The position numbers and the translations under genes are program-made. A DNA stretch of 64,000 nucleotides from a virus: positions 13,675 to 77,674 of IMG/VR virus record IMGVR_UViG_3300042402_005180; one strand, 5' to 3'. The notes beneath the pieces were generated by a model. That model had not been told where the DNA came from. It saw only the letters and a program-made list of their open reading frames with translations, and made no database searches. This document shows positions 1 through 64,000 of the stretch, one piece after another; positions within the stretch are counted from its first letter, which is position 1; the number at the start of each line of letters is the position of its first letter.

Positions 1-119
1 AACAGTCTAAAACCCAAACTAATGGAAGTAAAAACTATTCAATCTTCAATAAATCTTATAAAAATTTAAATAAGCCCAAAAATCTAGTAGTAGACCCTAC
101 AAGCGTGGAGCTAAATTAA
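1..119 (+). CDS. 3' end of a hypothetical protein (partial)
   Basis: Frame 3 is open from the window edge to TAA at 117-119, which overlaps the next ATG (TAATG). Confidence 0.5.
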   Translation, partial: QSKTQTNGSKNYSIFNKSYKNLNKPKNLVVDPTSVELN

Positions 120-535
120 TGAAAAAAATAATGTGGGAAAACTGGAATGAAAAAGAAAAAGAACTACTTGAGCCAGCTCAAGATCCATTTTTATTACCAA
201 ATGATATAGATAATGAAGAACAAAATGAAATAGAGCAATTATTATCTTCTTCGTCAATGTTATCTCCAATGATTGATTTTCAACAACCAATTATTCATAC
301 TCCATTTGGAGTTGTTCCATCTGATTCAGTTTTAAAGCCTTCAGATAGATGGGAATGCTGGATGGGATATACTAATTTTGACTTAACTCATCAAGTATCA
401 GATAAAATAAAGGTAATAAATGGTGTAGAAGCATTGAAGATAATGAGCAGATACACATTTTGTGTTGGGGTTGGTAAAATGTTTCAATTTACAAGTGTCA
501 GGAAGGAAATAGAGAATGCAATTTGTAAGCAATAA
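119..535 (+). CDS. hypothetical phage protein
   Basis: 138-aa ORF coupled to its neighbours; no recognised motif. Confidence 0.7.
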   Translation: MKKIMWENWNEKEKELLEPAQDPFLLPNDIDNEEQNEIEQLLSSSSMLSPMIDFQQPIIHTPFGVVPSDSVLKPSDRWECWMGYTNFDLTHQVSDKIKVINGVEALKIMSRYTFCVGVGKMFQFTSVRKEIENAICKQ

Positions 536-1052
536 AAAATTTAAAGAAGCTGTTGATAATGAATTTTATAAAAAGATCATGAGCAAAGTTTGTAGAGAAA
601 ATTTAAAAGGAGTTTGTACAAAAGAAGAAATGAATTCAATTATGATGACAACTTTACTAGATTGCTTGCAAAAGTTTGATAAGTCTAAAAATGTAAAATT
701 TTCATCTTATTTATATAGAAGTTTACAAAATAACACCAGAAGAATATATAAAAAGAAGTCCAAAGAGTTTAGCAACCAAGAATTTATAGAAAATTGCCAT
801 AGTATTGTAGATGAAAACTTTAAAAATAAAGAAGAAGTAAGAGACATTCTTATGTCTTTAGAAGATATAAATAAAGAATTACATCAAATTATTATTCAAA
901 AATTTTATTATGGAATGACAAATAAAGAGATTGGTCAAAAAAACGGCTATGGAAAAGAAGCGGCTCGAAAAAAAGTTAAAAAAGCCATCGAATTGTGCCA
1001 AGAAATTGTGTATAGTAATATGGGAAAAGGAACTTTAGCATCAGGACAATAG
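516..1052 (+). CDS. phage sigma-70-family RNA polymerase sigma factor
   Basis: Region-2-like LLDCLQKFDKSKNVKFSSYLY and region-4 HTH FYYGMTNKEIGQKNGYGKEAARKKVKKAI. Confidence 0.8.
   Translation: MQFVSNKKFKEAVDNEFYKKIMSKVCRENLKGVCTKEEMNSIMMTTLLDCLQKFDKSKNVKFSSYLYRSLQNNTRRIYKKKSKEFSNQEFIENCHSIVDENFKNKEEVRDILMSLEDINKELHQIIIQKFYYGMTNKEIGQKNGYGKEAARKKVKKAIELCQEIVYSNMGKGTLASGQ
1006..1020 (+). promoter_or_regulatory. putative phage promoter (TTGTGTATAGTAATA)
   Basis: The same TGTGTA+AT-rich motif recurs upstream of several genes (19557, 32575, 53061, 56434). Confidence 0.5.
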
Positions 1053-1091
1053 GAAATTAAGATTAAAACCATAAAAGTGAGGTAAATAGCT

Positions 1092-1730
1092 ATGGTTCCA
1101 AATCAGTCAGTTAATCCGTATTTAAATAATACAGCGGGTAGCACCTATACAGCTCAGAGACAAGGTGGTACTATCGTTGGTTTAACTTCTGCTACAACGA
1201 TAATTACAAAAGCAATTCTAGTTAAAGATATCAACACAAACGATATCACAAACGACACCCTTCCAAAAGTATCTTCAGGTGCAAAAGCATACAATACAGC
1301 CAAGATTCTTTCTGCTGGAACTTTTGCATACAACGCTGCAAAGAATGGAACATGGGTATTAACTCGTGTTACAACAACTCTTGCTGGCGTTTCAAAAACT
1401 TTCTTACAGTCTATGGCGAATGTTGGATACGCTCCATCATTAGCTTATTATGTAAGAAATAACTGGGTTGATACAACCAGTTTAATCCGCAAAATGCAAC
1501 TTAGCTTTACTGGCTATGATGCTTCTGGTTCAGGTTATGCTGGAAAGATTAAAGCCAGAACACCTTGGATCACAAGTCCAACTGCTACTGCTGGTACAGA
1601 CTTTGGTACTTCATCATCTTTACCAAGCAGAGCTTATCCGGGCGAATTGTACATCTTAACAAACTTTATTGATTACAAACCAGCTACAAGCTCAAATAAA
1701 TATTACTATTCTCCAATTACTGGTAAGTGA
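1092..1730 (+). CDS. putative virion structural protein
   Basis: Thr/Ser/Gly/Ala-rich, GAGG RBS, own promoter motif and terminator. Confidence 0.5.
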   Translation: MVPNQSVNPYLNNTAGSTYTAQRQGGTIVGLTSATTIITKAILVKDINTNDITNDTLPKVSSGAKAYNTAKILSAGTFAYNAAKNGTWVLTRVTTTLAGVSKTFLQSMANVGYAPSLAYYVRNNWVDTTSLIRKMQLSFTGYDASGSGYAGKIKARTPWITSPTATAGTDFGTSSSLPSRAYPGELYILTNFIDYKPATSSNKYYYSPITGK

Positions 1731-1749
1731 TTTCCTTTATTATTAAGTT

Positions 1750-1778
1750 GGGGTCGGGGAATCCCGGCCCCTTTTTTT
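1750..1778 (+). terminator. Rho-independent terminator
   Basis: GGGGTCGGG-gaat-CCCGGCCCC stem followed by T7. Confidence 0.85.
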
Positions 1779-1794
1779 AGGAGTATATCATATT

Positions 1795-2229
1795 ATGAGT
1801 AGTTTATTTAACTGGCATGAAGCATTACCAAATATTGGAGATTTCTTTAATAAAGTTGGATTTCCAATGGGCGTATGGTTGGTAACAGTATTTATATTGT
1901 ATAAACTATTTTATACCATTGGTTATAAAGCATTGTCTAAATTATGGAATAAAGTAGAGCCAATAATGGATGCGCACTTTGAACTAGTAACTAGTATGAA
2001 AGATAATCTTTCAAAGCAAACTGAGATTATGAGTGCAACAAATGTTCTTATTGAAACTAAACTTGATAAGCATACAATAATTTTAGAAGATCATAGCAAA
2101 GCTCTTGATAGGATGCTTAAAATGAGTGAAAAAAGAAATGAACTTCTTGAGCAAAATGGCTCAACTAAGAAATTAAAACCATCGCCCTCAAATAATGGAT
2201 CGGTAGGAAATATTCATGGGACTAAATGA
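1795..2229 (+). CDS. membrane protein with coiled coil (possibly holin-like)
   Basis: N-terminal hydrophobic segment VGFPMGVWLVTVFILYKLFYTIG; AGGAG RBS. Confidence 0.5.
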   Translation: MSSLFNWHEALPNIGDFFNKVGFPMGVWLVTVFILYKLFYTIGYKALSKLWNKVEPIMDAHFELVTSMKDNLSKQTEIMSATNVLIETKLDKHTIILEDHSKALDRMLKMSEKRNELLEQNGSTKKLKPSPSNNGSVGNIHGTK

Positions 2230-2401
2230 TAAAATCATAGAAATTTTGCTTAAACAGTTTAATTTTTCTCAGGCCGACCTTGACAAAGTGAAGGCGGTAC
2301 TGGATAATATAAATGTAAAAACGGTTGATGGCAAAACCTACATTGAAATCAGGGTAAACAAAGTAACAGTCGTATTAGAAGGCAATCAGAATGAATCTTA
2401 A
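2216..2401 (+). CDS. hypothetical protein
   Basis: ORF overlapping both neighbours. Confidence 0.6.
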   Translation: MGLNDKIIEILLKQFNFSQADLDKVKAVLDNINVKTVDGKTYIEIRVNKVTVVLEGNQNES

Positions 2402-2735
2402 TATTGGAAAAATTAGAATTACAGAGGAGATTGACCGTTATGATAGCGGTCTTCTCATGTTTAAGTTTAAACAGAATAAAATTGAATACCACTGTATCAG
2501 CATTCAACTGCTAAATGAAAGAGAAGGTTACTTAGCCTTTTTTCTATCTAAAGAGTTAGCAGATCTTTTTAAAAAGAGTGATTATAGTACAAAAGGTATG
2601 CAAGATTTATTTAAGGAAAAAATTGAAGAATTCTATTTTGTTTCATTTCAAGATGAAGACCCTGAAACTCAAGTAATTGAATACTGCGGATTTATTGAAA
2701 AAGAAGAAGTTTTTAAACTTTTCAACATAAAATAA
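2391..2735 (+). CDS. hypothetical protein
   Basis: ORF in operon. Confidence 0.65.
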   Translation: MNLNIGKIRITEEIDRYDSGLLMFKFKQNKIEYHCISIQLLNEREGYLAFFLSKELADLFKKSDYSTKGMQDLFKEKIEEFYFVSFQDEDPETQVIEYCGFIEKEEVFKLFNIK

Positions 2736-2745
2736 TTTAAAGGAC

Positions 2746-2940
2746 TTGATCATGAGAATTAACGTAGACAAGCTCAATGAAACAGTAAAAAAAGAGATCC
2801 CAAACACAGAAAATATTTCAAATCCAGATGGATTTTTTGGTTACTTTGAAGAGCGAGAAGGCTATAATAAATTAGTAGCATTTTGCTCACGTAACGATCA
2901 ATCAAAATTCACTTGGATTCATAAAGCGTATCAAGCATGA
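2746..2940 (+). CDS. hypothetical protein
   Basis: ORF with ATGA overlap to the next gene. Confidence 0.6.
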   Translation: MIMRINVDKLNETVKKEIPNTENISNPDGFFGYFEEREGYNKLVAFCSRNDQSKFTWIHKAYQA

Positions 2941-3410
2941 GACTAGACTGGGATCAATATTTTTTAGGAATGGCCCACTGGGCAGCTATTCGTTCTCACG
3001 ATAGCCAGACTCAAGTGGGCTGTATTATTGTTAATTCAGATAATCATATTATCAGTATTGGATATAACGGATTTCCTGCGAAAACTAATGACACTAATCT
3101 TCCAACGGTTAGGCCGGGAAAATATCCTTTTATGCTACATGCAGAACAAAACGCCATTAGCAACATGTTAATTAAACAAAATAATTTAAGAGCTTATATA
3201 ACAGCTAATCCATGTTCAACGTGTGCAAAGCTATTATGGCAAAATGATATAAAAGAATTAATAGTAGATAAAAAAGGCGTCATATATTCAATGAATCAAG
3301 GCGATATTGATGTTATGAAATTTTTGATAGAAAACGGTTTAAAAATAAGAAACATAGATTTTAATCAAGATATATTTGCGTATCTTGCCAATAAATTAAG
3401 AAGAGGATAA
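2937..3410 (+). CDS. dCMP deaminase (ComEB family)
   Basis: WDQYF start, GYNG, HAE and PCSTC zinc motifs. Confidence 0.93.
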   Translation: MRLDWDQYFLGMAHWAAIRSHDSQTQVGCIIVNSDNHIISIGYNGFPAKTNDTNLPTVRPGKYPFMLHAEQNAISNMLIKQNNLRAYITANPCSTCAKLLWQNDIKELIVDKKGVIYSMNQGDIDVMKFLIENGLKIRNIDFNQDIFAYLANKLRRG

Positions 3411-3413
3411 TAA

Positions 3414-5597
3414 ATGTCAATTAAAGCACTCCAAGACTATACTTTCACCGGAAAATATGCAAGATTTATTCCAGATAAAAAAAGAAGAGAAACGTACAAA
3501 GAAAGTGTTGATCGTGTTCGCAATATGATGCATAAGCAATATGCAGATAAGGGCGAAGAAGTAGGAAAGATGATCGATTGGGCATATGATATGATGCTCA
3601 AGAAAAAGGGACTCGGCTCACAACGAGCATTGCAATTTGGCGGAGACCCAATCTTCAAGCATAATGCTAGAATGTATAATTGTACAGTTTCTTTTGCAGA
3701 TCGTATAAGATTCTTTCAAGAGTGCATGTATATGCTTCTTTGCGGATGCGGAGTTGGATTCTCAGTTCAGTTTAAGCATATTGATAAATTACCAAATCTT
3801 TTAGATAGCAAATCTGGAAAAGTAAATTATACTATTCCTGACGATATTGAAGGGTGGAGCGATGCTGTCGGTATTTTAATTTCGTCATATTTTGATAGTG
3901 ATAGCGAATTTCAAGATTATAAAGGAAAAGAAGTTCAATTTATTTATGATAAAATTCGTAAAAAGGGAACAAGAATTTCTGGAGGAGGAAAGGCTCCCGG
4001 TCCAGAACCACTAAAAAGGGCATTAGATAAAATTAAAGACGTTCTTGATAAAGCTGTCCTGCGAGGCAATAAAAGAATCAAACCTATTGAAGTATACGAT
4101 ATAGTGATGCATTTTGCAGATGCTGTTATTTCTGGAGGAGTTCGCAGAAGTGCGACGATCTGCCTTTTTTCGCCAGAAGATAAAGAGATGGCTACCGCTA
4201 AAACTGGTAATTGGTTTATTGATAATCCTCAGCGGGGGCGATCTAACAATTCAGCATTGCTACTTCGAGAGAAGACAACTCCTGAACAATTCTCTGAACT
4301 AATGAAGTCAGTAAAAGAGTTTGGTGAGCCGGGATTTGTATGGGCTGACGATGAAGACTTTATTGTTAATCCTTGTGTTGAAATCGGTATGTATCCAGTT
4401 GATATTGAAACTGGTGAAAGCGGTTGGCAGGGATGTAATCTTTCTACTGTTAATTGTGCGAAAGTTAATACAGAAGAAGATTTTTATGATGCAGTTCGTG
4501 CTGTAACAATTATTGGAACTCTTCAAGCTGGATTTAATAATTTTCCATATTTAGGTAAAACTAGCGAAAAGATTTTTGCCAGAGAGGCTTTACTTGGCGT
4601 ATCAGGAACGGGCTGGTTTGAAAAGCCTGAAATTTGTTTAAATCCCGATATCCAAAGAAAGGCAGCAGAACTTGCAAAATCTACCAATAAAATGGTCGCA
4701 GCAGCAATCGGCATCAATCAGGCTGCGAGAGTCACGTGCGTTAAACCTGAAGGCACTGCTTCTTGTATTCTTGGTACTGCTAGCGGTATCCATCCTCATC
4801 ATGCTAAACGCTATATTCGTCGTGTTCAGGCAAATAAGATGGAAGCAATCTACCAACATTTCCAAAAATGTAATCCAAGAGCGTGCGAAGAATCTGTTTG
4901 GTCGGCCAATAGGACCGATGATGTAATTGCTTTTTGTATTGAAGTCCCTGATGGTAGCAAAACTAAGAACCAAATTACTGCTATTGAACTTCTTAAAACG
5001 GTAAAGTCAACTCAACAAAATTGGGTATTGTCGGGAACTAATAAGGAGCTTTGTACTAAGCCTTGGCTTAATCATAATGTCAGCAATACTATTAATGTTA
5101 AGCCAGCGGAATGGGAAGAGGTTGAGAAATTCATTTATGATAATCGTGAATTTTTCTGTGGGATTTCCTTGCTTCCAGTAACAGGAGATAAGGATTATCC
5201 TCAAGCTCCATTTACTACTGTGTATTTACCTAGCGAGATGATTGCACATTATGGCGATGGAGTCATGTTTGCAAGTGGTTTAATTGAAGTTGCTTTAACT
5301 TTATTTGAAGATAATCTTTGGGCAGCTTGCGATAGCCTTCTTGGACTAGGCGCTCCAATCAAAGGTAAGGCTAAAGAAGAATGGGTATCAAGATGTGGAA
5401 GATTTGCCAATAAGTACTTTGAAGGTGACGTAAAGAAGTTTACCTATTGCATGAAAGATATTTATAACTTTAAACTCTGGACTGAACTTAAGCGAGAGTA
5501 TGAAGATGTTGATTATACAGAAGTTCTTGAAGAATATGATGATACTCAATTGGAACAGGCAATGGCATGTACTGGTGGAGCTTGTGAAGTAGTATGA
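3414..5597 (+). CDS. nrdJ: class II (adenosylcobalamin-dependent) ribonucleoside-triphosphate reductase
   Basis: GGVRRSA, NPCVEI, CNL, CVKPEGT, C-terminal CTGGAC; no beta subunit nearby. Confidence 0.9.
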   Translation: MSIKALQDYTFTGKYARFIPDKKRRETYKESVDRVRNMMHKQYADKGEEVGKMIDWAYDMMLKKKGLGSQRALQFGGDPIFKHNARMYNCTVSFADRIRFFQECMYMLLCGCGVGFSVQFKHIDKLPNLLDSKSGKVNYTIPDDIEGWSDAVGILISSYFDSDSEFQDYKGKEVQFIYDKIRKKGTRISGGGKAPGPEPLKRALDKIKDVLDKAVLRGNKRIKPIEVYDIVMHFADAVISGGVRRSATICLFSPEDKEMATAKTGNWFIDNPQRGRSNNSALLLREKTTPEQFSELMKSVKEFGEPGFVWADDEDFIVNPCVEIGMYPVDIETGESGWQGCNLSTVNCAKVNTEEDFYDAVRAVTIIGTLQAGFNNFPYLGKTSEKIFAREALLGVSGTGWFEKPEICLNPDIQRKAAELAKSTNKMVAAAIGINQAARVTCVKPEGTASCILGTASGIHPHHAKRYIRRVQANKMEAIYQHFQKCNPRACEESVWSANRTDDVIAFCIEVPDGSKTKNQITAIELLKTVKSTQQNWVLSGTNKELCTKPWLNHNVSNTINVKPAEWEEVEKFIYDNREFFCGISLLPVTGDKDYPQAPFTTVYLPSEMIAHYGDGVMFASGLIEVALTLFEDNLWAACDSLLGLGAPIKGKAKEEWVSRCGRFANKYFEGDVKKFTYCMKDIYNFKLWTELKREYEDVDYTEVLEEYDDTQLEQAMACTGGACEVV

Positions 5598-6652
5598 GTT
5601 TATTCGGAGTCCCTCCAACTTTAATAAGATACGACCTACAAAGTTTAAAAATAAATAATGTAGGCGTATCAGGTATTCAAAATATATCTATAAGCCAAAC
5701 TTTAGATGCAACAACGATTCCTGCTTGGGGAAATCCATTTACGTCTAAAAATATATATAAAAAACCAAACATTGAAATATCTTTTAGTAAATTTATTTCT
5801 GACAATGTTAAACCACTTCCAATTGATGGAGCAATAACTGGAGTTAGTAAAACAGGATCTGTAATTCCTTCTGGAAGATTAGTTCCATCTCCATTGGATA
5901 TTGATTTATATATTTATAATTATCAAAATTCTGAAAACATATATCCAACAGGAATACAATTAAAAGACTGCTTGTTAAAATCTGTATCATATAGATTCCA
6001 AACAGAAGGATTTTTTACAGAAGATATTTCTTTTAGTTCTCATGCATTATTAAGCAGTGGAATGCCAAATGCAATAAAAGCAAATGAAGATAGTCCATCT
6101 TATGTAGCGCATAGTGGAAATGTAAAGAGAAGAAAAGATTTCTTTGTAAGCGGGATACCACCAGAAGTGTCAGGACACTTATCTAGCGGTCATGCTTTAT
6201 TATCAGTCGAAGTTACAATATCTTTTGACTATGGTGAAGTTCCTTCTTATGGAAGATTCTATACGGCTGCTAATAAATATGTAAGATATCCAATTGATGT
6301 GTCGTGTACTTTTGAAGTTCTTGATCGTGGATTTTATCCAGTAACAAATAACTTATTCCAAGATACAGGAACAATACCTGATACTTATGTATATTCGGGA
6401 ATTCCTAACCCTCCACCGTTTAGTGGAGAAATAAGAGCTTCTGGAAATATAAATGAAGTTGTAAATTCAGTTTTTGAAAATATGTATACCACTGGAATTT
6501 TATTAGGCATTAAAGATTCTTTAACAATAGATCTTGGGTCTAATAATTTCTTAACAAACAGAGAAAGAAGTGGAGGTGATGCTGGGCAAAATAACTACTC
6601 AACATATCGCTACACATATAAAAATACAACAAGCGAATTTACTTTATCATGA
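5594..6652 (+). CDS. tail-tube-like virion protein (paralog of 55339..56388)
   Basis: Colinear similarity: YPIDVSCTFEV vs FPIAVTCDFEV; LTIDLGSNNFLT..GGDAG vs LSIDLGTKNKLT..GGDTG. Confidence 0.65.
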   Translation: MSLFGVPPTLIRYDLQSLKINNVGVSGIQNISISQTLDATTIPAWGNPFTSKNIYKKPNIEISFSKFISDNVKPLPIDGAITGVSKTGSVIPSGRLVPSPLDIDLYIYNYQNSENIYPTGIQLKDCLLKSVSYRFQTEGFFTEDISFSSHALLSSGMPNAIKANEDSPSYVAHSGNVKRRKDFFVSGIPPEVSGHLSSGHALLSVEVTISFDYGEVPSYGRFYTAANKYVRYPIDVSCTFEVLDRGFYPVTNNLFQDTGTIPDTYVYSGIPNPPPFSGEIRASGNINEVVNSVFENMYTTGILLGIKDSLTIDLGSNNFLTNRERSGGDAGQNNYSTYRYTYKNTTSEFTLS

Positions 6653-6665
6653 AAGATCATAAATC

Positions 6666-7361
6666 ATGTCAACACGCAAAACAAGAAAAACCGCTCAAAG
6701 AGCAACAGCAAGTGCTATAACTAATCCGCATCGTAAAATACTTAAACCGAAAAGTATTAATCAAGAAAACTATATCATATCTATGGTTGAAAACGATATT
6801 ACAATTTGTACAGGTCCAGCAGGATCTGGCAAATCTTCGGTTGCTGTTGGTCTTGCGTGTAACTGGCTTTTAGAAAATAAAATAGAAAAAATCATAGTAA
6901 CAAGACCAGTTGTTGAAGCCGGTAGAGGGCTTGGATATCTTCCCGGTAGTAAAGATGAGAAGATACAACCCTATGTTATGCCAGTTCTTGAAGAGATGCA
7001 GCAATATCTTGGCAGAGAATTATTAAACAAACAGCTTGCTGCTGGAATTGTTGAACTCTGTCCACTTGAGTATATGAGAGGAAGAAACTTCCATCATTCA
7101 TTTATGATACTTGATGAAGCACAGAACGCAACGTATGAACAAATAAAAATGTTTTTAACTAGAATAGGAATGCATTCACGAGCAATTATTGAAGGCGATC
7201 CATATCAATCAGACCTACCCCTTTCTATGAGGGGTGCAATGATGGATATTAGAGACAAGCTATTTGGATTACAAGGAGTTGGAGTTTGTGAACTTCAGGC
7301 AACAGATATTGTTCGTAACCCTATAATCGGTCGAGTACTAGAAAGGCTAGAGACTAGATGA
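6666..7361 (+). CDS. phoH: PhoH family ATPase
   Basis: GPAGSGKS, TRPVVEAG, LGYLPG, MRGR, DEAQN, GDPYQSDL, DIVRNP. Confidence 0.95.
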   Translation: MSTRKTRKTAQRATASAITNPHRKILKPKSINQENYIISMVENDITICTGPAGSGKSSVAVGLACNWLLENKIEKIIVTRPVVEAGRGLGYLPGSKDEKIQPYVMPVLEEMQQYLGRELLNKQLAAGIVELCPLEYMRGRNFHHSFMILDEAQNATYEQIKMFLTRIGMHSRAIIEGDPYQSDLPLSMRGAMMDIRDKLFGLQGVGVCELQATDIVRNPIIGRVLERLETR

Positions 7362-7618
7362 GAAAGTATGTCGCTCCAATCATTGTTGCTGGAATCTTAA
7401 TAGGTAACTTAGCTTTATCTTATGCAGCAATGAAAGACATGAAAGAAGAATCTCAAGATATTAATGTTGAGATTATTGAACATTATAACTATATGATTGA
7501 TTTTGAAGAAAGAACAAAAGAAGAAGAGAGAATTATCAAAGAAGGATATGCCCATTTTCTATCTTATGTTTCTGAGGAATACTACGAGTCTAATCCAGAA
7601 GATAAACCAAGTTTTTGA
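7358..7618 (+). CDS. membrane-anchored hypothetical protein
   Basis: N-terminal hydrophobic helix, acidic tail. Confidence 0.65.
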   Translation: MRKYVAPIIVAGILIGNLALSYAAMKDMKEESQDINVEIIEHYNYMIDFEERTKEEERIIKEGYAHFLSYVSEEYYESNPEDKPSF

Positions 7619-7625
7619 GGAATTT

Positions 7626-7967
7626 ATGCCAACTTATCACTATGCTTGCAAAGAATGCAAAGAAGAATTCGAAGTCTTTCATTCAATCAAAGAACCATTA
7701 AGAACCATCTGTCCATTTTGCGAAAAAGCGGGCTTGTCGGTTGTTTTGGATGAGCCTCCTGTTATAATAAATAAAGAGGTGAAGACAATCGGCCAGCTCG
7801 CCGAAAAGAATGCCAAAAGCCTTGGGCGGTATGGACTTGAAGAAAAGATGGCAAAGGACGGCTCTTTAGAAAGAATTAAGCACAGAGAAAAAAGAGAGCT
7901 AAATAGTAAAATAGCAAAGCTGTCTCCAGAGAAACAACGGAAATTTATTGAAACAGGAAAACTATGA
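7626..7967 (+). CDS. FmdB-family zinc-ribbon protein
   Basis: MPTYHYACKEC...CPFC; start moved to ATG 7626 after GAGG RBS. Confidence 0.8.
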   Translation: MPTYHYACKECKEEFEVFHSIKEPLRTICPFCEKAGLSVVLDEPPVIINKEVKTIGQLAEKNAKSLGRYGLEEKMAKDGSLERIKHREKRELNSKIAKLSPEKQRKFIETGKL

Positions 7968-8212
7968 TAAGAGAAAAATTCAATGTAGGTCCACATATAG
8001 GAATACTAAAAGTGAATCTATATATCCATAGAATGTTAGATGATGGTAGTGTTGATCCTGAAATTGTAGATTGCACAGAAGAATTTCAAAATTTAAAAAT
8101 GACAAACAAAGGCGAGATTCATGTGGTAGGATATGATAAGAAGGATTGTATTGAAAAAGTAAAAAATATGCTTGAAAGTCTAGGAAAAACAAATGTCAAG
8201 AAACGAAAATGA
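7964..8212 (+). CDS. hypothetical protein
   Basis: ATGA-coupled ORF. Confidence 0.6.
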   Translation: MIREKFNVGPHIGILKVNLYIHRMLDDGSVDPEIVDCTEEFQNLKMTNKGEIHVVGYDKKDCIEKVKNMLESLGKTNVKKRK

Positions 8213-8549
8213 AAATATACAAGATCTTAATTTACCAGAAAAAGATGAAGTAAACGTAGAGTTTATCGAGAAGACAGGAAAATCAGGAGAAGAGCATAAC
8301 GCTGTTGCTAAAATTGCAACAATAGTAAACAAAGAAGAACAGAAAAAAACAATTAATTACTATGTAAAAATTGGAAGGGGTATGATATTTGATCCTTTTG
8401 GAATGGACTCTAATAAAATCAATGCCTACAATTTTCAATTTAAAAAAGCTGATGAGAAAGTTTTTTCATATTATTTACAGTATTTGAAAACACGAAGATC
8501 AATGTTTTTAACTTATGCTCAAAGAGAATTTCAAAATAAAGGATATTGA
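8193..8549 (+). CDS. hypothetical protein
   Basis: ORF in operon. Confidence 0.65.
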   Translation: MSRNENENIQDLNLPEKDEVNVEFIEKTGKSGEEHNAVAKIATIVNKEEQKKTINYYVKIGRGMIFDPFGMDSNKINAYNFQFKKADEKVFSYYLQYLKTRRSMFLTYAQREFQNKGY

Positions 8550-8851
8550 TTATGCCGAAGAAAAAGGTGGAAGTTCCAAAAACCAATATAAACAAAACAG
8601 TTAAAATGGGCAATGAAAATAAAAAGGTAAATATTACTGAACCTAAAGTAGCCCAGAAAAATGAGCCAAGTCCAAAAGGCTATCCTGAAACAAGAGAGTT
8701 GTTTGCTCATAAAAAAGATTATGGTGTAACTGCAATGACAGAGCAAGCGTCTATGAGGGCTGATGAAACAGCAAAAAATAGACAACCTACAAATGGATAT
8801 AATATTCCTCCAAGACTTGGAAATTGTGTTCGTAAAATTAGGGAAGACTAA
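8546..8851 (+). CDS. hypothetical protein
   Basis: ORF in operon (likely start ATG 8552). Confidence 0.6.
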   Translation: MIMPKKKVEVPKTNINKTVKMGNENKKVNITEPKVAQKNEPSPKGYPETRELFAHKKDYGVTAMTEQASMRADETAKNRQPTNGYNIPPRLGNCVRKIRED

Positions 8852-9348
8852 TGCTTTGTACAAGTTTCAATAAAGACATATTATTACTTTTAGATAAGCA
8901 AGAAATATTATGGAAGTGCATTCTTGATAATGGAACAGAAGTGTGGTCAGATTTTGACGCTTCTGACAAAAAAGATCCTTGGACAAGACTAAAAGAGTTC
9001 TGCTTTAATAATAATATAAAAGTAATTGAAGTAAGAGTTCTTTGCCCCGGAATGCCAGAGCAAACAATATTTCAAGATGACAATGGCCTTGATAAATTTT
9101 TTATTATAAGAGGGCTTTGCAAAGAACTAACCGATAATACTGATGTGATATACAAGTTCATGTCTTTTGGAATTGTTAAGAGTGACAACAAAATTCATGT
9201 TAAGAAATTTTATTGGCCACAATTCGCTCTTGGTGAAGACGAAGAGATCAGAGAAATAACTCCTGAAAATGAAAAGTTACTTTTTAAAAAAAGAATAATG
9301 TGCGAGGATAACTGTAAATGTCGGGAAAAAAAATCCAGACTGCATTAA
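8851..9348 (+). CDS. hypothetical protein
   Basis: TAATG-coupled ORF. Confidence 0.65.
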   Translation: MLCTSFNKDILLLLDKQEILWKCILDNGTEVWSDFDASDKKDPWTRLKEFCFNNNIKVIEVRVLCPGMPEQTIFQDDNGLDKFFIIRGLCKELTDNTDVIYKFMSFGIVKSDNKIHVKKFYWPQFALGEDEEIREITPENEKLLFKKRIMCEDNCKCREKKSRLH

Positions 9349-9782
9349 GTAAATACAAGTCTCCATCAACTGGAGACTTTTGTACTTCAGCACAATATGT
9401 TGCTGAATTAATTTGTCAGAAACTTGCAAAGCATGAAAAAGTAGGGACGCTCCCCTATAAGTTTTGGAATCTGCCAAAATGGAAAAAAATATATATTAGG
9501 CAAGTTTCGTTAGCAAATAAACTAATAAAAGAATACGGCGAAGAGTCTGTTATAAAATTTGTAAAGTCAAGTGCAGGTAAAAATACAATTTCTCTTGGAG
9601 CTAGAAATGTAAAAAAAGAAATTGAAAAAATTAAATTTGCTCTTGACAATACGCCAAAGCGTGATACAATTGAAATAATTGCGATTGAGCCACTTGAATT
9701 TAAACCAAGAAAATCATTTGGAACCAAAACGCTTGTAAATAGATTGAAAGATATAGAAAGTGACATGAATAACAATGGATAA
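9318..9782 (+). CDS. hypothetical basic protein
   Basis: GAGG RBS; ORF preceding recA. Confidence 0.65.
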   Translation: MSGKKIQTALSKYKSPSTGDFCTSAQYVAELICQKLAKHEKVGTLPYKFWNLPKWKKIYIRQVSLANKLIKEYGEESVIKFVKSSAGKNTISLGARNVKKEIEKIKFALDNTPKRDTIEIIAIEPLEFKPRKSFGTKTLVNRLKDIESDMNNNG

Positions 9783-10767
9783 AGATTTTCTTAAAAAATA
9801 TGGCGATTACGTAACAACTGGCGAAAAAGTATTAGAAACTAAAAAAAGCTACAAAACTATCTCTATTAGTCCTGCAATTGATCTTGCTCTAGGAGGTGGT
9901 GTTAAAGAAGGCTCTTGGATGATTCTTTCTGGGCCACCAAAAGCTGGCAAGACAACCACAACTATGCAAATCATTGCCAACTGTCAAGCAGAAGGTCGAA
10001 AGATTATTTATCTTGATGTAGAGGGTCGGCTTAAAGAAATGAACTTTGAAGTTCCGGGAATCGATCCATCTTTAGTGCAAGTAATTCGATCAGGAGACCA
10101 GCCATTACCAGCAGAAACATTTCTTGATATTGCAAGAAAGTTAATATCTGAAAAAGAGAACGAAGGTTGTGTTCTTGTTATTGACTCTATTTCTTCCCTA
10201 ATTCCTTCTCGTGATCTTGATGAAGATATTAGCGGCATGACTCGTCCGGGTTTGCCAAAGATTCTATCAGATTTTGTAAAAAAACTTGGTCAAACTGTAC
10301 CAAACCAAAAGTGTCTTGTTATCATGATTACGCACATGATTACGAATACCAGTGGATATGGTAAGAGTAAAATGGCTGATGGCGGTGTTAAGATTCAATT
10401 CCAAGCCGACACGAGAATGGAAGTAAAAAGTGTTCAGCCTTGGGAATCTGCAAGCTCTAGTAAAGATCAAAAGAATGTCATTGGATTAAAGGTTACATGG
10501 GATATCCTTTGTTCATCTATTGGATCTCCTTATAAGACTTGCGAGAGTTGGATTAGATTTGGTCATGGAATCGACAAAGTGCAAGAAATTCTTATGATTG
10601 CAATCGATCTTGGTCTTATTTCAGTTGCTGGCTCATGGTACAACCTTGACTTTATTGAATCTGAAAAAGTTAAGTTGCAAGGACAAGAGAAGGTATATAA
10701 TTATTTAACTGAAAATCCAGAAGCATATAAAACGCTGGAGTCTAAAGTTAAGGAACTATTATATTGA
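9775..10767 (+). CDS. recA: RecA/UvsX-like recombinase
   Basis: IDLALGGG, Walker A GPPKAGKTT, YLDVEG, Walker B VIDSI, GG..IQF.A..RME, FGHGID. Confidence 0.92.
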   Translation: MDKDFLKKYGDYVTTGEKVLETKKSYKTISISPAIDLALGGGVKEGSWMILSGPPKAGKTTTTMQIIANCQAEGRKIIYLDVEGRLKEMNFEVPGIDPSLVQVIRSGDQPLPAETFLDIARKLISEKENEGCVLVIDSISSLIPSRDLDEDISGMTRPGLPKILSDFVKKLGQTVPNQKCLVIMITHMITNTSGYGKSKMADGGVKIQFQADTRMEVKSVQPWESASSSKDQKNVIGLKVTWDILCSSIGSPYKTCESWIRFGHGIDKVQEILMIAIDLGLISVAGSWYNLDFIESEKVKLQGQEKVYNYLTENPEAYKTLESKVKELLY

Positions 10768-11177
10768 ACATTATTGGATTAGATGGTAAAGAGTACTCTT
10801 GGATTCCTAGCAATAATATTGTAGAAACTGAACGTCGATCAGGACCACATGCTAAAGCTAAGGATTTATTAAAAGAGCGTTATCCTAATGATCGAATACT
10901 AGAAGAGATAGTTTTGCCCGGAACAAAGACAAGTACAAGAAAATCCACTTTAAAAGCGGATTTTTTTATTCCAGTTAGGGGACTAATCGTTGAAGTGCAT
11001 GGCCGACAGCATACAGAGTTTAATAATTTCTTTTTTGCTAATAAGATGGAATTTTATAAAGCTCAAGCAAGAGATAAAGATAAAAAAACTTGGTGCGATC
11101 TTAATGAGTTTACACTAATAGAATTATTTGAAAATGAAACACTAGAAGAGTGGAAAGAAAAGCTATGGACGACATAG
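10764..11177 (+). CDS. Vsr/DUF559-like PD-(D/E)XK endonuclease
   Basis: ADFFIP...IVEVHGRQH...RDKDK. Confidence 0.75.
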   Translation: MNIIGLDGKEYSWIPSNNIVETERRSGPHAKAKDLLKERYPNDRILEEIVLPGTKTSTRKSTLKADFFIPVRGLIVEVHGRQHTEFNNFFFANKMEFYKAQARDKDKKTWCDLNEFTLIELFENETLEEWKEKLWTT

Positions 11178-11650
11178 AAAAAAAATGCGAAGCGTTCCAG
11201 AAAAGCATAGACGACTGGATCTCTGGACATTTTATTGATTATGGATTAAAAAACTCTTCTGAATTAGTTGGTAGAGTTTATCAAATAATGTATATGTCAG
11301 AAGAAGACTTAAGAAAAATGTCGTCAGTTGATTGCCAAACTGCAATATATTCTCTTAATAAATATATGACATATATAAACAATGTAATTGCCAGAGAGAA
11401 AGCGGTTAAGCAATGGGCAGAACAAGGAATCTGGTATATAATAACTGGACAAAAGCACGAAAAGTATGCTAAATGGGAAGAAAAGTACTATTCTGCAATA
11501 AGAAATAGCGAGGTTGGTTTAAAATTACAAAAACTTAAAACAACTTCTGAATCCAGAGTATTATCAGCAGAATCGCAAGTAAAAGGAATCGAGCAATCAA
11601 TTAAAGTATTAGAAAATATAAGCAGGAGTAAGTCGTATGAACGATCTTAA
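11165..11650 (+). CDS. helical protein, possibly UvsY-like recombination mediator
   Basis: Coiled-coil character and position near recA; function inferred only. Confidence 0.4.
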   Translation: MDDIEKKCEAFQKSIDDWISGHFIDYGLKNSSELVGRVYQIMYMSEEDLRKMSSVDCQTAIYSLNKYMTYINNVIAREKAVKQWAEQGIWYIITGQKHEKYAKWEEKYYSAIRNSEVGLKLQKLKTTSESRVLSAESQVKGIEQSIKVLENISRSKSYERS

Positions 11651-12107
11651 AGAACAGGCAAAAATAATTATAGCAAAAGGAAAAAAGTTAAATGATCCCG
11701 AATTAGTTCGAATGGGTTTAGAAATGTTAGACGCTTATGATCAAGAAATAATTTCTGCAAATCCAATCGCAGTTCAGTCGTCAGTGCCAACAGAAAAAAA
11801 GACTATCGCTGGAAGATTTGATATGGGAGAATTCACCATGTCAAAGGCGGGATCAAATGTCGTAGAAAAAAGCGGAAGAAAGCAACCAATTTCTACTGGC
11901 CAAAGAAATAATAAATATGTTGATGAAGGAGAACATAGAGATATTGTAACGCCAAATGTTAAACAAACTGAGAGAACTAGAAAATCAATCGAAGAGCAAA
12001 AAGTCAATCAAATTTGTGAAGTATGTGGAAAAAGGGAGAGAGTTTTACCAATATACGCTAGAGAATTTTATCGTTGTGAATCTTGTTTATTGAAAGGAAA
12101 ATCATGA
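11637..12107 (+). CDS. hypothetical protein with C-terminal zinc ribbon
   Basis: CEVC...CESC. Confidence 0.65.
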   Translation: MNDLKEQAKIIIAKGKKLNDPELVRMGLEMLDAYDQEIISANPIAVQSSVPTEKKTIAGRFDMGEFTMSKAGSNVVEKSGRKQPISTGQRNNKYVDEGEHRDIVTPNVKQTERTRKSIEEQKVNQICEVCGKRERVLPIYAREFYRCESCLLKGKS

Positions 12108-12547
12108 GTGCATTTTTAAGTTATGAACTACCAGTTAAAAAATTAACCCCAACAGCAAAACTTCCAGATAAAGCTAATCTATTTGATGCTGGGCTAGATT
12201 TATATTGTGACGAAACAGAAGTTGTAGTGCTTAATCCGGGAGAACGTAAACTATTCTCTACAGGAATTGCGGTTGGAATTTCAAAAGGTTTTGTGGGCTT
12301 AATTTGGCCAAGATCAGGACTTGCTGTAAAGAAAGGCTTTGATACAATGGCAGGAGTTATTGATGCTCCCTACCGTGGAGAAGTTAAAGTGTTGATTATT
12401 AATGAAGATAGTGCATGTCAAATTGTTTCTCCGGGAGATAAGATTGCTCAAATGATTGTGCAGCCTATTCCTGATTTTACTCCAATTGAAGTTGAAGATC
12501 TTGATTCAACAACTCGTGGAGACAAAGGATTTGGGAGTTCGGGATGA
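12104..12547 (+). CDS. dut: trimeric dUTPase
   Basis: AGLDL, PRSGLA, GVIDAPYRGE, IAQ, RGDKGFGSSG. Confidence 0.96.
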   Translation: MSAFLSYELPVKKLTPTAKLPDKANLFDAGLDLYCDETEVVVLNPGERKLFSTGIAVGISKGFVGLIWPRSGLAVKKGFDTMAGVIDAPYRGEVKVLIINEDSACQIVSPGDKIAQMIVQPIPDFTPIEVEDLDSTTRGDKGFGSSG

Positions 12548-12654
12548 CAATTAGCGATTATCTTGGAGTTGGATTTGTATTGTTTACGGTTTTTTATTTT
12601 ATAGTTTTAACCAGAGTATTATCTAACACAAAAATAGGGACGAAAGAAAATTAA
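12544..12654 (+). CDS. small single-pass membrane protein (36 aa, not in the ORF track)
   Basis: MTISDYLGVGFVLFTVFYFIVLTRVLSNTKIGTKEN*; ATGA overlap upstream and TAATG overlap downstream. Confidence 0.65.
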   Translation: MTISDYLGVGFVLFTVFYFIVLTRVLSNTKIGTKEN

Positions 12655-12890
12655 TGGATTACGTGCAAGCATTTTATGTAGAAAATTCAAAAATTATACT
12701 TGACAATTTGCCGCAAGAGATATATAATGGAATGAATGAAGATGGGTTTTTATCTAATGTAGATAATAGTCCTTGGACAACAAAAATCAATATTCTTGGA
12801 AGAACATATCACTTAATTTTCTCAAAAAGGCAAGAGACAGTAAGTGACTTTATGAACGGTGTTTTTTATTTAGAAGGGGAAACGCAATGA
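12654..12890 (+). CDS. hypothetical protein
   Basis: Coupled ORF. Confidence 0.6.
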   Translation: MDYVQAFYVENSKIILDNLPQEIYNGMNEDGFLSNVDNSPWTTKINILGRTYHLIFSKRQETVSDFMNGVFYLEGETQ

Positions 12891-13135
12891 ATTCTTTAAT
12901 AGCATTAGTAGCTATAACAATTGGACAAATACATGTAAATGTCCCACAGCAATATGTAAATGTTCCAGTTCAGCAATTAGTACAGTATGTAAATGTACCA
13001 GTTCAACAGCCAGTACAATACGTTAATGTGCCCGTACAAACAGTTACATATACATACCAGCCAGTAATTTATTATTATCCAACATATTATTATCCTATTT
13101 ATTATTACCCTTATGTCATATATAGAAGTTATTAA
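12887..13135 (+). CDS. low-complexity repeat protein with hydrophobic N-terminus
   Basis: 4x (H/Y)VNVP units followed by 4x YYYP-like units. Confidence 0.6.
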   Translation: MNSLIALVAITIGQIHVNVPQQYVNVPVQQLVQYVNVPVQQPVQYVNVPVQTVTYTYQPVIYYYPTYYYPIYYYPYVIYRSY

Positions 13136-13144
13136 GGAGAACTA

Positions 13145-13543
13145 ATGGAAAATAATAATGAAAATAGTGTTTATAGCTATTTAGAAATAATTCGTAAAGC
13201 TGCAAATGAACTTGAAAAAATTCATGTTTACGAAACTAATAGTGCAATCTACGGATCATCTAAAGAAGAAGAGCTAAAAATAGAAATTGGAAATCTTAAT
13301 AATCAAATTTTAGAATATGAAATTCAATTAGCAGACCTTCAAAAAATGGTCGACTCTGCTATCGAATTGAATAAATCACTATATGATGCTAATGGGAAGT
13401 TAATTGAAGCAAATAATAAATTGATTTCAGAAAAGAAACTAGCAGAAGAAAATAAGGAACTTGCGATTGAGCAAGCGGAAAAGATTATAGAAGTGTATAA
13501 TCGACTTCCAAAAATTGTAAAAAGAATGTATGGAGTAAAATAA
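13145..13543 (+). CDS. coiled-coil protein
   Basis: AGGAG RBS; heptad pattern. Confidence 0.65.
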   Translation: MENNNENSVYSYLEIIRKAANELEKIHVYETNSAIYGSSKEEELKIEIGNLNNQILEYEIQLADLQKMVDSAIELNKSLYDANGKLIEANNKLISEKKLAEENKELAIEQAEKIIEVYNRLPKIVKRMYGVK

Positions 13544-13544
13544 A

Positions 13545-14999
13545 ATGTCCCAAGCTATACTTGAAAATTTACCTGTAGAACGTGCTGTGCTGGCAGGAAT
13601 TTGCCAGTATGGCTTGGAAGTATATGTTGATTTAGATTTTATAGATGCTGATTATTTCTCTCACGAATTAAATCAAATTATTTTCAGTTGCTTGCAAGAT
13701 ATTATTCAGAATAACCAAAAGATTGAGTATCTTGCAATTTTTTCTGCCGCTCAAAAACTAGGAGTATTTGAACTTATTAATAAAAATACAGAAATGGGTT
13801 TTATTAGAAGTTTATTTAATTTTCCTATTAATAAAGATAATGTGCCAAAATTTGCAGCTAAGTTAGCAAAGTTAAAACTAGCTAGAGATATTAAAAAAGC
13901 AATCAAGCAATCAGAAAAAGCAATTGATAAAGTCACTGGCGATGAAGCAGTAGAAGATATTATCTCCTCTGTAGAAAAACCAATTACAGATATTACATTA
14001 AACGCATACAAAGAGTATAGTAATAAAACTATGCTTGTGGGTGAAAATATTGATGAATACGTTCAATTTCTTATTGATAACCCTACTGATTATCTTGGTA
14101 TTCCTACCGGCCTTAATCGGTTTGATGAGGCTTGCGGAGGAGGTATCAGACGAAAATCGGTCTGTTTAATTGGGGCAAGAACAGGTGTAGGTAAAAGTGT
14201 TATTTCTACAAACGTAGCTCTTCATGTTGCAAGTAAACTACACATCCCCGCTTTATATCTTGATACCGAAATGGATATAAGCGACCAAAGAAATCGTATG
14301 CTGGCAAACTTGAGCGGAGTCGATATTAATGATATTGCTAAAGGTAAATTTGCTAAAAGTTTTATGGCGACAGAAAGTGTAAAAAAAGCAGCTCAACACT
14401 TAAAGGATATACCATATCATTATATGTCGATTGCAGGACAGCCATTCGATAATATTTTAAATATTATTAAAAAATGGATTCATCAATATGTTGGATTTGA
14501 CGAGAACGGTAAAACAAAAGATTGCTTAATTATCTATGACTATTTTAAATTAATGAGTAGTGCGGGACTTTCTGCCGCAATGCAGGAATATCAAGCATTA
14601 GGATTTCAAATTACTAAAATGAATGATTTTTGTATTCAATACGATGTCCCTTGCTTGTCATTTGTTCAGCTTAATAGAGAAGAAGAAATTGCCCAATCAG
14701 ATCGATTGCAATGGCTTGCAGCAACTGTTGCTAAGTTTCAAGTTAAAAATGATGAAGAAATTGCAGACGATGGCGATCAAAATGGAAATAGAAAAATTGT
14801 TTTCATTAAAACGAGACATGGTTCTGGGCTTGAGCCGGGAGACTATATTAATGTAAAAATGCATGGATCTCAGGCGAAACTAACTGAATGGTATACCAGA
14901 AATGAATTAAAATCAGGAGCAGTAGATGACAACAGAAACGAAGAACCGCCATTCGAAGAACGAGAAGATAACTCAGCAGAAGGTTTATTCGATCTGTAA
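13545..14999 (+). CDS. dnaB: DnaB-like replicative helicase
   Basis: ERAVLAG N-domain, GIPTG, GARTGVGKS, DTEM, YDY, QLNR, KTRHG. Confidence 0.92.
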   Translation: MSQAILENLPVERAVLAGICQYGLEVYVDLDFIDADYFSHELNQIIFSCLQDIIQNNQKIEYLAIFSAAQKLGVFELINKNTEMGFIRSLFNFPINKDNVPKFAAKLAKLKLARDIKKAIKQSEKAIDKVTGDEAVEDIISSVEKPITDITLNAYKEYSNKTMLVGENIDEYVQFLIDNPTDYLGIPTGLNRFDEACGGGIRRKSVCLIGARTGVGKSVISTNVALHVASKLHIPALYLDTEMDISDQRNRMLANLSGVDINDIAKGKFAKSFMATESVKKAAQHLKDIPYHYMSIAGQPFDNILNIIKKWIHQYVGFDENGKTKDCLIIYDYFKLMSSAGLSAAMQEYQALGFQITKMNDFCIQYDVPCLSFVQLNREEEIAQSDRLQWLAATVAKFQVKNDEEIADDGDQNGNRKIVFIKTRHGSGLEPGDYINVKMHGSQAKLTEWYTRNELKSGAVDDNRNEEPPFEEREDNSAEGLFDL

Positions 15000-16008
15000 T
15001 CAATTAGCAGATAAAATACATGCTTTGCTTGAAGCTCTTAATGTTGAATATATAGAATTTGAAAATCGTTTAGCTTTTTCCTGTCCTGTTCATGGCGGAG
15101 ATAATTCAGGAGGAGCTTGCATATTTACTGATGGCTCAAAATCTAAAGGTAATTGGGTTTGCTGGACTCATTCATGTGAAAAAGACTTTGGAAAAAATCT
15201 AATTGGTTTTGTTAGAGGCGTTCTAAGTTATAAGAAAAATAAAGAAGTTAGTTTTATTGAAGCAATTAACTTTTGTTTGTCGTTTCTTGATAAAAAACTA
15301 ATTGATATTCCAGAAGAAAAAATTCCAGAGAGTATTTATAATAATCAAAAACTAATGGAAATTTTAACCAGAGAACCAGAAAAAGTAATTACAAATATTA
15401 CTAGAGAACAGATTATAAAAAGCATTGAAATCCCCTCAAAATATTATATGGAAAGAGGATTTTTAGCGGAAACTCTTGTTGTTTTTGATGTCGGTGAATG
15501 CTATAATTCTAATAAGCAGATGTATAATCGTGCAGTGGTTCCTGTTTATGATGAAGATCTAAATTACATAGGATGTGTTGGCAGATCGCTAGATGAAAGC
15601 AATAAAAAATATAAATGGATAAATAGTAAAGGATTTAAAAAATCTTTTTATTTATATGGAGTATGGAAAGCAAAACCATTTATACAAAAAACTTCAACAG
15701 TTATTCTTGTAGAGGGACAGGGTGATGTCTGGCGTCTTTATGAAGCGGGTATCAAAAATGCAGTTGGTATATTCGGATCAGATTTAAGTGAAGATCAATT
15801 AATAGCATTGGAAAAACTTGGTGCTATGAATGTAGTTATATTAACTGATAATGACGAGGCTGGACAAAAGGCATCACAAGGAATTATCCAAAAGGGTGGA
15901 AGAAGATTTAATTATTTTACTCCAAAAATTTCAAAAAAAGATATTGGCGACATGTCAATAGAAGATATCGAAAAAGAATTAAAACCTCAAATAGAAGGGC
16001 TATTTTAA
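14926..16008 (+). CDS. dnaG: DNA primase (CHC2 zinc finger + Toprim)
   Basis: CPVH...CWTHSC; LYG; VEGQGD; DNDEAG. Confidence 0.9.
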   Translation: MTTETKNRHSKNEKITQQKVYSICNQLADKIHALLEALNVEYIEFENRLAFSCPVHGGDNSGGACIFTDGSKSKGNWVCWTHSCEKDFGKNLIGFVRGVLSYKKNKEVSFIEAINFCLSFLDKKLIDIPEEKIPESIYNNQKLMEILTREPEKVITNITREQIIKSIEIPSKYYMERGFLAETLVVFDVGECYNSNKQMYNRAVVPVYDEDLNYIGCVGRSLDESNKKYKWINSKGFKKSFYLYGVWKAKPFIQKTSTVILVEGQGDVWRLYEAGIKNAVGIFGSDLSEDQLIALEKLGAMNVVILTDNDEAGQKASQGIIQKGGRRFNYFTPKISKKDIGDMSIEDIEKELKPQIEGLF

Positions 16009-16823
16009 TGAGTCAAATTTTAGCATTCAGCGGAAAGAAACAATCAGGGAAAAATACTCTTTGCAATTTCCTTCATGGGTATCAATTAAAAAGCTACTCT
16101 ATGATCGATGGGTTTGAAATTGCAGAAACTGGAGATCTGATTATTGAAACAAGCATAAGAGAAGAAACTGGAAAAATTTCTAAAGGAAAGGGTCAAATTG
16201 ATGTTACAAGATTAGATATTGAATTTGTTGTATGGGCAATGGATAATATCTGGCCTTTTGTTAAACATTACGCTTTTGCAACAGCTTTGAAAGAAATGGC
16301 AATTGGTTTATTTAATATTAAGAATGAATTAATATATGGAACTGATGAACAAAAAAATCAATTAATCCAATATAAATGGGAAGATATGCCAACAAAAGTT
16401 AAGGGTAAAACTGGATTTATGACTGGCCGAGAGTTTATGCAATATTTTGGAACTGATATTTGTAGAAAAGTATATCCTGATATTTGGACAAATAGACTAA
16501 TTAAAGATATTCAAGCAGAAGAACCTAATCTAGCTATTATTTCTGACGCAAGATTTGAAAATGAAATTAAAGCAATTCAGGCAGTAGGTGGAAAAGTTAT
16601 TAGATTAACTAGAGAAGTTTCAGGCGAAGATTCTCATGATAGCGAAACGTCACTTAATAATTATGATGGTTTCGATGCAGTAATTGATACGCAAAACCTT
16701 AATATAGAACAGTCATGCGAAGAGCTAATAAAAATTCTTAGCGAGTGGAGATGGTTTGATACAAAAACACTTATCGCTCCAGACAAACCAACTAAAAAGC
16801 AATCAACAATGGCAATTCGATGA
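16008..16823 (+). CDS. deoxynucleoside monophosphate kinase
   Basis: SGKKQSGKNT, REFMQYFGT, ISDARFENE, HDSE. Confidence 0.85.
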   Translation: MSQILAFSGKKQSGKNTLCNFLHGYQLKSYSMIDGFEIAETGDLIIETSIREETGKISKGKGQIDVTRLDIEFVVWAMDNIWPFVKHYAFATALKEMAIGLFNIKNELIYGTDEQKNQLIQYKWEDMPTKVKGKTGFMTGREFMQYFGTDICRKVYPDIWTNRLIKDIQAEEPNLAIISDARFENEIKAIQAVGGKVIRLTREVSGEDSHDSETSLNNYDGFDAVIDTQNLNIEQSCEELIKILSEWRWFDTKTLIAPDKPTKKQSTMAIR

Positions 16824-17851
16824 TAACAACATATTTTAGAAGTTCTAGTCTAAATAACTGGAAATACTGTCAAATGCAGTATTTTATGACTTATGTTTTA
16901 GGACATCAATCGCCATCAGGAAAAAAAGCTGACTTAGGAACTATAACCCATGCGGTATTTGAAACACTAGCACTATGTAAAAAAAGAACACAGTTTAATA
17001 AACGTAGCAATATGAAAATCACTCAAGAGCCTTTGGGTGATTTTTCTTTTACAGAAGAGCAGTTATATACTAGTGAATTTGTAAATTATATTCTTGGAAG
17101 AAGTTTTGACTATTATAAAACTAATTGTACTCATAACCAGTTTAATCAAAAAGATTATGAATTTTGCTATAAAATGGTATGGGATACTTTAGCGTATAAT
17201 AATGGACAATTTGACCCCCGTAATCGTAAAATTATTGATACAGAACCACATTTCGATATTCCTATTAAGGAACCTTGGGCTAAATTTAGCTTCGCTGGAC
17301 CGGATGGAGAAGAAATTTCTGGAAATCTTGCGATAAAAGGGACGATTGATCTTGTAACTGAGCTGCCAGATGGTACAATAGAAGTGATCGACTGGAAAAC
17401 TGGGCAGAGGTTAGATTGGGCCACGGGCGAAAAGAAGGACTACGAGAAACTTATGACAGATACTCAACTTCTTCTTTACCACTATGCTATTGGTAAATTA
17501 TATCCTATGCATCGACACGCTTTAATGACTATCTTCTTTTGTCGTGATGGAGGTCCATTTACGCTTGCTTTTGATGAGCAGGATGATAAAAACTTCATAA
17601 AGACACTCGAAAAGACATTTAAAGAAATTACAATTAATCAAGCCCCTAAGCCAGTTTCAAAAGATCGAAACAATTTTAAATGTGAAAAACTTTGTCACTT
17701 TTATAAAACAGTTTGGCCCGGAACAAATAAAACAATGTGTCATCACGTAGAACAGCAACTCTCTACTATTGGTATGGAAAAGACTGTAGCTACATGTTCT
17801 AGGCCGGGATTTGCAATTGGGACATATAAGGACCCCGGAGCAGTTGAATGA
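16820..17851 (+). CDS. Cas4/RecB-like PD-(D/E)XK exonuclease
   Basis: SSSL..W..C, H...E, GTIDLV, IDWKTG, QLLLY, C-terminal Cys cluster. Confidence 0.85.
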   Translation: MITTYFRSSSLNNWKYCQMQYFMTYVLGHQSPSGKKADLGTITHAVFETLALCKKRTQFNKRSNMKITQEPLGDFSFTEEQLYTSEFVNYILGRSFDYYKTNCTHNQFNQKDYEFCYKMVWDTLAYNNGQFDPRNRKIIDTEPHFDIPIKEPWAKFSFAGPDGEEISGNLAIKGTIDLVTELPDGTIEVIDWKTGQRLDWATGEKKDYEKLMTDTQLLLYHYAIGKLYPMHRHALMTIFFCRDGGPFTLAFDEQDDKNFIKTLEKTFKEITINQAPKPVSKDRNNFKCEKLCHFYKTVWPGTNKTMCHHVEQQLSTIGMEKTVATCSRPGFAIGTYKDPGAVE

Positions 17852-19332
17852 TTATTCCAGCTATTACAACTCACTATTCACTATCAAAGGGCTTTATCAA
17901 GCCAGAAGAGGCAGCTAAAAAGTGTAAAGACCTTGGCTATACTCATTGCCTACTTGCTGATAATTCATTAAGTGGTGTGGTTGAGTTTTTTAGCTGTATG
18001 AAAAAAGAAGGCATAGTACCCATCATTGGTTGGAAAGTCGATGATGGGCATTTTATTGCAAAAACACTAGAAGGTTATAAACTTCTTGTTAAATTATTCT
18101 CAGGCGAGAATATAATATATTATGATGAAGATCTTGAATTTTATCCAGATGGTAGTCTTGAATTACTAGAAGTCTGCTATGCAGAAAAAAGAGATGCAAT
18201 TCTCCATAGAATTGTTCTTTGTTCTGGGTTAAAAACTACGCTTAAAAAAGCAAAAGACATTGATCTTGGTGAATTTAAGAAATATTTTGAAAGTGATGAC
18301 TACTCATTTGAATCAAGCAGAAATGCGCAAGTCTTCAATTTTAGCAATAATACAAAGTTAATTTCTGAACTAAAAGACTATACAATTTTTGCAAAGCCTA
18401 AACTTCCAAAAGTGGACTGTAAAGGTCAAACAGAAGAGGAATATATAACACAGTTATGTCGTGAAGGCTGGAAGAAAAAATTATCGTATTTAAAAGGAGA
18501 AAAAAGACAAGAGTATGGCGACCGTGTAAAGTACGAACTTTCAATTATCAATGGCTTTGGCCTTGCGGGATATTTTTTAATTGTGCAAGATATTATCGCA
18601 TATGTTAGAAATAATGGTTGGTTGCCGGGACCGGGAAGAGGTTCTGCTGGAGGTTGTTTAGTATCTTATCTTTTAGGCATTACAGAAATTGATCCAGTAA
18701 AATACGATCTACTATTTTCAAGGTTCCTTAATTCTGGTCGATTCAGCAAAGATAATATATCATTACCGGATATTGATATGGACGTTCCTTCTAATCATCG
18801 TGATGAAATCATTGAGTATCTTAAGAACAAATATGGTCATCAACGAGTTTGTCAAATGATTACCTTTGGGCGATTGCAAGGGCGATCAGTAATTAAAGAA
18901 GTGGCTCGTATATATGGAGATTTATCATTTTCTGAGTTAAATGAGATCACTGAAAGCCTTCCGCCTGAGTCAAGTATTTCAGATGAACTTGAAGAAATGG
19001 ATATAAAATCAGTTATTATCTGGACACTTGAAAATAAGCCCGAAAAATTAGGTAAATGGTGCAGACTAGTTAATGGAAAATTAACAGGAGAGTTGTCCGA
19101 TCTATTCGACCTTGCTATAAGAATTGAAGGAACTTTTAAAAGTCAAGGAGTTCATCCTGCTGGTGTAATTATATCCAATGAAGATCTTCTTAATGATGCT
19201 CCGCTAATAAAAAATAAAAGCGGAAATAATGTAGTAGGTTTTGAAATGCATGATTTAGATAAAGTGGGACTAACTAAATTCGATGTCTTGGGAGTTAATC
19301 TTTTAGATAAAATAATGGAAATTAAAAAATGA
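17848..19332 (+). CDS. dnaE: DNA polymerase III alpha, N-terminal part (reduced PHP + palm/thumb)
   Basis: THYS, GPGRGSAGG, PDIDMD, HPAGVII, KFDVLG followed by a stop. Confidence 0.92.
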   Translation: MIIPAITTHYSLSKGFIKPEEAAKKCKDLGYTHCLLADNSLSGVVEFFSCMKKEGIVPIIGWKVDDGHFIAKTLEGYKLLVKLFSGENIIYYDEDLEFYPDGSLELLEVCYAEKRDAILHRIVLCSGLKTTLKKAKDIDLGEFKKYFESDDYSFESSRNAQVFNFSNNTKLISELKDYTIFAKPKLPKVDCKGQTEEEYITQLCREGWKKKLSYLKGEKRQEYGDRVKYELSIINGFGLAGYFLIVQDIIAYVRNNGWLPGPGRGSAGGCLVSYLLGITEIDPVKYDLLFSRFLNSGRFSKDNISLPDIDMDVPSNHRDEIIEYLKNKYGHQRVCQMITFGRLQGRSVIKEVARIYGDLSFSELNEITESLPPESSISDELEEMDIKSVIIWTLENKPEKLGKWCRLVNGKLTGELSDLFDLAIRIEGTFKSQGVHPAGVIISNEDLLNDAPLIKNKSGNNVVGFEMHDLDKVGLTKFDVLGVNLLDKIMEIKK

Positions 19333-19538
19333 ATGAAAAAATAAGCTATGCTGAAGTTATAATAAAAGGAAATGATATAAATTACAAAGATATTTCTTTA
19401 TGTGATTTAAGAAATTATGTTCCTTGGTATCGAAATAAAAAAAATGGTATTTATCAAGTTCACAGTAATAAATTTTCACAAATATATTATAATTTGGATG
19501 ACGCAATTAATAAATTTTTGGAATTAAAAGGAAAATAG
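19329..19538 (+). CDS. hypothetical protein
   Basis: ATGA-coupled ORF. Confidence 0.6.
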   Translation: MNEKISYAEVIIKGNDINYKDISLCDLRNYVPWYRNKKNGIYQVHSNKFSQIYYNLDDAINKFLELKGK

Positions 19539-19571
19539 TTGCCTGTTACAAGACTTTTGTGTATAATAATA
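19539..19571 (+). promoter_or_regulatory. promoter: TTGCCT-17 bp-TATAAT, includes the TTGTGTATAATAATA motif
   Basis: Sigma70-like spacing with extended -10, directly upstream of the HNH gene. Confidence 0.65.
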
Positions 19572-19594
19572 TGGAAACAGAAAAGGAGAATTTA

Positions 19595-20389
19595 ATGAAA
19601 ACAAAAGTCTGTAACGTGTGTAATATTGAAAAATCAGAATCTGAATACTATAAAAAAGGTTCTGGATTACAATATAGATGTAAACAATGTGTAAAAAATC
19701 ATATTAGGTATGAAAAATGTCCTAATTGTGATAGACAAAAAAGATTAGAAGCTGAATTATGTTCTATATGCTCTAAGCAGTCTCAGAGAGAAGTATATTC
19801 AGAAGAATTAATAAATCAAGTAATTGATCTTTATACTTCAGGGCTATCTACTTGGAAAATTGCCAACCAATTAGGTAGTTATCAGGTGAAGATAGTAAGA
19901 ATTCTTCACAGAAATAATATTAAGTTAAGAAATAATGATTTTGTAAATAACGGTAAATATAGAGAAGATAATCCAGCTTGGAAAGGATACAAATTAATAA
20001 GTGGGGGATATTTTGCGTCAATTAAAAGATCCGCAGATTCCAGAAATCTAGAATTTGATATTAATATTGAATATCTAAATGAACTATTTGAGCTTCAAAA
20101 TGGGAAATGCGCAATATCTGGATTAGACATTATACTTCCTAGAAGCGATGAAAGTAGATCAACTGGAGAATATACTGCATCATTAGATCGGAAAAATTCT
20201 AATTTAGGTTATATTAAAAATAATTTACAATGGGTTCATAAATGGGTTAATAAAATGAAGCAAAATTTACAAGAAGATGAATTTTTATATTTATGTAGCT
20301 TGATAACAGATAATAATAAAGATAAAATAAAAGAAGTTGATATTAATACTTTAATGCAATATAAAAGGAGAAATAAAATTGGCACTTAA
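19595..20389 (+). CDS. HNH-type homing endonuclease (Zn fingers + HTH + HNH)
   Basis: CNVC..CKQC..CPNC..CSIC, HTH GLSTWKIANQLG, NPAWKG, CAISG..SLDRKNS..GY..NNLQWVH..VN.MK; AGGAG RBS before ATG 19595. Confidence 0.8.
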   Translation: MKTKVCNVCNIEKSESEYYKKGSGLQYRCKQCVKNHIRYEKCPNCDRQKRLEAELCSICSKQSQREVYSEELINQVIDLYTSGLSTWKIANQLGSYQVKIVRILHRNNIKLRNNDFVNNGKYREDNPAWKGYKLISGGYFASIKRSADSRNLEFDINIEYLNELFELQNGKCAISGLDIILPRSDESRSTGEYTASLDRKNSNLGYIKNNLQWVHKWVNKMKQNLQEDEFLYLCSLITDNNKDKIKEVDINTLMQYKRRNKIGT

Positions 20390-21086
20390 TACGTATCGTG
20401 ACTATTGTGTTATGGACCTAGAAACCTCTGGTAAAAACCCTAATGGTTGTCAGATCACTCAAATTGCGGCTGTGGTAATCCACGGCAAGAAATTGACTCT
20501 CCAGCCCGGAGGAATCTTCAACATTGAAGTAAGGCCCGAATTTGACGACGAGAAGGCCATTGCTGCCGGATTCGATCCAGTAGAGCAAGAGGCTCTTGAT
20601 ATAACACGTAAAACTCGTGAACAGCTCGAAAAGGCGATTGGGCCAAAAGAAGCGTGGAGTCAGTTTGTAAACTTTGTAAATAAGTTCAACGCTAAAGGCA
20701 GTCCTTATTTTGCACCAATTCCCGTAGGATATAATATTAATAATTTCGATTTACCAATAGTCGAAAGATACTGTCGTATTTATGGACCAAAAGAGGAAAA
20801 AACTGGAAGACAAAAATTATTTAATCCTATTTTTAAAGTTGATATGATGGATAATCTATTTATGTGGTTTGAAGATCATAGCGCTGTTCAAAAATTAAAT
20901 TTAGGTTATTTACGAGATTTCTTTGGGTTTCCAGAAAAGAGCAAAGCAAATGCTCACGATGCTCTTTATGATGTTGTAGATACTGCAAATCTTTTTATTA
21001 AGTTTCTTAAATATCACAGAAAACACAGCGAAAAAACTAAATTTGAAAAATCATTTGCCGACATTAAAATGGATATTGAACTATGA
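20379..21086 (+). CDS. dnaQ: DnaQ/epsilon-like DEDDh 3'-5' exonuclease
   Basis: DLETSG, GYN..NFD, HDALYD. Confidence 0.88.
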   Translation: MALNTYRDYCVMDLETSGKNPNGCQITQIAAVVIHGKKLTLQPGGIFNIEVRPEFDDEKAIAAGFDPVEQEALDITRKTREQLEKAIGPKEAWSQFVNFVNKFNAKGSPYFAPIPVGYNINNFDLPIVERYCRIYGPKEEKTGRQKLFNPIFKVDMMDNLFMWFEDHSAVQKLNLGYLRDFFGFPEKSKANAHDALYDVVDTANLFIKFLKYHRKHSEKTKFEKSFADIKMDIEL

Positions 21087-21310
21087 AAATTAAATCAATT
21101 GAAAAATATTCGCATTTCATAATTGAAATGGAAGATGGTAAAATTTATAAATATGTCCCGGACCAATCAAAGCAAACTCATTGGGGAGAGTGGTTTCTTG
21201 ATTTTGACGGTCATTATATAAAAGTGATTAATGAAGAAAAAATTAATCAACTAAAAGACGCTTATATTGAACATGTTGACTATATAATCTCTTGTGGAGC
21301 ATACCAGTGA
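21083..21310 (+). CDS. hypothetical protein
   Basis: Coupled ORF. Confidence 0.6.
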   Translation: MKIKSIEKYSHFIIEMEDGKIYKYVPDQSKQTHWGEWFLDFDGHYIKVINEEKINQLKDAYIEHVDYIISCGAYQ

Positions 21311-22881
21311 CTCAAGATTTTGATATTGATAATTTTGAAGACATTGCAACATGGGAATTAATTAGCAGTGGCAAAACTAAAGGTGTATTCCAGCTAGAAT
21401 CTAAATTGGGTTCTAGTTGGGCCAAGCGAGTTAAGCCACGTAATATTGAAGAGCTGGCAGATTTAATTTCAATTATTCGTCCGGGAACTCTTGAGGCGGA
21501 ACTTGAAGGAAAGTCTATGACTAAACACTATGTTGATCGCAAGTGGAAAATAGACGAGACTAAATATTTACATTCTGCCCTTGAGCCATTACTTGGTAGT
21601 ACATATGGCATTATCGTATATCAAGAACAGGCGATGAAAATTGCAACTGCTCTTGCTGGATTTACCCCAGAAGAAGCAGATTCGCTTCGCAAGGCGATGG
21701 GTAAAAAAGATGCTGCTCTTATGAATGAAGTGGGACAGAAATTTATTAAAGGCTGCGAAGCAAAAGGAATTGTTGATGCAGCATCCGCAGCACAAATCTT
21801 TAACTGGATTCAGGCTTCAGCCCGATATTCATTTAATAAAAGCCACGCAGTTGCTTATGCTATTAATTCTTTTCGCTCTGCTTACTGTAAAGTCCATCGT
21901 CCATTAAAATTCTATGAGAAATATCTTAATCATGCTCATAACAAACCGGATAAGCAAAAGGAAATAAAAGAACTTATTATGGATGCTAAATTATCTGGCA
22001 TTGAAGTTTACCCTCCAAGATTAAATAATTTACATAGAACTTTTACTCGTGATGGAAGCAAAGGTATTATATACTTTGGATATAGCAATGTAAAAAGTGT
22101 TGGTGAGGGAGAACAGGAAAAAATCGAAGCGGTTATTACTGATGCGGTTAAAAGTTCAAATAAGCCGATTTCAGAATTTAACTGGCTTGATTCTTTGTTT
22201 TATATCGGCAATGAAATTAAAAAGAACGCATTTATTTCACTTATTAGCGTTGGAACTTTTTCAGGAAAAAACAACGCTTTAACTAGAAATCAAATGATGT
22301 TTGAATTTGATATTTGGTCAAAATTAACAGTAAAAGAACAGACTTGGATTATCAATAATCGAAACAGTAGTAATTGCTTAAAAAGTTTAGTTCAAAAAAT
22401 GATAAATGAAAATGAGAAAATCAATTCTAGAAGAATGGCGTCTGTATTAGATATTTATCAAGCTCTTGAAAATCCGCCATATTCTTTGGAAGACGATTAT
22501 GCATGGATAGCAGAAACAGAACAAAAATTAATGGGCTGTGCTTTAACATGCTCTACTGTTGATATGTCATGTAGTGATGTTAATATTACTTGTGCAGAAA
22601 TTGCAAATGGTGAAGTTAAGAGTATAAAAGATGCTTGTTTAGGAGTTAGAATTAATGAAGTAAAAGAATATACGATTAAACGTGGAAATTCAATTGGAAA
22701 AATCATGGGATTTGTAAGTGCAGAAGACTGGAGCGGGGAGCTTGATTCCATAACATTTTTTTCTGATGAATTTGAAAAATATAAAAAGTTGCTTTTTATC
22801 GGAAACACGCTATTATTATATGGTGAGGTTCAAGAGAAAAGGGACAAATCCTTTGTAGTTAAACATGCAGAACAAATTTAG
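21307..22881 (+). CDS. dnaE: DNA polymerase III alpha, C-terminal part (fingers, HhH, OB)
   Basis: GKTKGVFQLES, IRPG, TYGIIVYQEQ, LRKAMGKK, YSFNKSHAVAY, OB-fold MGFVSAED; GTG start 21307 after GGAG. Confidence 0.92.
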   Translation: MTQDFDIDNFEDIATWELISSGKTKGVFQLESKLGSSWAKRVKPRNIEELADLISIIRPGTLEAELEGKSMTKHYVDRKWKIDETKYLHSALEPLLGSTYGIIVYQEQAMKIATALAGFTPEEADSLRKAMGKKDAALMNEVGQKFIKGCEAKGIVDAASAAQIFNWIQASARYSFNKSHAVAYAINSFRSAYCKVHRPLKFYEKYLNHAHNKPDKQKEIKELIMDAKLSGIEVYPPRLNNLHRTFTRDGSKGIIYFGYSNVKSVGEGEQEKIEAVITDAVKSSNKPISEFNWLDSLFYIGNEIKKNAFISLISVGTFSGKNNALTRNQMMFEFDIWSKLTVKEQTWIINNRNSSNCLKSLVQKMINENEKINSRRMASVLDIYQALENPPYSLEDDYAWIAETEQKLMGCALTCSTVDMSCSDVNITCAEIANGEVKSIKDACLGVRINEVKEYTIKRGNSIGKIMGFVSAEDWSGELDSITFFSDEFEKYKKLLFIGNTLLLYGEVQEKRDKSFVVKHAEQI

Positions 22882-22891
22882 GAGTTGAATA

Positions 22892-23215
22892 ATGAATGTT
22901 TGTTGTTTTATTGGAAAATTGGTTAATGATCCAGAGCTAAGGGAAATCAATGAAACTTATGTTGTAAATTTTTCTTTAGCCGTAGAGGACTATAGAAAAG
23001 ACAAAGAAGGTGAAAAGCATAGAAGAATTGATTTTTTAGATTTTGAAGCATGGGATAGCGGAGCAACTACTATCGCCAAACATTTTAAAAAGGGCGATAT
23101 GATGGCAATTGAAGCAGAAGCTAGGCAGCACAAGTGGACATCTAATGATCAAAAGCGTCAAAAAATTGTTTTCAGAGTAAAAACTTTTAAATCTTCAGGA
23201 TGCAAAACGGAATAA
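22892..23215 (+). CDS. ssb: single-stranded DNA-binding protein (no acidic tail)
   Basis: MN....IGKLVNDPELR...FSLAV...DFLD..AW...FKKG. Confidence 0.9.
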   Translation: MNVCCFIGKLVNDPELREINETYVVNFSLAVEDYRKDKEGEKHRRIDFLDFEAWDSGATTIAKHFKKGDMMAIEAEARQHKWTSNDQKRQKIVFRVKTFKSSGCKTE

Positions 23216-23218
23216 AAT

Positions 23219-24868
23219 ATGAGAAAAAGAAAAGTATTATTTGTAACAGAGGCATCTTTTATGCCGACTGGATATTCAGTTTATACAAAAGAAGTTTTAT
23301 CAAGACTTCATAAGCATCCAGAATTAGAAGTTGCAGAACTGGCGTGTTTTACAACTCAAAAAGCAGAAGAAATTAAATCAGTTCCTTGGAAAGTATATGC
23401 CAATGTTCCTGATCCAGAGAATCAAGAACATAACAATATATATAATTCTAGCATGACAAATAAGTTTGGAGATTTTACATTTAATCATGTATTAATAGAT
23501 TTTCAGCCAGATTTTGTTATGGATATTCGTGACTGGTGGATGCTGGAATTTGAAGAGAGATCTCCATTTAGAGACTTCTTTAACTGGGCTATAATGCCAA
23601 CAGTTGATGCAGAGCCACAAAATATTTCATGGATTGATACATATTCTACTGCTGATGCGGTTTTTTCATATTCTGAATTTGGTAGAGATACCATGCTTCA
23701 ACAGTCAAAAAATATAAATTTTATAGATGTAGCATCTCCTTGCGCAAGTAATAGCTTTCATCCTATAAAAGATAAAAAAGCTCTAAGAAATGAATTTGGA
23801 CTAAAGGACGATATTACTATTTTTGGAACAGTTATGCGCAACCAAAGACGCAAATTGTATCCAGATTTATTTAAGGCATTTAGATTATTCTTAAATGAAA
23901 ACCCCTCACTAACAAATGTATATCTATATTGCCATACAGCATATCCAGATGTTGGTTGGGATATTCCAGATTTAATTAAAGAAAATGAACTGGGTAATAA
24001 AGTTTTACTAACTTATAAGTGCAGAAAGTGCAATAAGATCAGTTCTCTATTCTTTAATGATGCTGTTACATTTTGCAATTCATGCGGAGCATATGCTTCA
24101 TGCCCAGTCGGAATTCAAAATAAAATTGAAGAAAGCGATCTTAATAAAGTTTACAATCTTTTTGATGTATATATTCAATGGGCAAATAGCGAAGGTTGGG
24201 GAATGCCCCAACTTGAAGCAGCTCATGCGGGGCTTCCAATAGTCTCTGTTCACTACTCTGCTATGCAGTCTCTTATTGATAATATCGAAGGAATTGGAAT
24301 TAAGCCAATCGGATTTTATAAAGAGCTAGAAACAGGATGCATGAGAGCAGTGCCTGATAATCAATCTTTAGCTAATATAATTCGTGATTTATCAGTAGAT
24401 ACAGCTAAGAGAAATTATATAGCAAATAAGTGCTATGTTAATTCAAAAAATATTTACGATTGGGATTTTACTGCAAATAAATGGTTGAAGTATTTCTTAG
24501 CAGCTCCATTAAAAGATCCTAAGACAACTTGGCTTTCTCCTCCTAGATTTTTTAATCCAGCAAGAGAAGTTCCTGAGCAAGTAAAAAATATTTCAATTGC
24601 CGATCAAGTAAATTGGCTATTTATGAATGTACTTGGAAAACCAGAACTTTTAAATAAAAGCATATGGAAGCGAATGTGTAAAGATCTGATTTATAGATCA
24701 ACAATGTCGTCTATTATACCGGGTTATTATTATAACGAGTATTCTCATCCAGATATGGAGAAAAGATTTGAAGAGTTTAACATTCAAAAGGCTTTTGAAA
24801 ATTGTTTGAACATGAGAAATTCTATTAATGAATGGGAAAAAGTAAGAGTTCAAAGGATTAGCAAATGA
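23219..24868 (+). CDS. GT-B (GT4-like) glycosyltransferase with inserted zinc finger
   Basis: TGYS, RNQRRK, EGWGMPQLEA; CRKC...CNSC insertion. Confidence 0.88.
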   Translation: MRKRKVLFVTEASFMPTGYSVYTKEVLSRLHKHPELEVAELACFTTQKAEEIKSVPWKVYANVPDPENQEHNNIYNSSMTNKFGDFTFNHVLIDFQPDFVMDIRDWWMLEFEERSPFRDFFNWAIMPTVDAEPQNISWIDTYSTADAVFSYSEFGRDTMLQQSKNINFIDVASPCASNSFHPIKDKKALRNEFGLKDDITIFGTVMRNQRRKLYPDLFKAFRLFLNENPSLTNVYLYCHTAYPDVGWDIPDLIKENELGNKVLLTYKCRKCNKISSLFFNDAVTFCNSCGAYASCPVGIQNKIEESDLNKVYNLFDVYIQWANSEGWGMPQLEAAHAGLPIVSVHYSAMQSLIDNIEGIGIKPIGFYKELETGCMRAVPDNQSLANIIRDLSVDTAKRNYIANKCYVNSKNIYDWDFTANKWLKYFLAAPLKDPKTTWLSPPRFFNPAREVPEQVKNISIADQVNWLFMNVLGKPELLNKSIWKRMCKDLIYRSTMSSIIPGYYYNEYSHPDMEKRFEEFNIQKAFENCLNMRNSINEWEKVRVQRISK

Positions 24869-25947
24869 AGATAAAATATATTGGAAATTTTAATGATGGC
24901 ACAGGGTGGGCAAAAGCTGCTACATATAATGCTCTTGCTCTTGCCTCTGCTGGACATGATATATATTGCGAAGAATTTAAATATAATCAAATGTCAGTTA
25001 TGCTAGAGCCTGAAATTCAAAATTTAACAGAAAAAAAATCTGATAAATATGATGCTGTAGTTTATCACTTATTGCCTACTGATTATAGATATGATTCATC
25101 TGTAAAAAATATTGGTTTTGTTTCTTTGGAGACTCTGACTTTATCATCTGTTCCTTGGCTTAAAAAAATTAGCATGATGGATGAGATTTGGGTTCCAAAT
25201 AACGCATCTAAACGGTGTCTTATTAATTCTGGAATTGAAAACGATAAAATTAAAGTTTTTCCACATACTTTTAATTTTTATAAAACTTTGGAAGTGGCTC
25301 AAAATAGCAAAACACAAAAAGAACTTAGCGGCACTTTTAATTTTGTTTTTAACGGGGAATTCACTAAAAGAAAAAATTTAGAAGCTCTTTTATTTGCGTT
25401 TCATAATGAATTTGATTTTATTGAGCCTGTAAATGTATTTATAAAAACATCAAAAAATCCAAATCAGGTAATTGATTTTTGCAATGCTGTAAAAACAAGA
25501 ATGAAAAAAAGAGGCAAGTACAAGAGTGAAATAGTGGCAACCGGATATATGAGCGAAGCTGATTTATTCGGGGTCATCAAAAACTGTCATGCGTTTGTTA
25601 TGCCAAGCTATGGAGAAGCGTGGTGCTATCCCGCACTTGAAGCAATGACATTTGGAATTCCTCCTATTTATACAAAAGGAATCGGAATAGAAGATTTTGA
25701 TAGTTCAGGATTTTTTGTTGATTCCAGAGTTACTCCTTGTTATGGCGCAAATGATACATTCGACTTTTTATATACATCGGATGATTTCTGGCTTGAAATT
25801 GATATAATGGACTTACAAAAAAAACTAAGACAAGTTTATGAGCTACAAGCCAATCCGAAAGAATTTAACTCGCTTAAAGAAATATGCACTATGCGTGCTA
25901 AACAATTTCATTTTACAAATACAGAAATTACCAGAGGAATTATATGA
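24865..25947 (+). CDS. GT-B (GT4-like) glycosyltransferase
   Basis: TGWAKA, DEIWVPN, RKNL, PSYGEAWCYPALEAM. Confidence 0.88.
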   Translation: MKIKYIGNFNDGTGWAKAATYNALALASAGHDIYCEEFKYNQMSVMLEPEIQNLTEKKSDKYDAVVYHLLPTDYRYDSSVKNIGFVSLETLTLSSVPWLKKISMMDEIWVPNNASKRCLINSGIENDKIKVFPHTFNFYKTLEVAQNSKTQKELSGTFNFVFNGEFTKRKNLEALLFAFHNEFDFIEPVNVFIKTSKNPNQVIDFCNAVKTRMKKRGKYKSEIVATGYMSEADLFGVIKNCHAFVMPSYGEAWCYPALEAMTFGIPPIYTKGIGIEDFDSSGFFVDSRVTPCYGANDTFDFLYTSDDFWLEIDIMDLQKKLRQVYELQANPKEFNSLKEICTMRAKQFHFTNTEITRGII

Positions 25948-26363
25948 AAGTTTATATTGGAAACAGATCGGTTGACTCGCCAGAATATAAAAACTTAACA
26001 GAAGTTGAAATGCTCAAGTATATCGCTGATGATTCTGAATGCACTTCTATTATACTAGATGGGGTTTTAAAAGGTCTGGCAATTAGTGAAATCCCACCAG
26101 TTTTAAATTTAATAGTTAGTAAGCTCAGAAATAAGGGCGAAATTATTATTAATGATTTGGATTTTGATCTTCTTGTATTTGCTCATAGAAAACAAAATAA
26201 TTTGTTTGAATTGAATAAAATGGTTGAAAGTTTTGGGGGATTTAAGTCATTTATAACTTATGAATTAATTTCCGATGTAATGAAAAATTTTAACAACATT
26301 CAACTTTTATCTATTAATATAGACAACTTGGAATTTAGACTTACATATCAGAAATCACTATGA
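25944..26363 (+). CDS. degenerate class I methyltransferase-like protein
   Basis: SECTSIILDGVL...VLNLIVSKLRNKGEIIINDLDF resembles a Methyltransf_11 core, but lacks the GxG SAM motif. Confidence 0.4.
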   Translation: MKVYIGNRSVDSPEYKNLTEVEMLKYIADDSECTSIILDGVLKGLAISEIPPVLNLIVSKLRNKGEIIINDLDFDLLVFAHRKQNNLFELNKMVESFGGFKSFITYELISDVMKNFNNIQLLSINIDNLEFRLTYQKSL

Positions 26364-27082
26364 ATATAAATATATTTTCTTGCGAAAACTGCTGCAATGC
26401 TAAAATGCAAAACGAAAATCAAGTCGGTTGCAATTTAGATAAACTAAAAAAAATACCACACGCTTTTAACGAAACTAATAAATTTTTTGATTTACAGAAA
26501 GTTTGTCAGTATAAAAATAAAACAGAAGATGAGATTTTTATTAAGTTTGGATATATTTTTATACTTGACGATAAAGATAATCTAGATATCTTAAAAGAAA
26601 ATATAAAAGCAGTTGTAAAACTAAAGCCAATGTGGATAGGAATAAGTAATGACTTTCCAGAAATTGGAAACGAAATAAACGACCAATTAGTTAATTGTCA
26701 AATTCCATATAATATTATTTCAAACTATGAAAAAATAGCGGGAGATATTTATAGACTTGATCAATTCATGAACAGCTATAAAAACGGATGGACTTTTGTA
26801 AATATTGCTGGAAAAGAACTAGATACAAATCTATTAAACGTGTTAAATGGATATGTAAATGATTTTAATTCATTAGGTCTAGTAACCCATGATTGCGATT
26901 CTATAAATGGATTTGCATTTTTTAACATGATTTTTAAATATTTAAAGGGCAACTATCCATCTATCCTAGATGATGAAACAGTAGTAGAAAAAACTTTTAT
27001 TGAAAAAATTATGGAAACATCACCACAAATGAAAAAGAATTGGAAGGATTTATATGAAGTCTACAGTAATTCTAGCAGTTAA
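26360..27082 (+). CDS. hypothetical protein (possible degenerate GT-A fold)
   Basis: Cys-rich N-terminus; located in the glycosylation cluster. Confidence 0.45.
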   Translation: MNINIFSCENCCNAKMQNENQVGCNLDKLKKIPHAFNETNKFFDLQKVCQYKNKTEDEIFIKFGYIFILDDKDNLDILKENIKAVVKLKPMWIGISNDFPEIGNEINDQLVNCQIPYNIISNYEKIAGDIYRLDQFMNSYKNGWTFVNIAGKELDTNLLNVLNGYVNDFNSLGLVTHDCDSINGFAFFNMIFKYLKGNYPSILDDETVVEKTFIEKIMETSPQMKKNWKDLYEVYSNSSS

Positions 27083-27656
27083 TGATCAAGAAAATATTGC
27101 CGCTTCTATACTAAGCGTATTAGAAAGTAATAAAAAGCCTGATAATTTTTGTATTGCACTAAATGAATCTAGCTCAGATAAAGTAAAAGCAGTAGTAACT
27201 TCGTTTTTTAAAAGCTGTTGTGATGGGTCTTTTTATACAGAAGAACACAACAAAGATTTTGTGCTTTCAAAGAAAAATGATTTTGAAATTAATATGATTA
27301 GTATATTATCAAAAAATCCTATTGCGGACTGCTATGACTATATTAAAAATGAGACAGATATATTTTTTACAATGGGCCATAAAACAGTTTATAAAAAAGA
27401 ATATATTGAAAGAGTATTAGATTTATTTGATAATATTACTGGAGCTGTTTATACTGATTTTTATATAAATGGCAGAAGAACATATCTGGAATCAATGCAT
27501 CCTTTTAATAGCAATCTTAATAATGTTCAAGAGTTAGCTTTTAAGAAAGAAATTCTAGATGCTACACCCAAGTTTTTTCACGCTCCAGAAATTATATCAA
27601 AAGCATATTCAAAATCAATTATAAGAAATATTCCAGAAGCATTGTATTTACTATGA
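27054..27656 (+). CDS. GT2-like protein, DxD motif apparently lost
   Basis: STVILAVND..NIAASILSVL N-terminus; DIFFTMGHKTVY at the DxD position; GAVYTDF. Confidence 0.5.
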   Translation: MKSTVILAVNDQENIAASILSVLESNKKPDNFCIALNESSSDKVKAVVTSFFKSCCDGSFYTEEHNKDFVLSKKNDFEINMISILSKNPIADCYDYIKNETDIFFTMGHKTVYKKEYIERVLDLFDNITGAVYTDFYINGRRTYLESMHPFNSNLNNVQELAFKKEILDATPKFFHAPEIISKAYSKSIIRNIPEALYLL

Positions 27657-28351
27657 ATAAGCATATAAGAAAAATTAAGGGGAAGAACTTCTCTGATTTG
27701 CAAATATGTGTTCTTGCCGCTGGAATAGGAGCAAGGACAAAATCTTATGAGCCAAGATGTCTATTAAAATATGATGGAAAAATCATTTTAGATAATCAAA
27801 TAGATGTTTTATCAGAAGTTTTTCCTAAAGCTGAATTAAGTATTGTTGGTGGATATGATATTAACAGGATAATAAAAAAAAATAATAAAAGAGCAAGGAT
27901 AATTGAAAATCAAATATATCAAGATACTAATAGCGGCGAAAGTTTAAAATTAGCTGTTAACAACTCTTTATTAGAAAATATGATATTTATTCATGGTGAT
28001 CTAGTTATATCCACTGAAATTTTTAATTATGTAACAATGGAAAATTCTTTCATACTTACTGATAGTCGAAATAAATTTGAAGAAAAAGAAGTGGGAGTAA
28101 CTATTGTTAATGGTTATGCAACTGTGCTATCTTATAATTTGCCAACAAAATGGTGTCAAATAGCATATCTAGGAACAAACGAGCTTAATATTTTTAAAAA
28201 GCTATTAAGTAAACAAGACTTCAACACTAAATATTTGCTAACATTTGAAATATTAAATAAGATTTTAGAGAATGGTGGATCTTTTAAGTGTTTTGATATA
28301 GGAAACGGGTTCATAAAAGAAATAGATAATTTAAAGGACATTAGCCAATGA
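27653..28351 (+). CDS. NTP-transferase (LicC/sugar-phosphate nucleotidyltransferase-like)
   Basis: VLAAGIGARTKSYEPRCLL, IVGGY, N..Y..TNSGESL, FIHGDL. Confidence 0.85.
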   Translation: MNKHIRKIKGKNFSDLQICVLAAGIGARTKSYEPRCLLKYDGKIILDNQIDVLSEVFPKAELSIVGGYDINRIIKKNNKRARIIENQIYQDTNSGESLKLAVNNSLLENMIFIHGDLVISTEIFNYVTMENSFILTDSRNKFEEKEVGVTIVNGYATVLSYNLPTKWCQIAYLGTNELNIFKKLLSKQDFNTKYLLTFEILNKILENGGSFKCFDIGNGFIKEIDNLKDISQ

Positions 28352-29100
28352 AATTGTTAGTAGATAAAACTTTAATATCATATGCAACTCCAGTTGTATT
28401 TTCTGGATTTTCAGCGTCTCAACATAATAGTCAGATCATGTCAACCTTTGATACATTTGATTCGTATGAGCCAGATATTTATTTAGCCGATCCAGATCTT
28501 TTAAATAATACAACGTATAAAGCTCTTGAAGAAAGGCCGCACTTAAGAGTTTGTGTAATCCAAAAAGAAGGAACTGAACATCCTAAAAAAGCGGAATTTA
28601 AAGAAAGATTTGGAAATCTATACGAATGGATTATCGATTCGGGACATGGCGATTTATATTTATATAGTAACCCATCTTTTATAGAAGAATATAAATCTGA
28701 CCTAGTTTCAATTGAAAATGGTATAAAAGATTTCTTAGAAAACTTAGAAATCCCCGATTCACTAGTATTTAGAATTTTTTCAAATCAACTAATCTATAAT
28801 AAAAGATATTGCGGAATAGTACCAGAGCCAGTCAACAAAAATATTTATAAATCATCAAAATATAGCATTTCTTTAAATAGCAATACGTATAATTCATTAC
28901 TATGTGATTGCTATCCAATTAAACCCGAAGAGTTCACTATCGATACTCTGTACACTGATAAGCAAAAAGAAGTAAAAGAATTAAAAGAAAAAGTTATTGA
29001 AGAAAAGACAAATTTTCATTTCGTAGCAAATATTTTAAACATTTTAGGGCTTGATAAAGAATCAAAAATAATTTTATATAAAATGAAGGAGCTTCTATGA
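28348..29100 (+). CDS. hypothetical protein (possibly CgeB/GT-B-like)
   Basis: FDSYEPDIYL; YKSSKYSISLN near the C-terminus; cluster context. Confidence 0.4.
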   Translation: MKLLVDKTLISYATPVVFSGFSASQHNSQIMSTFDTFDSYEPDIYLADPDLLNNTTYKALEERPHLRVCVIQKEGTEHPKKAEFKERFGNLYEWIIDSGHGDLYLYSNPSFIEEYKSDLVSIENGIKDFLENLEIPDSLVFRIFSNQLIYNKRYCGIVPEPVNKNIYKSSKYSISLNSNTYNSLLCDCYPIKPEEFTIDTLYTDKQKEVKELKEKVIEEKTNFHFVANILNILGLDKESKIILYKMKELL

Positions 29101-29543
29101 ATATTGGATTTATTGTAAATAATCTTGCAAACTCGGAACAAACTTGCGAAATTTTCAATTTAGTAAACAAGATTTCTTTGGGGAGTAATAAGTATATTCC
29201 ACAAATATTTTTTCAAAATGTATTAAATCAAGTGTTACCGCCTCCTTGTTTATGCATGAACATTACAGGGATTTCCAACTTTAAAGGAAAAGCAGTTGCT
29301 TTTGGATTAGACTCTGCTCAGGTTCTTTTCAACAACAATGCTAATACAGAAAACTGGCTAGTGTTATGGGACTTGCCTTGGTTATATAATTCTATAAATT
29401 ATCCTGTTTGTATAAACCTAATGAAAAAATTTAAATTAGTAGTACGAAGCGAAGACCATAAAGAAATCGTTAAAAATTTTACAGGCAGAGATGATATTTT
29501 AATTGCTAAAAATTCGGATGAGTTATTAAAATGTTTGATATAA
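29097..29543 (+). CDS. hypothetical protein (possible GT-B N-lobe fragment)
   Basis: MNIGFIVNNL..., LWDLPW; cluster context. Confidence 0.4.
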   Translation: MNIGFIVNNLANSEQTCEIFNLVNKISLGSNKYIPQIFFQNVLNQVLPPPCLCMNITGISNFKGKAVAFGLDSAQVLFNNNANTENWLVLWDLPWLYNSINYPVCINLMKKFKLVVRSEDHKEIVKNFTGRDDILIAKNSDELLKCLI

Positions 29544-30307
29544 AAAAAATATGCGATATGTATGACGAGAATAATAGCATAAGAGAAATCGCTTCAGCTC
29601 TAAATACATATCCAAACAAGATAGCTCGAATACTAAAAAAAGCGGGCAAGGAACTAAGATCAAAAAGAGAAGCTGGTAAAATAGCTGTTGATCAAGGTAA
29701 AATAAAACCACCTATGCTTGGTAAGAAAAGAAGTGAAGAAGAAAAAAGCAATATTGCAGCCAAAAGATCAAAAAAATGGAAAGAGATGTCAGAAGAAGAT
29801 TTGGAAGCGTTTAGAAAAAATGCTAAAGATAGATGGGAATCTCAAACAGAGCAAGAAAAAGATTATAGACAGCAAAAAGCTGGAGAGGCTCTTAAAAAGG
29901 CAAGTGTAGAAGGTTCAAAGGCTGAAAAATATCTTTATAGAGAGTTGACAAAAGCGGGTTATGATGTTATAATGCATAAGACGGGTCTTATTCCCGGAGA
30001 AAAGTATGAAATTGATTTATATATTCCGTCAATGATGGTGGCTATTGAAATAGATGGCCCTCAGCATTTTTTCCCCATATACGGAGAAAAAAACTTGAAC
30101 CGTAATATAAAATATGATTCCATAAAAAATGGTGCATTAATTTCAAGAGGAATATGTGTTCTAAGAATAAAATATTTGCATAAGCACAATTCTCGCACAA
30201 TCAATAAAAAGCTCTTTTCTCTTATTTTGGGTGAACTAAACAAAATTAAAAATAAATTTCCAGATTTGCAAAATAGACTAATAGAATTGGAGATGGATGA
30301 TGTTTGA
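29531..30307 (+). CDS. homing-endonuclease-like protein (HTH + NUMOD3-like + DUF559/Vsr nuclease)
   Basis: SIREIASALNT HTH, MLGKKRSEEEK, SKAEK, YEIDLYIP..AIEIDGPQH. Confidence 0.75.
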   Translation: MFDIKKICDMYDENNSIREIASALNTYPNKIARILKKAGKELRSKREAGKIAVDQGKIKPPMLGKKRSEEEKSNIAAKRSKKWKEMSEEDLEAFRKNAKDRWESQTEQEKDYRQQKAGEALKKASVEGSKAEKYLYRELTKAGYDVIMHKTGLIPGEKYEIDLYIPSMMVAIEIDGPQHFFPIYGEKNLNRNIKYDSIKNGALISRGICVLRIKYLHKHNSRTINKKLFSLILGELNKIKNKFPDLQNRLIELEMDDV

Positions 30308-31094
30308 AGAAAAAGAAGATTTCTTTGGTAGTACAGAAAAAGATAATGATATTTTTGATTTGTCTTCAATAGAAAAAGTTGAAATAGTCAAAGATCCGAA
30401 TGAACCAGACCAACTATCTCCTGAATGGCATGACTATGTTATGTCTAAGTTCACTGACTATGAACTTGTAGAAATAAACGGAGAAAAGTATCCAAATTGT
30501 TATGGACTAAGAAGAGTTGTGGAATTGCTAATTGGAAATATTGTAGAGAGCAAACCAACTAATCTTATTGTTTCTCCTGATTCTACCGGAAGCAATCCGG
30601 GGCGAGTAACTTGTATTTATGAAGTTACTATTAGAGATTTTGAAACAGGGCAACTTAAAAAATATGGCGATGTTGCAGAAGTATTTTCTCTTAACTGCGA
30701 CGATCTTTTCCTTGCTTATCCTGCGGCAACTGCTGTCACCCGTGCAGAAGGCCGCTGCTTGCGTAAATTGCTCAAGGTGCGATGTGTGGCAGCAGAAGAG
30801 CTTACTCGCAATAAGAACGTAGGAGAGGCCGTTAAAGCCGTTATAAAGAGTGTTCCAACAGATGGCTCTTATCAGGAGCAAGATCCTATTAGCGGCGCAC
30901 AAATCAAAGCTGTCGAGAGTCGATGTAATATCTTGGGAATTGATATTATGAAATTTATCAACAGTTATGAAGAAGGTAAGACATATAGCAAGCTAGAAGA
31001 TGTTCGTAAAAAAACAGCGATCACCATGATTGGCTTACTAAATGATTATCAGAATAATAAAACACCAATTCCTACAAATATATTGAAAGGGTAG
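30297..31094 (+). CDS. Rad52/Sak-like single-strand annealing protein
   Basis: GLRRV..LIG, VTCIYEVTI, YGDVAE, ATAVTRAEGRCLRKLL; C-terminal ISGAQIK helix. Confidence 0.55.
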   Translation: MMFEEKEDFFGSTEKDNDIFDLSSIEKVEIVKDPNEPDQLSPEWHDYVMSKFTDYELVEINGEKYPNCYGLRRVVELLIGNIVESKPTNLIVSPDSTGSNPGRVTCIYEVTIRDFETGQLKKYGDVAEVFSLNCDDLFLAYPAATAVTRAEGRCLRKLLKVRCVAAEELTRNKNVGEAVKAVIKSVPTDGSYQEQDPISGAQIKAVESRCNILGIDIMKFINSYEEGKTYSKLEDVRKKTAITMIGLLNDYQNNKTPIPTNILKG

Positions 31095-31096
31095 TA

Positions 31097-31438
31097 ATGA
31101 GTTTTACAATCACAAAAGGTCCAAATGGAATTTCTATTGCCGCAACTGGCGATACTCATAAAGATGTATTTTCTCAAATTGCTGATTTGGAAGAAGTTTT
31201 TGGAGTTCAAAAGTGTGGCAAATGTCAGTGTCCAGATATTAGATTTGTTGTCAGAACAGTTGATGACAACGATTACTATGAATTCCAGTGTAAAAATCTA
31301 AAGTGTAGAGCTAAGTTAGCTTTTGGCCAAAATAAAAAAGGCGGAGGACTATTTCCAAAACGCAAAGATAAGGATGATAACTGGTTGCCAGATAGCGGCT
31401 GGATGCGATGGGATAAAGAAAATAATAAAGAAATATAA
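31097..31438 (+). CDS. zinc-binding hypothetical protein
   Basis: CGKC...CKNLKC. Confidence 0.65.
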   Translation: MSFTITKGPNGISIAATGDTHKDVFSQIADLEEVFGVQKCGKCQCPDIRFVVRTVDDNDYYEFQCKNLKCRAKLAFGQNKKGGGLFPKRKDKDDNWLPDSGWMRWDKENNKEI

Positions 31439-31440
31439 AC

Positions 31441-31471
31441 AAAAAAGCCCCGGTAAAACGGGGCTTTTTTT
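31441..31471. terminator. bidirectional Rho-independent terminator between the convergent arms
   Basis: A6-GCCCCG-gtaaaa-CGGGGC-T7. Confidence 0.9.
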
Positions 31472-31568
31472 ATATCGATATAACCTACCGCCGTTCGTAT
31501 TCGGTTATATTACGAGAATGAGTCGTGACTCGAAACGGCAAAAAGGCCACCAGCTATTCTCTCGATAT
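31472..31568 (-). ncRNA. candidate structured RNA (multi-stem junction + loop-loop pseudoknot)
   Basis: Stems ATATCGA/TCGATAT, ATATAACC/GGTTATAT, GAGAAT/ATTCTC, GAGT/ACTC; cross-pairing GCCGTT/AACGGC. Confidence 0.5.
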
Positions 31569-32539
31569 TATAGATATTCTAAGCTAACATAAAGACCATA
31601 GTTTGTTTTACTACCAATACTCAACGGAGAAGCAGATAAAGCAACTCTCCAAGTATGAAGAGTATCATATCCAGTTCCACCATAAGAATTTGCTAAATAT
31701 GTTCCTGAATTATATGGCCCTAAAGTTGTGCCAAGTAAACTTGCCTGTTGAGCTGAGTCAATATATTGACTATACTTTGGAACTGCTGATGTTAAAACAC
31801 CAGTATCAAGACCTTTTCCACCACTTCCGGGAGAGTCGAGAAGAGGAACAATTAATCCACTTCCACCAACTGTATCAAAACCCGGAATTACTAATGCGGA
31901 AATAGCAGAATCGGGATTTCCTGAACCATTATTATAATGATAGTCAGTATAATTATAAAATTTTACACCAACTGAGTTCTGATAGTATGGACGAATAGAT
32001 TTATTTGCACCATATACTGAGCCGCTTGGCCAAGGTGATCCCCACCAAAAAGCATCACCAAAACACGAGTTTGCACCAACAACTGGAGAGCCAAAATTGC
32101 TAACCCAAGTAGCATATGCTTTATTGTCAAAATTAACAATTTCTGCAACCTTAGTAATGACTCCAGTTGCAGGAGAGTTAATATTAACTCTATCAAAAAT
32201 TCTTAACTGAGCATTTTGAACTTTTACAGCAGAAGTATGAGAAAAATTAATTAAAAGAGTTGCCTGAGAGCTGTTTGCAGTAGCAATTGTTCCTGAAGTT
32301 GGAGATATTCCAACAATACATCCAGAAGCATTTGGTCCAGCAACGGTTCCAAGATATTTTACATTTCTTGCTTCGCCACCATTTGTTGTTCCATTAGAAT
32401 CTGTAATATAAGTACTATCTTGGTATTTTAATGTTGAAACACTTGACCCCCAAGTTGATCCATAAAATCCAAGACCTGAACCTCCTAGCCCAATAACTCC
32501 AGAGCTAGAATCTAAAACCGAAAAGTAAATCGATGCCAT
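31568..32539 (-). CDS. putative virion structural protein
   Basis: G/S/T/Y-rich, AGGAGG RBS, promoter motif upstream. Confidence 0.65.
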   Translation of the reverse strand: MASIYFSVLDSSSGVIGLGGSGLGFYGSTWGSSVSTLKYQDSTYITDSNGTTNGGEARNVKYLGTVAGPNASGCIVGISPTSGTIATANSSQATLLINFSHTSAVKVQNAQLRIFDRVNINSPATGVITKVAEIVNFDNKAYATWVSNFGSPVVGANSCFGDAFWWGSPWPSGSVYGANKSIRPYYQNSVGVKFYNYTDYHYNNGSGNPDSAISALVIPGFDTVGGSGLIVPLLDSPGSGGKGLDTGVLTSAVPKYSQYIDSAQQASLLGTTLGPYNSGTYLANSYGGTGYDTLHTWRVALSASPLSIGSKTNYGLYVSLEYL

Positions 32540-32574
32540 TTAAACCTCCTACGTAGGAAAGAATGATATATCAT

Positions 32575-32588
32575 TATATTATACACAT
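32575..32588 (-). promoter_or_regulatory. putative phage promoter (ATGTGTATAATATA)
   Basis: Recurring motif ~35 nt upstream of the start codon. Confidence 0.55.
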
Positions 32589-32794
32589 TACCACTTATTC
32601 AAGGGGCATTTTTCAGAATCCCAAGAGGCTTTTATTTCTAAATAACATCCACACTCTTTACATTTTGAATTTTCGAATTTATCACAATTATAACAAATGC
32701 TAAGTCTTTCATTTTTAATTATTTCGTCAGCTTTTTTAAATTTATTTGCAGCATGATTAAATAATGACGAAGTAAGATTAAATACTTCTTTCAT
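32588..32794 (-). CDS. small Cys-rich protein (DUF6171-like)
   Basis: ERLSICYNC...CKECGC..EIKA....EKCPLNKW. Confidence 0.7.
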   Translation of the reverse strand: MKEVFNLTSSLFNHAANKFKKADEIIKNERLSICYNCDKFENSKCKECGCYLEIKASWDSEKCPLNKW

Positions 32795-33135
32795 ATGATA
32801 ATTTCCTTAATTTCTTCGTTTTCAGATTGTTGAAAAGCAAATCGTAGCTCGCAATCTGTGTGAAGATAATGATGTACCGTGAATGATTTTAATCTATTAA
32901 AAAAATCCTCATTTTGTTCATTATATCGCAAAATTAAATATGAAACAAAATTTGCAATTGCTGGCAAAATTACATTATTCTCAGTGCATTGTGAACATCC
33001 AACTTCGTTGTTTGCAATTTTTTTCATTTGATCTTTATAGTTTAACATAAAATTAAATTCTGGCAAAATAACATAAAAATCATCTTTTGCCAATGCACCT
33101 ATAATATATTCTCTATCTATATATTTAATATTCAT
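32791..33135 (-). CDS. hypothetical protein with CxxC
   Basis: GCSQC; TAATG coupling to the upstream gene. Confidence 0.6.
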   Translation of the reverse strand: MNIKYIDREYIIGALAKDDFYVILPEFNFMLNYKDQMKKIANNEVGCSQCTENNVILPAIANFVSYLILRYNEQNEDFFNRLKSFTVHHYLHTDCELRFAFQQSENEEIKEIII

Positions 33136-34856
33136 TATCCACAACTCCCAAGTCTATTATTATCACAACATGATAAGTATATTTTATCAAATACATTTAT
33201 TCCACATGATTGGCACGATATTGTAGGTTGATATTCTTTAACTGGACATCCTGTAGCAATGTCAATTATATCTTGTATTGACACATTCATATTTCCATAT
33301 GTGAATCCTCCACACCCTGCTATTTTATCATTAGCATTAATTCCAGCTTCAACTTTTAAAAACCCAGAGCAAGGATTACATGGATCAAATATATTAGGCC
33401 CAGAAAAGCACTCTTTATCCTCTTCTCCATATTGTCTAATATTTATATTAGTATTAAATAAGCCCCCTTGAAAAAGACATGTACCTCCTGCAAATAAACA
33501 AGCATCTTCCCAAGATGTCTCATTTTCCCACCAACCACCTTCATCCATAAATTTTACCAAATATTCGCATCCCGGTGGTAAGTTTTCATCATTTTCTCCG
33601 AAATCAGGTCTTGGTATAAATTTTTGTTTGATTCTTATACATTTAAGCTCATCTAATGGTGGCAAATCAGCACAAGAACATCCTCTATCTCCTTTTCCAT
33701 GATAGTTTATAAATCTAACTCCTGCTGGGCACTCTTCAGTTGGATCATCGGGTAGTCCTCTGCTTCCAGCAAATATAGCCGGATAAAATCTAAATTTTCC
33801 AGCACTACCGCATTCTCCAAGTTCAGAGTTAAGTTCACTTGCCCAAGCTCCATAGCTACAATATGTTCGAACCTTATAATATTTATAGCCACAAACCTTA
33901 TAAGAGGCCCATGCATATTGATTTGCACAAAAATTTTCTTCTGTACAGCCAGCATCTGTAACAGGAGGCTTTGATATATTGCAACATCCGCTATACTGAC
34001 TATAGGGTCCAAGAATCATAAGGAACTCATTATTTCCGCTGCTAGATACTGTTCCTCCTCCTGCCGCACCTCCTCCGATTGGTCTCCATTCATAATTAAT
34101 ATTAGCAGCTAAAAAATAATCACCAGACTGTAAAGAAAAACTATTATTTCTATTTGTAAGTTGAACTACTTCTTTAACATTTAAACTAGATGGACCGTCT
34201 TTTACCATTTCTCCATATGGATTTGGCTTTACTACTCCTGAATTATTTCTAACTAATGTAAAAGTAGAATACTGAAGATTTTTACCTCTGTATATTTGTC
34301 CAGAACCAACTGAAGGAGACGAAAAATCACCAGCAGATAAATTACTAACCATTCTACCTTCTATAATTTCTGTGCCACCGGTCCAAACTTTTCTATTGTC
34401 ATCCCATCTTAAATCAACTGGCCCAGTTTTCCATTTTGATCGATCAACGGGAGTTTCTAAATTAAATACTCTACCATTTGATCCAGATGGCATTGGAAGT
34501 CCACAGACATCATATCCCCACCCTGATAAATAAAATGGTCCCTTCCAAACCATAGGTTGCACGCTATGACTTCCGCTAGCAACTGGAAATTTTTTATGAT
34601 TAAAATCTTTTGTTAATCCCGCCCTTGCAGTTATAGAATAATCATTTTTATCAAAAAAGAAATATGGATCAAGATCAAAAGAAGTTGGAGAAACATTAAA
34701 TTTAAAAAATACTCCTGAACATTTAGCTGTTTGATCTATTGGTCCTTGAGTTGAAGGATACATCAAAGTTGGATCAACCGATATATTTTGCGGAACTTCT
34801 GAAATCTGTTTTGCATTCCAAAGAACTTGTCTATATCCTGACTGAAAATTAACCAT
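33135..34856 (-). CDS. tail-tip-associated protein with Cys-rich C-terminal half
   Basis: GP..LSGWGYD, W.TGPVDLRWD N-domain; Gly linker; ~24 Cys in the last ~285 aa. Confidence 0.6.
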   Translation of the reverse strand: MVNFQSGYRQVLWNAKQISEVPQNISVDPTLMYPSTQGPIDQTAKCSGVFFKFNVSPTSFDLDPYFFFDKNDYSITARAGLTKDFNHKKFPVASGSHSVQPMVWKGPFYLSGWGYDVCGLPMPSGSNGRVFNLETPVDRSKWKTGPVDLRWDDNRKVWTGGTEIIEGRMVSNLSAGDFSSPSVGSGQIYRGKNLQYSTFTLVRNNSGVVKPNPYGEMVKDGPSSLNVKEVVQLTNRNNSFSLQSGDYFLAANINYEWRPIGGGAAGGGTVSSSGNNEFLMILGPYSQYSGCCNISKPPVTDAGCTEENFCANQYAWASYKVCGYKYYKVRTYCSYGAWASELNSELGECGSAGKFRFYPAIFAGSRGLPDDPTEECPAGVRFINYHGKGDRGCSCADLPPLDELKCIRIKQKFIPRPDFGENDENLPPGCEYLVKFMDEGGWWENETSWEDACLFAGGTCLFQGGLFNTNINIRQYGEEDKECFSGPNIFDPCNPCSGFLKVEAGINANDKIAGCGGFTYGNMNVSIQDIIDIATGCPVKEYQPTISCQSCGINVFDKIYLSCCDNNRLGSCG

Positions 34857-37800
34857 AAAAAATTCCTCCCATTGTTGTGCCTGAGCTTTCCTTTCCTCTT
34901 ACTTCAAATAGCCCGGAGTTAAATAAAGCCTTATGTTCTATAGGATATCTTTGATTCCATACATAAGCAGGGCTATAAATTTGTTCATACGATACTCCAA
35001 AACTTTCTTCAGGACTAAATCCTAGAGCCTTCATTGCAGGTTGTGAAGCAGAAGAGTGTGCGTTAATAGCTCCATAGTCTGAAGGTGATTGCGGTTTAAT
35101 CTGATTAATTGTTCTCCAGAGTGAATTATTCCAGTTTGCCCAAATGCCTTGCGCCGAACTTCTATTGATAGAATTAATTTTTTGTTTTTCCATAAAACTA
35201 AAAAAAGATTTATTTACAGGAGGAAGAAAAGCTCTTCTGATAGAATTTCTTATTTCTGTATCTATTTTAAATTTTTCTTTTTGAGAAGTAATTATTCTTT
35301 CAATATTATATCTTGCAAGTTCGCCTCGTTTTTTTGTCCAAGTTGTAAAATTATATGTAGTTTTTATTTCCTCTGAAGAAATGCTAATAGAGATAGTTGT
35401 TATATATGGTCCAGTATCAAAAATTTTATCTGATATATTCCATTTTGGAGTTTCTGAAAATTCTATATATCCTGTTTCTAGTGCATGAATACTTGTTAAT
35501 TCCGCTTGAGCCATTTGTGAAGCAAAAATATTCATATCATCTGTGGAACCAAAAGTTTCTGGTTTTAAACTAGTGTCTGCACTAATATTAACTTTACCTT
35601 TTCTACCTTCTTTTGCATTAATTTCTGAACTACTATCCCATCCACTAAATGCCCACCACGGCCCCCAGACATATCTTGTACTTTTTTGAGGAACAGAAAT
35701 TAAAACAGGCGGCATTTTTGCAGGAGCGATAGATCCATCAAGAATATTTTCTGAGCCAAACATATTTTGATAACCTACTTTTGTCGATTTTCCAATTTCA
35801 CTATCGTCTTGGAAAATAAGTTTGGCAAGAACTCCAAATGCATTTACTTCTGTTGTATATTGATCATATATTTCAACAGATGGAACAGTAACTTTACAAA
35901 ATCCATAAATTTTATTTAAAACTTTATTTCCGGCACTATCAGTCATTAACTGGCCTGATGGAGAAGTTACTGGAAATTTTTGTCCTGCAATTTCTTGATA
36001 TAGTTTTGTAACGTCAACATATCTAATTCCCCAAGCGGTATCAACTGTTGCAGCTCCTAGTATACCTTTTTTTGTTTGATTTGCATTATCTAAATAATCG
36101 ATAATTGTATATTGGCTATTTAAATCTGAATAATCAGCTAATATGCCACCCCAAATAGGATCATAACTATATAAAGGGTAGGCAACAGTGCATTTTAATC
36201 TTCCGGCTCCACCATCATAAAACGAAGTGTCAGTAATATATTTTGTAATATCATTTCCTGCCCATGCAGAATTATCAAGCTCCCAAGCGTATTCCGGTTC
36301 TTGGTCAAGCTCAATCCATCTAAAATTATTTTCAATGCCTCCCGGCTCTGAAGGAACAGCAACTAAAAATTCTTTTCCATAAAAATCATCGGCTATTTTT
36401 TTTATTCCATTATATCTTGTATTTAAAGTTCTTTGCATTATATCTTTTTGTGCGTCTTTTGTTCCAAACATATATGACGCATATAATTCTGCGCTATCTA
36501 AACTTGTATCCATTAAATCGTGAGTTGTTTTATTTCCTTTAAAAACATCTCGAATGTCTTTTAAAGAAAAATTATCAAATCCAGAAATAGTTTTTAATGG
36601 AGTATAATAATTCAATTTTAATTGTAAATCAGTAGGTGCTGCCATCATTAATTTATGATACATATCCCAAGTTTGTCTACTCGATATAGCACATCGCATT
36701 TCAAGTAAATTTGTATCAAACCACAGAAAGTCACCCTCTTTAACAAATGAATTTCTTTGTCCAGTCATATCTAATGCATCAATAACAACTCTAATTGGAC
36801 TGAAAAAATCTAAATATTGATTCATTCCAGTTCCATGATAATAAATTGTATTAATTCCAGCTCCCTTTTTACCCCAAATTGGCAACATATGACCTTGATT
36901 TGCAAACCAATGTCTAGTAGCATTATCTCCAATAATAACTTTTTGAGAAACTAATTCAGTAGTTAGTTCTTTTCCAATTCTATATGATTTTATATTTTTT
37001 GACTCATCAGGAACTTTTAACAAATTAGTTATAATTTTTTTTACTTGATCTGAATCTGATGGTTTTTTTCTTGGCAACATTTTTAATTTTAACGCAGCTT
37101 TTTTCATAACTCCTAGATCATCAGCTATATATCCTTTAGTTTTATCTTCATCAATATAAATGTAATAATCATACATTGTAATTTCTGAAATATCTCTTAA
37201 AAAAGAATTAAAATCAACAAATGTGCTTTTAATTCTATAGTCATTCAATTCTTTTATAGCAGTCGAAAGATCAGAAATGTCAAACTCATATTCTGTTCCA
37301 CCAAAAAATAAATTTCCACCAAAAACGCCTTTTTTACAACAATCAGTAAAATCTTTGACAAAAGTTGATATAGGATAACCTAATGAATTTCGATCTGCTC
37401 CACCAAATTTTCCGCCTTTTCCTATATTTTCTTTATATGCATACAAATTAATCATGTTAACTGGCGTATACCAGTTTTTATCTTCAAAAGCAGATTTTGA
37501 AATATTGTAAAATTCATAATTAATAGATGAGTTATATTGAATAACAGGTTTTGCACTTGGATTAATAATATCATTATCATCAACATAAATTGTACCAATA
37601 AAAGATCCAAGAATAAGAAAAACTCCATCTAAAAATGAAGAAGGAGAATTAAGCTCTACCTCCCATTTTCTTCCAGAAGAAACATCTTCAACATAACTAT
37701 ATCTTTGTACAATTCCAGCATATTTAAAAGTTTGATTAGTATCGTCATCTATAATTTTTAACATGCAACAAGTGCCAATTTCAGGAGGCTGAAAATATAC

Positions 37801-37947
37801 ATCATCTATTTTTTTGCCCGGACGAGAAGGATCGTCTTCTTCTTCTACAAGAGTAATAGAACAAGAAGTATTTTCTCCATTCCATCCAGCACTTATATTT
37901 ACATCTGTAACATACGCACCTAAGAATTTTATTGGTTTTTTTATCAT
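34849..37947 (-). CDS. tail tip/baseplate hub-like protein
   Basis: 1032 aa, downstream of the TMP; function from synteny. Confidence 0.55.
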   Translation of the reverse strand: MIKKPIKFLGAYVTDVNISAGWNGENTSCSITLVEEEDDPSRPGKKIDDVYFQPPEIGTCCMLKIIDDDTNQTFKYAGIVQRYSYVEDVSSGRKWEVELNSPSSFLDGVFLILGSFIGTIYVDDNDIINPSAKPVIQYNSSINYEFYNISKSAFEDKNWYTPVNMINLYAYKENIGKGGKFGGADRNSLGYPISTFVKDFTDCCKKGVFGGNLFFGGTEYEFDISDLSTAIKELNDYRIKSTFVDFNSFLRDISEITMYDYYIYIDEDKTKGYIADDLGVMKKAALKLKMLPRKKPSDSDQVKKIITNLLKVPDESKNIKSYRIGKELTTELVSQKVIIGDNATRHWFANQGHMLPIWGKKGAGINTIYYHGTGMNQYLDFFSPIRVVIDALDMTGQRNSFVKEGDFLWFDTNLLEMRCAISSRQTWDMYHKLMMAAPTDLQLKLNYYTPLKTISGFDNFSLKDIRDVFKGNKTTHDLMDTSLDSAELYASYMFGTKDAQKDIMQRTLNTRYNGIKKIADDFYGKEFLVAVPSEPGGIENNFRWIELDQEPEYAWELDNSAWAGNDITKYITDTSFYDGGAGRLKCTVAYPLYSYDPIWGGILADYSDLNSQYTIIDYLDNANQTKKGILGAATVDTAWGIRYVDVTKLYQEIAGQKFPVTSPSGQLMTDSAGNKVLNKIYGFCKVTVPSVEIYDQYTTEVNAFGVLAKLIFQDDSEIGKSTKVGYQNMFGSENILDGSIAPAKMPPVLISVPQKSTRYVWGPWWAFSGWDSSSEINAKEGRKGKVNISADTSLKPETFGSTDDMNIFASQMAQAELTSIHALETGYIEFSETPKWNISDKIFDTGPYITTISISISSEEIKTTYNFTTWTKKRGELARYNIERIITSQKEKFKIDTEIRNSIRRAFLPPVNKSFFSFMEKQKINSINRSSAQGIWANWNNSLWRTINQIKPQSPSDYGAINAHSSASQPAMKALGFSPEESFGVSYEQIYSPAYVWNQRYPIEHKALFNSGLFEVRGKESSGTTMGGIFYG

Positions 37948-40037
37948 GGCTTAGTAAATATCCATCCTGCTGTAATTGATAATTTTCCCGCAGGCCAATC
38001 CCACGAATAATTTAAATCCGTTAAATAAGCCTGTGTTTTTAATCCGGCATTAAATGTCCCACTTGGTATAAATTTCATAGCTGCTTCAAGAGCATTTGAA
38101 ACAACTGGAGAATTAGGGTGTCTATGTTCAGCCCCATAAATAGCTTCTATTTGAATTGTTCTTTTTGATTCTTTTGTTGTATTCATATCCTGAATTATTG
38201 GCCCTTTATCTCTTCCAAGAATCATAACTGGAATAACATGCTTTGTTCTATATATTGTTGGATTTGAAGAACCAGCAGTAACAAAATTTTCCTGAGATTG
38301 GTTGACACTTACGCTTAAAGCTCCAAAAGATGATCTCAGTGATCGAACAGTCTCAGCAATACCTTTATATGTTGCACTAAATTGTATAGATCCTGCTATT
38401 TTATTTTCAGTAATAGATGTTGTTATTGGTTTCCAGTCAAGAACATTGTCAACAGCATAATAACTAGCATATTGATTATTTCTAAAAATTTCATCAGCAA
38501 AAGCATAAACTATAGTTCCATATGCCCACGGTTTAATGATATTTGTTGTAGAGTATGGAGAGGTAGATAGTTCTTTTCCGGGATCTTTTAATATTCCTGT
38601 TAATTGACTAGTGATTACATTTCCACTTCCAGTTCCATAAATAGAACTTGGATAAATTGGTTGCACAGAGGAGTAAGACTCTGGATCATTAATTCTATCT
38701 GTAGTAGTTGACTGAATAGTAGGATTTGATGTTGATTGATCAATAACACCACTAGATATTAATTTTTTAAATAAAATTTGTGCATTCTTAAATTTATTTT
38801 GTCTATCTGAATTTACACCCAAAGAGTCTAATCCTTGAATTGTACCTTCTACTCTTACAATGTCATCTCCATCTTCACCCTTTTCAAAAGATCCATTTAT
38901 TTCAATAGTTGCAGGATTTCTAGAATAAAAATAATTAGTTGTAATAGAATATGACCCACCAATAATATCAATATTGGATGAGCGAATAACATTATATTCT
39001 CCATATTTTCCTGAACCGTGCATTCCGGCAGCATGTTGCTGTCCGCTTACAGAATCCCAAAAAAGATTACTAACCATTCCACTAGCGCCAACTCTTTCTC
39101 CAAGAGAATTAGTCGTGCCATTCCACCCGTTTATAGTTGAAGCAGCAGTACCTGAAACAGAGTTGCTAACATCCCATCCTACAGGATAAAAAGCATTACT
39201 TCCAACAAAAGGGCGTCCAAGGGGATCAAGATTAATCATTACATTAATCAAACTATCCTTCTTTTTATCATTTACATATTTGTATGCTTCATAAAACGCT
39301 TCATACTTTTGATTAGTTTGAAAATTGCTGGGACTTGGAGCAGGAGATGGAGTAGTATAACCTAAAGTAGTATTATAATCAGTTGCTGATTGATTATAAA
39401 ACATTGTCTGACCCTGTGCAGAAAGTGTATGAGTTATACTATATGAGTAATAAGGATCATCTGCTAAATATCTTATAATACCATTAGCATCTGTGCCCAT
39501 AACAAAATAAGACATTTTGTCTTCTTCTTTTTTAACTTCAAATTGCTCACTCGCAGTTTTTAAACGATACTTAGTTGCAATATTATCAGTGGGAGGTGTA
39601 ATCGACTCAAAGTTGAATGTAACTTCTTGATAATGAATCCCCGCTGTATCTTCAGGAGGCTCTCCAACGGATACACTCATTAACTGAGCAAAGTTATAAG
39701 ATACTAGTGGCTGTCCGACTGTTTGATAATTTCCATTTACAAGAGTCATCTTATATATTTGAAGAGGACCAGATTGTAAACTAACTAGTCTATCTACAAG
39801 CTGCGAGCCTTTAAAATCAGCATATTCTACTGATTTTTGTAACAAATCTTCATATCTATCTTCTGGGGTATTTCCAATAGCGGTAAATGCGCCTCTAATG
39901 GTAATGGAATGCTTTTCGCTTACAATTGTTCCATCGTCAAGTCTATTAAAGTCTTTAGAAATTGCAGACGCAAATCCATATTCCAATATTAACTCTTGTC
40001 CGGCAAATAAAATACTAACTTTATCACTACTTGTCAT
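37944..40037 (-). CDS. tail protein (distal-tail-like)
   Basis: Beta-rich, downstream of the TMP; function from synteny. Confidence 0.5.
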   Translation of the reverse strand: MTSSDKVSILFAGQELILEYGFASAISKDFNRLDDGTIVSEKHSITIRGAFTAIGNTPEDRYEDLLQKSVEYADFKGSQLVDRLVSLQSGPLQIYKMTLVNGNYQTVGQPLVSYNFAQLMSVSVGEPPEDTAGIHYQEVTFNFESITPPTDNIATKYRLKTASEQFEVKKEEDKMSYFVMGTDANGIIRYLADDPYYSYSITHTLSAQGQTMFYNQSATDYNTTLGYTTPSPAPSPSNFQTNQKYEAFYEAYKYVNDKKKDSLINVMINLDPLGRPFVGSNAFYPVGWDVSNSVSGTAASTINGWNGTTNSLGERVGASGMVSNLFWDSVSGQQHAAGMHGSGKYGEYNVIRSSNIDIIGGSYSITTNYFYSRNPATIEINGSFEKGEDGDDIVRVEGTIQGLDSLGVNSDRQNKFKNAQILFKKLISSGVIDQSTSNPTIQSTTTDRINDPESYSSVQPIYPSSIYGTGSGNVITSQLTGILKDPGKELSTSPYSTTNIIKPWAYGTIVYAFADEIFRNNQYASYYAVDNVLDWKPITTSITENKIAGSIQFSATYKGIAETVRSLRSSFGALSVSVNQSQENFVTAGSSNPTIYRTKHVIPVMILGRDKGPIIQDMNTTKESKRTIQIEAIYGAEHRHPNSPVVSNALEAAMKFIPSGTFNAGLKTQAYLTDLNYSWDWPAGKLSITAGWIFTKP

Positions 40038-43000
40038 AATCTTGTCCCACGAACGTAGATTGGTATTGAAGAATTATTTTCCGTTGGATATACTTCTCCA
40101 GAGGTATACAAATTAATTCCACTACTTGCTAAGTATGCGCCCTTTGTAAAAAGATCCAAACCTCCTGAACTATAAGTATTATACACAGTTAATGGCATAC
40201 CGGCTTCTATAATTCTTTTAATAAATAAATTCATTGAACCAGAATTTTCTACCCCATGTAGTATGTCTGATCCAAGCATAGAAAGAGATATTTGACTAAA
40301 AGAAAATCCACTAGGATTATTAACAAATAAATCTAATACGCCGCTATTTTCAGGAAATGGATAATTTATAGTCATATTCATTCCTTGTCCATAGTCATCA
40401 TAGGGGCGAGTTTTTAGACTTAAATTAAACGATCCAGAAGAATTTGGAACTCCTGTGTGATGATTATCAATCATAAGAGATAGGCTAGTAAAGTTATCTT
40501 GAGTTGTGATGGTAGCAAAAGAGTCATTCGTTTCAACTATATTTCCATCTTCGTCCATTTTAAAGTTTGAAAAAGTTTTTACTGTTAGCGGGAAATATCC
40601 ACTAAATATTGGACTTATAACTAATGTTAAACTATCTTCTGCTTTTTGATCACTTATAAATAAACTTAAATTTCCAGTAGTTGTATCAATTTGTTTAGCA
40701 AATAGATTAAGTCCAGAATTATAAAGATCAATTTGCTTTATAAATAAATCTACACCAGTTGGCTTTGGATCATATTCACTAAATGCACTTATTCTAAAAT
40801 ATAATCCAGAATTATTAGGCGATCCCTCAAGAGTTTTTATACTTAATGGTAAAAATTTTCTATCTTGATATGAAGTTGAAATAATTCTTGTATTTGAAAC
40901 TCCATCAAAACCATCAAGGACATCTAGTGAAGTAATAAATCTACCATCAGAAGATCCGGCAAATGAAGAGTCTGAAGGTTGTATTCTTAATATTCCTAAG
41001 TTTGAAGTATTATTACTATTTAAAATTTTATGATGATTTCTACATTTGAATTTTTTGGAAATTCCATCATATGTAAAAAATGCATATTCATAATAATCAC
41101 GTAACACAAGAGCATCATTATAAATATCGTATTTACCATATAAATCAATTAAATAAGTTACACTACTATTAGTTGTTCCATCATATGATAAATTAGAAGT
41201 TGGAGTATACAAATTTTGATTTATATTATTATAATTTCCAATATCAATTGTTGGAGATATTCTATGTGAATAATAATATTTATTAATTCTATGATCAAAT
41301 TCATATACATTTATATAACTTATTGTTTTTGTTGTATTTCCACTATCGTCAATTTTTGACAAAGAGTCTATAACAATAAAATCATTTTCTACAGCAAAAT
41401 AATTTCCAAATCCACTATTTCCAACTGAAGTTATCGTTTGAGATAAATTATAATTTATACCAGATACATCATAAATATACAACTGCTCTTGGCCTCTATA
41501 TGTTGCAGACCACCCAATAAATACTTTATCTTCCGTAGAATCTAAACTCAAGCCATAATTTTGAAGTTCTTTTATTTGATCATTTGCTTTAGTTGAAGTA
41601 TATGTTGTCTGATTAACAATTCCACTCATGTTTGAAAAAGCGTTTGTCTGCAAATCATATTTAAAAACTTTTGATGTTGCATCGACATAATTCATTCTTG
41701 AATTATTAGTAAATCCAGCACTCTTAACATTCGTAGATGCGGTGCAATATATTCCACTATCTATAATATTAAATACTGCACTTTTGCCAAAAGAATCAAC
41801 AAATCCATATTCATTTATATATAGATTTTGTTCAGGCATTTCTATTCCATACACAGGATCATAACTATAATTTTTATTCCAAGAATAGTATCTAGCGCCA
41901 AGCCAATAATTATCAGATGGATTATTAAATATATTTTTTACAGTTATTACATCTATTGGAGAATTTGAAATATTGCCTTCTAGCTTATGAGTTTGATTTG
42001 TTAGTTCATACGAAGACCAAGGATTATTTGAAACTCCTGTAGAGTTTAAATATTCAATATTATATGGAGATTTTGTAATTTTATAAAAATGAACTTTTCC
42101 ATAGGGTAAAAATGTTGGTATAGCAAATTGATTTTCAGGGATTGGAAAAATTTCTTGAGGATTTTGATTTGTTTGTTGTTGTATTATATAATCTTCAAAT
42201 ATTTTGAAAGAAACTTCTGCTCCCGGTTCTGAGACCATAAGAATGTATTCATTATTATTTAATTTTTTTATACGACAATCAGATCCGAATTTATTTCCGT
42301 TATCTAATGTTGTTAGCGCATTCGGATTACTAGCAATTCTTTGATAAGGATAAAAGTTTGTCCAAGAAATCCAGCTATTTAAGCGAGACTGAAGCGTTTG
42401 CAAAGAAGAAGATGGTTCATACTTGTTAGTTTCCACTGCTCTTGAAAGTAGTGTTTGTCCGCTTCCAGATTCGACTACTGTTCTTAGTTGGGGAATAAAG
42501 CCATATCCATTTTTTCCATTTGGAGAATAAAGAGTATGATTATATTTCCATGCAGAGCCACCAATCGCTGTCCACTGAACCCCTGAAGTTGTTAACAATC
42601 CAGATGTATCCATTGGAGAAGTAAATGAGCTATCAAAATAAATATCAAATTTATTTTGATTTATTCCACTTATATATCTAAAACCATTAATATCTGAAAA
42701 TCCAAGACCGCAACTAATTTTTATTCTGTCGCCAGTAGATAGATTGTGTCCAGACGAAGTAATAGTATTTCCACTAGCTTCAGTTACTATTCCCATTTTT
42801 TTTGTATATATATCAACTTTTCCACAAGAAGGATAATTAGCAACTTTAATAACTTCTACTGTATCAAAATATATAGAATTATTTTTAATTAAAAAGATAC
42901 CATATGTTAATGGGTCTAATAGGCTACCGTTATCGCTTGGTTGATTAAATATTTTTTTATATCTAGGAACAATATCAGGAGAATTTGGGTCAGCTAAATC

Positions 43001-44278
43001 TTGACCAGAAAGCGTATTATTTAAAGTCGTTACAGAGTTTACAGTTTGTGGAATTATGTAACTACTTAATGTAACAAATAAATAGTCTCCTGATGTTTCC
43101 CTATAAACAATATACCATTTATAGCCTTCGCTATCTTGCAAAGATTGAATTGTATTCGATGAAAATGGTAAATATGACCTAGTTAAATTTTCAGACCTTG
43201 CTAAATAATCACTTACAGATAAAAATCCACCAAATTTATAAATATATTCTGTTGTATCAGAATTTAATATAACTATATTATCATTAAAAGAAGATGATTT
43301 TGTATAATTTATTTTTAAAAATACATCACTATAATCAGGAAATTCCTGAGATAACCAGTATCCACCTAAAGGAGTATTTGACTCTAGTTCTTCTGTATTT
43401 AATGAATCATTATCATCAGCCTGATGATTATTTAAAAATTCTGGCTTTTGAAAAATATCTACTAAATTTTTAATATTAAAATAAGTTATAGTTTGCTGTA
43501 ATCCAACATCTAATGGAGAAAAGGTATTATAATAGCACTGATCATTTTTTAAATAAGTTCCAGAGCCACAGCCAAGTCCTCCGGGATAATATACAGCCGT
43601 GCCACTAGATGGACCAGATACAGGATCATTAAATTCATCATAATCTCCAGTCAAAGTATAAGTAGGTTGAGCTGTTGAATAAACAACTATTTGATTATTA
43701 TAATAATTATGAGGAACATCAATAGTTAAAGCCTGTTGACCTAAATTATTCTGGTAATTTATTATTACTTGACCATTACCATAATTAGGATGATGAGAGT
43801 CAATTTCAAAAGTCCAGTCTGTTAATGTATATGATGATTGAGAAGATTGACTTGCAGACAATATATCTACATTATATAAATTATCAGAAGTAATCAAAAC
43901 TCCAGAAATATCATATTCAGTAGTAAATTTTTCTGTACTGGTCCAATCTTTTACTCCTATAACTGCTATATCATCCTTCATATCAATCATATCAACATAC
44001 CAATTTGATTGTAAATCATAATTAATATAATTTTTACCATTATTATTTCCGTAATGATAATCATATTTATTTACTGAAAAATCAGTAAGATTAATACTTA
44101 ACTCGTTTAAAGTTGATGAATTTATTAAATCTGGTCCATATATACTAGTGTCCCATGCAGTTTCATGTGGTATGTAATTAGAATTGTCGGCCTGAACTCT
44201 AAGAGGAACATGCCCAAACTGACCACTTCCATTAGACGAGAATATATTTAAATTTAGTCCTTGATTATTATTGTTCAT
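40034..44278 (-). CDS. large tail/adhesin protein with propeller-like repeats
   Basis: FG-GAP-like FG/YG repeats, GHNLSTGDRIKIS beta module, ~15 C-terminal xLxLFxK-type repeats. Confidence 0.6.
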   Translation of the reverse strand: MNNNNQGLNLNIFSSNGSGQFGHVPLRVQADNSNYIPHETAWDTSIYGPDLINSSTLNELSINLTDFSVNKYDYHYGNNNGKNYINYDLQSNWYVDMIDMKDDIAVIGVKDWTSTEKFTTEYDISGVLITSDNLYNVDILSASQSSQSSYTLTDWTFEIDSHHPNYGNGQVIINYQNNLGQQALTIDVPHNYYNNQIVVYSTAQPTYTLTGDYDEFNDPVSGPSSGTAVYYPGGLGCGSGTYLKNDQCYYNTFSPLDVGLQQTITYFNIKNLVDIFQKPEFLNNHQADDNDSLNTEELESNTPLGGYWLSQEFPDYSDVFLKINYTKSSSFNDNIVILNSDTTEYIYKFGGFLSVSDYLARSENLTRSYLPFSSNTIQSLQDSEGYKWYIVYRETSGDYLFVTLSSYIIPQTVNSVTTLNNTLSGQDLADPNSPDIVPRYKKIFNQPSDNGSLLDPLTYGIFLIKNNSIYFDTVEVIKVANYPSCGKVDIYTKKMGIVTEASGNTITSSGHNLSTGDRIKISCGLGFSDINGFRYISGINQNKFDIYFDSSFTSPMDTSGLLTTSGVQWTAIGGSAWKYNHTLYSPNGKNGYGFIPQLRTVVESGSGQTLLSRAVETNKYEPSSSLQTLQSRLNSWISWTNFYPYQRIASNPNALTTLDNGNKFGSDCRIKKLNNNEYILMVSEPGAEVSFKIFEDYIIQQQTNQNPQEIFPIPENQFAIPTFLPYGKVHFYKITKSPYNIEYLNSTGVSNNPWSSYELTNQTHKLEGNISNSPIDVITVKNIFNNPSDNYWLGARYYSWNKNYSYDPVYGIEMPEQNLYINEYGFVDSFGKSAVFNIIDSGIYCTASTNVKSAGFTNNSRMNYVDATSKVFKYDLQTNAFSNMSGIVNQTTYTSTKANDQIKELQNYGLSLDSTEDKVFIGWSATYRGQEQLYIYDVSGINYNLSQTITSVGNSGFGNYFAVENDFIVIDSLSKIDDSGNTTKTISYINVYEFDHRINKYYYSHRISPTIDIGNYNNINQNLYTPTSNLSYDGTTNSSVTYLIDLYGKYDIYNDALVLRDYYEYAFFTYDGISKKFKCRNHHKILNSNNTSNLGILRIQPSDSSFAGSSDGRFITSLDVLDGFDGVSNTRIISTSYQDRKFLPLSIKTLEGSPNNSGLYFRISAFSEYDPKPTGVDLFIKQIDLYNSGLNLFAKQIDTTTGNLSLFISDQKAEDSLTLVISPIFSGYFPLTVKTFSNFKMDEDGNIVETNDSFATITTQDNFTSLSLMIDNHHTGVPNSSGSFNLSLKTRPYDDYGQGMNMTINYPFPENSGVLDLFVNNPSGFSFSQISLSMLGSDILHGVENSGSMNLFIKRIIEAGMPLTVYNTYSSGGLDLFTKGAYLASSGINLYTSGEVYPTENNSSIPIYVRGTRL

Positions 44279-47200
44279 CTCTTCTCTTGCCTATTATTTA
44301 ATTGAATTTGATTTAATACTTCTGTCCTAATTTGACCAATAATAGCATCAGATAATTGTTTAGCAATTTCTGGGCCATTAACTCCAGTTACAGCTATACT
44401 TCCATCAACCGTCATGGTATGCTGAACAGTGATTCCTGCAAATTGATTAGCTAAATTAGCAAGCGTTTCTGTAAAAGACGAAAAAGTAGCAGCAATTGAA
44501 TTAAGTGATTCAACACTCTGGGCGAATCCTGTCATATCAGGAGGCATTGCTCCAGCTCCAGCCGCACCCGGATTGACTGCTGCGTTGGCTTGCTGTGCCG
44601 GAGTCGTAGCCATTGACTGACGCTGCTGCTGTGCCATAGACTGAGAAATCATAGTTTTTTGCTGAACAATCGGACCGCTTACTTTACTACTTCCAGAAGA
44701 TTGAACTTTTTTAGGATTCAAAAATCCTTCCATTTTTCTAGTATTTATTGATCTTTGCTTTAACCACTCTTCTGCTTTTTGCATATAAGCTATTTTAGGA
44801 TCTCGTCCTCTTTTTGCAATTTCATCAGCTTGTTTTTGATCTTCTGCTTTTGCTTCCTTAATCGCTTGTTCTTTTGCTTTTCTATATTCCCTCATATCCA
44901 TAATATCATTAATATTTTTTCCTTCTTTATTTTTATATACTCCTTGTTCAATTTGCTTTCTTACCTCATCAAGACGAGAACGTATATTTCCACTTCTTCT
45001 AGATGGTAAACCAAGCTGGTCAATGTTACCACCATTTGCATAATATCCAGCATTTATTTTTTGTAAATTTCCAGCTCCAAACTTATCAACTGCTCTTTTA
45101 TTTACAACAAATTCGCCGGGAGTAAGCATGGCTGGAACAGTGTCTGTGCCACGAGGAGTAAAACCGCCGCCAGCACGATAGATTAAACCACCTGTAGATT
45201 TTTTTTCTGTTCCGTCAAATTTATCTTTAACTTGTTGAAACATATTATCAATTCTTTGAAGAAACTTCTCAATGCTCTGATCTATCGTTGCAATATCGCT
45301 ATCTATTTTTGTTAATCTTGCTTCTGCCGCTTTCTTTTGAGCTTGTAAGGCTTCTGGAGTTTCAAGATTTTGTGGACCACCAGCCGGTCTAAGTTCTGCT
45401 GCTTTTTCTTGAGTTTCTTTAACTAAATTATTTAACGATTGAGTATTCATTTGAATAGATTGATTCAACATATCCTGATGTAACATTTCTTCTAGAAGCA
45501 TAGCTCTTCTAGCTTTTTCTTCTTGGGCATAGATATTTCCTAGCTCTTGAATCATTTGCTGCTCAGGACCGGAAGTATCATTAGCAATTGCCATTGCTCC
45601 TTCAACATTCCCCATTTGCATCATCTTGTTTGCCATAAGTTGATTTTGAACTTCTTTTCCTGTCATTCCACCAAATGCTTTAACATCTTTAAATTGATCA
45701 AGCAAGCCACTTACACCAGATTTTAATTCATCCGGAATAGATTCAATATCACCACTCTGCATGGCATCTCTAAGAGCAACCATAATATCTTCTTGTTTAT
45801 CTTTTTCTTCTCTTGTTCCAAATAAATAACTTTTCGTAGCATCTCTTGCAGTTTCTCTTTGAGCTTTTAATTTTTCAAGTTCAAATAGAGTATCAGCAGT
45901 TCTAGAACTTTGATTTGATAACTCTTTTAACGACTGTTTTAATTTTGTAGATTCTTCTAGTAATCCAGCCTTTTTACCTATATCTGTTTCTTTAGCTAGA
46001 CTAGTTCTAATATCTCTTAATCTTTTTCCAATTGCTTCTGGGTTTCCAGCATATTTTCCAGCTAACATATTTTGACGATTAGTTCTTAATGCATTTTTTT
46101 CTGTTAATGTTAGAATTTTACCCTGAGCATTTGCAACATTCTTTACTAATTCTTGAAAACTGTCAGCACCTTCTAGTTCAATATCAAGCTGTCTTTTTCT
46201 TGATTGTGCAATTTCATCATACGCCTTGGTAATAGATGCCTCATGATCCTGCATTGCCTTTAAAATTCTTCCGCCACCTTCTTGAAGAATCTTTGCATAG
46301 TTTTCTATATTATCTTGAATTCTTTTTGCTATTTCAGCGCCACTAGAAACGCCTTCTCTTGGAGTAATTTCAGAAGATTTTGTTTCTTTTTCGATTGATT
46401 CTCTAATTGCTTTTCCAACATCTGTTCCGCCATCTATTCCAATAGATTGAATAAAACTATCAATTTCTTTAGAGCTTGCTCCAACTCTTAATGTATTTTT
46501 TTCTAAACCAACTTTTAATTTTGGCATAACTCCATTTAGTTGATTAAATTTATCTGCTAATTCTTTGCCAATAGGACCAACACTGGAAATTGTATCCATA
46601 GCTTTTTTGAAATCAGGAGAATTGGCAGCATTAGGAGCTGATAAACTTAACACATCAGCATTCGGCACGCTCGAAGAAAATGCACTTAATGAGTCACCAA
46701 ACATTGCTCCCGCATTGACAATTGAATCATTTGCCTTTTTAATACTATATTCAAAATTTTCCAATCCAATAGATAAAGCTAATTGATCAGCTAAAGTTCC
46801 AATTAATTTTTTTCTAATTGCTTCTTCTTCGGCAAGAGCTTGTTTTTGTTTAATAATTTGAATAGCAGCTTCTGTTGCAGACTTTTCTAACTCTAGTTCG
46901 CCTTTCTCTGCTCTTTTTTCATTAAGTCCGCCTTTGCCAAAAGTTAAGGATTGAATCTGCTTACCCATAAATTGAGCAAAATCACCCTTTGGGGTTCCAG
47001 CTTTACCAGCGCCTCTTAATAGATCTTCTATTTTTGCTCCATACTGACTTTTTGTTTCCGCTGTTGTTCTTTTGCTTATATTTTCTTTTTGACTTTCAAC
47101 AATTTTACTAATTTCTCCACCAACATCAACACCCTTTGTTCCAATTTTATTACCTAACTGAGTTATTTGCCTTGCATATTCAGCGCCAATAATTTGATCA

Positions 47201-50200
47201 AGAGCTTTGCCAAATTCATCTGCTTTTTCTTTTGCTTGTTTTATTTGATCACCAAATAATTTCTGTGCTTCTACTAAAGAGCCAGCAGCATTCATATACT
47301 TTAATTCAGCATTAGTAGCTGCATCTAAAGATTGAACAAACTTAGTTGTACTAGCTGCCGCCTGATCTGAAACTTGTTTATCGGTTTTTTTATCAATAGA
47401 ACCCATGAACTTTTGAAGTTTTTGAGTTTCTTCAGCAGAAGTTTTAAAACTAACTGCTAGACTAGCACTTGCTGCATTTAAATCATCAAGCATTTGTTTT
47501 TGTTTAGCTTCAGCTCTAGCAACTTGATCTTGATATTGTAAATACGCGCCTCCAAAAGCGCCAGCAGTAGCCCCTATACCAGCTCCGACTAAAGTTCCTC
47601 CGGGAACTCCTGTAGCAGTTCCAGCTACACCACCTACTTTTCCGCCTATTATTCCTCCTCCTATAGCAGCTCCAAGAATTTTCATAATAGATTTTGAATC
47701 TGATCCAATTTTACCCATCAAAGATGCTTTGGCTTTATCTGAAGACGCTTGAGATATATCTGATGTTAGTTTTCCTGTAGAAACTTTGCTAGCATCTTTA
47801 AACAATGCATCAATCGTTTCATTCATTTTCTTAGCTGATTTTTCAGAAACTTCAGCGTAATAAGCAGCATTAGCTGCCGCAATTGCCATTACAGCAGAGA
47901 ATCCAGTTATAATACCGTCAAAAATAACCATGCCCTTATCTAGTTTGCTTATTGTTCCACCAATTCCAGAACCTCCTGCTGTAGATCCAGCCTTACTGCC
48001 TACTGATCCAGATTTTATCTGTGTAGCAGCTTGATTTGCTGCATTAGCATGATTCTTCATTGCAGCGGCACTTTGAGCTAATGCTAATTTTTCCTGTTTA
48101 CGTTGTTGCATTGTTTCAATAATACCTAATCCAAAATTCTTTAAATTTTGTCCAATGCCTTGGTAAACAGTAAATGTAGCAGTTAAAGCACCATAATAAG
48201 CCTTTTGTTCATCTGAAAGAGTAGTAAATTGAGTGACAACACTTCCAATTGCACTACCTAACAAGAGAAGATTTTGAATATTTGTTTGCGAAGCCTTTTG
48301 TAATTGTTGTTCCTGATTATTTGAAGTATTAGAAGCTGCTTCTTTATAAGTAGCTTTGAGTTCTTTACTAATTTTAAAATTAGCTGCATCTTTTTTAATT
48401 TCGGCAAAACCTTCTTTAATTAATTTAGAACTATCTAGACCAGCTTTATTTAAAGCCTCAACCATCTTTATAAATGTTTGAATTTGCTTATTACCACTGC
48501 CTAATGCTGCTCCAGATGCTGTTGGTCCTTGGGTAAGAGCTTGTCTGCTCATTTTTCTAATTTCAACAAGCATTTTTAAGGTAGCTGGATCAACTGTTCC
48601 TCCAGTTGCAAAATATTGAACTCCAACGGGTCCACCATTAGCAAACTTTCCAACCTTATTCATTCTATTTAAAGATGAATATCCAATTGCTTGAGCAGAT
48701 TGTTTATTAATTACAAATTCGCCCGGAGTTAGCATAGCGGGAACGGTGTCGGTTCCACTAGTCTTTCCTCCAGTTGCAAAATTTTTAATTGAAGCGAGAA
48801 CGGCTTCTCTTCCTTCATAAGAAGGTCCAAATTTCTTTTTTGCTCTAATAATATTTTTATTATCTGATGATGGTTTTTGGTAGGCGTATTGTAATGCCCA
48901 ATCTGGATCTTCTTTTTTAGGCCAAGTTAATTTAAGTTTTTCTATATCCTTTTCTGGTTTAGTTTGAAATTTACCTGATGCATTATTCCAATTATTATAG
49001 TCCATTAATTTTTTATTAACGTCCTGCCTATTCAAATAATAATTTTTCCAGACTCCAGCGGCATTTTTTGAGATATTTGTGTCGGGAGCAACCCAAGAAC
49101 CAATTTTTGCTGCCTCTTCTAATAACGCATCGTATAGTTTAGGTCCATATCCTGAAGTTGCATAAGAAAACTTCACTCGATAAAAATTATCTTTATTTTT
49201 TTTAGCTTCTACAAAACCAGTTCTATCATTTTCTCCATCGACATATCTAGCTAATATATCATTTTTACCTGAAAATATTTCTATATTACCATAATTTTTG
49301 TTTTTACTAAAGTCATGTCCTGTAATTTGGCTAAGTTTAATTTTATCTTGTTTTCCAAGATAAGAAACTAAATCCGATATTCCTGAATCGTAATATTTAA
49401 AAATATTTTTTATTTCATCGTTAATTTCAAATTTATCTTTAAATTTATTTTTTAAATCTTCATCTTTCAGCTTAGATAATCCATAAGCAGCTATAAATGA
49501 TTTTGTAGAACTATTTCTATCCTTACTATTACTTTTTTGTATTAATCCCAATTCTCTATATTTAGATAAACTCTCTGCAAAATTAGGAGATAGATTAGCA
49601 GTCTTAATAAAATTACTTTGTAATTCATCATCTCTGTGTTTTGATAACACACTATCAAGAGATTCTTTATTATTAGGTTTATAGTGGCTCTGCTGATCAA
49701 CTTCTCCGCCAATCGCTAAATGTTGAACTCCTACTGCGCCACCATTAGCAAATTTAGCAACTTTATTCATACGATGCAAATTGCTATAACCAATCTTTTG
49801 AGCTGATTGTTTATTAATAACGAATTCGCCCGGAGTAAGCATGGCTGGAACAGTATCAGTACCACTAGCAAATCCTCCGCTAGCAAATCTAGAAACTCTA
49901 TCTGCACGTGGCCCTTTTTGTCTTAATGCATCAAGTGCTGGCTGTTTTGTTTTTCCTTCTGTAAAAACCATATTTGAAACTGGAATACCAAATACACTAG
50001 ATAAGTATTCGGCAAGACCGGGAGTTCTGCCAGACTTACTAATAATCTGCATTTTACGAGGATTAATTTGACCACTTTCAACAGCGTCTTTTAATGCTTT
50101 TCCAAACTGTGTCAAGGGCGCTGATTTTACATCTGCTAATCTTGCAGCATCATCTCTAAAATATCTTTTAAGAACTTCTGCCTGAGCTTTTTTTGTAGGG

Positions 50201-52974
50201 GCTTTTGCGTATGCCTGATCACCAATTGTTCTTTTTAGCGTGCGATCCATATCAACTGCGCCGCCACCAGCATCAATGATTGCCTGAATAGCCTTTACTG
50301 GATGGGGCAAAATGGCTCCTGTAGCCTGTAGAATATCATCAACAAGAGGGGCGTTTTTTACACCACCACCTTCTGCAAAACGAGACACTATTCCGCCAAG
50401 AGCTGATTTTAATAAACTTACAGGAGGAGATCCTTCCCGCCATTTCTTTAGTTGGTCTAATACTTTTTTTTGTTCGGCTTCACTTAAAGAAAAATCATTT
50501 TTACCAAATTTTCCTTTCATATCTGGTCCTAAAATACCTTTAACTAAATCAGTAGCACCAGCTCCAAAATTTTGTAGATTTAATCTACTTGCTTGTAAGC
50601 CAGTATTAGGATCTTTAGCAAAATTAAAATATTCGCCTGCAATCTCAACTATTTTTTTTCTAAATTCCTCTGATTGCGCTTGCATTCCTTTTAGGCTAGA
50701 TTGTTTAACTTGGGCTTGTTGTTTTTTTGCTACGGCCTTGCTTGATTCAATCTTAACTCCTGCGCCGGTTTGATCATACTTTGTAAGTCCAATTTGGCTT
50801 CGATCTTGTAATAAAGAGTTTGCAATTTTTGTTCCTAAAACGCTTCGTATAGCTTTATCTGATATAGATCTTTTGGCGTCTCCACTAATTAAAGAAGAAA
50901 TTAAACCTGCTTTATCTAATCCAAACAGTTGCGATAATTTTTCTCCTTTACCACCCAAACTAGGAAAGTCCCAATTTGAAGTTCCTCCGCCTAATTTAAC
51001 TTGGCCTAGAGAAGCTGTAACTGCTTCTAGAACGTAACCTTCGATTGTAGCTTTGGCGCTATTATCTTTTTCAAAAAGAGATTTAATTGCACTATTAAAA
51101 TATGACTGATCTGTTTTTAAAGGTGGACTTCCAAGACTAAAATCAGGAGTTTCTATAATTGTAGAAATTATTTTTTTAAATCCCGCCTTAGTAACTTTTT
51201 CAATTCTTTTTTTCATTGCCTGAGATTTTTCAGCATCATTTCCACCAATATAAAATGCTGGAACTTGATAAGTATCGTCTGCTGCAATTTCAACAGAAGC
51301 GTCTGGGTTTTTTGCCATAGCTGCTAATTGAGCTTCTACGCTTTTATTTTTTACTTTAGCTTTTCCTCTTAAAATATCATCTTTAGCTCCAAGTGGTTGA
51401 AGAGCAAATACTCCATATTTATTTGATTTTGGAAAAATAGTAACCCTTCCTCCAGCAGCATATTTATTCATTCTCGCAAGATTTTCCGCTCCTAATTTTT
51501 CAACAGAACTCTTGCGTATTACAAATTCGCCCGGAGTAAGCATCGCCGGAACAGTATCTCCATTTCCTTGTCCGGGAACCATTCCACCGCTAGCAAATCC
51601 AATAGGTCCGCCAAGAGACTTCTTGCCAATAGAACCTAAACCTTTAATTGCAGGAATAAAAGCCTGACCTAATTTAAAGGTTGCAAAAGTAGCAATAAGT
51701 GGAATAAGAGGTTTTATTGTATCTGCAACTTTTATAAAGGCATTTGCTAAACTTAATAAAAATCTTGCAGTATCTTGAAACGATTTACTATCTGTCAATT
51801 CTCTTATAAATCTCTTAAACTCTTCACGAGTTTTATCTATTTGAACTGATAGTGATTGCTGTGCAGTTGCGGCGTCTTTTGCTAGTGAGCCACTCGCGCC
51901 TTGAGCAGAGCTAAGAGCTTTTTGTGCAACTGTAAACTGTTGAATAAGAGGAATAACTTTTGAAACTTGACGGAATCCACCAAGCTCTTCAACTACAAGA
52001 TTAAATCTAAAATCTCTTGGATCTATAGTTTGTAAAGCAATTGCTAGCCTTTTAGCGGCTTCCATTGGACCGACAAATTTTCCCTCTGCATCTTGAAGTT
52101 CTATACCAAGATTTCTAAGTGCATTTATAGTGTCAACACGCTGAACACGAGTAAAAATTGTTCTAAATCCTGTAGCGATACTTTCTGCTGATTCACGAGT
52201 CGTAGAGCGTACAGATGTAAACAGTGCAATTAGTTCATCTAAACTACCACCAGCGCTTTCAAACGCAGAACCAGTTGTTCTAATTGCTGTAATTAAGTCC
52301 GCCGATTCAACAGCGAAATCTTTAGAAACTTGATTAATAGCAGATAAAGATTTTTCTAAGAAATCTATTTCTGTTCCTGCTCTTTGGGCAGTTTTACCAA
52401 ACTGATTAAGAACAGCGATAACGCCTTCTGTTGTGTCTTGAATTGAATCGAAGGTAGCAGCTAATTCTGTTTGTGCTAATAGCTTTAATGTTCCTCTAAC
52501 TTTATCAGCGGCAAATCCGGCTTGTGTTAATTCTCTTGCTGCTAAAACTAACTCTTTAGAAGATACTCCAAAATTTGAAGCTACATTTCCAATTTCACTA
52601 GACAAGGATTTTAAATCGCTCATTGTTTTCCCAGTAGCCTGAGAAATTTTCACCATTTCTCTTTCAAATTCAATTGCTTCGCCAACTGCATTTTTAATAG
52701 CTCTAGTTAAACCAATAAGAGTTCCCGTTGCAAGTGCCATGCCTGAAAATCTTTTAGCGGCGGCTAAAACACTACTACCCAAAGAGTCAACAGACTTTTT
52801 TGCTGCGGCACTATTTTTAGACAAGTTAACCATTTGAGAGTTAGCCTGAGCTAAATTCGTAAGTTTTATATTTAGGTTGGCCCCTTGAAACTGCTGCCTT
52901 AGATTGTTAACGACCTGATTTAAATTTTTAGTTTGTAAGTTTAATTCAGCAGTAATGGTAAACTTTGAAGCCAT
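44275..52974 (-). CDS. tape measure protein (TP901-type core) with internal cargo domains
   Basis: 2899 aa; AIEFEREMVKISQATG...TP901-like core; Ala/Gly-rich helical body; 4x DTVPAMLTPGEFV. Confidence 0.9.
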   Translation of the reverse strand: MASKFTITAELNLQTKNLNQVVNNLRQQFQGANLNIKLTNLAQANSQMVNLSKNSAAAKKSVDSLGSSVLAAAKRFSGMALATGTLIGLTRAIKNAVGEAIEFEREMVKISQATGKTMSDLKSLSSEIGNVASNFGVSSKELVLAARELTQAGFAADKVRGTLKLLAQTELAATFDSIQDTTEGVIAVLNQFGKTAQRAGTEIDFLEKSLSAINQVSKDFAVESADLITAIRTTGSAFESAGGSLDELIALFTSVRSTTRESAESIATGFRTIFTRVQRVDTINALRNLGIELQDAEGKFVGPMEAAKRLAIALQTIDPRDFRFNLVVEELGGFRQVSKVIPLIQQFTVAQKALSSAQGASGSLAKDAATAQQSLSVQIDKTREEFKRFIRELTDSKSFQDTARFLLSLANAFIKVADTIKPLIPLIATFATFKLGQAFIPAIKGLGSIGKKSLGGPIGFASGGMVPGQGNGDTVPAMLTPGEFVIRKSSVEKLGAENLARMNKYAAGGRVTIFPKSNKYGVFALQPLGAKDDILRGKAKVKNKSVEAQLAAMAKNPDASVEIAADDTYQVPAFYIGGNDAEKSQAMKKRIEKVTKAGFKKIISTIIETPDFSLGSPPLKTDQSYFNSAIKSLFEKDNSAKATIEGYVLEAVTASLGQVKLGGGTSNWDFPSLGGKGEKLSQLFGLDKAGLISSLISGDAKRSISDKAIRSVLGTKIANSLLQDRSQIGLTKYDQTGAGVKIESSKAVAKKQQAQVKQSSLKGMQAQSEEFRKKIVEIAGEYFNFAKDPNTGLQASRLNLQNFGAGATDLVKGILGPDMKGKFGKNDFSLSEAEQKKVLDQLKKWREGSPPVSLLKSALGGIVSRFAEGGGVKNAPLVDDILQATGAILPHPVKAIQAIIDAGGGAVDMDRTLKRTIGDQAYAKAPTKKAQAEVLKRYFRDDAARLADVKSAPLTQFGKALKDAVESGQINPRKMQIISKSGRTPGLAEYLSSVFGIPVSNMVFTEGKTKQPALDALRQKGPRADRVSRFASGGFASGTDTVPAMLTPGEFVINKQSAQKIGYSNLHRMNKVAKFANGGAVGVQHLAIGGEVDQQSHYKPNNKESLDSVLSKHRDDELQSNFIKTANLSPNFAESLSKYRELGLIQKSNSKDRNSSTKSFIAAYGLSKLKDEDLKNKFKDKFEINDEIKNIFKYYDSGISDLVSYLGKQDKIKLSQITGHDFSKNKNYGNIEIFSGKNDILARYVDGENDRTGFVEAKKNKDNFYRVKFSYATSGYGPKLYDALLEEAAKIGSWVAPDTNISKNAAGVWKNYYLNRQDVNKKLMDYNNWNNASGKFQTKPEKDIEKLKLTWPKKEDPDWALQYAYQKPSSDNKNIIRAKKKFGPSYEGREAVLASIKNFATGGKTSGTDTVPAMLTPGEFVINKQSAQAIGYSSLNRMNKVGKFANGGPVGVQYFATGGTVDPATLKMLVEIRKMSRQALTQGPTASGAALGSGNKQIQTFIKMVEALNKAGLDSSKLIKEGFAEIKKDAANFKISKELKATYKEAASNTSNNQEQQLQKASQTNIQNLLLLGSAIGSVVTQFTTLSDEQKAYYGALTATFTVYQGIGQNLKNFGLGIIETMQQRKQEKLALAQSAAAMKNHANAANQAATQIKSGSVGSKAGSTAGGSGIGGTISKLDKGMVIFDGIITGFSAVMAIAAANAAYYAEVSEKSAKKMNETIDALFKDASKVSTGKLTSDISQASSDKAKASLMGKIGSDSKSIMKILGAAIGGGIIGGKVGGVAGTATGVPGGTLVGAGIGATAGAFGGAYLQYQDQVARAEAKQKQMLDDLNAASASLAVSFKTSAEETQKLQKFMGSIDKKTDKQVSDQAAASTTKFVQSLDAATNAELKYMNAAGSLVEAQKLFGDQIKQAKEKADEFGKALDQIIGAEYARQITQLGNKIGTKGVDVGGEISKIVESQKENISKRTTAETKSQYGAKIEDLLRGAGKAGTPKGDFAQFMGKQIQSLTFGKGGLNEKRAEKGELELEKSATEAAIQIIKQKQALAEEEAIRKKLIGTLADQLALSIGLENFEYSIKKANDSIVNAGAMFGDSLSAFSSSVPNADVLSLSAPNAANSPDFKKAMDTISSVGPIGKELADKFNQLNGVMPKLKVGLEKNTLRVGASSKEIDSFIQSIGIDGGTDVGKAIRESIEKETKSSEITPREGVSSGAEIAKRIQDNIENYAKILQEGGGRILKAMQDHEASITKAYDEIAQSRKRQLDIELEGADSFQELVKNVANAQGKILTLTEKNALRTNRQNMLAGKYAGNPEAIGKRLRDIRTSLAKETDIGKKAGLLEESTKLKQSLKELSNQSSRTADTLFELEKLKAQRETARDATKSYLFGTREEKDKQEDIMVALRDAMQSGDIESIPDELKSGVSGLLDQFKDVKAFGGMTGKEVQNQLMANKMMQMGNVEGAMAIANDTSGPEQQMIQELGNIYAQEEKARRAMLLEEMLHQDMLNQSIQMNTQSLNNLVKETQEKAAELRPAGGPQNLETPEALQAQKKAAEARLTKIDSDIATIDQSIEKFLQRIDNMFQQVKDKFDGTEKKSTGGLIYRAGGGFTPRGTDTVPAMLTPGEFVVNKRAVDKFGAGNLQKINAGYYANGGNIDQLGLPSRRSGNIRSRLDEVRKQIEQGVYKNKEGKNINDIMDMREYRKAKEQAIKEAKAEDQKQADEIAKRGRDPKIAYMQKAEEWLKQRSINTRKMEGFLNPKKVQSSGSSKVSGPIVQQKTMISQSMAQQQRQSMATTPAQQANAAVNPGAAGAGAMPPDMTGFAQSVESLNSIAATFSSFTETLANLANQFAGITVQHTMTVDGSIAVTGVNGPEIAKQLSDAIIGQIRTEVLNQIQLNNRQEKR
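45028..45198 (-). repeat. TMP module copy 4 (STGG..RAGGG..GTDTVPAMLTPGEFVV...YANGG)
   Basis: C-terminal copy, in the usual TMP position. Confidence 0.9.
48598..48780 (-). repeat. TMP module copy 3 (FATGG...GTDTVPAMLTPGEFVINKQSAQ...FANGG..FATGG)
   Basis: Direct repeat of copy 2. Confidence 0.9.
49705..49888 (-). repeat. TMP module copy 2 (FASGG...GTDTVPAMLTPGEFVINKQSAQ...FANGG..LAIGG)
   Basis: Near-identical to copy 3 at protein level and similar at DNA level. Confidence 0.9.
51449..51597 (-). repeat. TMP module copy 1 (FASGG...DTVPAMLTPGEFV...YAAGG)
   Basis: Read directly from the translation. Confidence 0.9.
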
Positions 52975-52989
52975 TTATTTTATTCCTAT

Positions 52990-53041
52990 AAAAAAATACA
53001 TGCCGGTAGTATCTCTATCTAAACGGACACTATCCAGCATG
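52990..53041 (-). terminator. long hairpin + U-tract upstream of the TMP (terminator/attenuator)
   Basis: CATGCTGG-A-TAGTGTC ... GATACTA-CCGGCATG followed by TATTTTTTT on the - strand. Confidence 0.6.
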
Positions 53042-53060
53042 TGCTACTTTCCATCCTACT

Positions 53061-53073
53061 TTATATTACACAA
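53061..53073 (-). promoter_or_regulatory. putative phage promoter (TTGTGTAATATAA)
   Basis: Variant of the recurring motif, immediately after the upstream stop codon. Confidence 0.45.
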
Positions 53074-53937
53074 TTATTCAGCAGGATTGTCTTTCTTTTT
53101 TTTAGTTTTTTTGGCTTCTTCTTGTGAAGCAGCTTCATCATTAATTGGATTGCCATCGTCATCTGTAAATGGCAGTTGTTCAACTTCTGTAGGCTCTCCA
53201 TTTTTATTGACTCTATATGATTTTCCATTTTCATCATAAGCAATAAAATAGTTATCCTTATCGATTAATCTTTCAACACCATCTTCATCAATAGCGATAA
53301 GATGACCATCTTTATTAACTAACCTTCCTTCATCATTAACAAACTTAAACTTTTTCAAGAAGTCGTTTTCTGGAAGATTTTTTTCATAGTTTTGATCAAG
53401 ATTATAAAGCAAGTTGGCAAGTTCACCAGCAGCTTTTACGGCCCAAGGTTCTGCTCCTCTTTCATTATAGTCTTCTATATCTTTGAATACAGGAGATTTA
53501 GTTGATGGATCGAGAACACAAACGGAAACAAGATAGTCAAATCTTGCATTATCAGCAGTTCCTTCTGCGGTATTATTATCGTAAGCTGTTCTTACTGAAA
53601 TTAAATCTCTAAACTCTTCTCTTGTATTTTTAAGATCAATAGCTATTGACTTTGCTTTCTTTAATGGGATTCCACCCTTTTTAAGAATTAATTCAAGATT
53701 ATTAATCTTCTGAATAAATTGATCGTATTTTTCCTGCTTTTCCTTGCTCCACAATCCCTTTTTCTCAAGAATATCATTAAGTTCTTGTCTTAAATAAGCA
53801 TTTTTTTGTAAGCACTCTGCCCAAACTTTATTATAAACAATTTGAGACTGGTTATAATCTTTTCTTGTTGGCTTCTTTACAAGAACTTTAACTTCGCCTT
53901 CCACTATTTCTCTATATTCCTCAGACATTATTGTCAT
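53074..53937 (-). CDS. putative tail assembly chaperone
   Basis: Lies between tail tube and TMP; charged helical protein. Confidence 0.5.
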   Translation of the reverse strand: MTIMSEEYREIVEGEVKVLVKKPTRKDYNQSQIVYNKVWAECLQKNAYLRQELNDILEKKGLWSKEKQEKYDQFIQKINNLELILKKGGIPLKKAKSIAIDLKNTREEFRDLISVRTAYDNNTAEGTADNARFDYLVSVCVLDPSTKSPVFKDIEDYNERGAEPWAVKAAGELANLLYNLDQNYEKNLPENDFLKKFKFVNDEGRLVNKDGHLIAIDEDGVERLIDKDNYFIAYDENGKSYRVNKNGEPTEVEQLPFTDDDGNPINDEAASQEEAKKTKKKKDNPAE

Positions 53938-54283
53938 CTCCTCTGTTTACAAACGGTAAATTAATAGTATATTTTTTCCATGTTATATCATAGTTGATAA
54001 ATTCATTTTCCAGATTCCTCATTTGTGTGTTACCACGATCAAGGATTTCAGACCTCACTTCTTCAAAAATATTTCGAAGTTCTTTTTGTTCAGCAGTTGG
54101 ATTTTCAATATCCCATAAAAACCCAAAATAATTTTCAATAGTAGAAATTGCCCCAATCATTGTTGTTTGAACTTTCTTTTTTGCGATGTTCAACAACTTC
54201 TCTCTTGAAAGCTCTCTTTTTTGTTCTTCCCTTTTCTGCTTTAAATCAAAAGATTTTTTTATATAATTTGAATAGTCATCCAT
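53921..54283 (-). CDS. hypothetical protein (tail assembly region)
   Basis: Coupled ORF. Confidence 0.6.
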   Translation of the reverse strand: MDDYSNYIKKSFDLKQKREEQKRELSREKLLNIAKKKVQTTMIGAISTIENYFGFLWDIENPTAEQKELRNIFEEVRSEILDRGNTQMRNLENEFINYDITWKKYTINLPFVNRGDDNNV

Positions 54284-55323
54284 TAATTCCCTCTCAGTTT
54301 ATTTGCAAAAAGATTATTTTGTTGAATCCCAATATCCATTGCAACGTCTGCAAATTGAATATCTTGAACATTTGTTTTTCCTTTAATCATTTCCATCCTT
54401 TCATTTTTTATATTTCTGGAATGCTGATTATTAAATCCATCCACATATTGAGCTTCTTCGTCAGACCCTGCCATTATAAATATTTCGCCAGCATTTGCGA
54501 TTTTTTTATTATTAGTAAAAGCATCAGCCTCTTGGTCCTTTTTCATTCTTTCATATTTTCTTTTTTGATCTATAAACCACCCATCTAAGCAGTCGTCATC
54601 TTCTATAACTTTTTCTGGGGGGCTTTCTGTACTTTCATATACATTATCGTACATAGTAGAGAATGAACATAGAGCTATTTGATCTCTTGTCATCATTGAT
54701 ACTGGCCGACTAAAAAGATTTCCAGTTTTTTTTCCTAAATTCCACATTGGTCGCCAAGAATCACACCTTGCTATTTTTCGAAAATCTTCAGATGGTATAA
54801 CAGAAGATTCATAATGAGACATAATTGTATTGACTGAAAATCTTTTCCAGTCATATAATTTATTGGAGTCTTTATAATAAGTTGAATTTTCAATAATCCA
54901 ATTCCACTGAGCAAGCGTTGCAACACCTTCACAAGTTAAGTGATCAAATTGACTTTTCTTTTTATATATTTTAGATATTGCATTTTGATTTTGAAAAAGG
55001 GCGTATTTTAATCCTGTTAAATTTTTAGGCTTCATGAAGTTTTTAAAGCATTCAACTTTTAAATTTTCTTGATCTGCTTTTAATTTCTCTAATTCCATGT
55101 CATCAAATGGACTATAGAAAAATTTTTCCATCATAAGCTCATAAGCCTCTTCTTTAATCATTACACCGCTTATATAGGCTTTATCATATATTTCTTGATA
55201 TACTTCTGACGATTGATACATCAAGTCTTGATCTGGTTCTAGTATATATAAAGAAAGACCATCTCTGCGAAAGCTGAGATGGCCCTTCATAATTCTATAT
55301 AATAAAAAGTCCGTTCCAGTCAT
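54283..55323 (-). CDS. putative tail assembly chaperone
   Basis: Lies between tube and TMP; YDNVYES..PPEKVIEDDDCLDGW. Confidence 0.5.
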   Translation of the reverse strand: MTGTDFLLYRIMKGHLSFRRDGLSLYILEPDQDLMYQSSEVYQEIYDKAYISGVMIKEEAYELMMEKFFYSPFDDMELEKLKADQENLKVECFKNFMKPKNLTGLKYALFQNQNAISKIYKKKSQFDHLTCEGVATLAQWNWIIENSTYYKDSNKLYDWKRFSVNTIMSHYESSVIPSEDFRKIARCDSWRPMWNLGKKTGNLFSRPVSMMTRDQIALCSFSTMYDNVYESTESPPEKVIEDDDCLDGWFIDQKRKYERMKKDQEADAFTNNKKIANAGEIFIMAGSDEEAQYVDGFNNQHSRNIKNERMEMIKGKTNVQDIQFADVAMDIGIQQNNLFANKLRGN

Positions 55324-55338
55324 CCTATTAACTTAATC

Positions 55339-56388
55339 TTAAGAAACTACGCCAGTTTGAACTCTAAAGGCATTGAATCCTTGGTATGAGAAAGTCATAG
55401 TAGCATTTCCCCCACCAGTATCACCGCCAGTATAGTTTACACTTGTAAGTTTATTTTTTGTTCCAAGATCAATTGATAGAGTTTTTGTACCATTGTTAAA
55501 GTTTACAATAATTTGTCTATCAGATAGCGAATAATTTTCACCACTAGATGACATTCTATCGCCACTTGTAGAAATAACTTCAAAATCACAAGTTACAGCA
55601 ATTGGGAAGTTTGCATATTTAACATATGGTAAAAATTTACCAAGTTCAAAAATATTCTCACGACCCATATCTGCTGAAACTGTAATAGTTTGAATTTTTG
55701 ATACTACACCATTTGTAGCATTAAGAACTTCAGTTGGAATAACTGTTGCTTTTGACGCAACAACACCAGTTGTAAAGTGTTGTCTACGAAATACAGTATT
55801 AAGAGGAGAGTCATAAGAAGGTTCATTAATACCGCTATAATATCCTGCGCCAGATGGGTAGTAAACAACTCCATTATTATACGTTCCTGTTCCAACCCAT
55901 GTTGATGGATTAAAGGCTGGGAATAAAGTGCTATCTGACCACTGCTTTTGATTTCCAACAAATGTTACTGATTCTGTAGAATTGCCTTCGACTGGGAACG
56001 TATATGTAATATTGCTTGGGCGCATACCGGAGCAATAAACAAGACCATTGAATCCAAGGCCAGTAGCTGCACTATTTGTATCTGGATAAATAATTAAATA
56101 AACACCAGCTTTTTGATTAGAAGCAGCAACAATACTACTATTACCAGAACTAGCAGCAGTTAAATATGTTAGTGCATTTCCATCAAGAACTCTTTCTGTT
56201 GTAACTTCGATTTCTGCAATATTTTCAATATTCTGAAAAAGAGCTAATTGACCAAGTTCGAATACTTGTTCTAGGTTAAAATTGGTAGTAATACCAACTG
56301 ATTGCATACCGTGCATCCAGCTAATTGTGCCAGTGTCGTCTGGTTGAATTCCAACTGCTTGCACAGCATAAAAAATACGATTTGACAT
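55339..56388 (-). CDS. major tail tube protein
   Basis: Two internal repeats (EQVFELGQ / ENIFELGK), beta-rich, GGAG RBS, own promoter, synteny. Confidence 0.7.
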   Translation of the reverse strand: MSNRIFYAVQAVGIQPDDTGTISWMHGMQSVGITTNFNLEQVFELGQLALFQNIENIAEIEVTTERVLDGNALTYLTAASSGNSSIVAASNQKAGVYLIIYPDTNSAATGLGFNGLVYCSGMRPSNITYTFPVEGNSTESVTFVGNQKQWSDSTLFPAFNPSTWVGTGTYNNGVVYYPSGAGYYSGINEPSYDSPLNTVFRRQHFTTGVVASKATVIPTEVLNATNGVVSKIQTITVSADMGRENIFELGKFLPYVKYANFPIAVTCDFEVISTSGDRMSSSGENYSLSDRQIIVNFNNGTKTLSIDLGTKNKLTSVNYTGGDTGGGNATMTFSYQGFNAFRVQTGVVS

Positions 56389-56433
56389 TTAATTTTTCTC
56401 CATTTATAGATCTATTTTAAGAAAAGCCTAAGC

Positions 56434-56450
56434 TATATAATAATACACAA
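56434..56450 (-). promoter_or_regulatory. putative phage promoter (TTGTGTATTATTATA)
   Basis: Recurring motif upstream of the tail tube gene. Confidence 0.5.
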
Positions 56451-56452
56451 AG

Positions 56453-57430
56453 CTAGATTACATCTAGCAATTTTACTTCTGTTGTTGATCTAACTGTTCC
56501 TACATAAAAATCAACACCCACTTGAGTTATTCCATTTATATTAGTATCAAAAATTCTACAATTTTCAAAAAAGTGATTATTGAGCCAATATTTATAGTCA
56601 TATGACCTGTTTATTAAATCGCTTCCAAAACTTAATGGATAATTTCCACTATAAGATATTGTATTTGAATCAAATAAATTTATAATTCTATCATTTTGAT
56701 AAGAAATAATATTTGATATATTTGAACAGTCAGACTCTCTATTAGCAAGTGTATAAAAAAGGATGTCTGTATAAGCCCATTGACCGCCACCTAATTGATA
56801 TCCTTTATATTTTCTATTAGGAATAATTTCAACAAAAACAGCGGGAAGTTGAACTCTTGTTTGGCCTAACTGAACCCAGTCGCCCGAACTAGACAAGAAA
56901 TTTTGATCTATTTTAAAATCACTTGTTTGAATTTGGCGAAAAAATGGAACGCCTTCTGCTCGATCTACTTTTATCCATTTATATGAATAATTTAACTTAA
57001 CAACAGAGGTGGCAGGAACAGGATTGTCAAAAACAACTTGCCCCTCTACAAAGTTAATTCTATATCCTGTTGCAGTGGGGCCAGTATAGCATCCAACGCC
57101 AGAATTATAAGAGTAGGGCAAAAAAGTGTTGTTTACATATAGTCCACTTATTGATATAGGTTGAGTTGATCTATTTATTCCTGTCTCCCAGACCCAATTT
57201 TCCCTAAAACCCCTCCAAACTCTACCCGACTGATAATTTGGATCATTTGCTACTCTTAAGTCACTTTTAGATCCACCATACATTCCGCTTTGAGGAATTG
57301 AAATATTATTAAAACCGCCCTTGTCAAGAAAGCCCCAATCATACATTGTAACAAAATTATCTAATAAAATTGTAGATAATGTTGAATCTTGTGTGTTACT
57401 AATGCCTACTAAAGATGGATTGTAAGTCAT
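56453..57430 (-). CDS. tail terminator/completion-like protein
   Basis: QLPAVFVE...YQLGGG; position before the tube gene. Confidence 0.5.
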   Translation of the reverse strand: MTYNPSLVGISNTQDSTLSTILLDNFVTMYDWGFLDKGGFNNISIPQSGMYGGSKSDLRVANDPNYQSGRVWRGFRENWVWETGINRSTQPISISGLYVNNTFLPYSYNSGVGCYTGPTATGYRINFVEGQVVFDNPVPATSVVKLNYSYKWIKVDRAEGVPFFRQIQTSDFKIDQNFLSSSGDWVQLGQTRVQLPAVFVEIIPNRKYKGYQLGGGQWAYTDILFYTLANRESDCSNISNIISYQNDRIINLFDSNTISYSGNYPLSFGSDLINRSYDYKYWLNNHFFENCRIFDTNINGITQVGVDFYVGTVRSTTEVKLLDVI

Positions 57431-58050
57431 ACGCTTCTCTCAATAATGCTTAAAATTTCTTTTTGTTTTTTTTCTAAGGCTCTGGTAATAAAGTTATTGT
57501 CTTGGGTTCCTGAAAATTGAGAATCAACTTTAAATACGCCGCCATTAGTCATTATGCCGCCGCCCGATCTACTTGTTGGATATGGCCCATAAGAAACATG
57601 ATAGTCAACTATAAGAATAGCATCTCCAGCAGTTAATAGCCATTGTAGCCAAGGCAACACTGCACCTTTTTCTGTTTCTGTAACTGCTGATGGTAAAGAA
57701 AATAAGTTTTGAAAATCTTCGGGCTGAATATAAACTGAAAGCACAGAAGTTGCTCCAGTTTTTGTAAAACGAAAGTATTTAAAATACACTTGAACAGAAT
57801 TAGCAACTGCGTAAATAATCTCATCGGAGGGGTCATAATTTAAACCAAAATCAGTTTTTAATTTGCCGCCTCTTAATGATTCTATTTCAGGACAACTAGA
57901 TAATGCTTGAACTGTGAGATTAATAATTTCAGAATGAATTTTTACTTTTGCTTTTTGAAATATTTTTTTTAACTCTTGCTCAGAAGCTGCGAGAATATCT
58001 TTTTGTATTTTATCTGAGGACTCAAGGATTTTTATTTTAAGTTGACTCAT
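57427..58050 (-). CDS. neck/tail completion protein (HK97 gp10-like position)
   Basis: Synteny; C-terminal NNFITRAL. Confidence 0.45.
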   Translation of the reverse strand: MSQLKIKILESSDKIQKDILAASEQELKKIFQKAKVKIHSEIINLTVQALSSCPEIESLRGGKLKTDFGLNYDPSDEIIYAVANSVQVYFKYFRFTKTGATSVLSVYIQPEDFQNLFSLPSAVTETEKGAVLPWLQWLLTAGDAILIVDYHVSYGPYPTSRSGGGIMTNGGVFKVDSQFSGTQDNNFITRALEKKQKEILSIIERSV

Positions 58051-58549
58051 TGTATGTACTCCAATAAGTCACTATGTATTTTACGGGGTTTTGCAAAAAT
58101 CCCATTGGATAAAAATCGCTAATTCTTAATAATTTTTGATTATTGTAGTTATCAATGCCCGGATAGTAGTGAGGAATGCAGTATTTACATTGCTGAAGTT
58201 TTGGCAAGTCTGTAAGTTTTGCAACTATTTGGGCAGCAGCATTTGCAAGTTGCACTTCTGGTCCTACTTTTACCCACTCTTTTTGTGAATAATAAATACG
58301 AGCATTTATTTGTTCTGTTGTTTCAATCATTTTATAACCTGCGCCAACACACCAAGGGCAAAGGCCACCATCTTCAAAAGGGTATGGTCCGCCGGTTTTA
58401 TATCTACCATTGGACCTAAATCCATTAAATGTACAATTCGGACATTCTTCTCTAATTTCAGGATAAACAAGAGTTATGGGTCTGTTCCAGATATTATCTA
58501 CAGCTTCATTATATATGTTGAATAAATCAGGAGACAGAGATAAGCTCAT
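58037..58549 (-). CDS. head closure-like protein with zinc-finger insertion
   Basis: CPNC...CPWC.GAG; synteny. Confidence 0.5.
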   Translation of the reverse strand: MSLSLSPDLFNIYNEAVDNIWNRPITLVYPEIREECPNCTFNGFRSNGRYKTGGPYPFEDGGLCPWCVGAGYKMIETTEQINARIYYSQKEWVKVGPEVQLANAAAQIVAKLTDLPKLQQCKYCIPHYYPGIDNYNNQKLLRISDFYPMGFLQNPVKYIVTYWSTYNEST

Positions 58550-58767
58550 TAGTATTGTAATCCAGAAGGAGTTGAGTAATAGTAACGTGGACGATCAAGT
58601 CTTGAGTCTAAACGAGTGTAAAACTCATTAGGAGTATATCCTCTAATTACAGGAGGATTAATAGTTTGATACTGTGTCGGAGCAGCAAGTTGCGGCTGTA
58701 ATACTATTCTGCCATCACGCTGCGAATAAGAACCTTTTACTACATCAGAAACATCTGCATTTGGCAT
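58549..58767 (-). CDS. small virion protein (hypothetical)
   Basis: AGGA RBS; TAATG coupling. Confidence 0.55.
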   Translation of the reverse strand: MPNADVSDVVKGSYSQRDGRIVLQPQLAAPTQYQTINPPVIRGYTPNEFYTRLDSRLDRPRYYYSTPSGLQY

Positions 58768-58787
58768 TTTTATTTTTCCTTTTTGTA

Positions 58788-59312
58788 TTAACCGAAGAAT
58801 CCAGCACGATAATCAATATAACCACGATTCGCAGTATCTGAACCCGGAGAGTATGGAGAAAGAATAGTTTTTCCAAGGCCAAGTTTAGAAGTTTGATAAT
58901 CGAGTTTAACAGCTTCATATTTTTTCACAAGGTCGTCATGAATCGCTTTAAGGCCCGGAATAACGCCCCTCATATCAAGAGCAGATGCACCGTCTCGTAT
59001 AGAAATAGCTTTTAAAGAGTATGTTTTTAATTGGCTTGCTGTAAAAAGCATTGCGGCCCGTAAACAACAAAGGGCGATAAAATCATCATCTTTTAGACTT
59101 GAGCCAACAGGAGTAGTTGTTGGATCTGGAGTAATTGTTTTACTGTCAACTTCTATATTATAATCAACGACGAATTCCATTTCATTATGAATTAATTGAG
59201 CTGCTACAGTAATAGCCTCTTCGATTCTACTATCTGAAAATTGATAGCTTGTTGAGTCTAGATCATCTATAATATGTCTGACTATAATTGTCATTTCGTT
59301 TTCCCAAGCCAT
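58788..59312 (-). CDS. head-tail adaptor-like protein
   Basis: IVRHIIDD....YQFSDSRIEE; SIRDG..ALD. Confidence 0.6.
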   Translation of the reverse strand: MAWENEMTIIVRHIIDDLDSTSYQFSDSRIEEAITVAAQLIHNEMEFVVDYNIEVDSKTITPDPTTTPVGSSLKDDDFIALCCLRAAMLFTASQLKTYSLKAISIRDGASALDMRGVIPGLKAIHDDLVKKYEAVKLDYQTSKLGLGKTILSPYSPGSDTANRGYIDYRAGFFG

Positions 59313-59620
59313 TATATTAGATTCCTTTGCACTTTAAATTTTTGAATCTCTGTAGAAAAAACGCTTGACCCGAAATCTACTTTAGCCTGTATTTGCCATG
59401 TACCAACTTGATTTAAATCGCCAACAATTGTTGTATATCTAATATTGCCATCTGAACCATCATTGATAAGACTTGCAGTTTTTGTCACATCTGTACCGTC
59501 TGGCTTTTCAAAAATTATATAAATATTATTGGCATTTGATACATCCAGAGGAACAGTATCATTCATGACTGTTATATTGAAATTAACCCCAACGTCACCA
59601 TAATGTATTTCAGAAGCCAT
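59312..59620 (-). CDS. BppU-N-like Ig-fold virion protein
   Basis: FEKPDGT...G.IRY....GDLNQVGTWQIQAKV. Confidence 0.6.
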   Translation of the reverse strand: MASEIHYGDVGVNFNITVMNDTVPLDVSNANNIYIIFEKPDGTDVTKTASLINDGSDGNIRYTTIVGDLNQVGTWQIQAKVDFGSSVFSTEIQKFKVQRNLI

Positions 59621-59995
59621 TTAATATTCCTCTATTGCATTTAAGATAAAATCTGCCGACATAATTAGAGGTAATTCATAGTTTAAATCTGTATCTACAT
59701 AAAAGTCTGCATAGAAGTCGGAAGTGTGGTAAACTATCTCAAGATCTTCCGTATTCAGTAGCATAATATTATTTTTATTTGTAGTAACATACATAATATG
59801 ATACACATTTATTTGCCTTACCGGATCTAAACTCCCAATAAAATTTGAAAAACAATCAAATTGAATTGATTCGTAGAATTTTATAGCTGGAGAGAGTTCT
59901 AAATTTATGTCTGAGCTAAATAAAGCAAAGGCGTAAATTGGCCCAGAAGCTAATGATGAATAGGGAGTTGTTGATAGTGGTAGGAATGATAACAT
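59621..59995 (-). CDS. hypothetical virion protein
   Basis: MLSFLPLSTTPYSS N-terminus; coupled ORF. Confidence 0.55.
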   Translation of the reverse strand: MLSFLPLSTTPYSSLASGPIYAFALFSSDINLELSPAIKFYESIQFDCFSNFIGSLDPVRQINVYHIMYVTTNKNNIMLLNTEDLEIVYHTSDFYADFYVDTDLNYELPLIMSADFILNAIEEY

Positions 59996-61140
59996 TATGT
60001 TTTTATATATCTTGGTTGAGAATTATCATATATTAATTTTGGGGTAGAAAAATAGTCTGTATTTGCATTTAAAGTAAATAAAGTGCCGGTATATAGGATA
60101 TTATCAAATGCCGCAGGAACACCTCCTCCTGCATATCCACTAATATAGCCTAAAGTTTTCCAATTATTACCATCTTTTGAATAAAATACTTCAGATAAAT
60201 TTGATATAAAATATATCATAGATTTTGAAGCCGGACATATAAACCTGCCGTTAAAATTATTAATCATAGTCCAATTAATTCCATCAGTCGATTTTGCAGA
60301 TCCTCCGGTTCCAGATATATATATAGTATTATTGAATACAACTGGATAGATACCTGCATTGCTAGCCACTAAAGTAGATGGAAAAGTATATGCAATCCAA
60401 TTTATTCCATCTATAGACCCAACGTATTGGTTTCCAGTATCAGAAAAAAGTAATATTAAACTCCCAAGAGATATAGCAGTTCTATACCTTAAAGTTAATG
60501 GAGTTGTAATAGGTGTCCAATTAACTCCATTTGTTGAAATATTTGCTATATTAGTATTAAGTCCAGAGATACAAAAAATAGTGCCATTCCAAGCAATAGC
60601 CCATATTGAAGTTACTCCGGGAATTGTTCCTGCTGTCCAATTTATACCATCAGGCGAAGTCATATAAGAATTACCAACAGAACTTCCTGTAAAAAATAAA
60701 GATCCTGTCCAAATCATAGTACTCCATCTACCACCTATTGGATGAATTATATTATTCCAATTTATACCATCAGTTGATCTGTATATTAAACTGCTATATG
60801 TGCCAACGCATATGGCAGTTGGACTAGAAGCAGCCGACTGAACAGCTATTGGGTCGGTAGGATTTATTATATTATTATTTATAAAAAGTTCATATTCTAA
60901 AAAATTACTAAGAGATGGATATTGCAATTTTAAATATTTTTTTCCATCACATAATATCCAATTAGTGTCATAATTTAAATATCCAGCCTGTATAGTTCCA
61001 ACTGGAGTAGATATGGTTGCATTATTTAAATATAACGCTCCATCGGCAGTATTTATAGCTAATTCACCAGACTGTAAATCGTTAACAGTTGGAACTTTCC
61101 CAATTTGATTTGATCTTTTGTATAATATTGTATTTGCCAT
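59995..61140 (-). CDS. tail fibre/adhesin: GELAIN N-domain + collar domain with beta-propeller insertion
   Basis: KRS..GKVP...LQSGELAINTADG; WILCDG..QYPSL; S(T/P)DGINW Asp-box repeats; ends YIKT. Confidence 0.75.
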   Translation of the reverse strand: MANTILYKRSNQIGKVPTVNDLQSGELAINTADGALYLNNATISTPVGTIQAGYLNYDTNWILCDGKKYLKLQYPSLSNFLEYELFINNNIINPTDPIAVQSAASSPTAICVGTYSSLIYRSTDGINWNNIIHPIGGRWSTMIWTGSLFFTGSSVGNSYMTSPDGINWTAGTIPGVTSIWAIAWNGTIFCISGLNTNIANISTNGVNWTPITTPLTLRYRTAISLGSLILLFSDTGNQYVGSIDGINWIAYTFPSTLVASNAGIYPVVFNNTIYISGTGGSAKSTDGINWTMINNFNGRFICPASKSMIYFISNLSEVFYSKDGNNWKTLGYISGYAGGGVPAAFDNILYTGTLFTLNANTDYFSTPKLIYDNSQPRYIKT

Positions 61141-63197
61141 TATGTTTTAATCCAGTAGTTGCCAACATATCCAGAAGCGAAGCCGCCGATATTTGTAGTT
61201 ATTGCTGGCAATCGAAAATTTCCAGTGTCTGGCGTTATTTTTATAAAATTATCTCCACCATAATTTAAAGCTATAAAAGACTGTCCGTTCCAAAGAATAG
61301 ACCTCAAGCTGTTAGTAGCAGCAGTAACTATATTAAGCTCTCTCCATGATTCACCATCTTTAGAAACGGCTATAAGTGTTGATGAGAGAGCTGGGACTAT
61401 ATAATATGACCCATTCCACGAAAGTGTATGCCAAGATCTAGAGTTAGGCATATAATTTGTAGTCCAATTTATTCCATCGCTTGATATATTTATAAAATTG
61501 CTAGGTGTGGCTGGGACCGCATATTGAGATCCATTCCAATTAATATTTTGATATGTATTCCTCACTGGAAAAGTTCTAGATGTCCACACTGAGCCATTTG
61601 GGGATGTTGCATAAATAGCTGAGTTTTGAGCTGTTGCTAAAAATTGACTACCATTCCAATTTATCGCACACCATGCTATGCCCGTTGGCATCATATAGCC
61701 ACTCCAATATATTCCATCATTTGATAGCCAAGAGTGCATACCGCCATTTGAAACGGCGCAATATTTATTTCCATCTGAAGCCATAAAAGTAAAAGTGTTT
61801 GTAGCGCCTGTTGTAGTTGTTAACCAACTAGTACCCTCCGGGGAAATTGACACAGAGCTATTTCCAAAAGTAGTCGCAACAAATTTTTGTCCTGTCCAAG
61901 CTAAATCATTTTTAGCAGAATTTTGAACAGTTGATCTACCAATCCAACCAGTCCCATCAGGAGATGTTGCCACGTTAAGCGATAATCCAACCGCACAAAA
62001 TGTAGAACCATTCCAAGCAATACCAGCCCAAACTGTACCCGCTGGTAAAGTTCTAGCGGTCCACCCAGAACCATCAGGAGAAGACGCTGCAAGTGTTGAA
62101 TTTGCCGTACTTGAAACTGCCGCAAATATAGAGCCATTCCAAGCTAATCTCCACCAGCTACTAAAGCTTGGGAGTGCGGTTCTATACCAAGTCACACCAT
62201 CATAAGATAATCCACCGGATGCTGAATTAGCACAAACTGCAACTAATCTTGATCCACCATATTCTATATCTCTCCAGTTTCCAGAAAATGGTAAAGTTTG
62301 CTGTGTCCAACTAGTCCCGTTTACTGAGTTAGCAGCTATCGTGCCATTAGATGCGATAGCATAAAATCCATTTGTACCAGTACCTGTAACGGCTTGCCAG
62401 TCTCCCGTAACGGGAAGCGTAATACCAGACCAACTCAATCCATTAGTAGAAATAGCTCCACTATTAGTTCCAGATGCTAATGCACAATACAATGATCCAT
62501 TATACCCAACTGCTGTCCAGTTTCCAGAGAAAGGCAATACTCCGGGATACCACAAGAATCCATCAACTGTTGTTGTAGAGTATTGACCTAGAGTTACTGC
62601 ACAAGCACCCAATGCACCACTGGATATAGCATTAAATTGATTGGTAGGAGGTACAAAACCTTGAACCCAACCAGAGCCATCTACTGATCTAGCTGTCACA
62701 TTTGATCCATTTGCAAGAGCTAAATAATTGTTTGAACCACTATTATAAGCTACAGTAGACCAGTTTGCCACTACAGGTAATGCTCCAGAAATCCAAACAT
62801 TTCCGCTATCGCTTGACAATGCTGAGTATTGAGATCCTAATGCTACTGCAACATATGAACTTTCACCACTTGAAGCAACCGCTTGCCAGTTGGCCGTTGC
62901 TGGCATAGCTCCAGTAGCAGATATAAAGTTTGCGCCCAGTAAATTTCCAAGGACTGGATAGGAACTTTGTGGAATTACCGTTCCACTACAAAGTAACCAA
63001 TCGGGGCTGGATAAGACTCCATTGACTGCGGGCGATATAAGACCCGCTGGAGTTGAAGTGAGCTGCACAACTGTATCGTCTGTTTTTTTAGTATATAATT
63101 TTCCATCGGTTGTATTGATCGCCAATTCACCAAGACTTAAACCTGTTGCGGGTGGAATTGCTCCGGGGGTAGAAGATCTTTTATGTAAGATAGGCAT
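61140..63197 (-). CDS. tail fibre/adhesin: GELAIN N-domain + collar domain with long propeller insertion
   Basis: KRSSTPG..GELAINTTDG; WLLCSG..SYPVL; ~14 SxDGxxW repeats; FRLP...YWIKT. Confidence 0.75.
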   Translation of the reverse strand: MPILHKRSSTPGAIPPATGLSLGELAINTTDGKLYTKKTDDTVVQLTSTPAGLISPAVNGVLSSPDWLLCSGTVIPQSSYPVLGNLLGANFISATGAMPATANWQAVASSGESSYVAVALGSQYSALSSDSGNVWISGALPVVANWSTVAYNSGSNNYLALANGSNVTARSVDGSGWVQGFVPPTNQFNAISSGALGACAVTLGQYSTTTVDGFLWYPGVLPFSGNWTAVGYNGSLYCALASGTNSGAISTNGLSWSGITLPVTGDWQAVTGTGTNGFYAIASNGTIAANSVNGTSWTQQTLPFSGNWRDIEYGGSRLVAVCANSASGGLSYDGVTWYRTALPSFSSWWRLAWNGSIFAAVSSTANSTLAASSPDGSGWTARTLPAGTVWAGIAWNGSTFCAVGLSLNVATSPDGTGWIGRSTVQNSAKNDLAWTGQKFVATTFGNSSVSISPEGTSWLTTTTGATNTFTFMASDGNKYCAVSNGGMHSWLSNDGIYWSGYMMPTGIAWCAINWNGSQFLATAQNSAIYATSPNGSVWTSRTFPVRNTYQNINWNGSQYAVPATPSNFINISSDGINWTTNYMPNSRSWHTLSWNGSYYIVPALSSTLIAVSKDGESWRELNIVTAATNSLRSILWNGQSFIALNYGGDNFIKITPDTGNFRLPAITTNIGGFASGYVGNYWIKT

Positions 63198-64000
63198 CAG
63201 TATGTTCCTCCATCTATTATCCCACTATTGTTAATAGAAAATAAAATTGATCCAGTTGAATCTTGGATTTCTAAAAGATTAGCAGATTGTGAGACTGCAC
63301 CTTGAACTACAAGGGGCTTTGCAGCGCTAGATATAGAAGTAACCTGTAATTGGTTTAAATTACCAGTTCCACCCATATAAATATCAGAACCAGAGATTAC
63401 AACTCCAGAAATTGCATTTAAAGATGCTCCAGCTCCAGTAGCTCCAGTTAATCCGGTAGCGCCAAGTCCTCCTGTTGGCCCAGTAGCTCCAGTTAAACCT
63501 GTAGCTCCATTAACACCAGCAGAACCAGTAGCCCCAGTAAATCCTGTTGCGCCTAACTGTGTATACATAACTTGAGTAGCAGTAAATATAACACTAGGAA
63601 TAGAAGGAGAAGTCGGAGATGCTCCAGCAACTGACGCAGCTAAGAATGCATTAACATGATTAGTAGCCCATATTAATTCAAAATAATCGCCAGCCGCAAC
63701 TTCAACAACATAATTAACTGTTCCAATTAAATTACCATTAATATTATTGTGTTTATTAACAATTGAAAATCTAGAATCTGTATCTTGCACATCTCCAGAA
63801 CTACCATCGTTATTTTTTCTTAGCCATATATTTATATCATGAATAGAATTAACACTACTATTTTGCATCTGGGCTGAAAAAATTAAACTATAAACTCCAG
63901 CATAATCAAATGTAATTCTACTTCCAGAAACAACACGAACTCCATTATTACTTGGGTCTGAATTATTATATGTTATTGAGTATGCCGTATATGCATTCGT
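63197..64000 (-). CDS. collagen-like tail fibre with C1q/BclA-like domain (5' partial)
   Basis: Frame open to the window edge (…SGSRITFDYAGVYSLIFSAQMQN…); GATG(L/F/P)T Gly-X-Y repeats. Confidence 0.75.
   Translation of the reverse strand, partial: TNAYTAYSITYNNSDPSNNGVRVVSGSRITFDYAGVYSLIFSAQMQNSSVNSIHDINIWLRKNNDGSSGDVQDTDSRFSIVNKHNNINGNLIGTVNYVVEVAAGDYFELIWATNHVNAFLAASVAGASPTSPSIPSVIFTATQVMYTQLGATGFTGATGSAGVNGATGLTGATGPTGGLGATGLTGATGAGASLNAISGVVISGSDIYMGGTGNLNQLQVTSISSAAKPLVVQGAVSQSANLLEIQDSTGSILFSINNSGIIDGGTY

Follow-up and report, generated by a model that had tools for sequence, protein, structure and literature searches.

A tape measure protein with four copies of one module

Positions 44275-52974 on the minus strand of the window (the whole 64,000-nucleotide stretch of viral DNA analyzed here) form a single open frame of 2899 amino acids (aa), P0001. 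The earlier note had called its product a tape measure protein (TMP), and family searches bear this out: the protein scores 68.6 bits against PF10145 PhageMin_Tail (cut-off 33.2; E 9e-19) and 95.4 bits against TIGR01760 tape_meas_TP901 (cut-off 28.8; E 3e-27), and the PHROGs that it matches (4211, 28, and 1533) are all TMPs. Its N-terminal core, which ends in a hydrophobic stretch right before the first module, is 39 to 85% identical in 13 IMG/VR relatives and is common to TMPs of up to 7122 aa. The genes near the TMP have almost no family matches, with weak tail-fibre and collar matches only, at 59995-63197, and megablast of the TMP gene against 50,697 phage records gave no match. Since a tail-sheath search was negative in the 4 relatives searched, the window phage and its relatives are probably siphoviruses. 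The features of the frame are listed below; module borders were set by an HMM built from the window's four copies.

44275..52974, minus strand: TMP open reading frame (PF10145, TIGR01760, and TMP PHROGs)
51610..52974, minus strand: N-terminal TP901-type TMP core, aa 1-455 (PF10145, TIGR01760)
51439..51609, minus strand: module 1, aa about 456-512 (HMM and DTVPAMLTPGEFV match)
50380..51438, minus strand: segment A, aa 513-865, with a core at aa 639-720 (window 50815-51060)
50365..50406, minus strand: bare junction SALGG...FAEGG, aa 857-870; FAEGG itself is aa 866-870, 50365..50379
49900..50364, minus strand: segment B, aa 871-1025, HAD-like half-domain with VDMDRTL (DxDxT) and IISKS
about 49699..49899, minus strand: module 2, aa 1026-1082, with a tail to aa 1092 (HMM and DTVPAMLTPGEFV match)
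49330..49698, minus strand: K/N/D-rich linker, aa 1093-1215; GC 0.25; sole homologue in P0002
48850..49302, minus strand: GNAT-fold domain, aa ~1225-1375, with an SGYGP loop and an S..A..VW..Y helix
about 48592..48792, minus strand: module 3, aa 1395-1451, taken here to aa 1461 (HMM and DTVPAMLTPGEFV match)
45187..48591, minus strand: helical/hydrophobic ruler body, aa 1462-2596, with hydrophobic Gly-zipper stretches
45019..45186, minus strand: module 4, aa 2597-2652 (HMM and DTVPAMLTPGEFV match)
44278..45018, minus strand: C-terminal region, aa 2653-2899 (comparison with relatives)

The module spans ~55 aa and has the form FAxGG...DTVPAMLTPGEFV...FAxGG. The protein contains DTVPAMLTPGEFV letter for letter at four sites (aa 473, 1040, 1409, and 2611), and it has one further, bare FAEGG junction. 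The four copies and the bare junction reported from a first reading of the letters are thus confirmed, with coordinates within about 10 to 30 nt of the HMM limits, and the segment lengths given there (~350, ~160, and ~305 aa) are correct (about 350, 155, and 303 aa). The tail of module 2 holds a third AxGG, LAIGG. Altogether, [FYW][AS]xGG occurs 9 times in the protein, against a mean of 0.26 and a maximum of 3 in 1000 shuffles of it.

Over 193 nt, the DNA of modules 2 and 3 is 77% identical; the two have the same residue at 51 of 67 codons, and 21 of these 51 use a different codon. Because the protein is kept at this level of DNA identity and so many of the shared residues have synonymous changes, the codon comparison shows the copies to be old, conserved as protein, and each evidently under purifying selection. 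The AlphaFold2 (AF2) model of module 1 (pLDDT 63-80) has a beta-hairpin followed by two helices.

The module is shared with lambda gpH

The single motif that the earlier note had named in lambda gpH is there, at gpH 732-785. The HMM of the window copies matches it at E 1e-10, covering FAxGG, P-A, GEFV, K, G, and FAxGG, and a module profile run against PDB sequences finds 8iyk_H at E 3e-23. The module has no Pfam model; Tape_meas_lam_C covers gpH 627-701, and the gpH module lies outside that range. The module is found from lambda to actinophage TMPs and TMP-position proteins of cyanomyoviruses, and it stands near the C terminus in many ordinary TMP PHROGs.

In lambda gpH, as in the window TMP, the module follows a hydrophobic/Gly-rich stretch (before module 1 in the window) and is followed by a C terminus that binds the hub in lambda (PMC12617516) and putatively does so in the window TMP. 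Unlike the window TMP, gpH has one copy of the module and no inserted globular domains, and its N-terminal core belongs to another Pfam family, TMP_2. The 1699-aa TMP of mycobacteriophage Douge (gp16; PDB 8zdo) matches the module in two stretches, the best being 1411-1459; residues 1658-1699 alone are resolved (PMC13033339), and no inserts are described, unlike in the window TMP.

The ruler body between modules 3 and 4 has three TM-like Gly-zipper stretches (aa 1569-1587, 1680-1706, and 1766-1784), and its length between modules, roughly 1100 aa in the window, is 1040 to 1180 aa in most relatives. Past module 4, aa 2653-2800 are variable and aa ~2801-2899 are conserved in relatives; by position, we infer that the latter are a putative hub-binding plug, which we liken to gpH 818-849 (PMC12617516) and Douge TMP 1658-1699 (PMC13033339).

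Three segments between the modules

The earlier note had described the segments between modules 1 and 3 as non-helical and as carrying nuclease-, HAD-, and GNAT-like motifs. The first label holds only in part: the third segment opens with a K/N-rich linker of 123 aa that is predicted, at low confidence, to be helical. No cargo domain reaches threshold in Pfam, PHROG, NCBIfam, or PDB sequences; searches of Pfam, PHROGs, and NCBIfam with each segment, with the TMPs of 11 relatives, and with 11 giant TMPs found the TMP core only, and phmmer of the whole cargo region against PDB sequences gave no match.

The GNAT assignment of segment C fared best, and the fold is well supported. The domain has the beta4-alpha3-beta5-alpha4-beta6 core of GNATs, and at the beta4-alpha3 junction, where motif A has the loop Q/R-x-x-G-x-G/A, it reads T-S-G-Y-G-P; G183, G185, and P186 are invariant or nearly so in 63 homologues. 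An exhaustive HMMER search brought up homologues of segment C; a word-index search at near lengths gave none, and scanning IMG/VR with its back-translated pattern produced no match. Neither the window domain nor 9 free-standing homologues match Pfam Acetyltransf_*, the family profile finds nothing among PDB sequences, and the ESM Atlas offers a weak viral/acetyltransferase lead (PF00583 in 13% of one cluster). We also considered composition as evidence for a foreign origin of segment C and rejected it as such: GC is low (0.25-0.31), but GC3 (0.13-0.17) is near the 0.18-0.19 of the flanks, and amino-acid content accounts for most of the GC difference.

The nuclease-like claim for segment A stands as to the motif. 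The core reads G..E, WDFP, and GDAK, which gives E...D...DxK and agrees with the PD-(D/E)xK residue order E...D...(D/E)xK. In an alignment of 12 sequences, G43, E47, D66, and D96 vary little or not at all, and most rows have a K after D96; giant TMPs carry IDFP...PTEVK. As to the fold, AF2 with a 14-row alignment stays below pLDDT 50 throughout and allows no fold call, and neither Pfam, PHROG, and NCBIfam nor a profile search of PDB sequences gives a match. As to exchange, the core occurs in the window TMP and in every relative but L011 (12 of 13). Because it is present in nearly all relatives, segment A is, judging by this distribution, part of the family core and not swappable cargo.

For segment B, HAD motif I is present (VDMDRTL), and DxDxTL is kept in 4 of 4 homologues, in all of which the segment starts directly after a GG. 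The rest of the domain is not there: motifs III (K) and IV (acidic DD/GDxxxD) are missing, with no acidic motif IV before the next FAxGG, and the alignment to a fuller giant-TMP domain of 230 positions, which has LIDD, covers no more than its positions 15-112. An ESM Atlas search gave no lead. A truncated HAD-like half-domain is therefore partly supported, with weak fold support, and the HAD-like piece of the window phage has probably decayed.

Relatives differ at the module borders

All 13 relatives have the module, 12 of them in 1 to 5 strong copies and L014 in two weak matches only. Segments B and C have no match in the 13 TMPs by BLAST or profile HMM, so that insert content does vary between relatives, as had been proposed; the HAD-like and GNAT-like domains recur in distant TMPs, at other positions. 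In alignments, the window's bare FAEGG falls on the FAxGG that opens module 2 in the relatives, and the insert starts directly after FAEGG. These alignments show the HAD-like and GNAT-like pieces as accessory inserts with borders exactly at GG motifs, and they confirm that modules and bare FAxGG lie at domain borders.

The window TMP and P0002 are 99 to 100% identical over aa 1-1450; where module 3 ends, identity falls to about 27%, and module 4 stands out as a 94%-identical island with unrelated flanks. Likewise, P0031 and P0033 share 98.9% identity as far as aa 1640, a point 9 aa beyond a module. In a genome-wide windowed scan, 49% of breakpoints lay no more than 20 aa from a module, where random placement gives 8.6%; this figure is confounded by module conservation because modules are conserved islands, and the two long-identity pairs are the only clean cases. 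They show module sites that coincide, in the aligned proteins, with points at which flanking segments have been exchanged among related phages. The proposal that modules serve as recombination points for cargo thus holds for the breakpoints at module edges and for the variable HAD-like and GNAT-like pieces, but not for the nearly universal segment A.

Of 72 proteins that contain the GNAT-like domain and are 1000 aa or longer, 61 carry 1 to 8 modules, at lengths of up to 7122 aa; the set was picked via this domain, so prevalence figures are biased. From the end of the domain to the next module, the median distance is 23 aa, and it is within 60 aa in 42 of 58 cases. As far as sequence comparison reaches, the multi-module TMP architecture is widespread.

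What the repeated module may do

We consider it probable that the protein is a TP901-type TMP in which the gpH-type unit has been multiplied to four and the FAxGG edges are fixed junctions between separately evolving parts. From N to C terminus, the order would be core, module 1, segment A, FAEGG, HAD-like piece, module 2, linker and GNAT, module 3, ruler, and module 4, followed by a variable stretch and a conserved C-terminal plug. TMPs are established to leave ahead of the DNA and to form an envelope channel (PMC12617516, PMC13033339). The inserts may be carried in the tail lumen along with the TMP; ejected into the host envelope or cytoplasm just before the DNA, they would act early. Among them, the GNAT-fold acyltransferase would be the likeliest to be active, perhaps by modifying a host protein or a defence factor. 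The tail-tube lumen would not readily have room for three to six copies of a folded 150-aa globular domain; the inserts would have to be unfolded or located elsewhere.

A possible, though less likely, alternative is that the module is no junction signal but serves the tail structurally or functionally, by docking in the lumen or to hub or chaperone, or as a hairpin that engages the envelope or a membrane. Extra copies would then park or thread segments, and recombination would be a by-product of conservation. The conservation of the module from lambda to cyanomyoviruses agrees with this, as do its near-C-terminal site in ordinary TMPs, its place after a hydrophobic/Gly-rich stretch, the small folded hairpin-helix of the AF2 model, and a ruler body that has a module at either end in the window and most relatives. 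However, the module has no known binding partner and is not resolved in either solved tail that contains it (lambda 8iyk and Douge 8zdo; PMC12617516 for lambda), and the bare FAxGG at module-free borders is left unexplained.

The earlier note had favored a true polyprotein. On this reading, a phage or host protease would cut at FAxGG and free GNAT-, HAD-, and nuclease-like effectors at assembly or after ejection. We regard this as unlikely. It would account for FAxGG at every module and insert border, well above the shuffled expectation, and in module alignments FAxGG is kept while the following residue varies. A conserved GG with a variable next residue is the pattern of double-glycine sites in several protease families. 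gpH is processed to gpH* and gpHC by a cut somewhere near the module region; cleavage after FATGG-737 would give 80.1 kDa, and gpH* is reported at ~78 to 79 kDa (PMC12617516). Lambda tail-tip gpK also has Prok-JAB (partial) and NlpC/P60 peptidase domains. Against this, the mass argument cannot tell residue 710 from 737, and the published estimate places the lambda cut upstream of the module, at ~690-710 in a Gly-rich stretch (PMC12617516). Conservation extends over all 55 aa of the module, beyond the needs of a cleavage site, and the window TMP has no HExxH. Searches of the window's contig detect none of C39, C48, Prok-JAB, NlpC/P60, S78, and ClpP, and neither Prok-JAB nor S78 is detected in 4 relatives, one of them a 100%-complete 155-kb genome; in such dark genomes, protease absence proves little.

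A broader version is slightly less credible still: the gpH-type module with its double-glycine edges would be a universal TMP processing and docking signal, lambda gpH would be cut after FATGG-737, and multiplication would yield an injected polyprotein that frees Pfam-dark effectors (GNAT-fold, HAD-like, PD-(D/E)xK-like, and P-loop) before phage expression.

It is improbable that the inserts are decayed or non-catalytic spacers that add ruler length or bulk and have no effector role. The truncated HAD-like copy without motif IV, the low-confidence folding of segment A and the linker, and the failure to reach family thresholds would fit such spacers. The GNAT-like domain, however, keeps many invariant residues across giant TMPs, its G-x-G loop among them, and occurs free-standing in about 60 phage proteins; the E/D/DxK of segment A is near-invariant. 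Finally, a chimeric contig or fused reading frames, conceivable for a metagenomic contig that is 52% complete, are refuted by the identity to P0002, an independent database protein, and by a multi-module layout common to the 13 relatives and dozens of giant TMPs, and the 8.7-kb frame runs without interruption.

Comparison with known systems

TMPs measure tails, form the envelope channel, and at times carry a lysin. In TM4 (Rpf-like motif), T5 pb2 (C-terminal peptidase), and SPbeta YomI (transglycosylase), enzymes sit in the tail ruler and are delivered on ejection (PMC1796659; PMC12617516). Those are cell-wall hydrolases, whereas the window TMP has no detectable lysin and its GNAT-fold, HAD-like, and PD-(D/E)xK-motif inserts are set off by copies of the module. 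Polyvalent proteins (Iyer et al. 2017, PMC5512222) are likewise giant, co-delivered with DNA, and built of unrelated enzyme domains, including GNATs; they are delivered by the head or a T4SS, often with a processing zincin peptidase, whereas the window TMP shows neither a peptidase nor a repeated delimiter of their kind. That paper does not mention tape measure proteins ("tape" has 0 occurrences). Of the several conflict-type enzyme domains that define polyvalent proteins, the window TMP has one confident fold (GNAT) and two motif-level candidates, and its delivery is putative.

Polymorphic toxins have demarcation motifs, VENN in CdiA and PxxxxDPxGL in Rhs. Like the module, these are short conserved motifs at the border of a variable domain that provide homology for cassette exchange; the analogy is one of logic only, as polymorphic toxins are another protein class with a single C-terminal toxin and no sequence relation. 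A literature search for the motif, TMP polyproteins, and polyvalent TMPs found no earlier description.

Returning to the TP901-type TMP with a multiplied module, the window protein is one of a large, uncharacterised clade of rulers that double as modular carriers, with conserved junction modules that part exchangeable enzyme-like domains missed by family databases. The homology of the module also bears on an old question, the place and manner of lambda gpH cleavage and the role of gpH 732-785. If the inserts are delivered, pre-made phage effectors would have two routes, the capsid and the tail lumen, and the junctions would be a natural grammar for swapping them.

The window tape measure protein and its setting

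The window tape measure protein (TMP) is encoded by one uninterrupted ORF of 2,899 aa at 44275-52974 (minus strand). Its assignment in the earlier note is borne out by the first 455 aa, which match PhageMin_Tail (PF10145; E, 9e-19) and TIGR01760 tape_meas_TP901 (95 bits; cutoff, 28.8), and by matches to several TMP PHROGs. The source, an IMG/VR viral contig, is 77.7 kb long and has an estimated completeness of 52%; no close phage was found in GenBank collections.

Two gene blocks converge between 31438, where the plus-strand genes end, and 31568, where the minus-strand genes start; GC skew changes sign here. Directly downstream of the TMP, three large ORFs (1,414, 697, and 1,032 aa; 34849-44278, minus strand) have no Pfam or PHROG match and presumably encode tail tip, hub, or fiber proteins of an undescribed kind. 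The region 59995-63197 (minus strand) holds a 381-aa ORF whose N terminus resembles T4-type tail fiber proteins, with a subthreshold DUF6242 match, and a 685-aa ORF with a weak Phage Tail Collar match. A 153-aa ORF antisense within the TMP gene (50312-50773, plus strand) is most likely spurious.

Repeated gpH-type modules

The sequence DTVPAMLTPGEFV is present four times in the TMP, each time in a module of the form FAxGG, a spacer of 3 to 9 aa, this sequence, ~20 aa, N, and FAxGG. Module borders given by an HMM of the four copies lie within a few codons of those first read, and the bare FAEGG junction also stands.

Features of the window TMP (aa positions; minus strand)
457-512, module 1
513-865, segment A, candidate nuclease
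866-870, bare FAEGG junction
871-1025, segment B, HAD-like
1026-1082, module 2
1093-1395, segment C, GNAT-like
1395-1451, module 3
2597-2652, module 4

A third AxGG follows eleven residues further on in modules 2 and 3, and the TMP contains nine [FYW][AS]xGG motifs, against 0.26 expected from shuffles. Modules 2 and 3 share 77% DNA identity, with synonymous differences in 21 of the 51 codons that specify the same residue; judged by this divergence the copies are old, and protein-level selection has therefore maintained each of them. In the AF2 model of module 1, a beta-hairpin (VPAML/EFV) is followed by two helices (pLDDT, 63 to 80).

As stated in the earlier note, lambda gpH carries a homologous module near its C terminus, but in one copy rather than four (residues 732-785; E, 1e-10). 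A profile search of PDB sequences with the module matched only two TMPs, gpH (730-785; E, 3e-23) and that of mycobacteriophage Douge (best stretch, 1411-1459). The module is not in view in either structure, of which just gpH 818-849, bound to gpI (PMC12617516), and Douge TMP 1658-1699 (PMC13033339) are resolved. Pfam has no model for the module itself, which lies downstream of Tape_meas_lam_C (gpH 627-701). Many TMP PHROGs have it near the C terminus. It occurs once in Gordonia phage TMPs and once in those virion proteins of T4-like cyanophages that hold the TMP position; in one such protein, a glucosaminidase domain follows 55 aa later.

Modules as mosaic junctions

The TMPs of 13 related IMG/VR loci share the N-terminal core (39 to 85% identity). 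Clear module copies, one to five each, are found in 12 of them; the remaining locus, L014, gives two weak matches only. Their usual layout is core, module, ~300-aa segment, module, ~1,040- to 1,180-aa body, module, and further segments. The proposal that cargo varies between conserved modules held in part. Segments B and C have no match in the 13 TMPs by BLAST or profile HMM, including the closest relatives, L002 to L006 (core 70 to 85% identical), and against L004 the window TMP has an insertion that starts just past FAEGG and extends as far as the FATGG in module 3. The segment A core, on the other hand, is family-wide, so segment A is not swappable cargo.

P0002, an independent database protein, is 99 to 100% identical to the window TMP over aa 1-1450. 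Beyond that, starting within the final residues of module 3, identity is ~27%, apart from one internal high-identity patch; module 4 is 94% identical, the sequences past it are unrelated, and the final ~100 aa are ~90% identical. Similarly, database proteins P0031 and P0033 are 98.9% identical until 9 aa beyond a module. In a wider scan, 49% of sharp identity transitions lay ≤20 aa from a module versus 8.6% at random, an enrichment inflated because modules themselves are conserved islands; the breakpoint conclusion rests on the two clean cases. We conclude that modules and GG motifs stand at domain borders of the window TMP, that mosaic junctions fall at modules, as the suggested role in swapping would have it, and that the HAD-like and GNAT-like pieces are accessory inserts.

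Three segments between modules

Segment A contains a core of ~80 aa (aa 639-720) with near-invariant G, E, D, and D-x-K (G..E, WDFP, GDAK; IDFP...PTEVK in giants, the very long multimodule TMPs found through the GNAT-like domain). Among the 13 relatives, only L011 lacks this core. Many giants have it too, often shortly before the GNAT-like domain. Its residue order fits PD-(D/E)xK. AF2 pLDDT is <50, and a profile of the core matched no PDB sequence. The nuclease first proposed here thus keeps a conserved E...D...DxK motif, and we hold it as a tentative, motif-level reading.

Segment B is modeled confidently by AF2 over ~110 aa (pLDDT, 76 to 94). It has only four homologs, all within TMPs and all beginning directly after GG; they retain DxDxTL and, further downstream, an S. 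In hhalign it aligns to positions 15-112 of a 230-aa giant-TMP domain (probability, 93%; E, 3e-7) that runs on to K and a LIDD motif. The window copy therefore amounts to the N-terminal half of a HAD-like domain; it lacks motif IV and is unlikely to be active.

Segment C opens with a K/N/D-rich linker (aa 1093-1215, 123 aa), helical at low confidence and without homologs besides the near-identical P0002. Residues ~1225-1375 fold confidently (pLDDT, >90; 63-row alignment). A near-invariant S-G-Y-G-P loop and an S..A..VW..Y helix occupy the places of GNAT motifs A and B, Foldseek agrees weakly with GNAT, and BFVD matches are uncharacterized phage proteins and NAT_SF proteins. The GNAT-like proposal survives at the level of fold, which the model makes likely, but no sequence model (Pfam and others; PDB-sequence profile) recognizes the domain. 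The next module begins a median of 23 aa beyond it (≤60 aa in 42 of 58 cases). The domain also occurs outside TMPs, in a tight cluster from several sources (P0154 to P0160, 632 to 638 aa). The small protein P0049 (350 aa) joins the E...D...DxK core (aa 14-67) to the GNAT-like domain (aa 75-252), and P0055 (288 aa), with this domain and one module, may be a gene fragment.

Giant TMPs

Searched exhaustively with HMMER, segment C matched 181 proteins, 72 of them ≥1,000 aa, and 61 of these 72 carry one to eight modules, proportions biased because the set was chosen through the GNAT-like domain. The large proteins share the N-terminal core (E down to ~1e-98) and reach 7,122 aa. The window TMP is therefore no singleton; multimodule TMPs make up a large clade.

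Giants including P0021, P0006, and P0032 carry additional conserved inserts unrecognized by Pfam, among them a P-loop segment (G-x-A-G-S-G-K) and a complete HAD-like domain (DFDxT...LIDD), directly followed in one alignment by an E...D...ExK core. The P-loop and HAD-like inserts, as a putative kinase-plus-phosphatase pairing, recall T4 Pnk.

Processing and delivery

HExxH is absent from the window TMP. Models for C39, C48, Prok-JAB, NlpC/P60, S78, and ClpP had no match in its contig, nor had Prok-JAB and S78 in four relatives, one of them with a complete genome of 155 kb; this absence is weak evidence because the genomes searched are mostly dark. In lambda, a cut after FATGG-737 would give a gpH fragment of 80.1 kDa (computed); the reported mass of gpH* is ~78 to 79 kDa, and the published cleavage estimate is ~690 to 710 (PMC12617516). 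Sites from 710 to 737 are not separable by mass. Lambda gpK has NlpC/P60 and partial Prok-JAB domains. As annotated (gene K, 14276-14875, 199 aa), it matches only the last third of Prok-JAB, which suggests that part of a JAB domain is lost upstream of the annotated start. Cleavage after a Gly-Gly pair is typical of JAB enzymes. As a lead that concerns lambda alone, gpK is a candidate for processing at Gly-Gly sites in the tail tip.

TMPs with embedded lysins (PMC1796659) and polyvalent injected proteins (PMC5512222) are already known; the survey of the latter makes no mention of TMPs. Neither repeated gpH-type modules nor giant multimodule TMPs turned up in our searches of the literature. The inserts would travel in the tail, be expelled ahead of the DNA, and act early.
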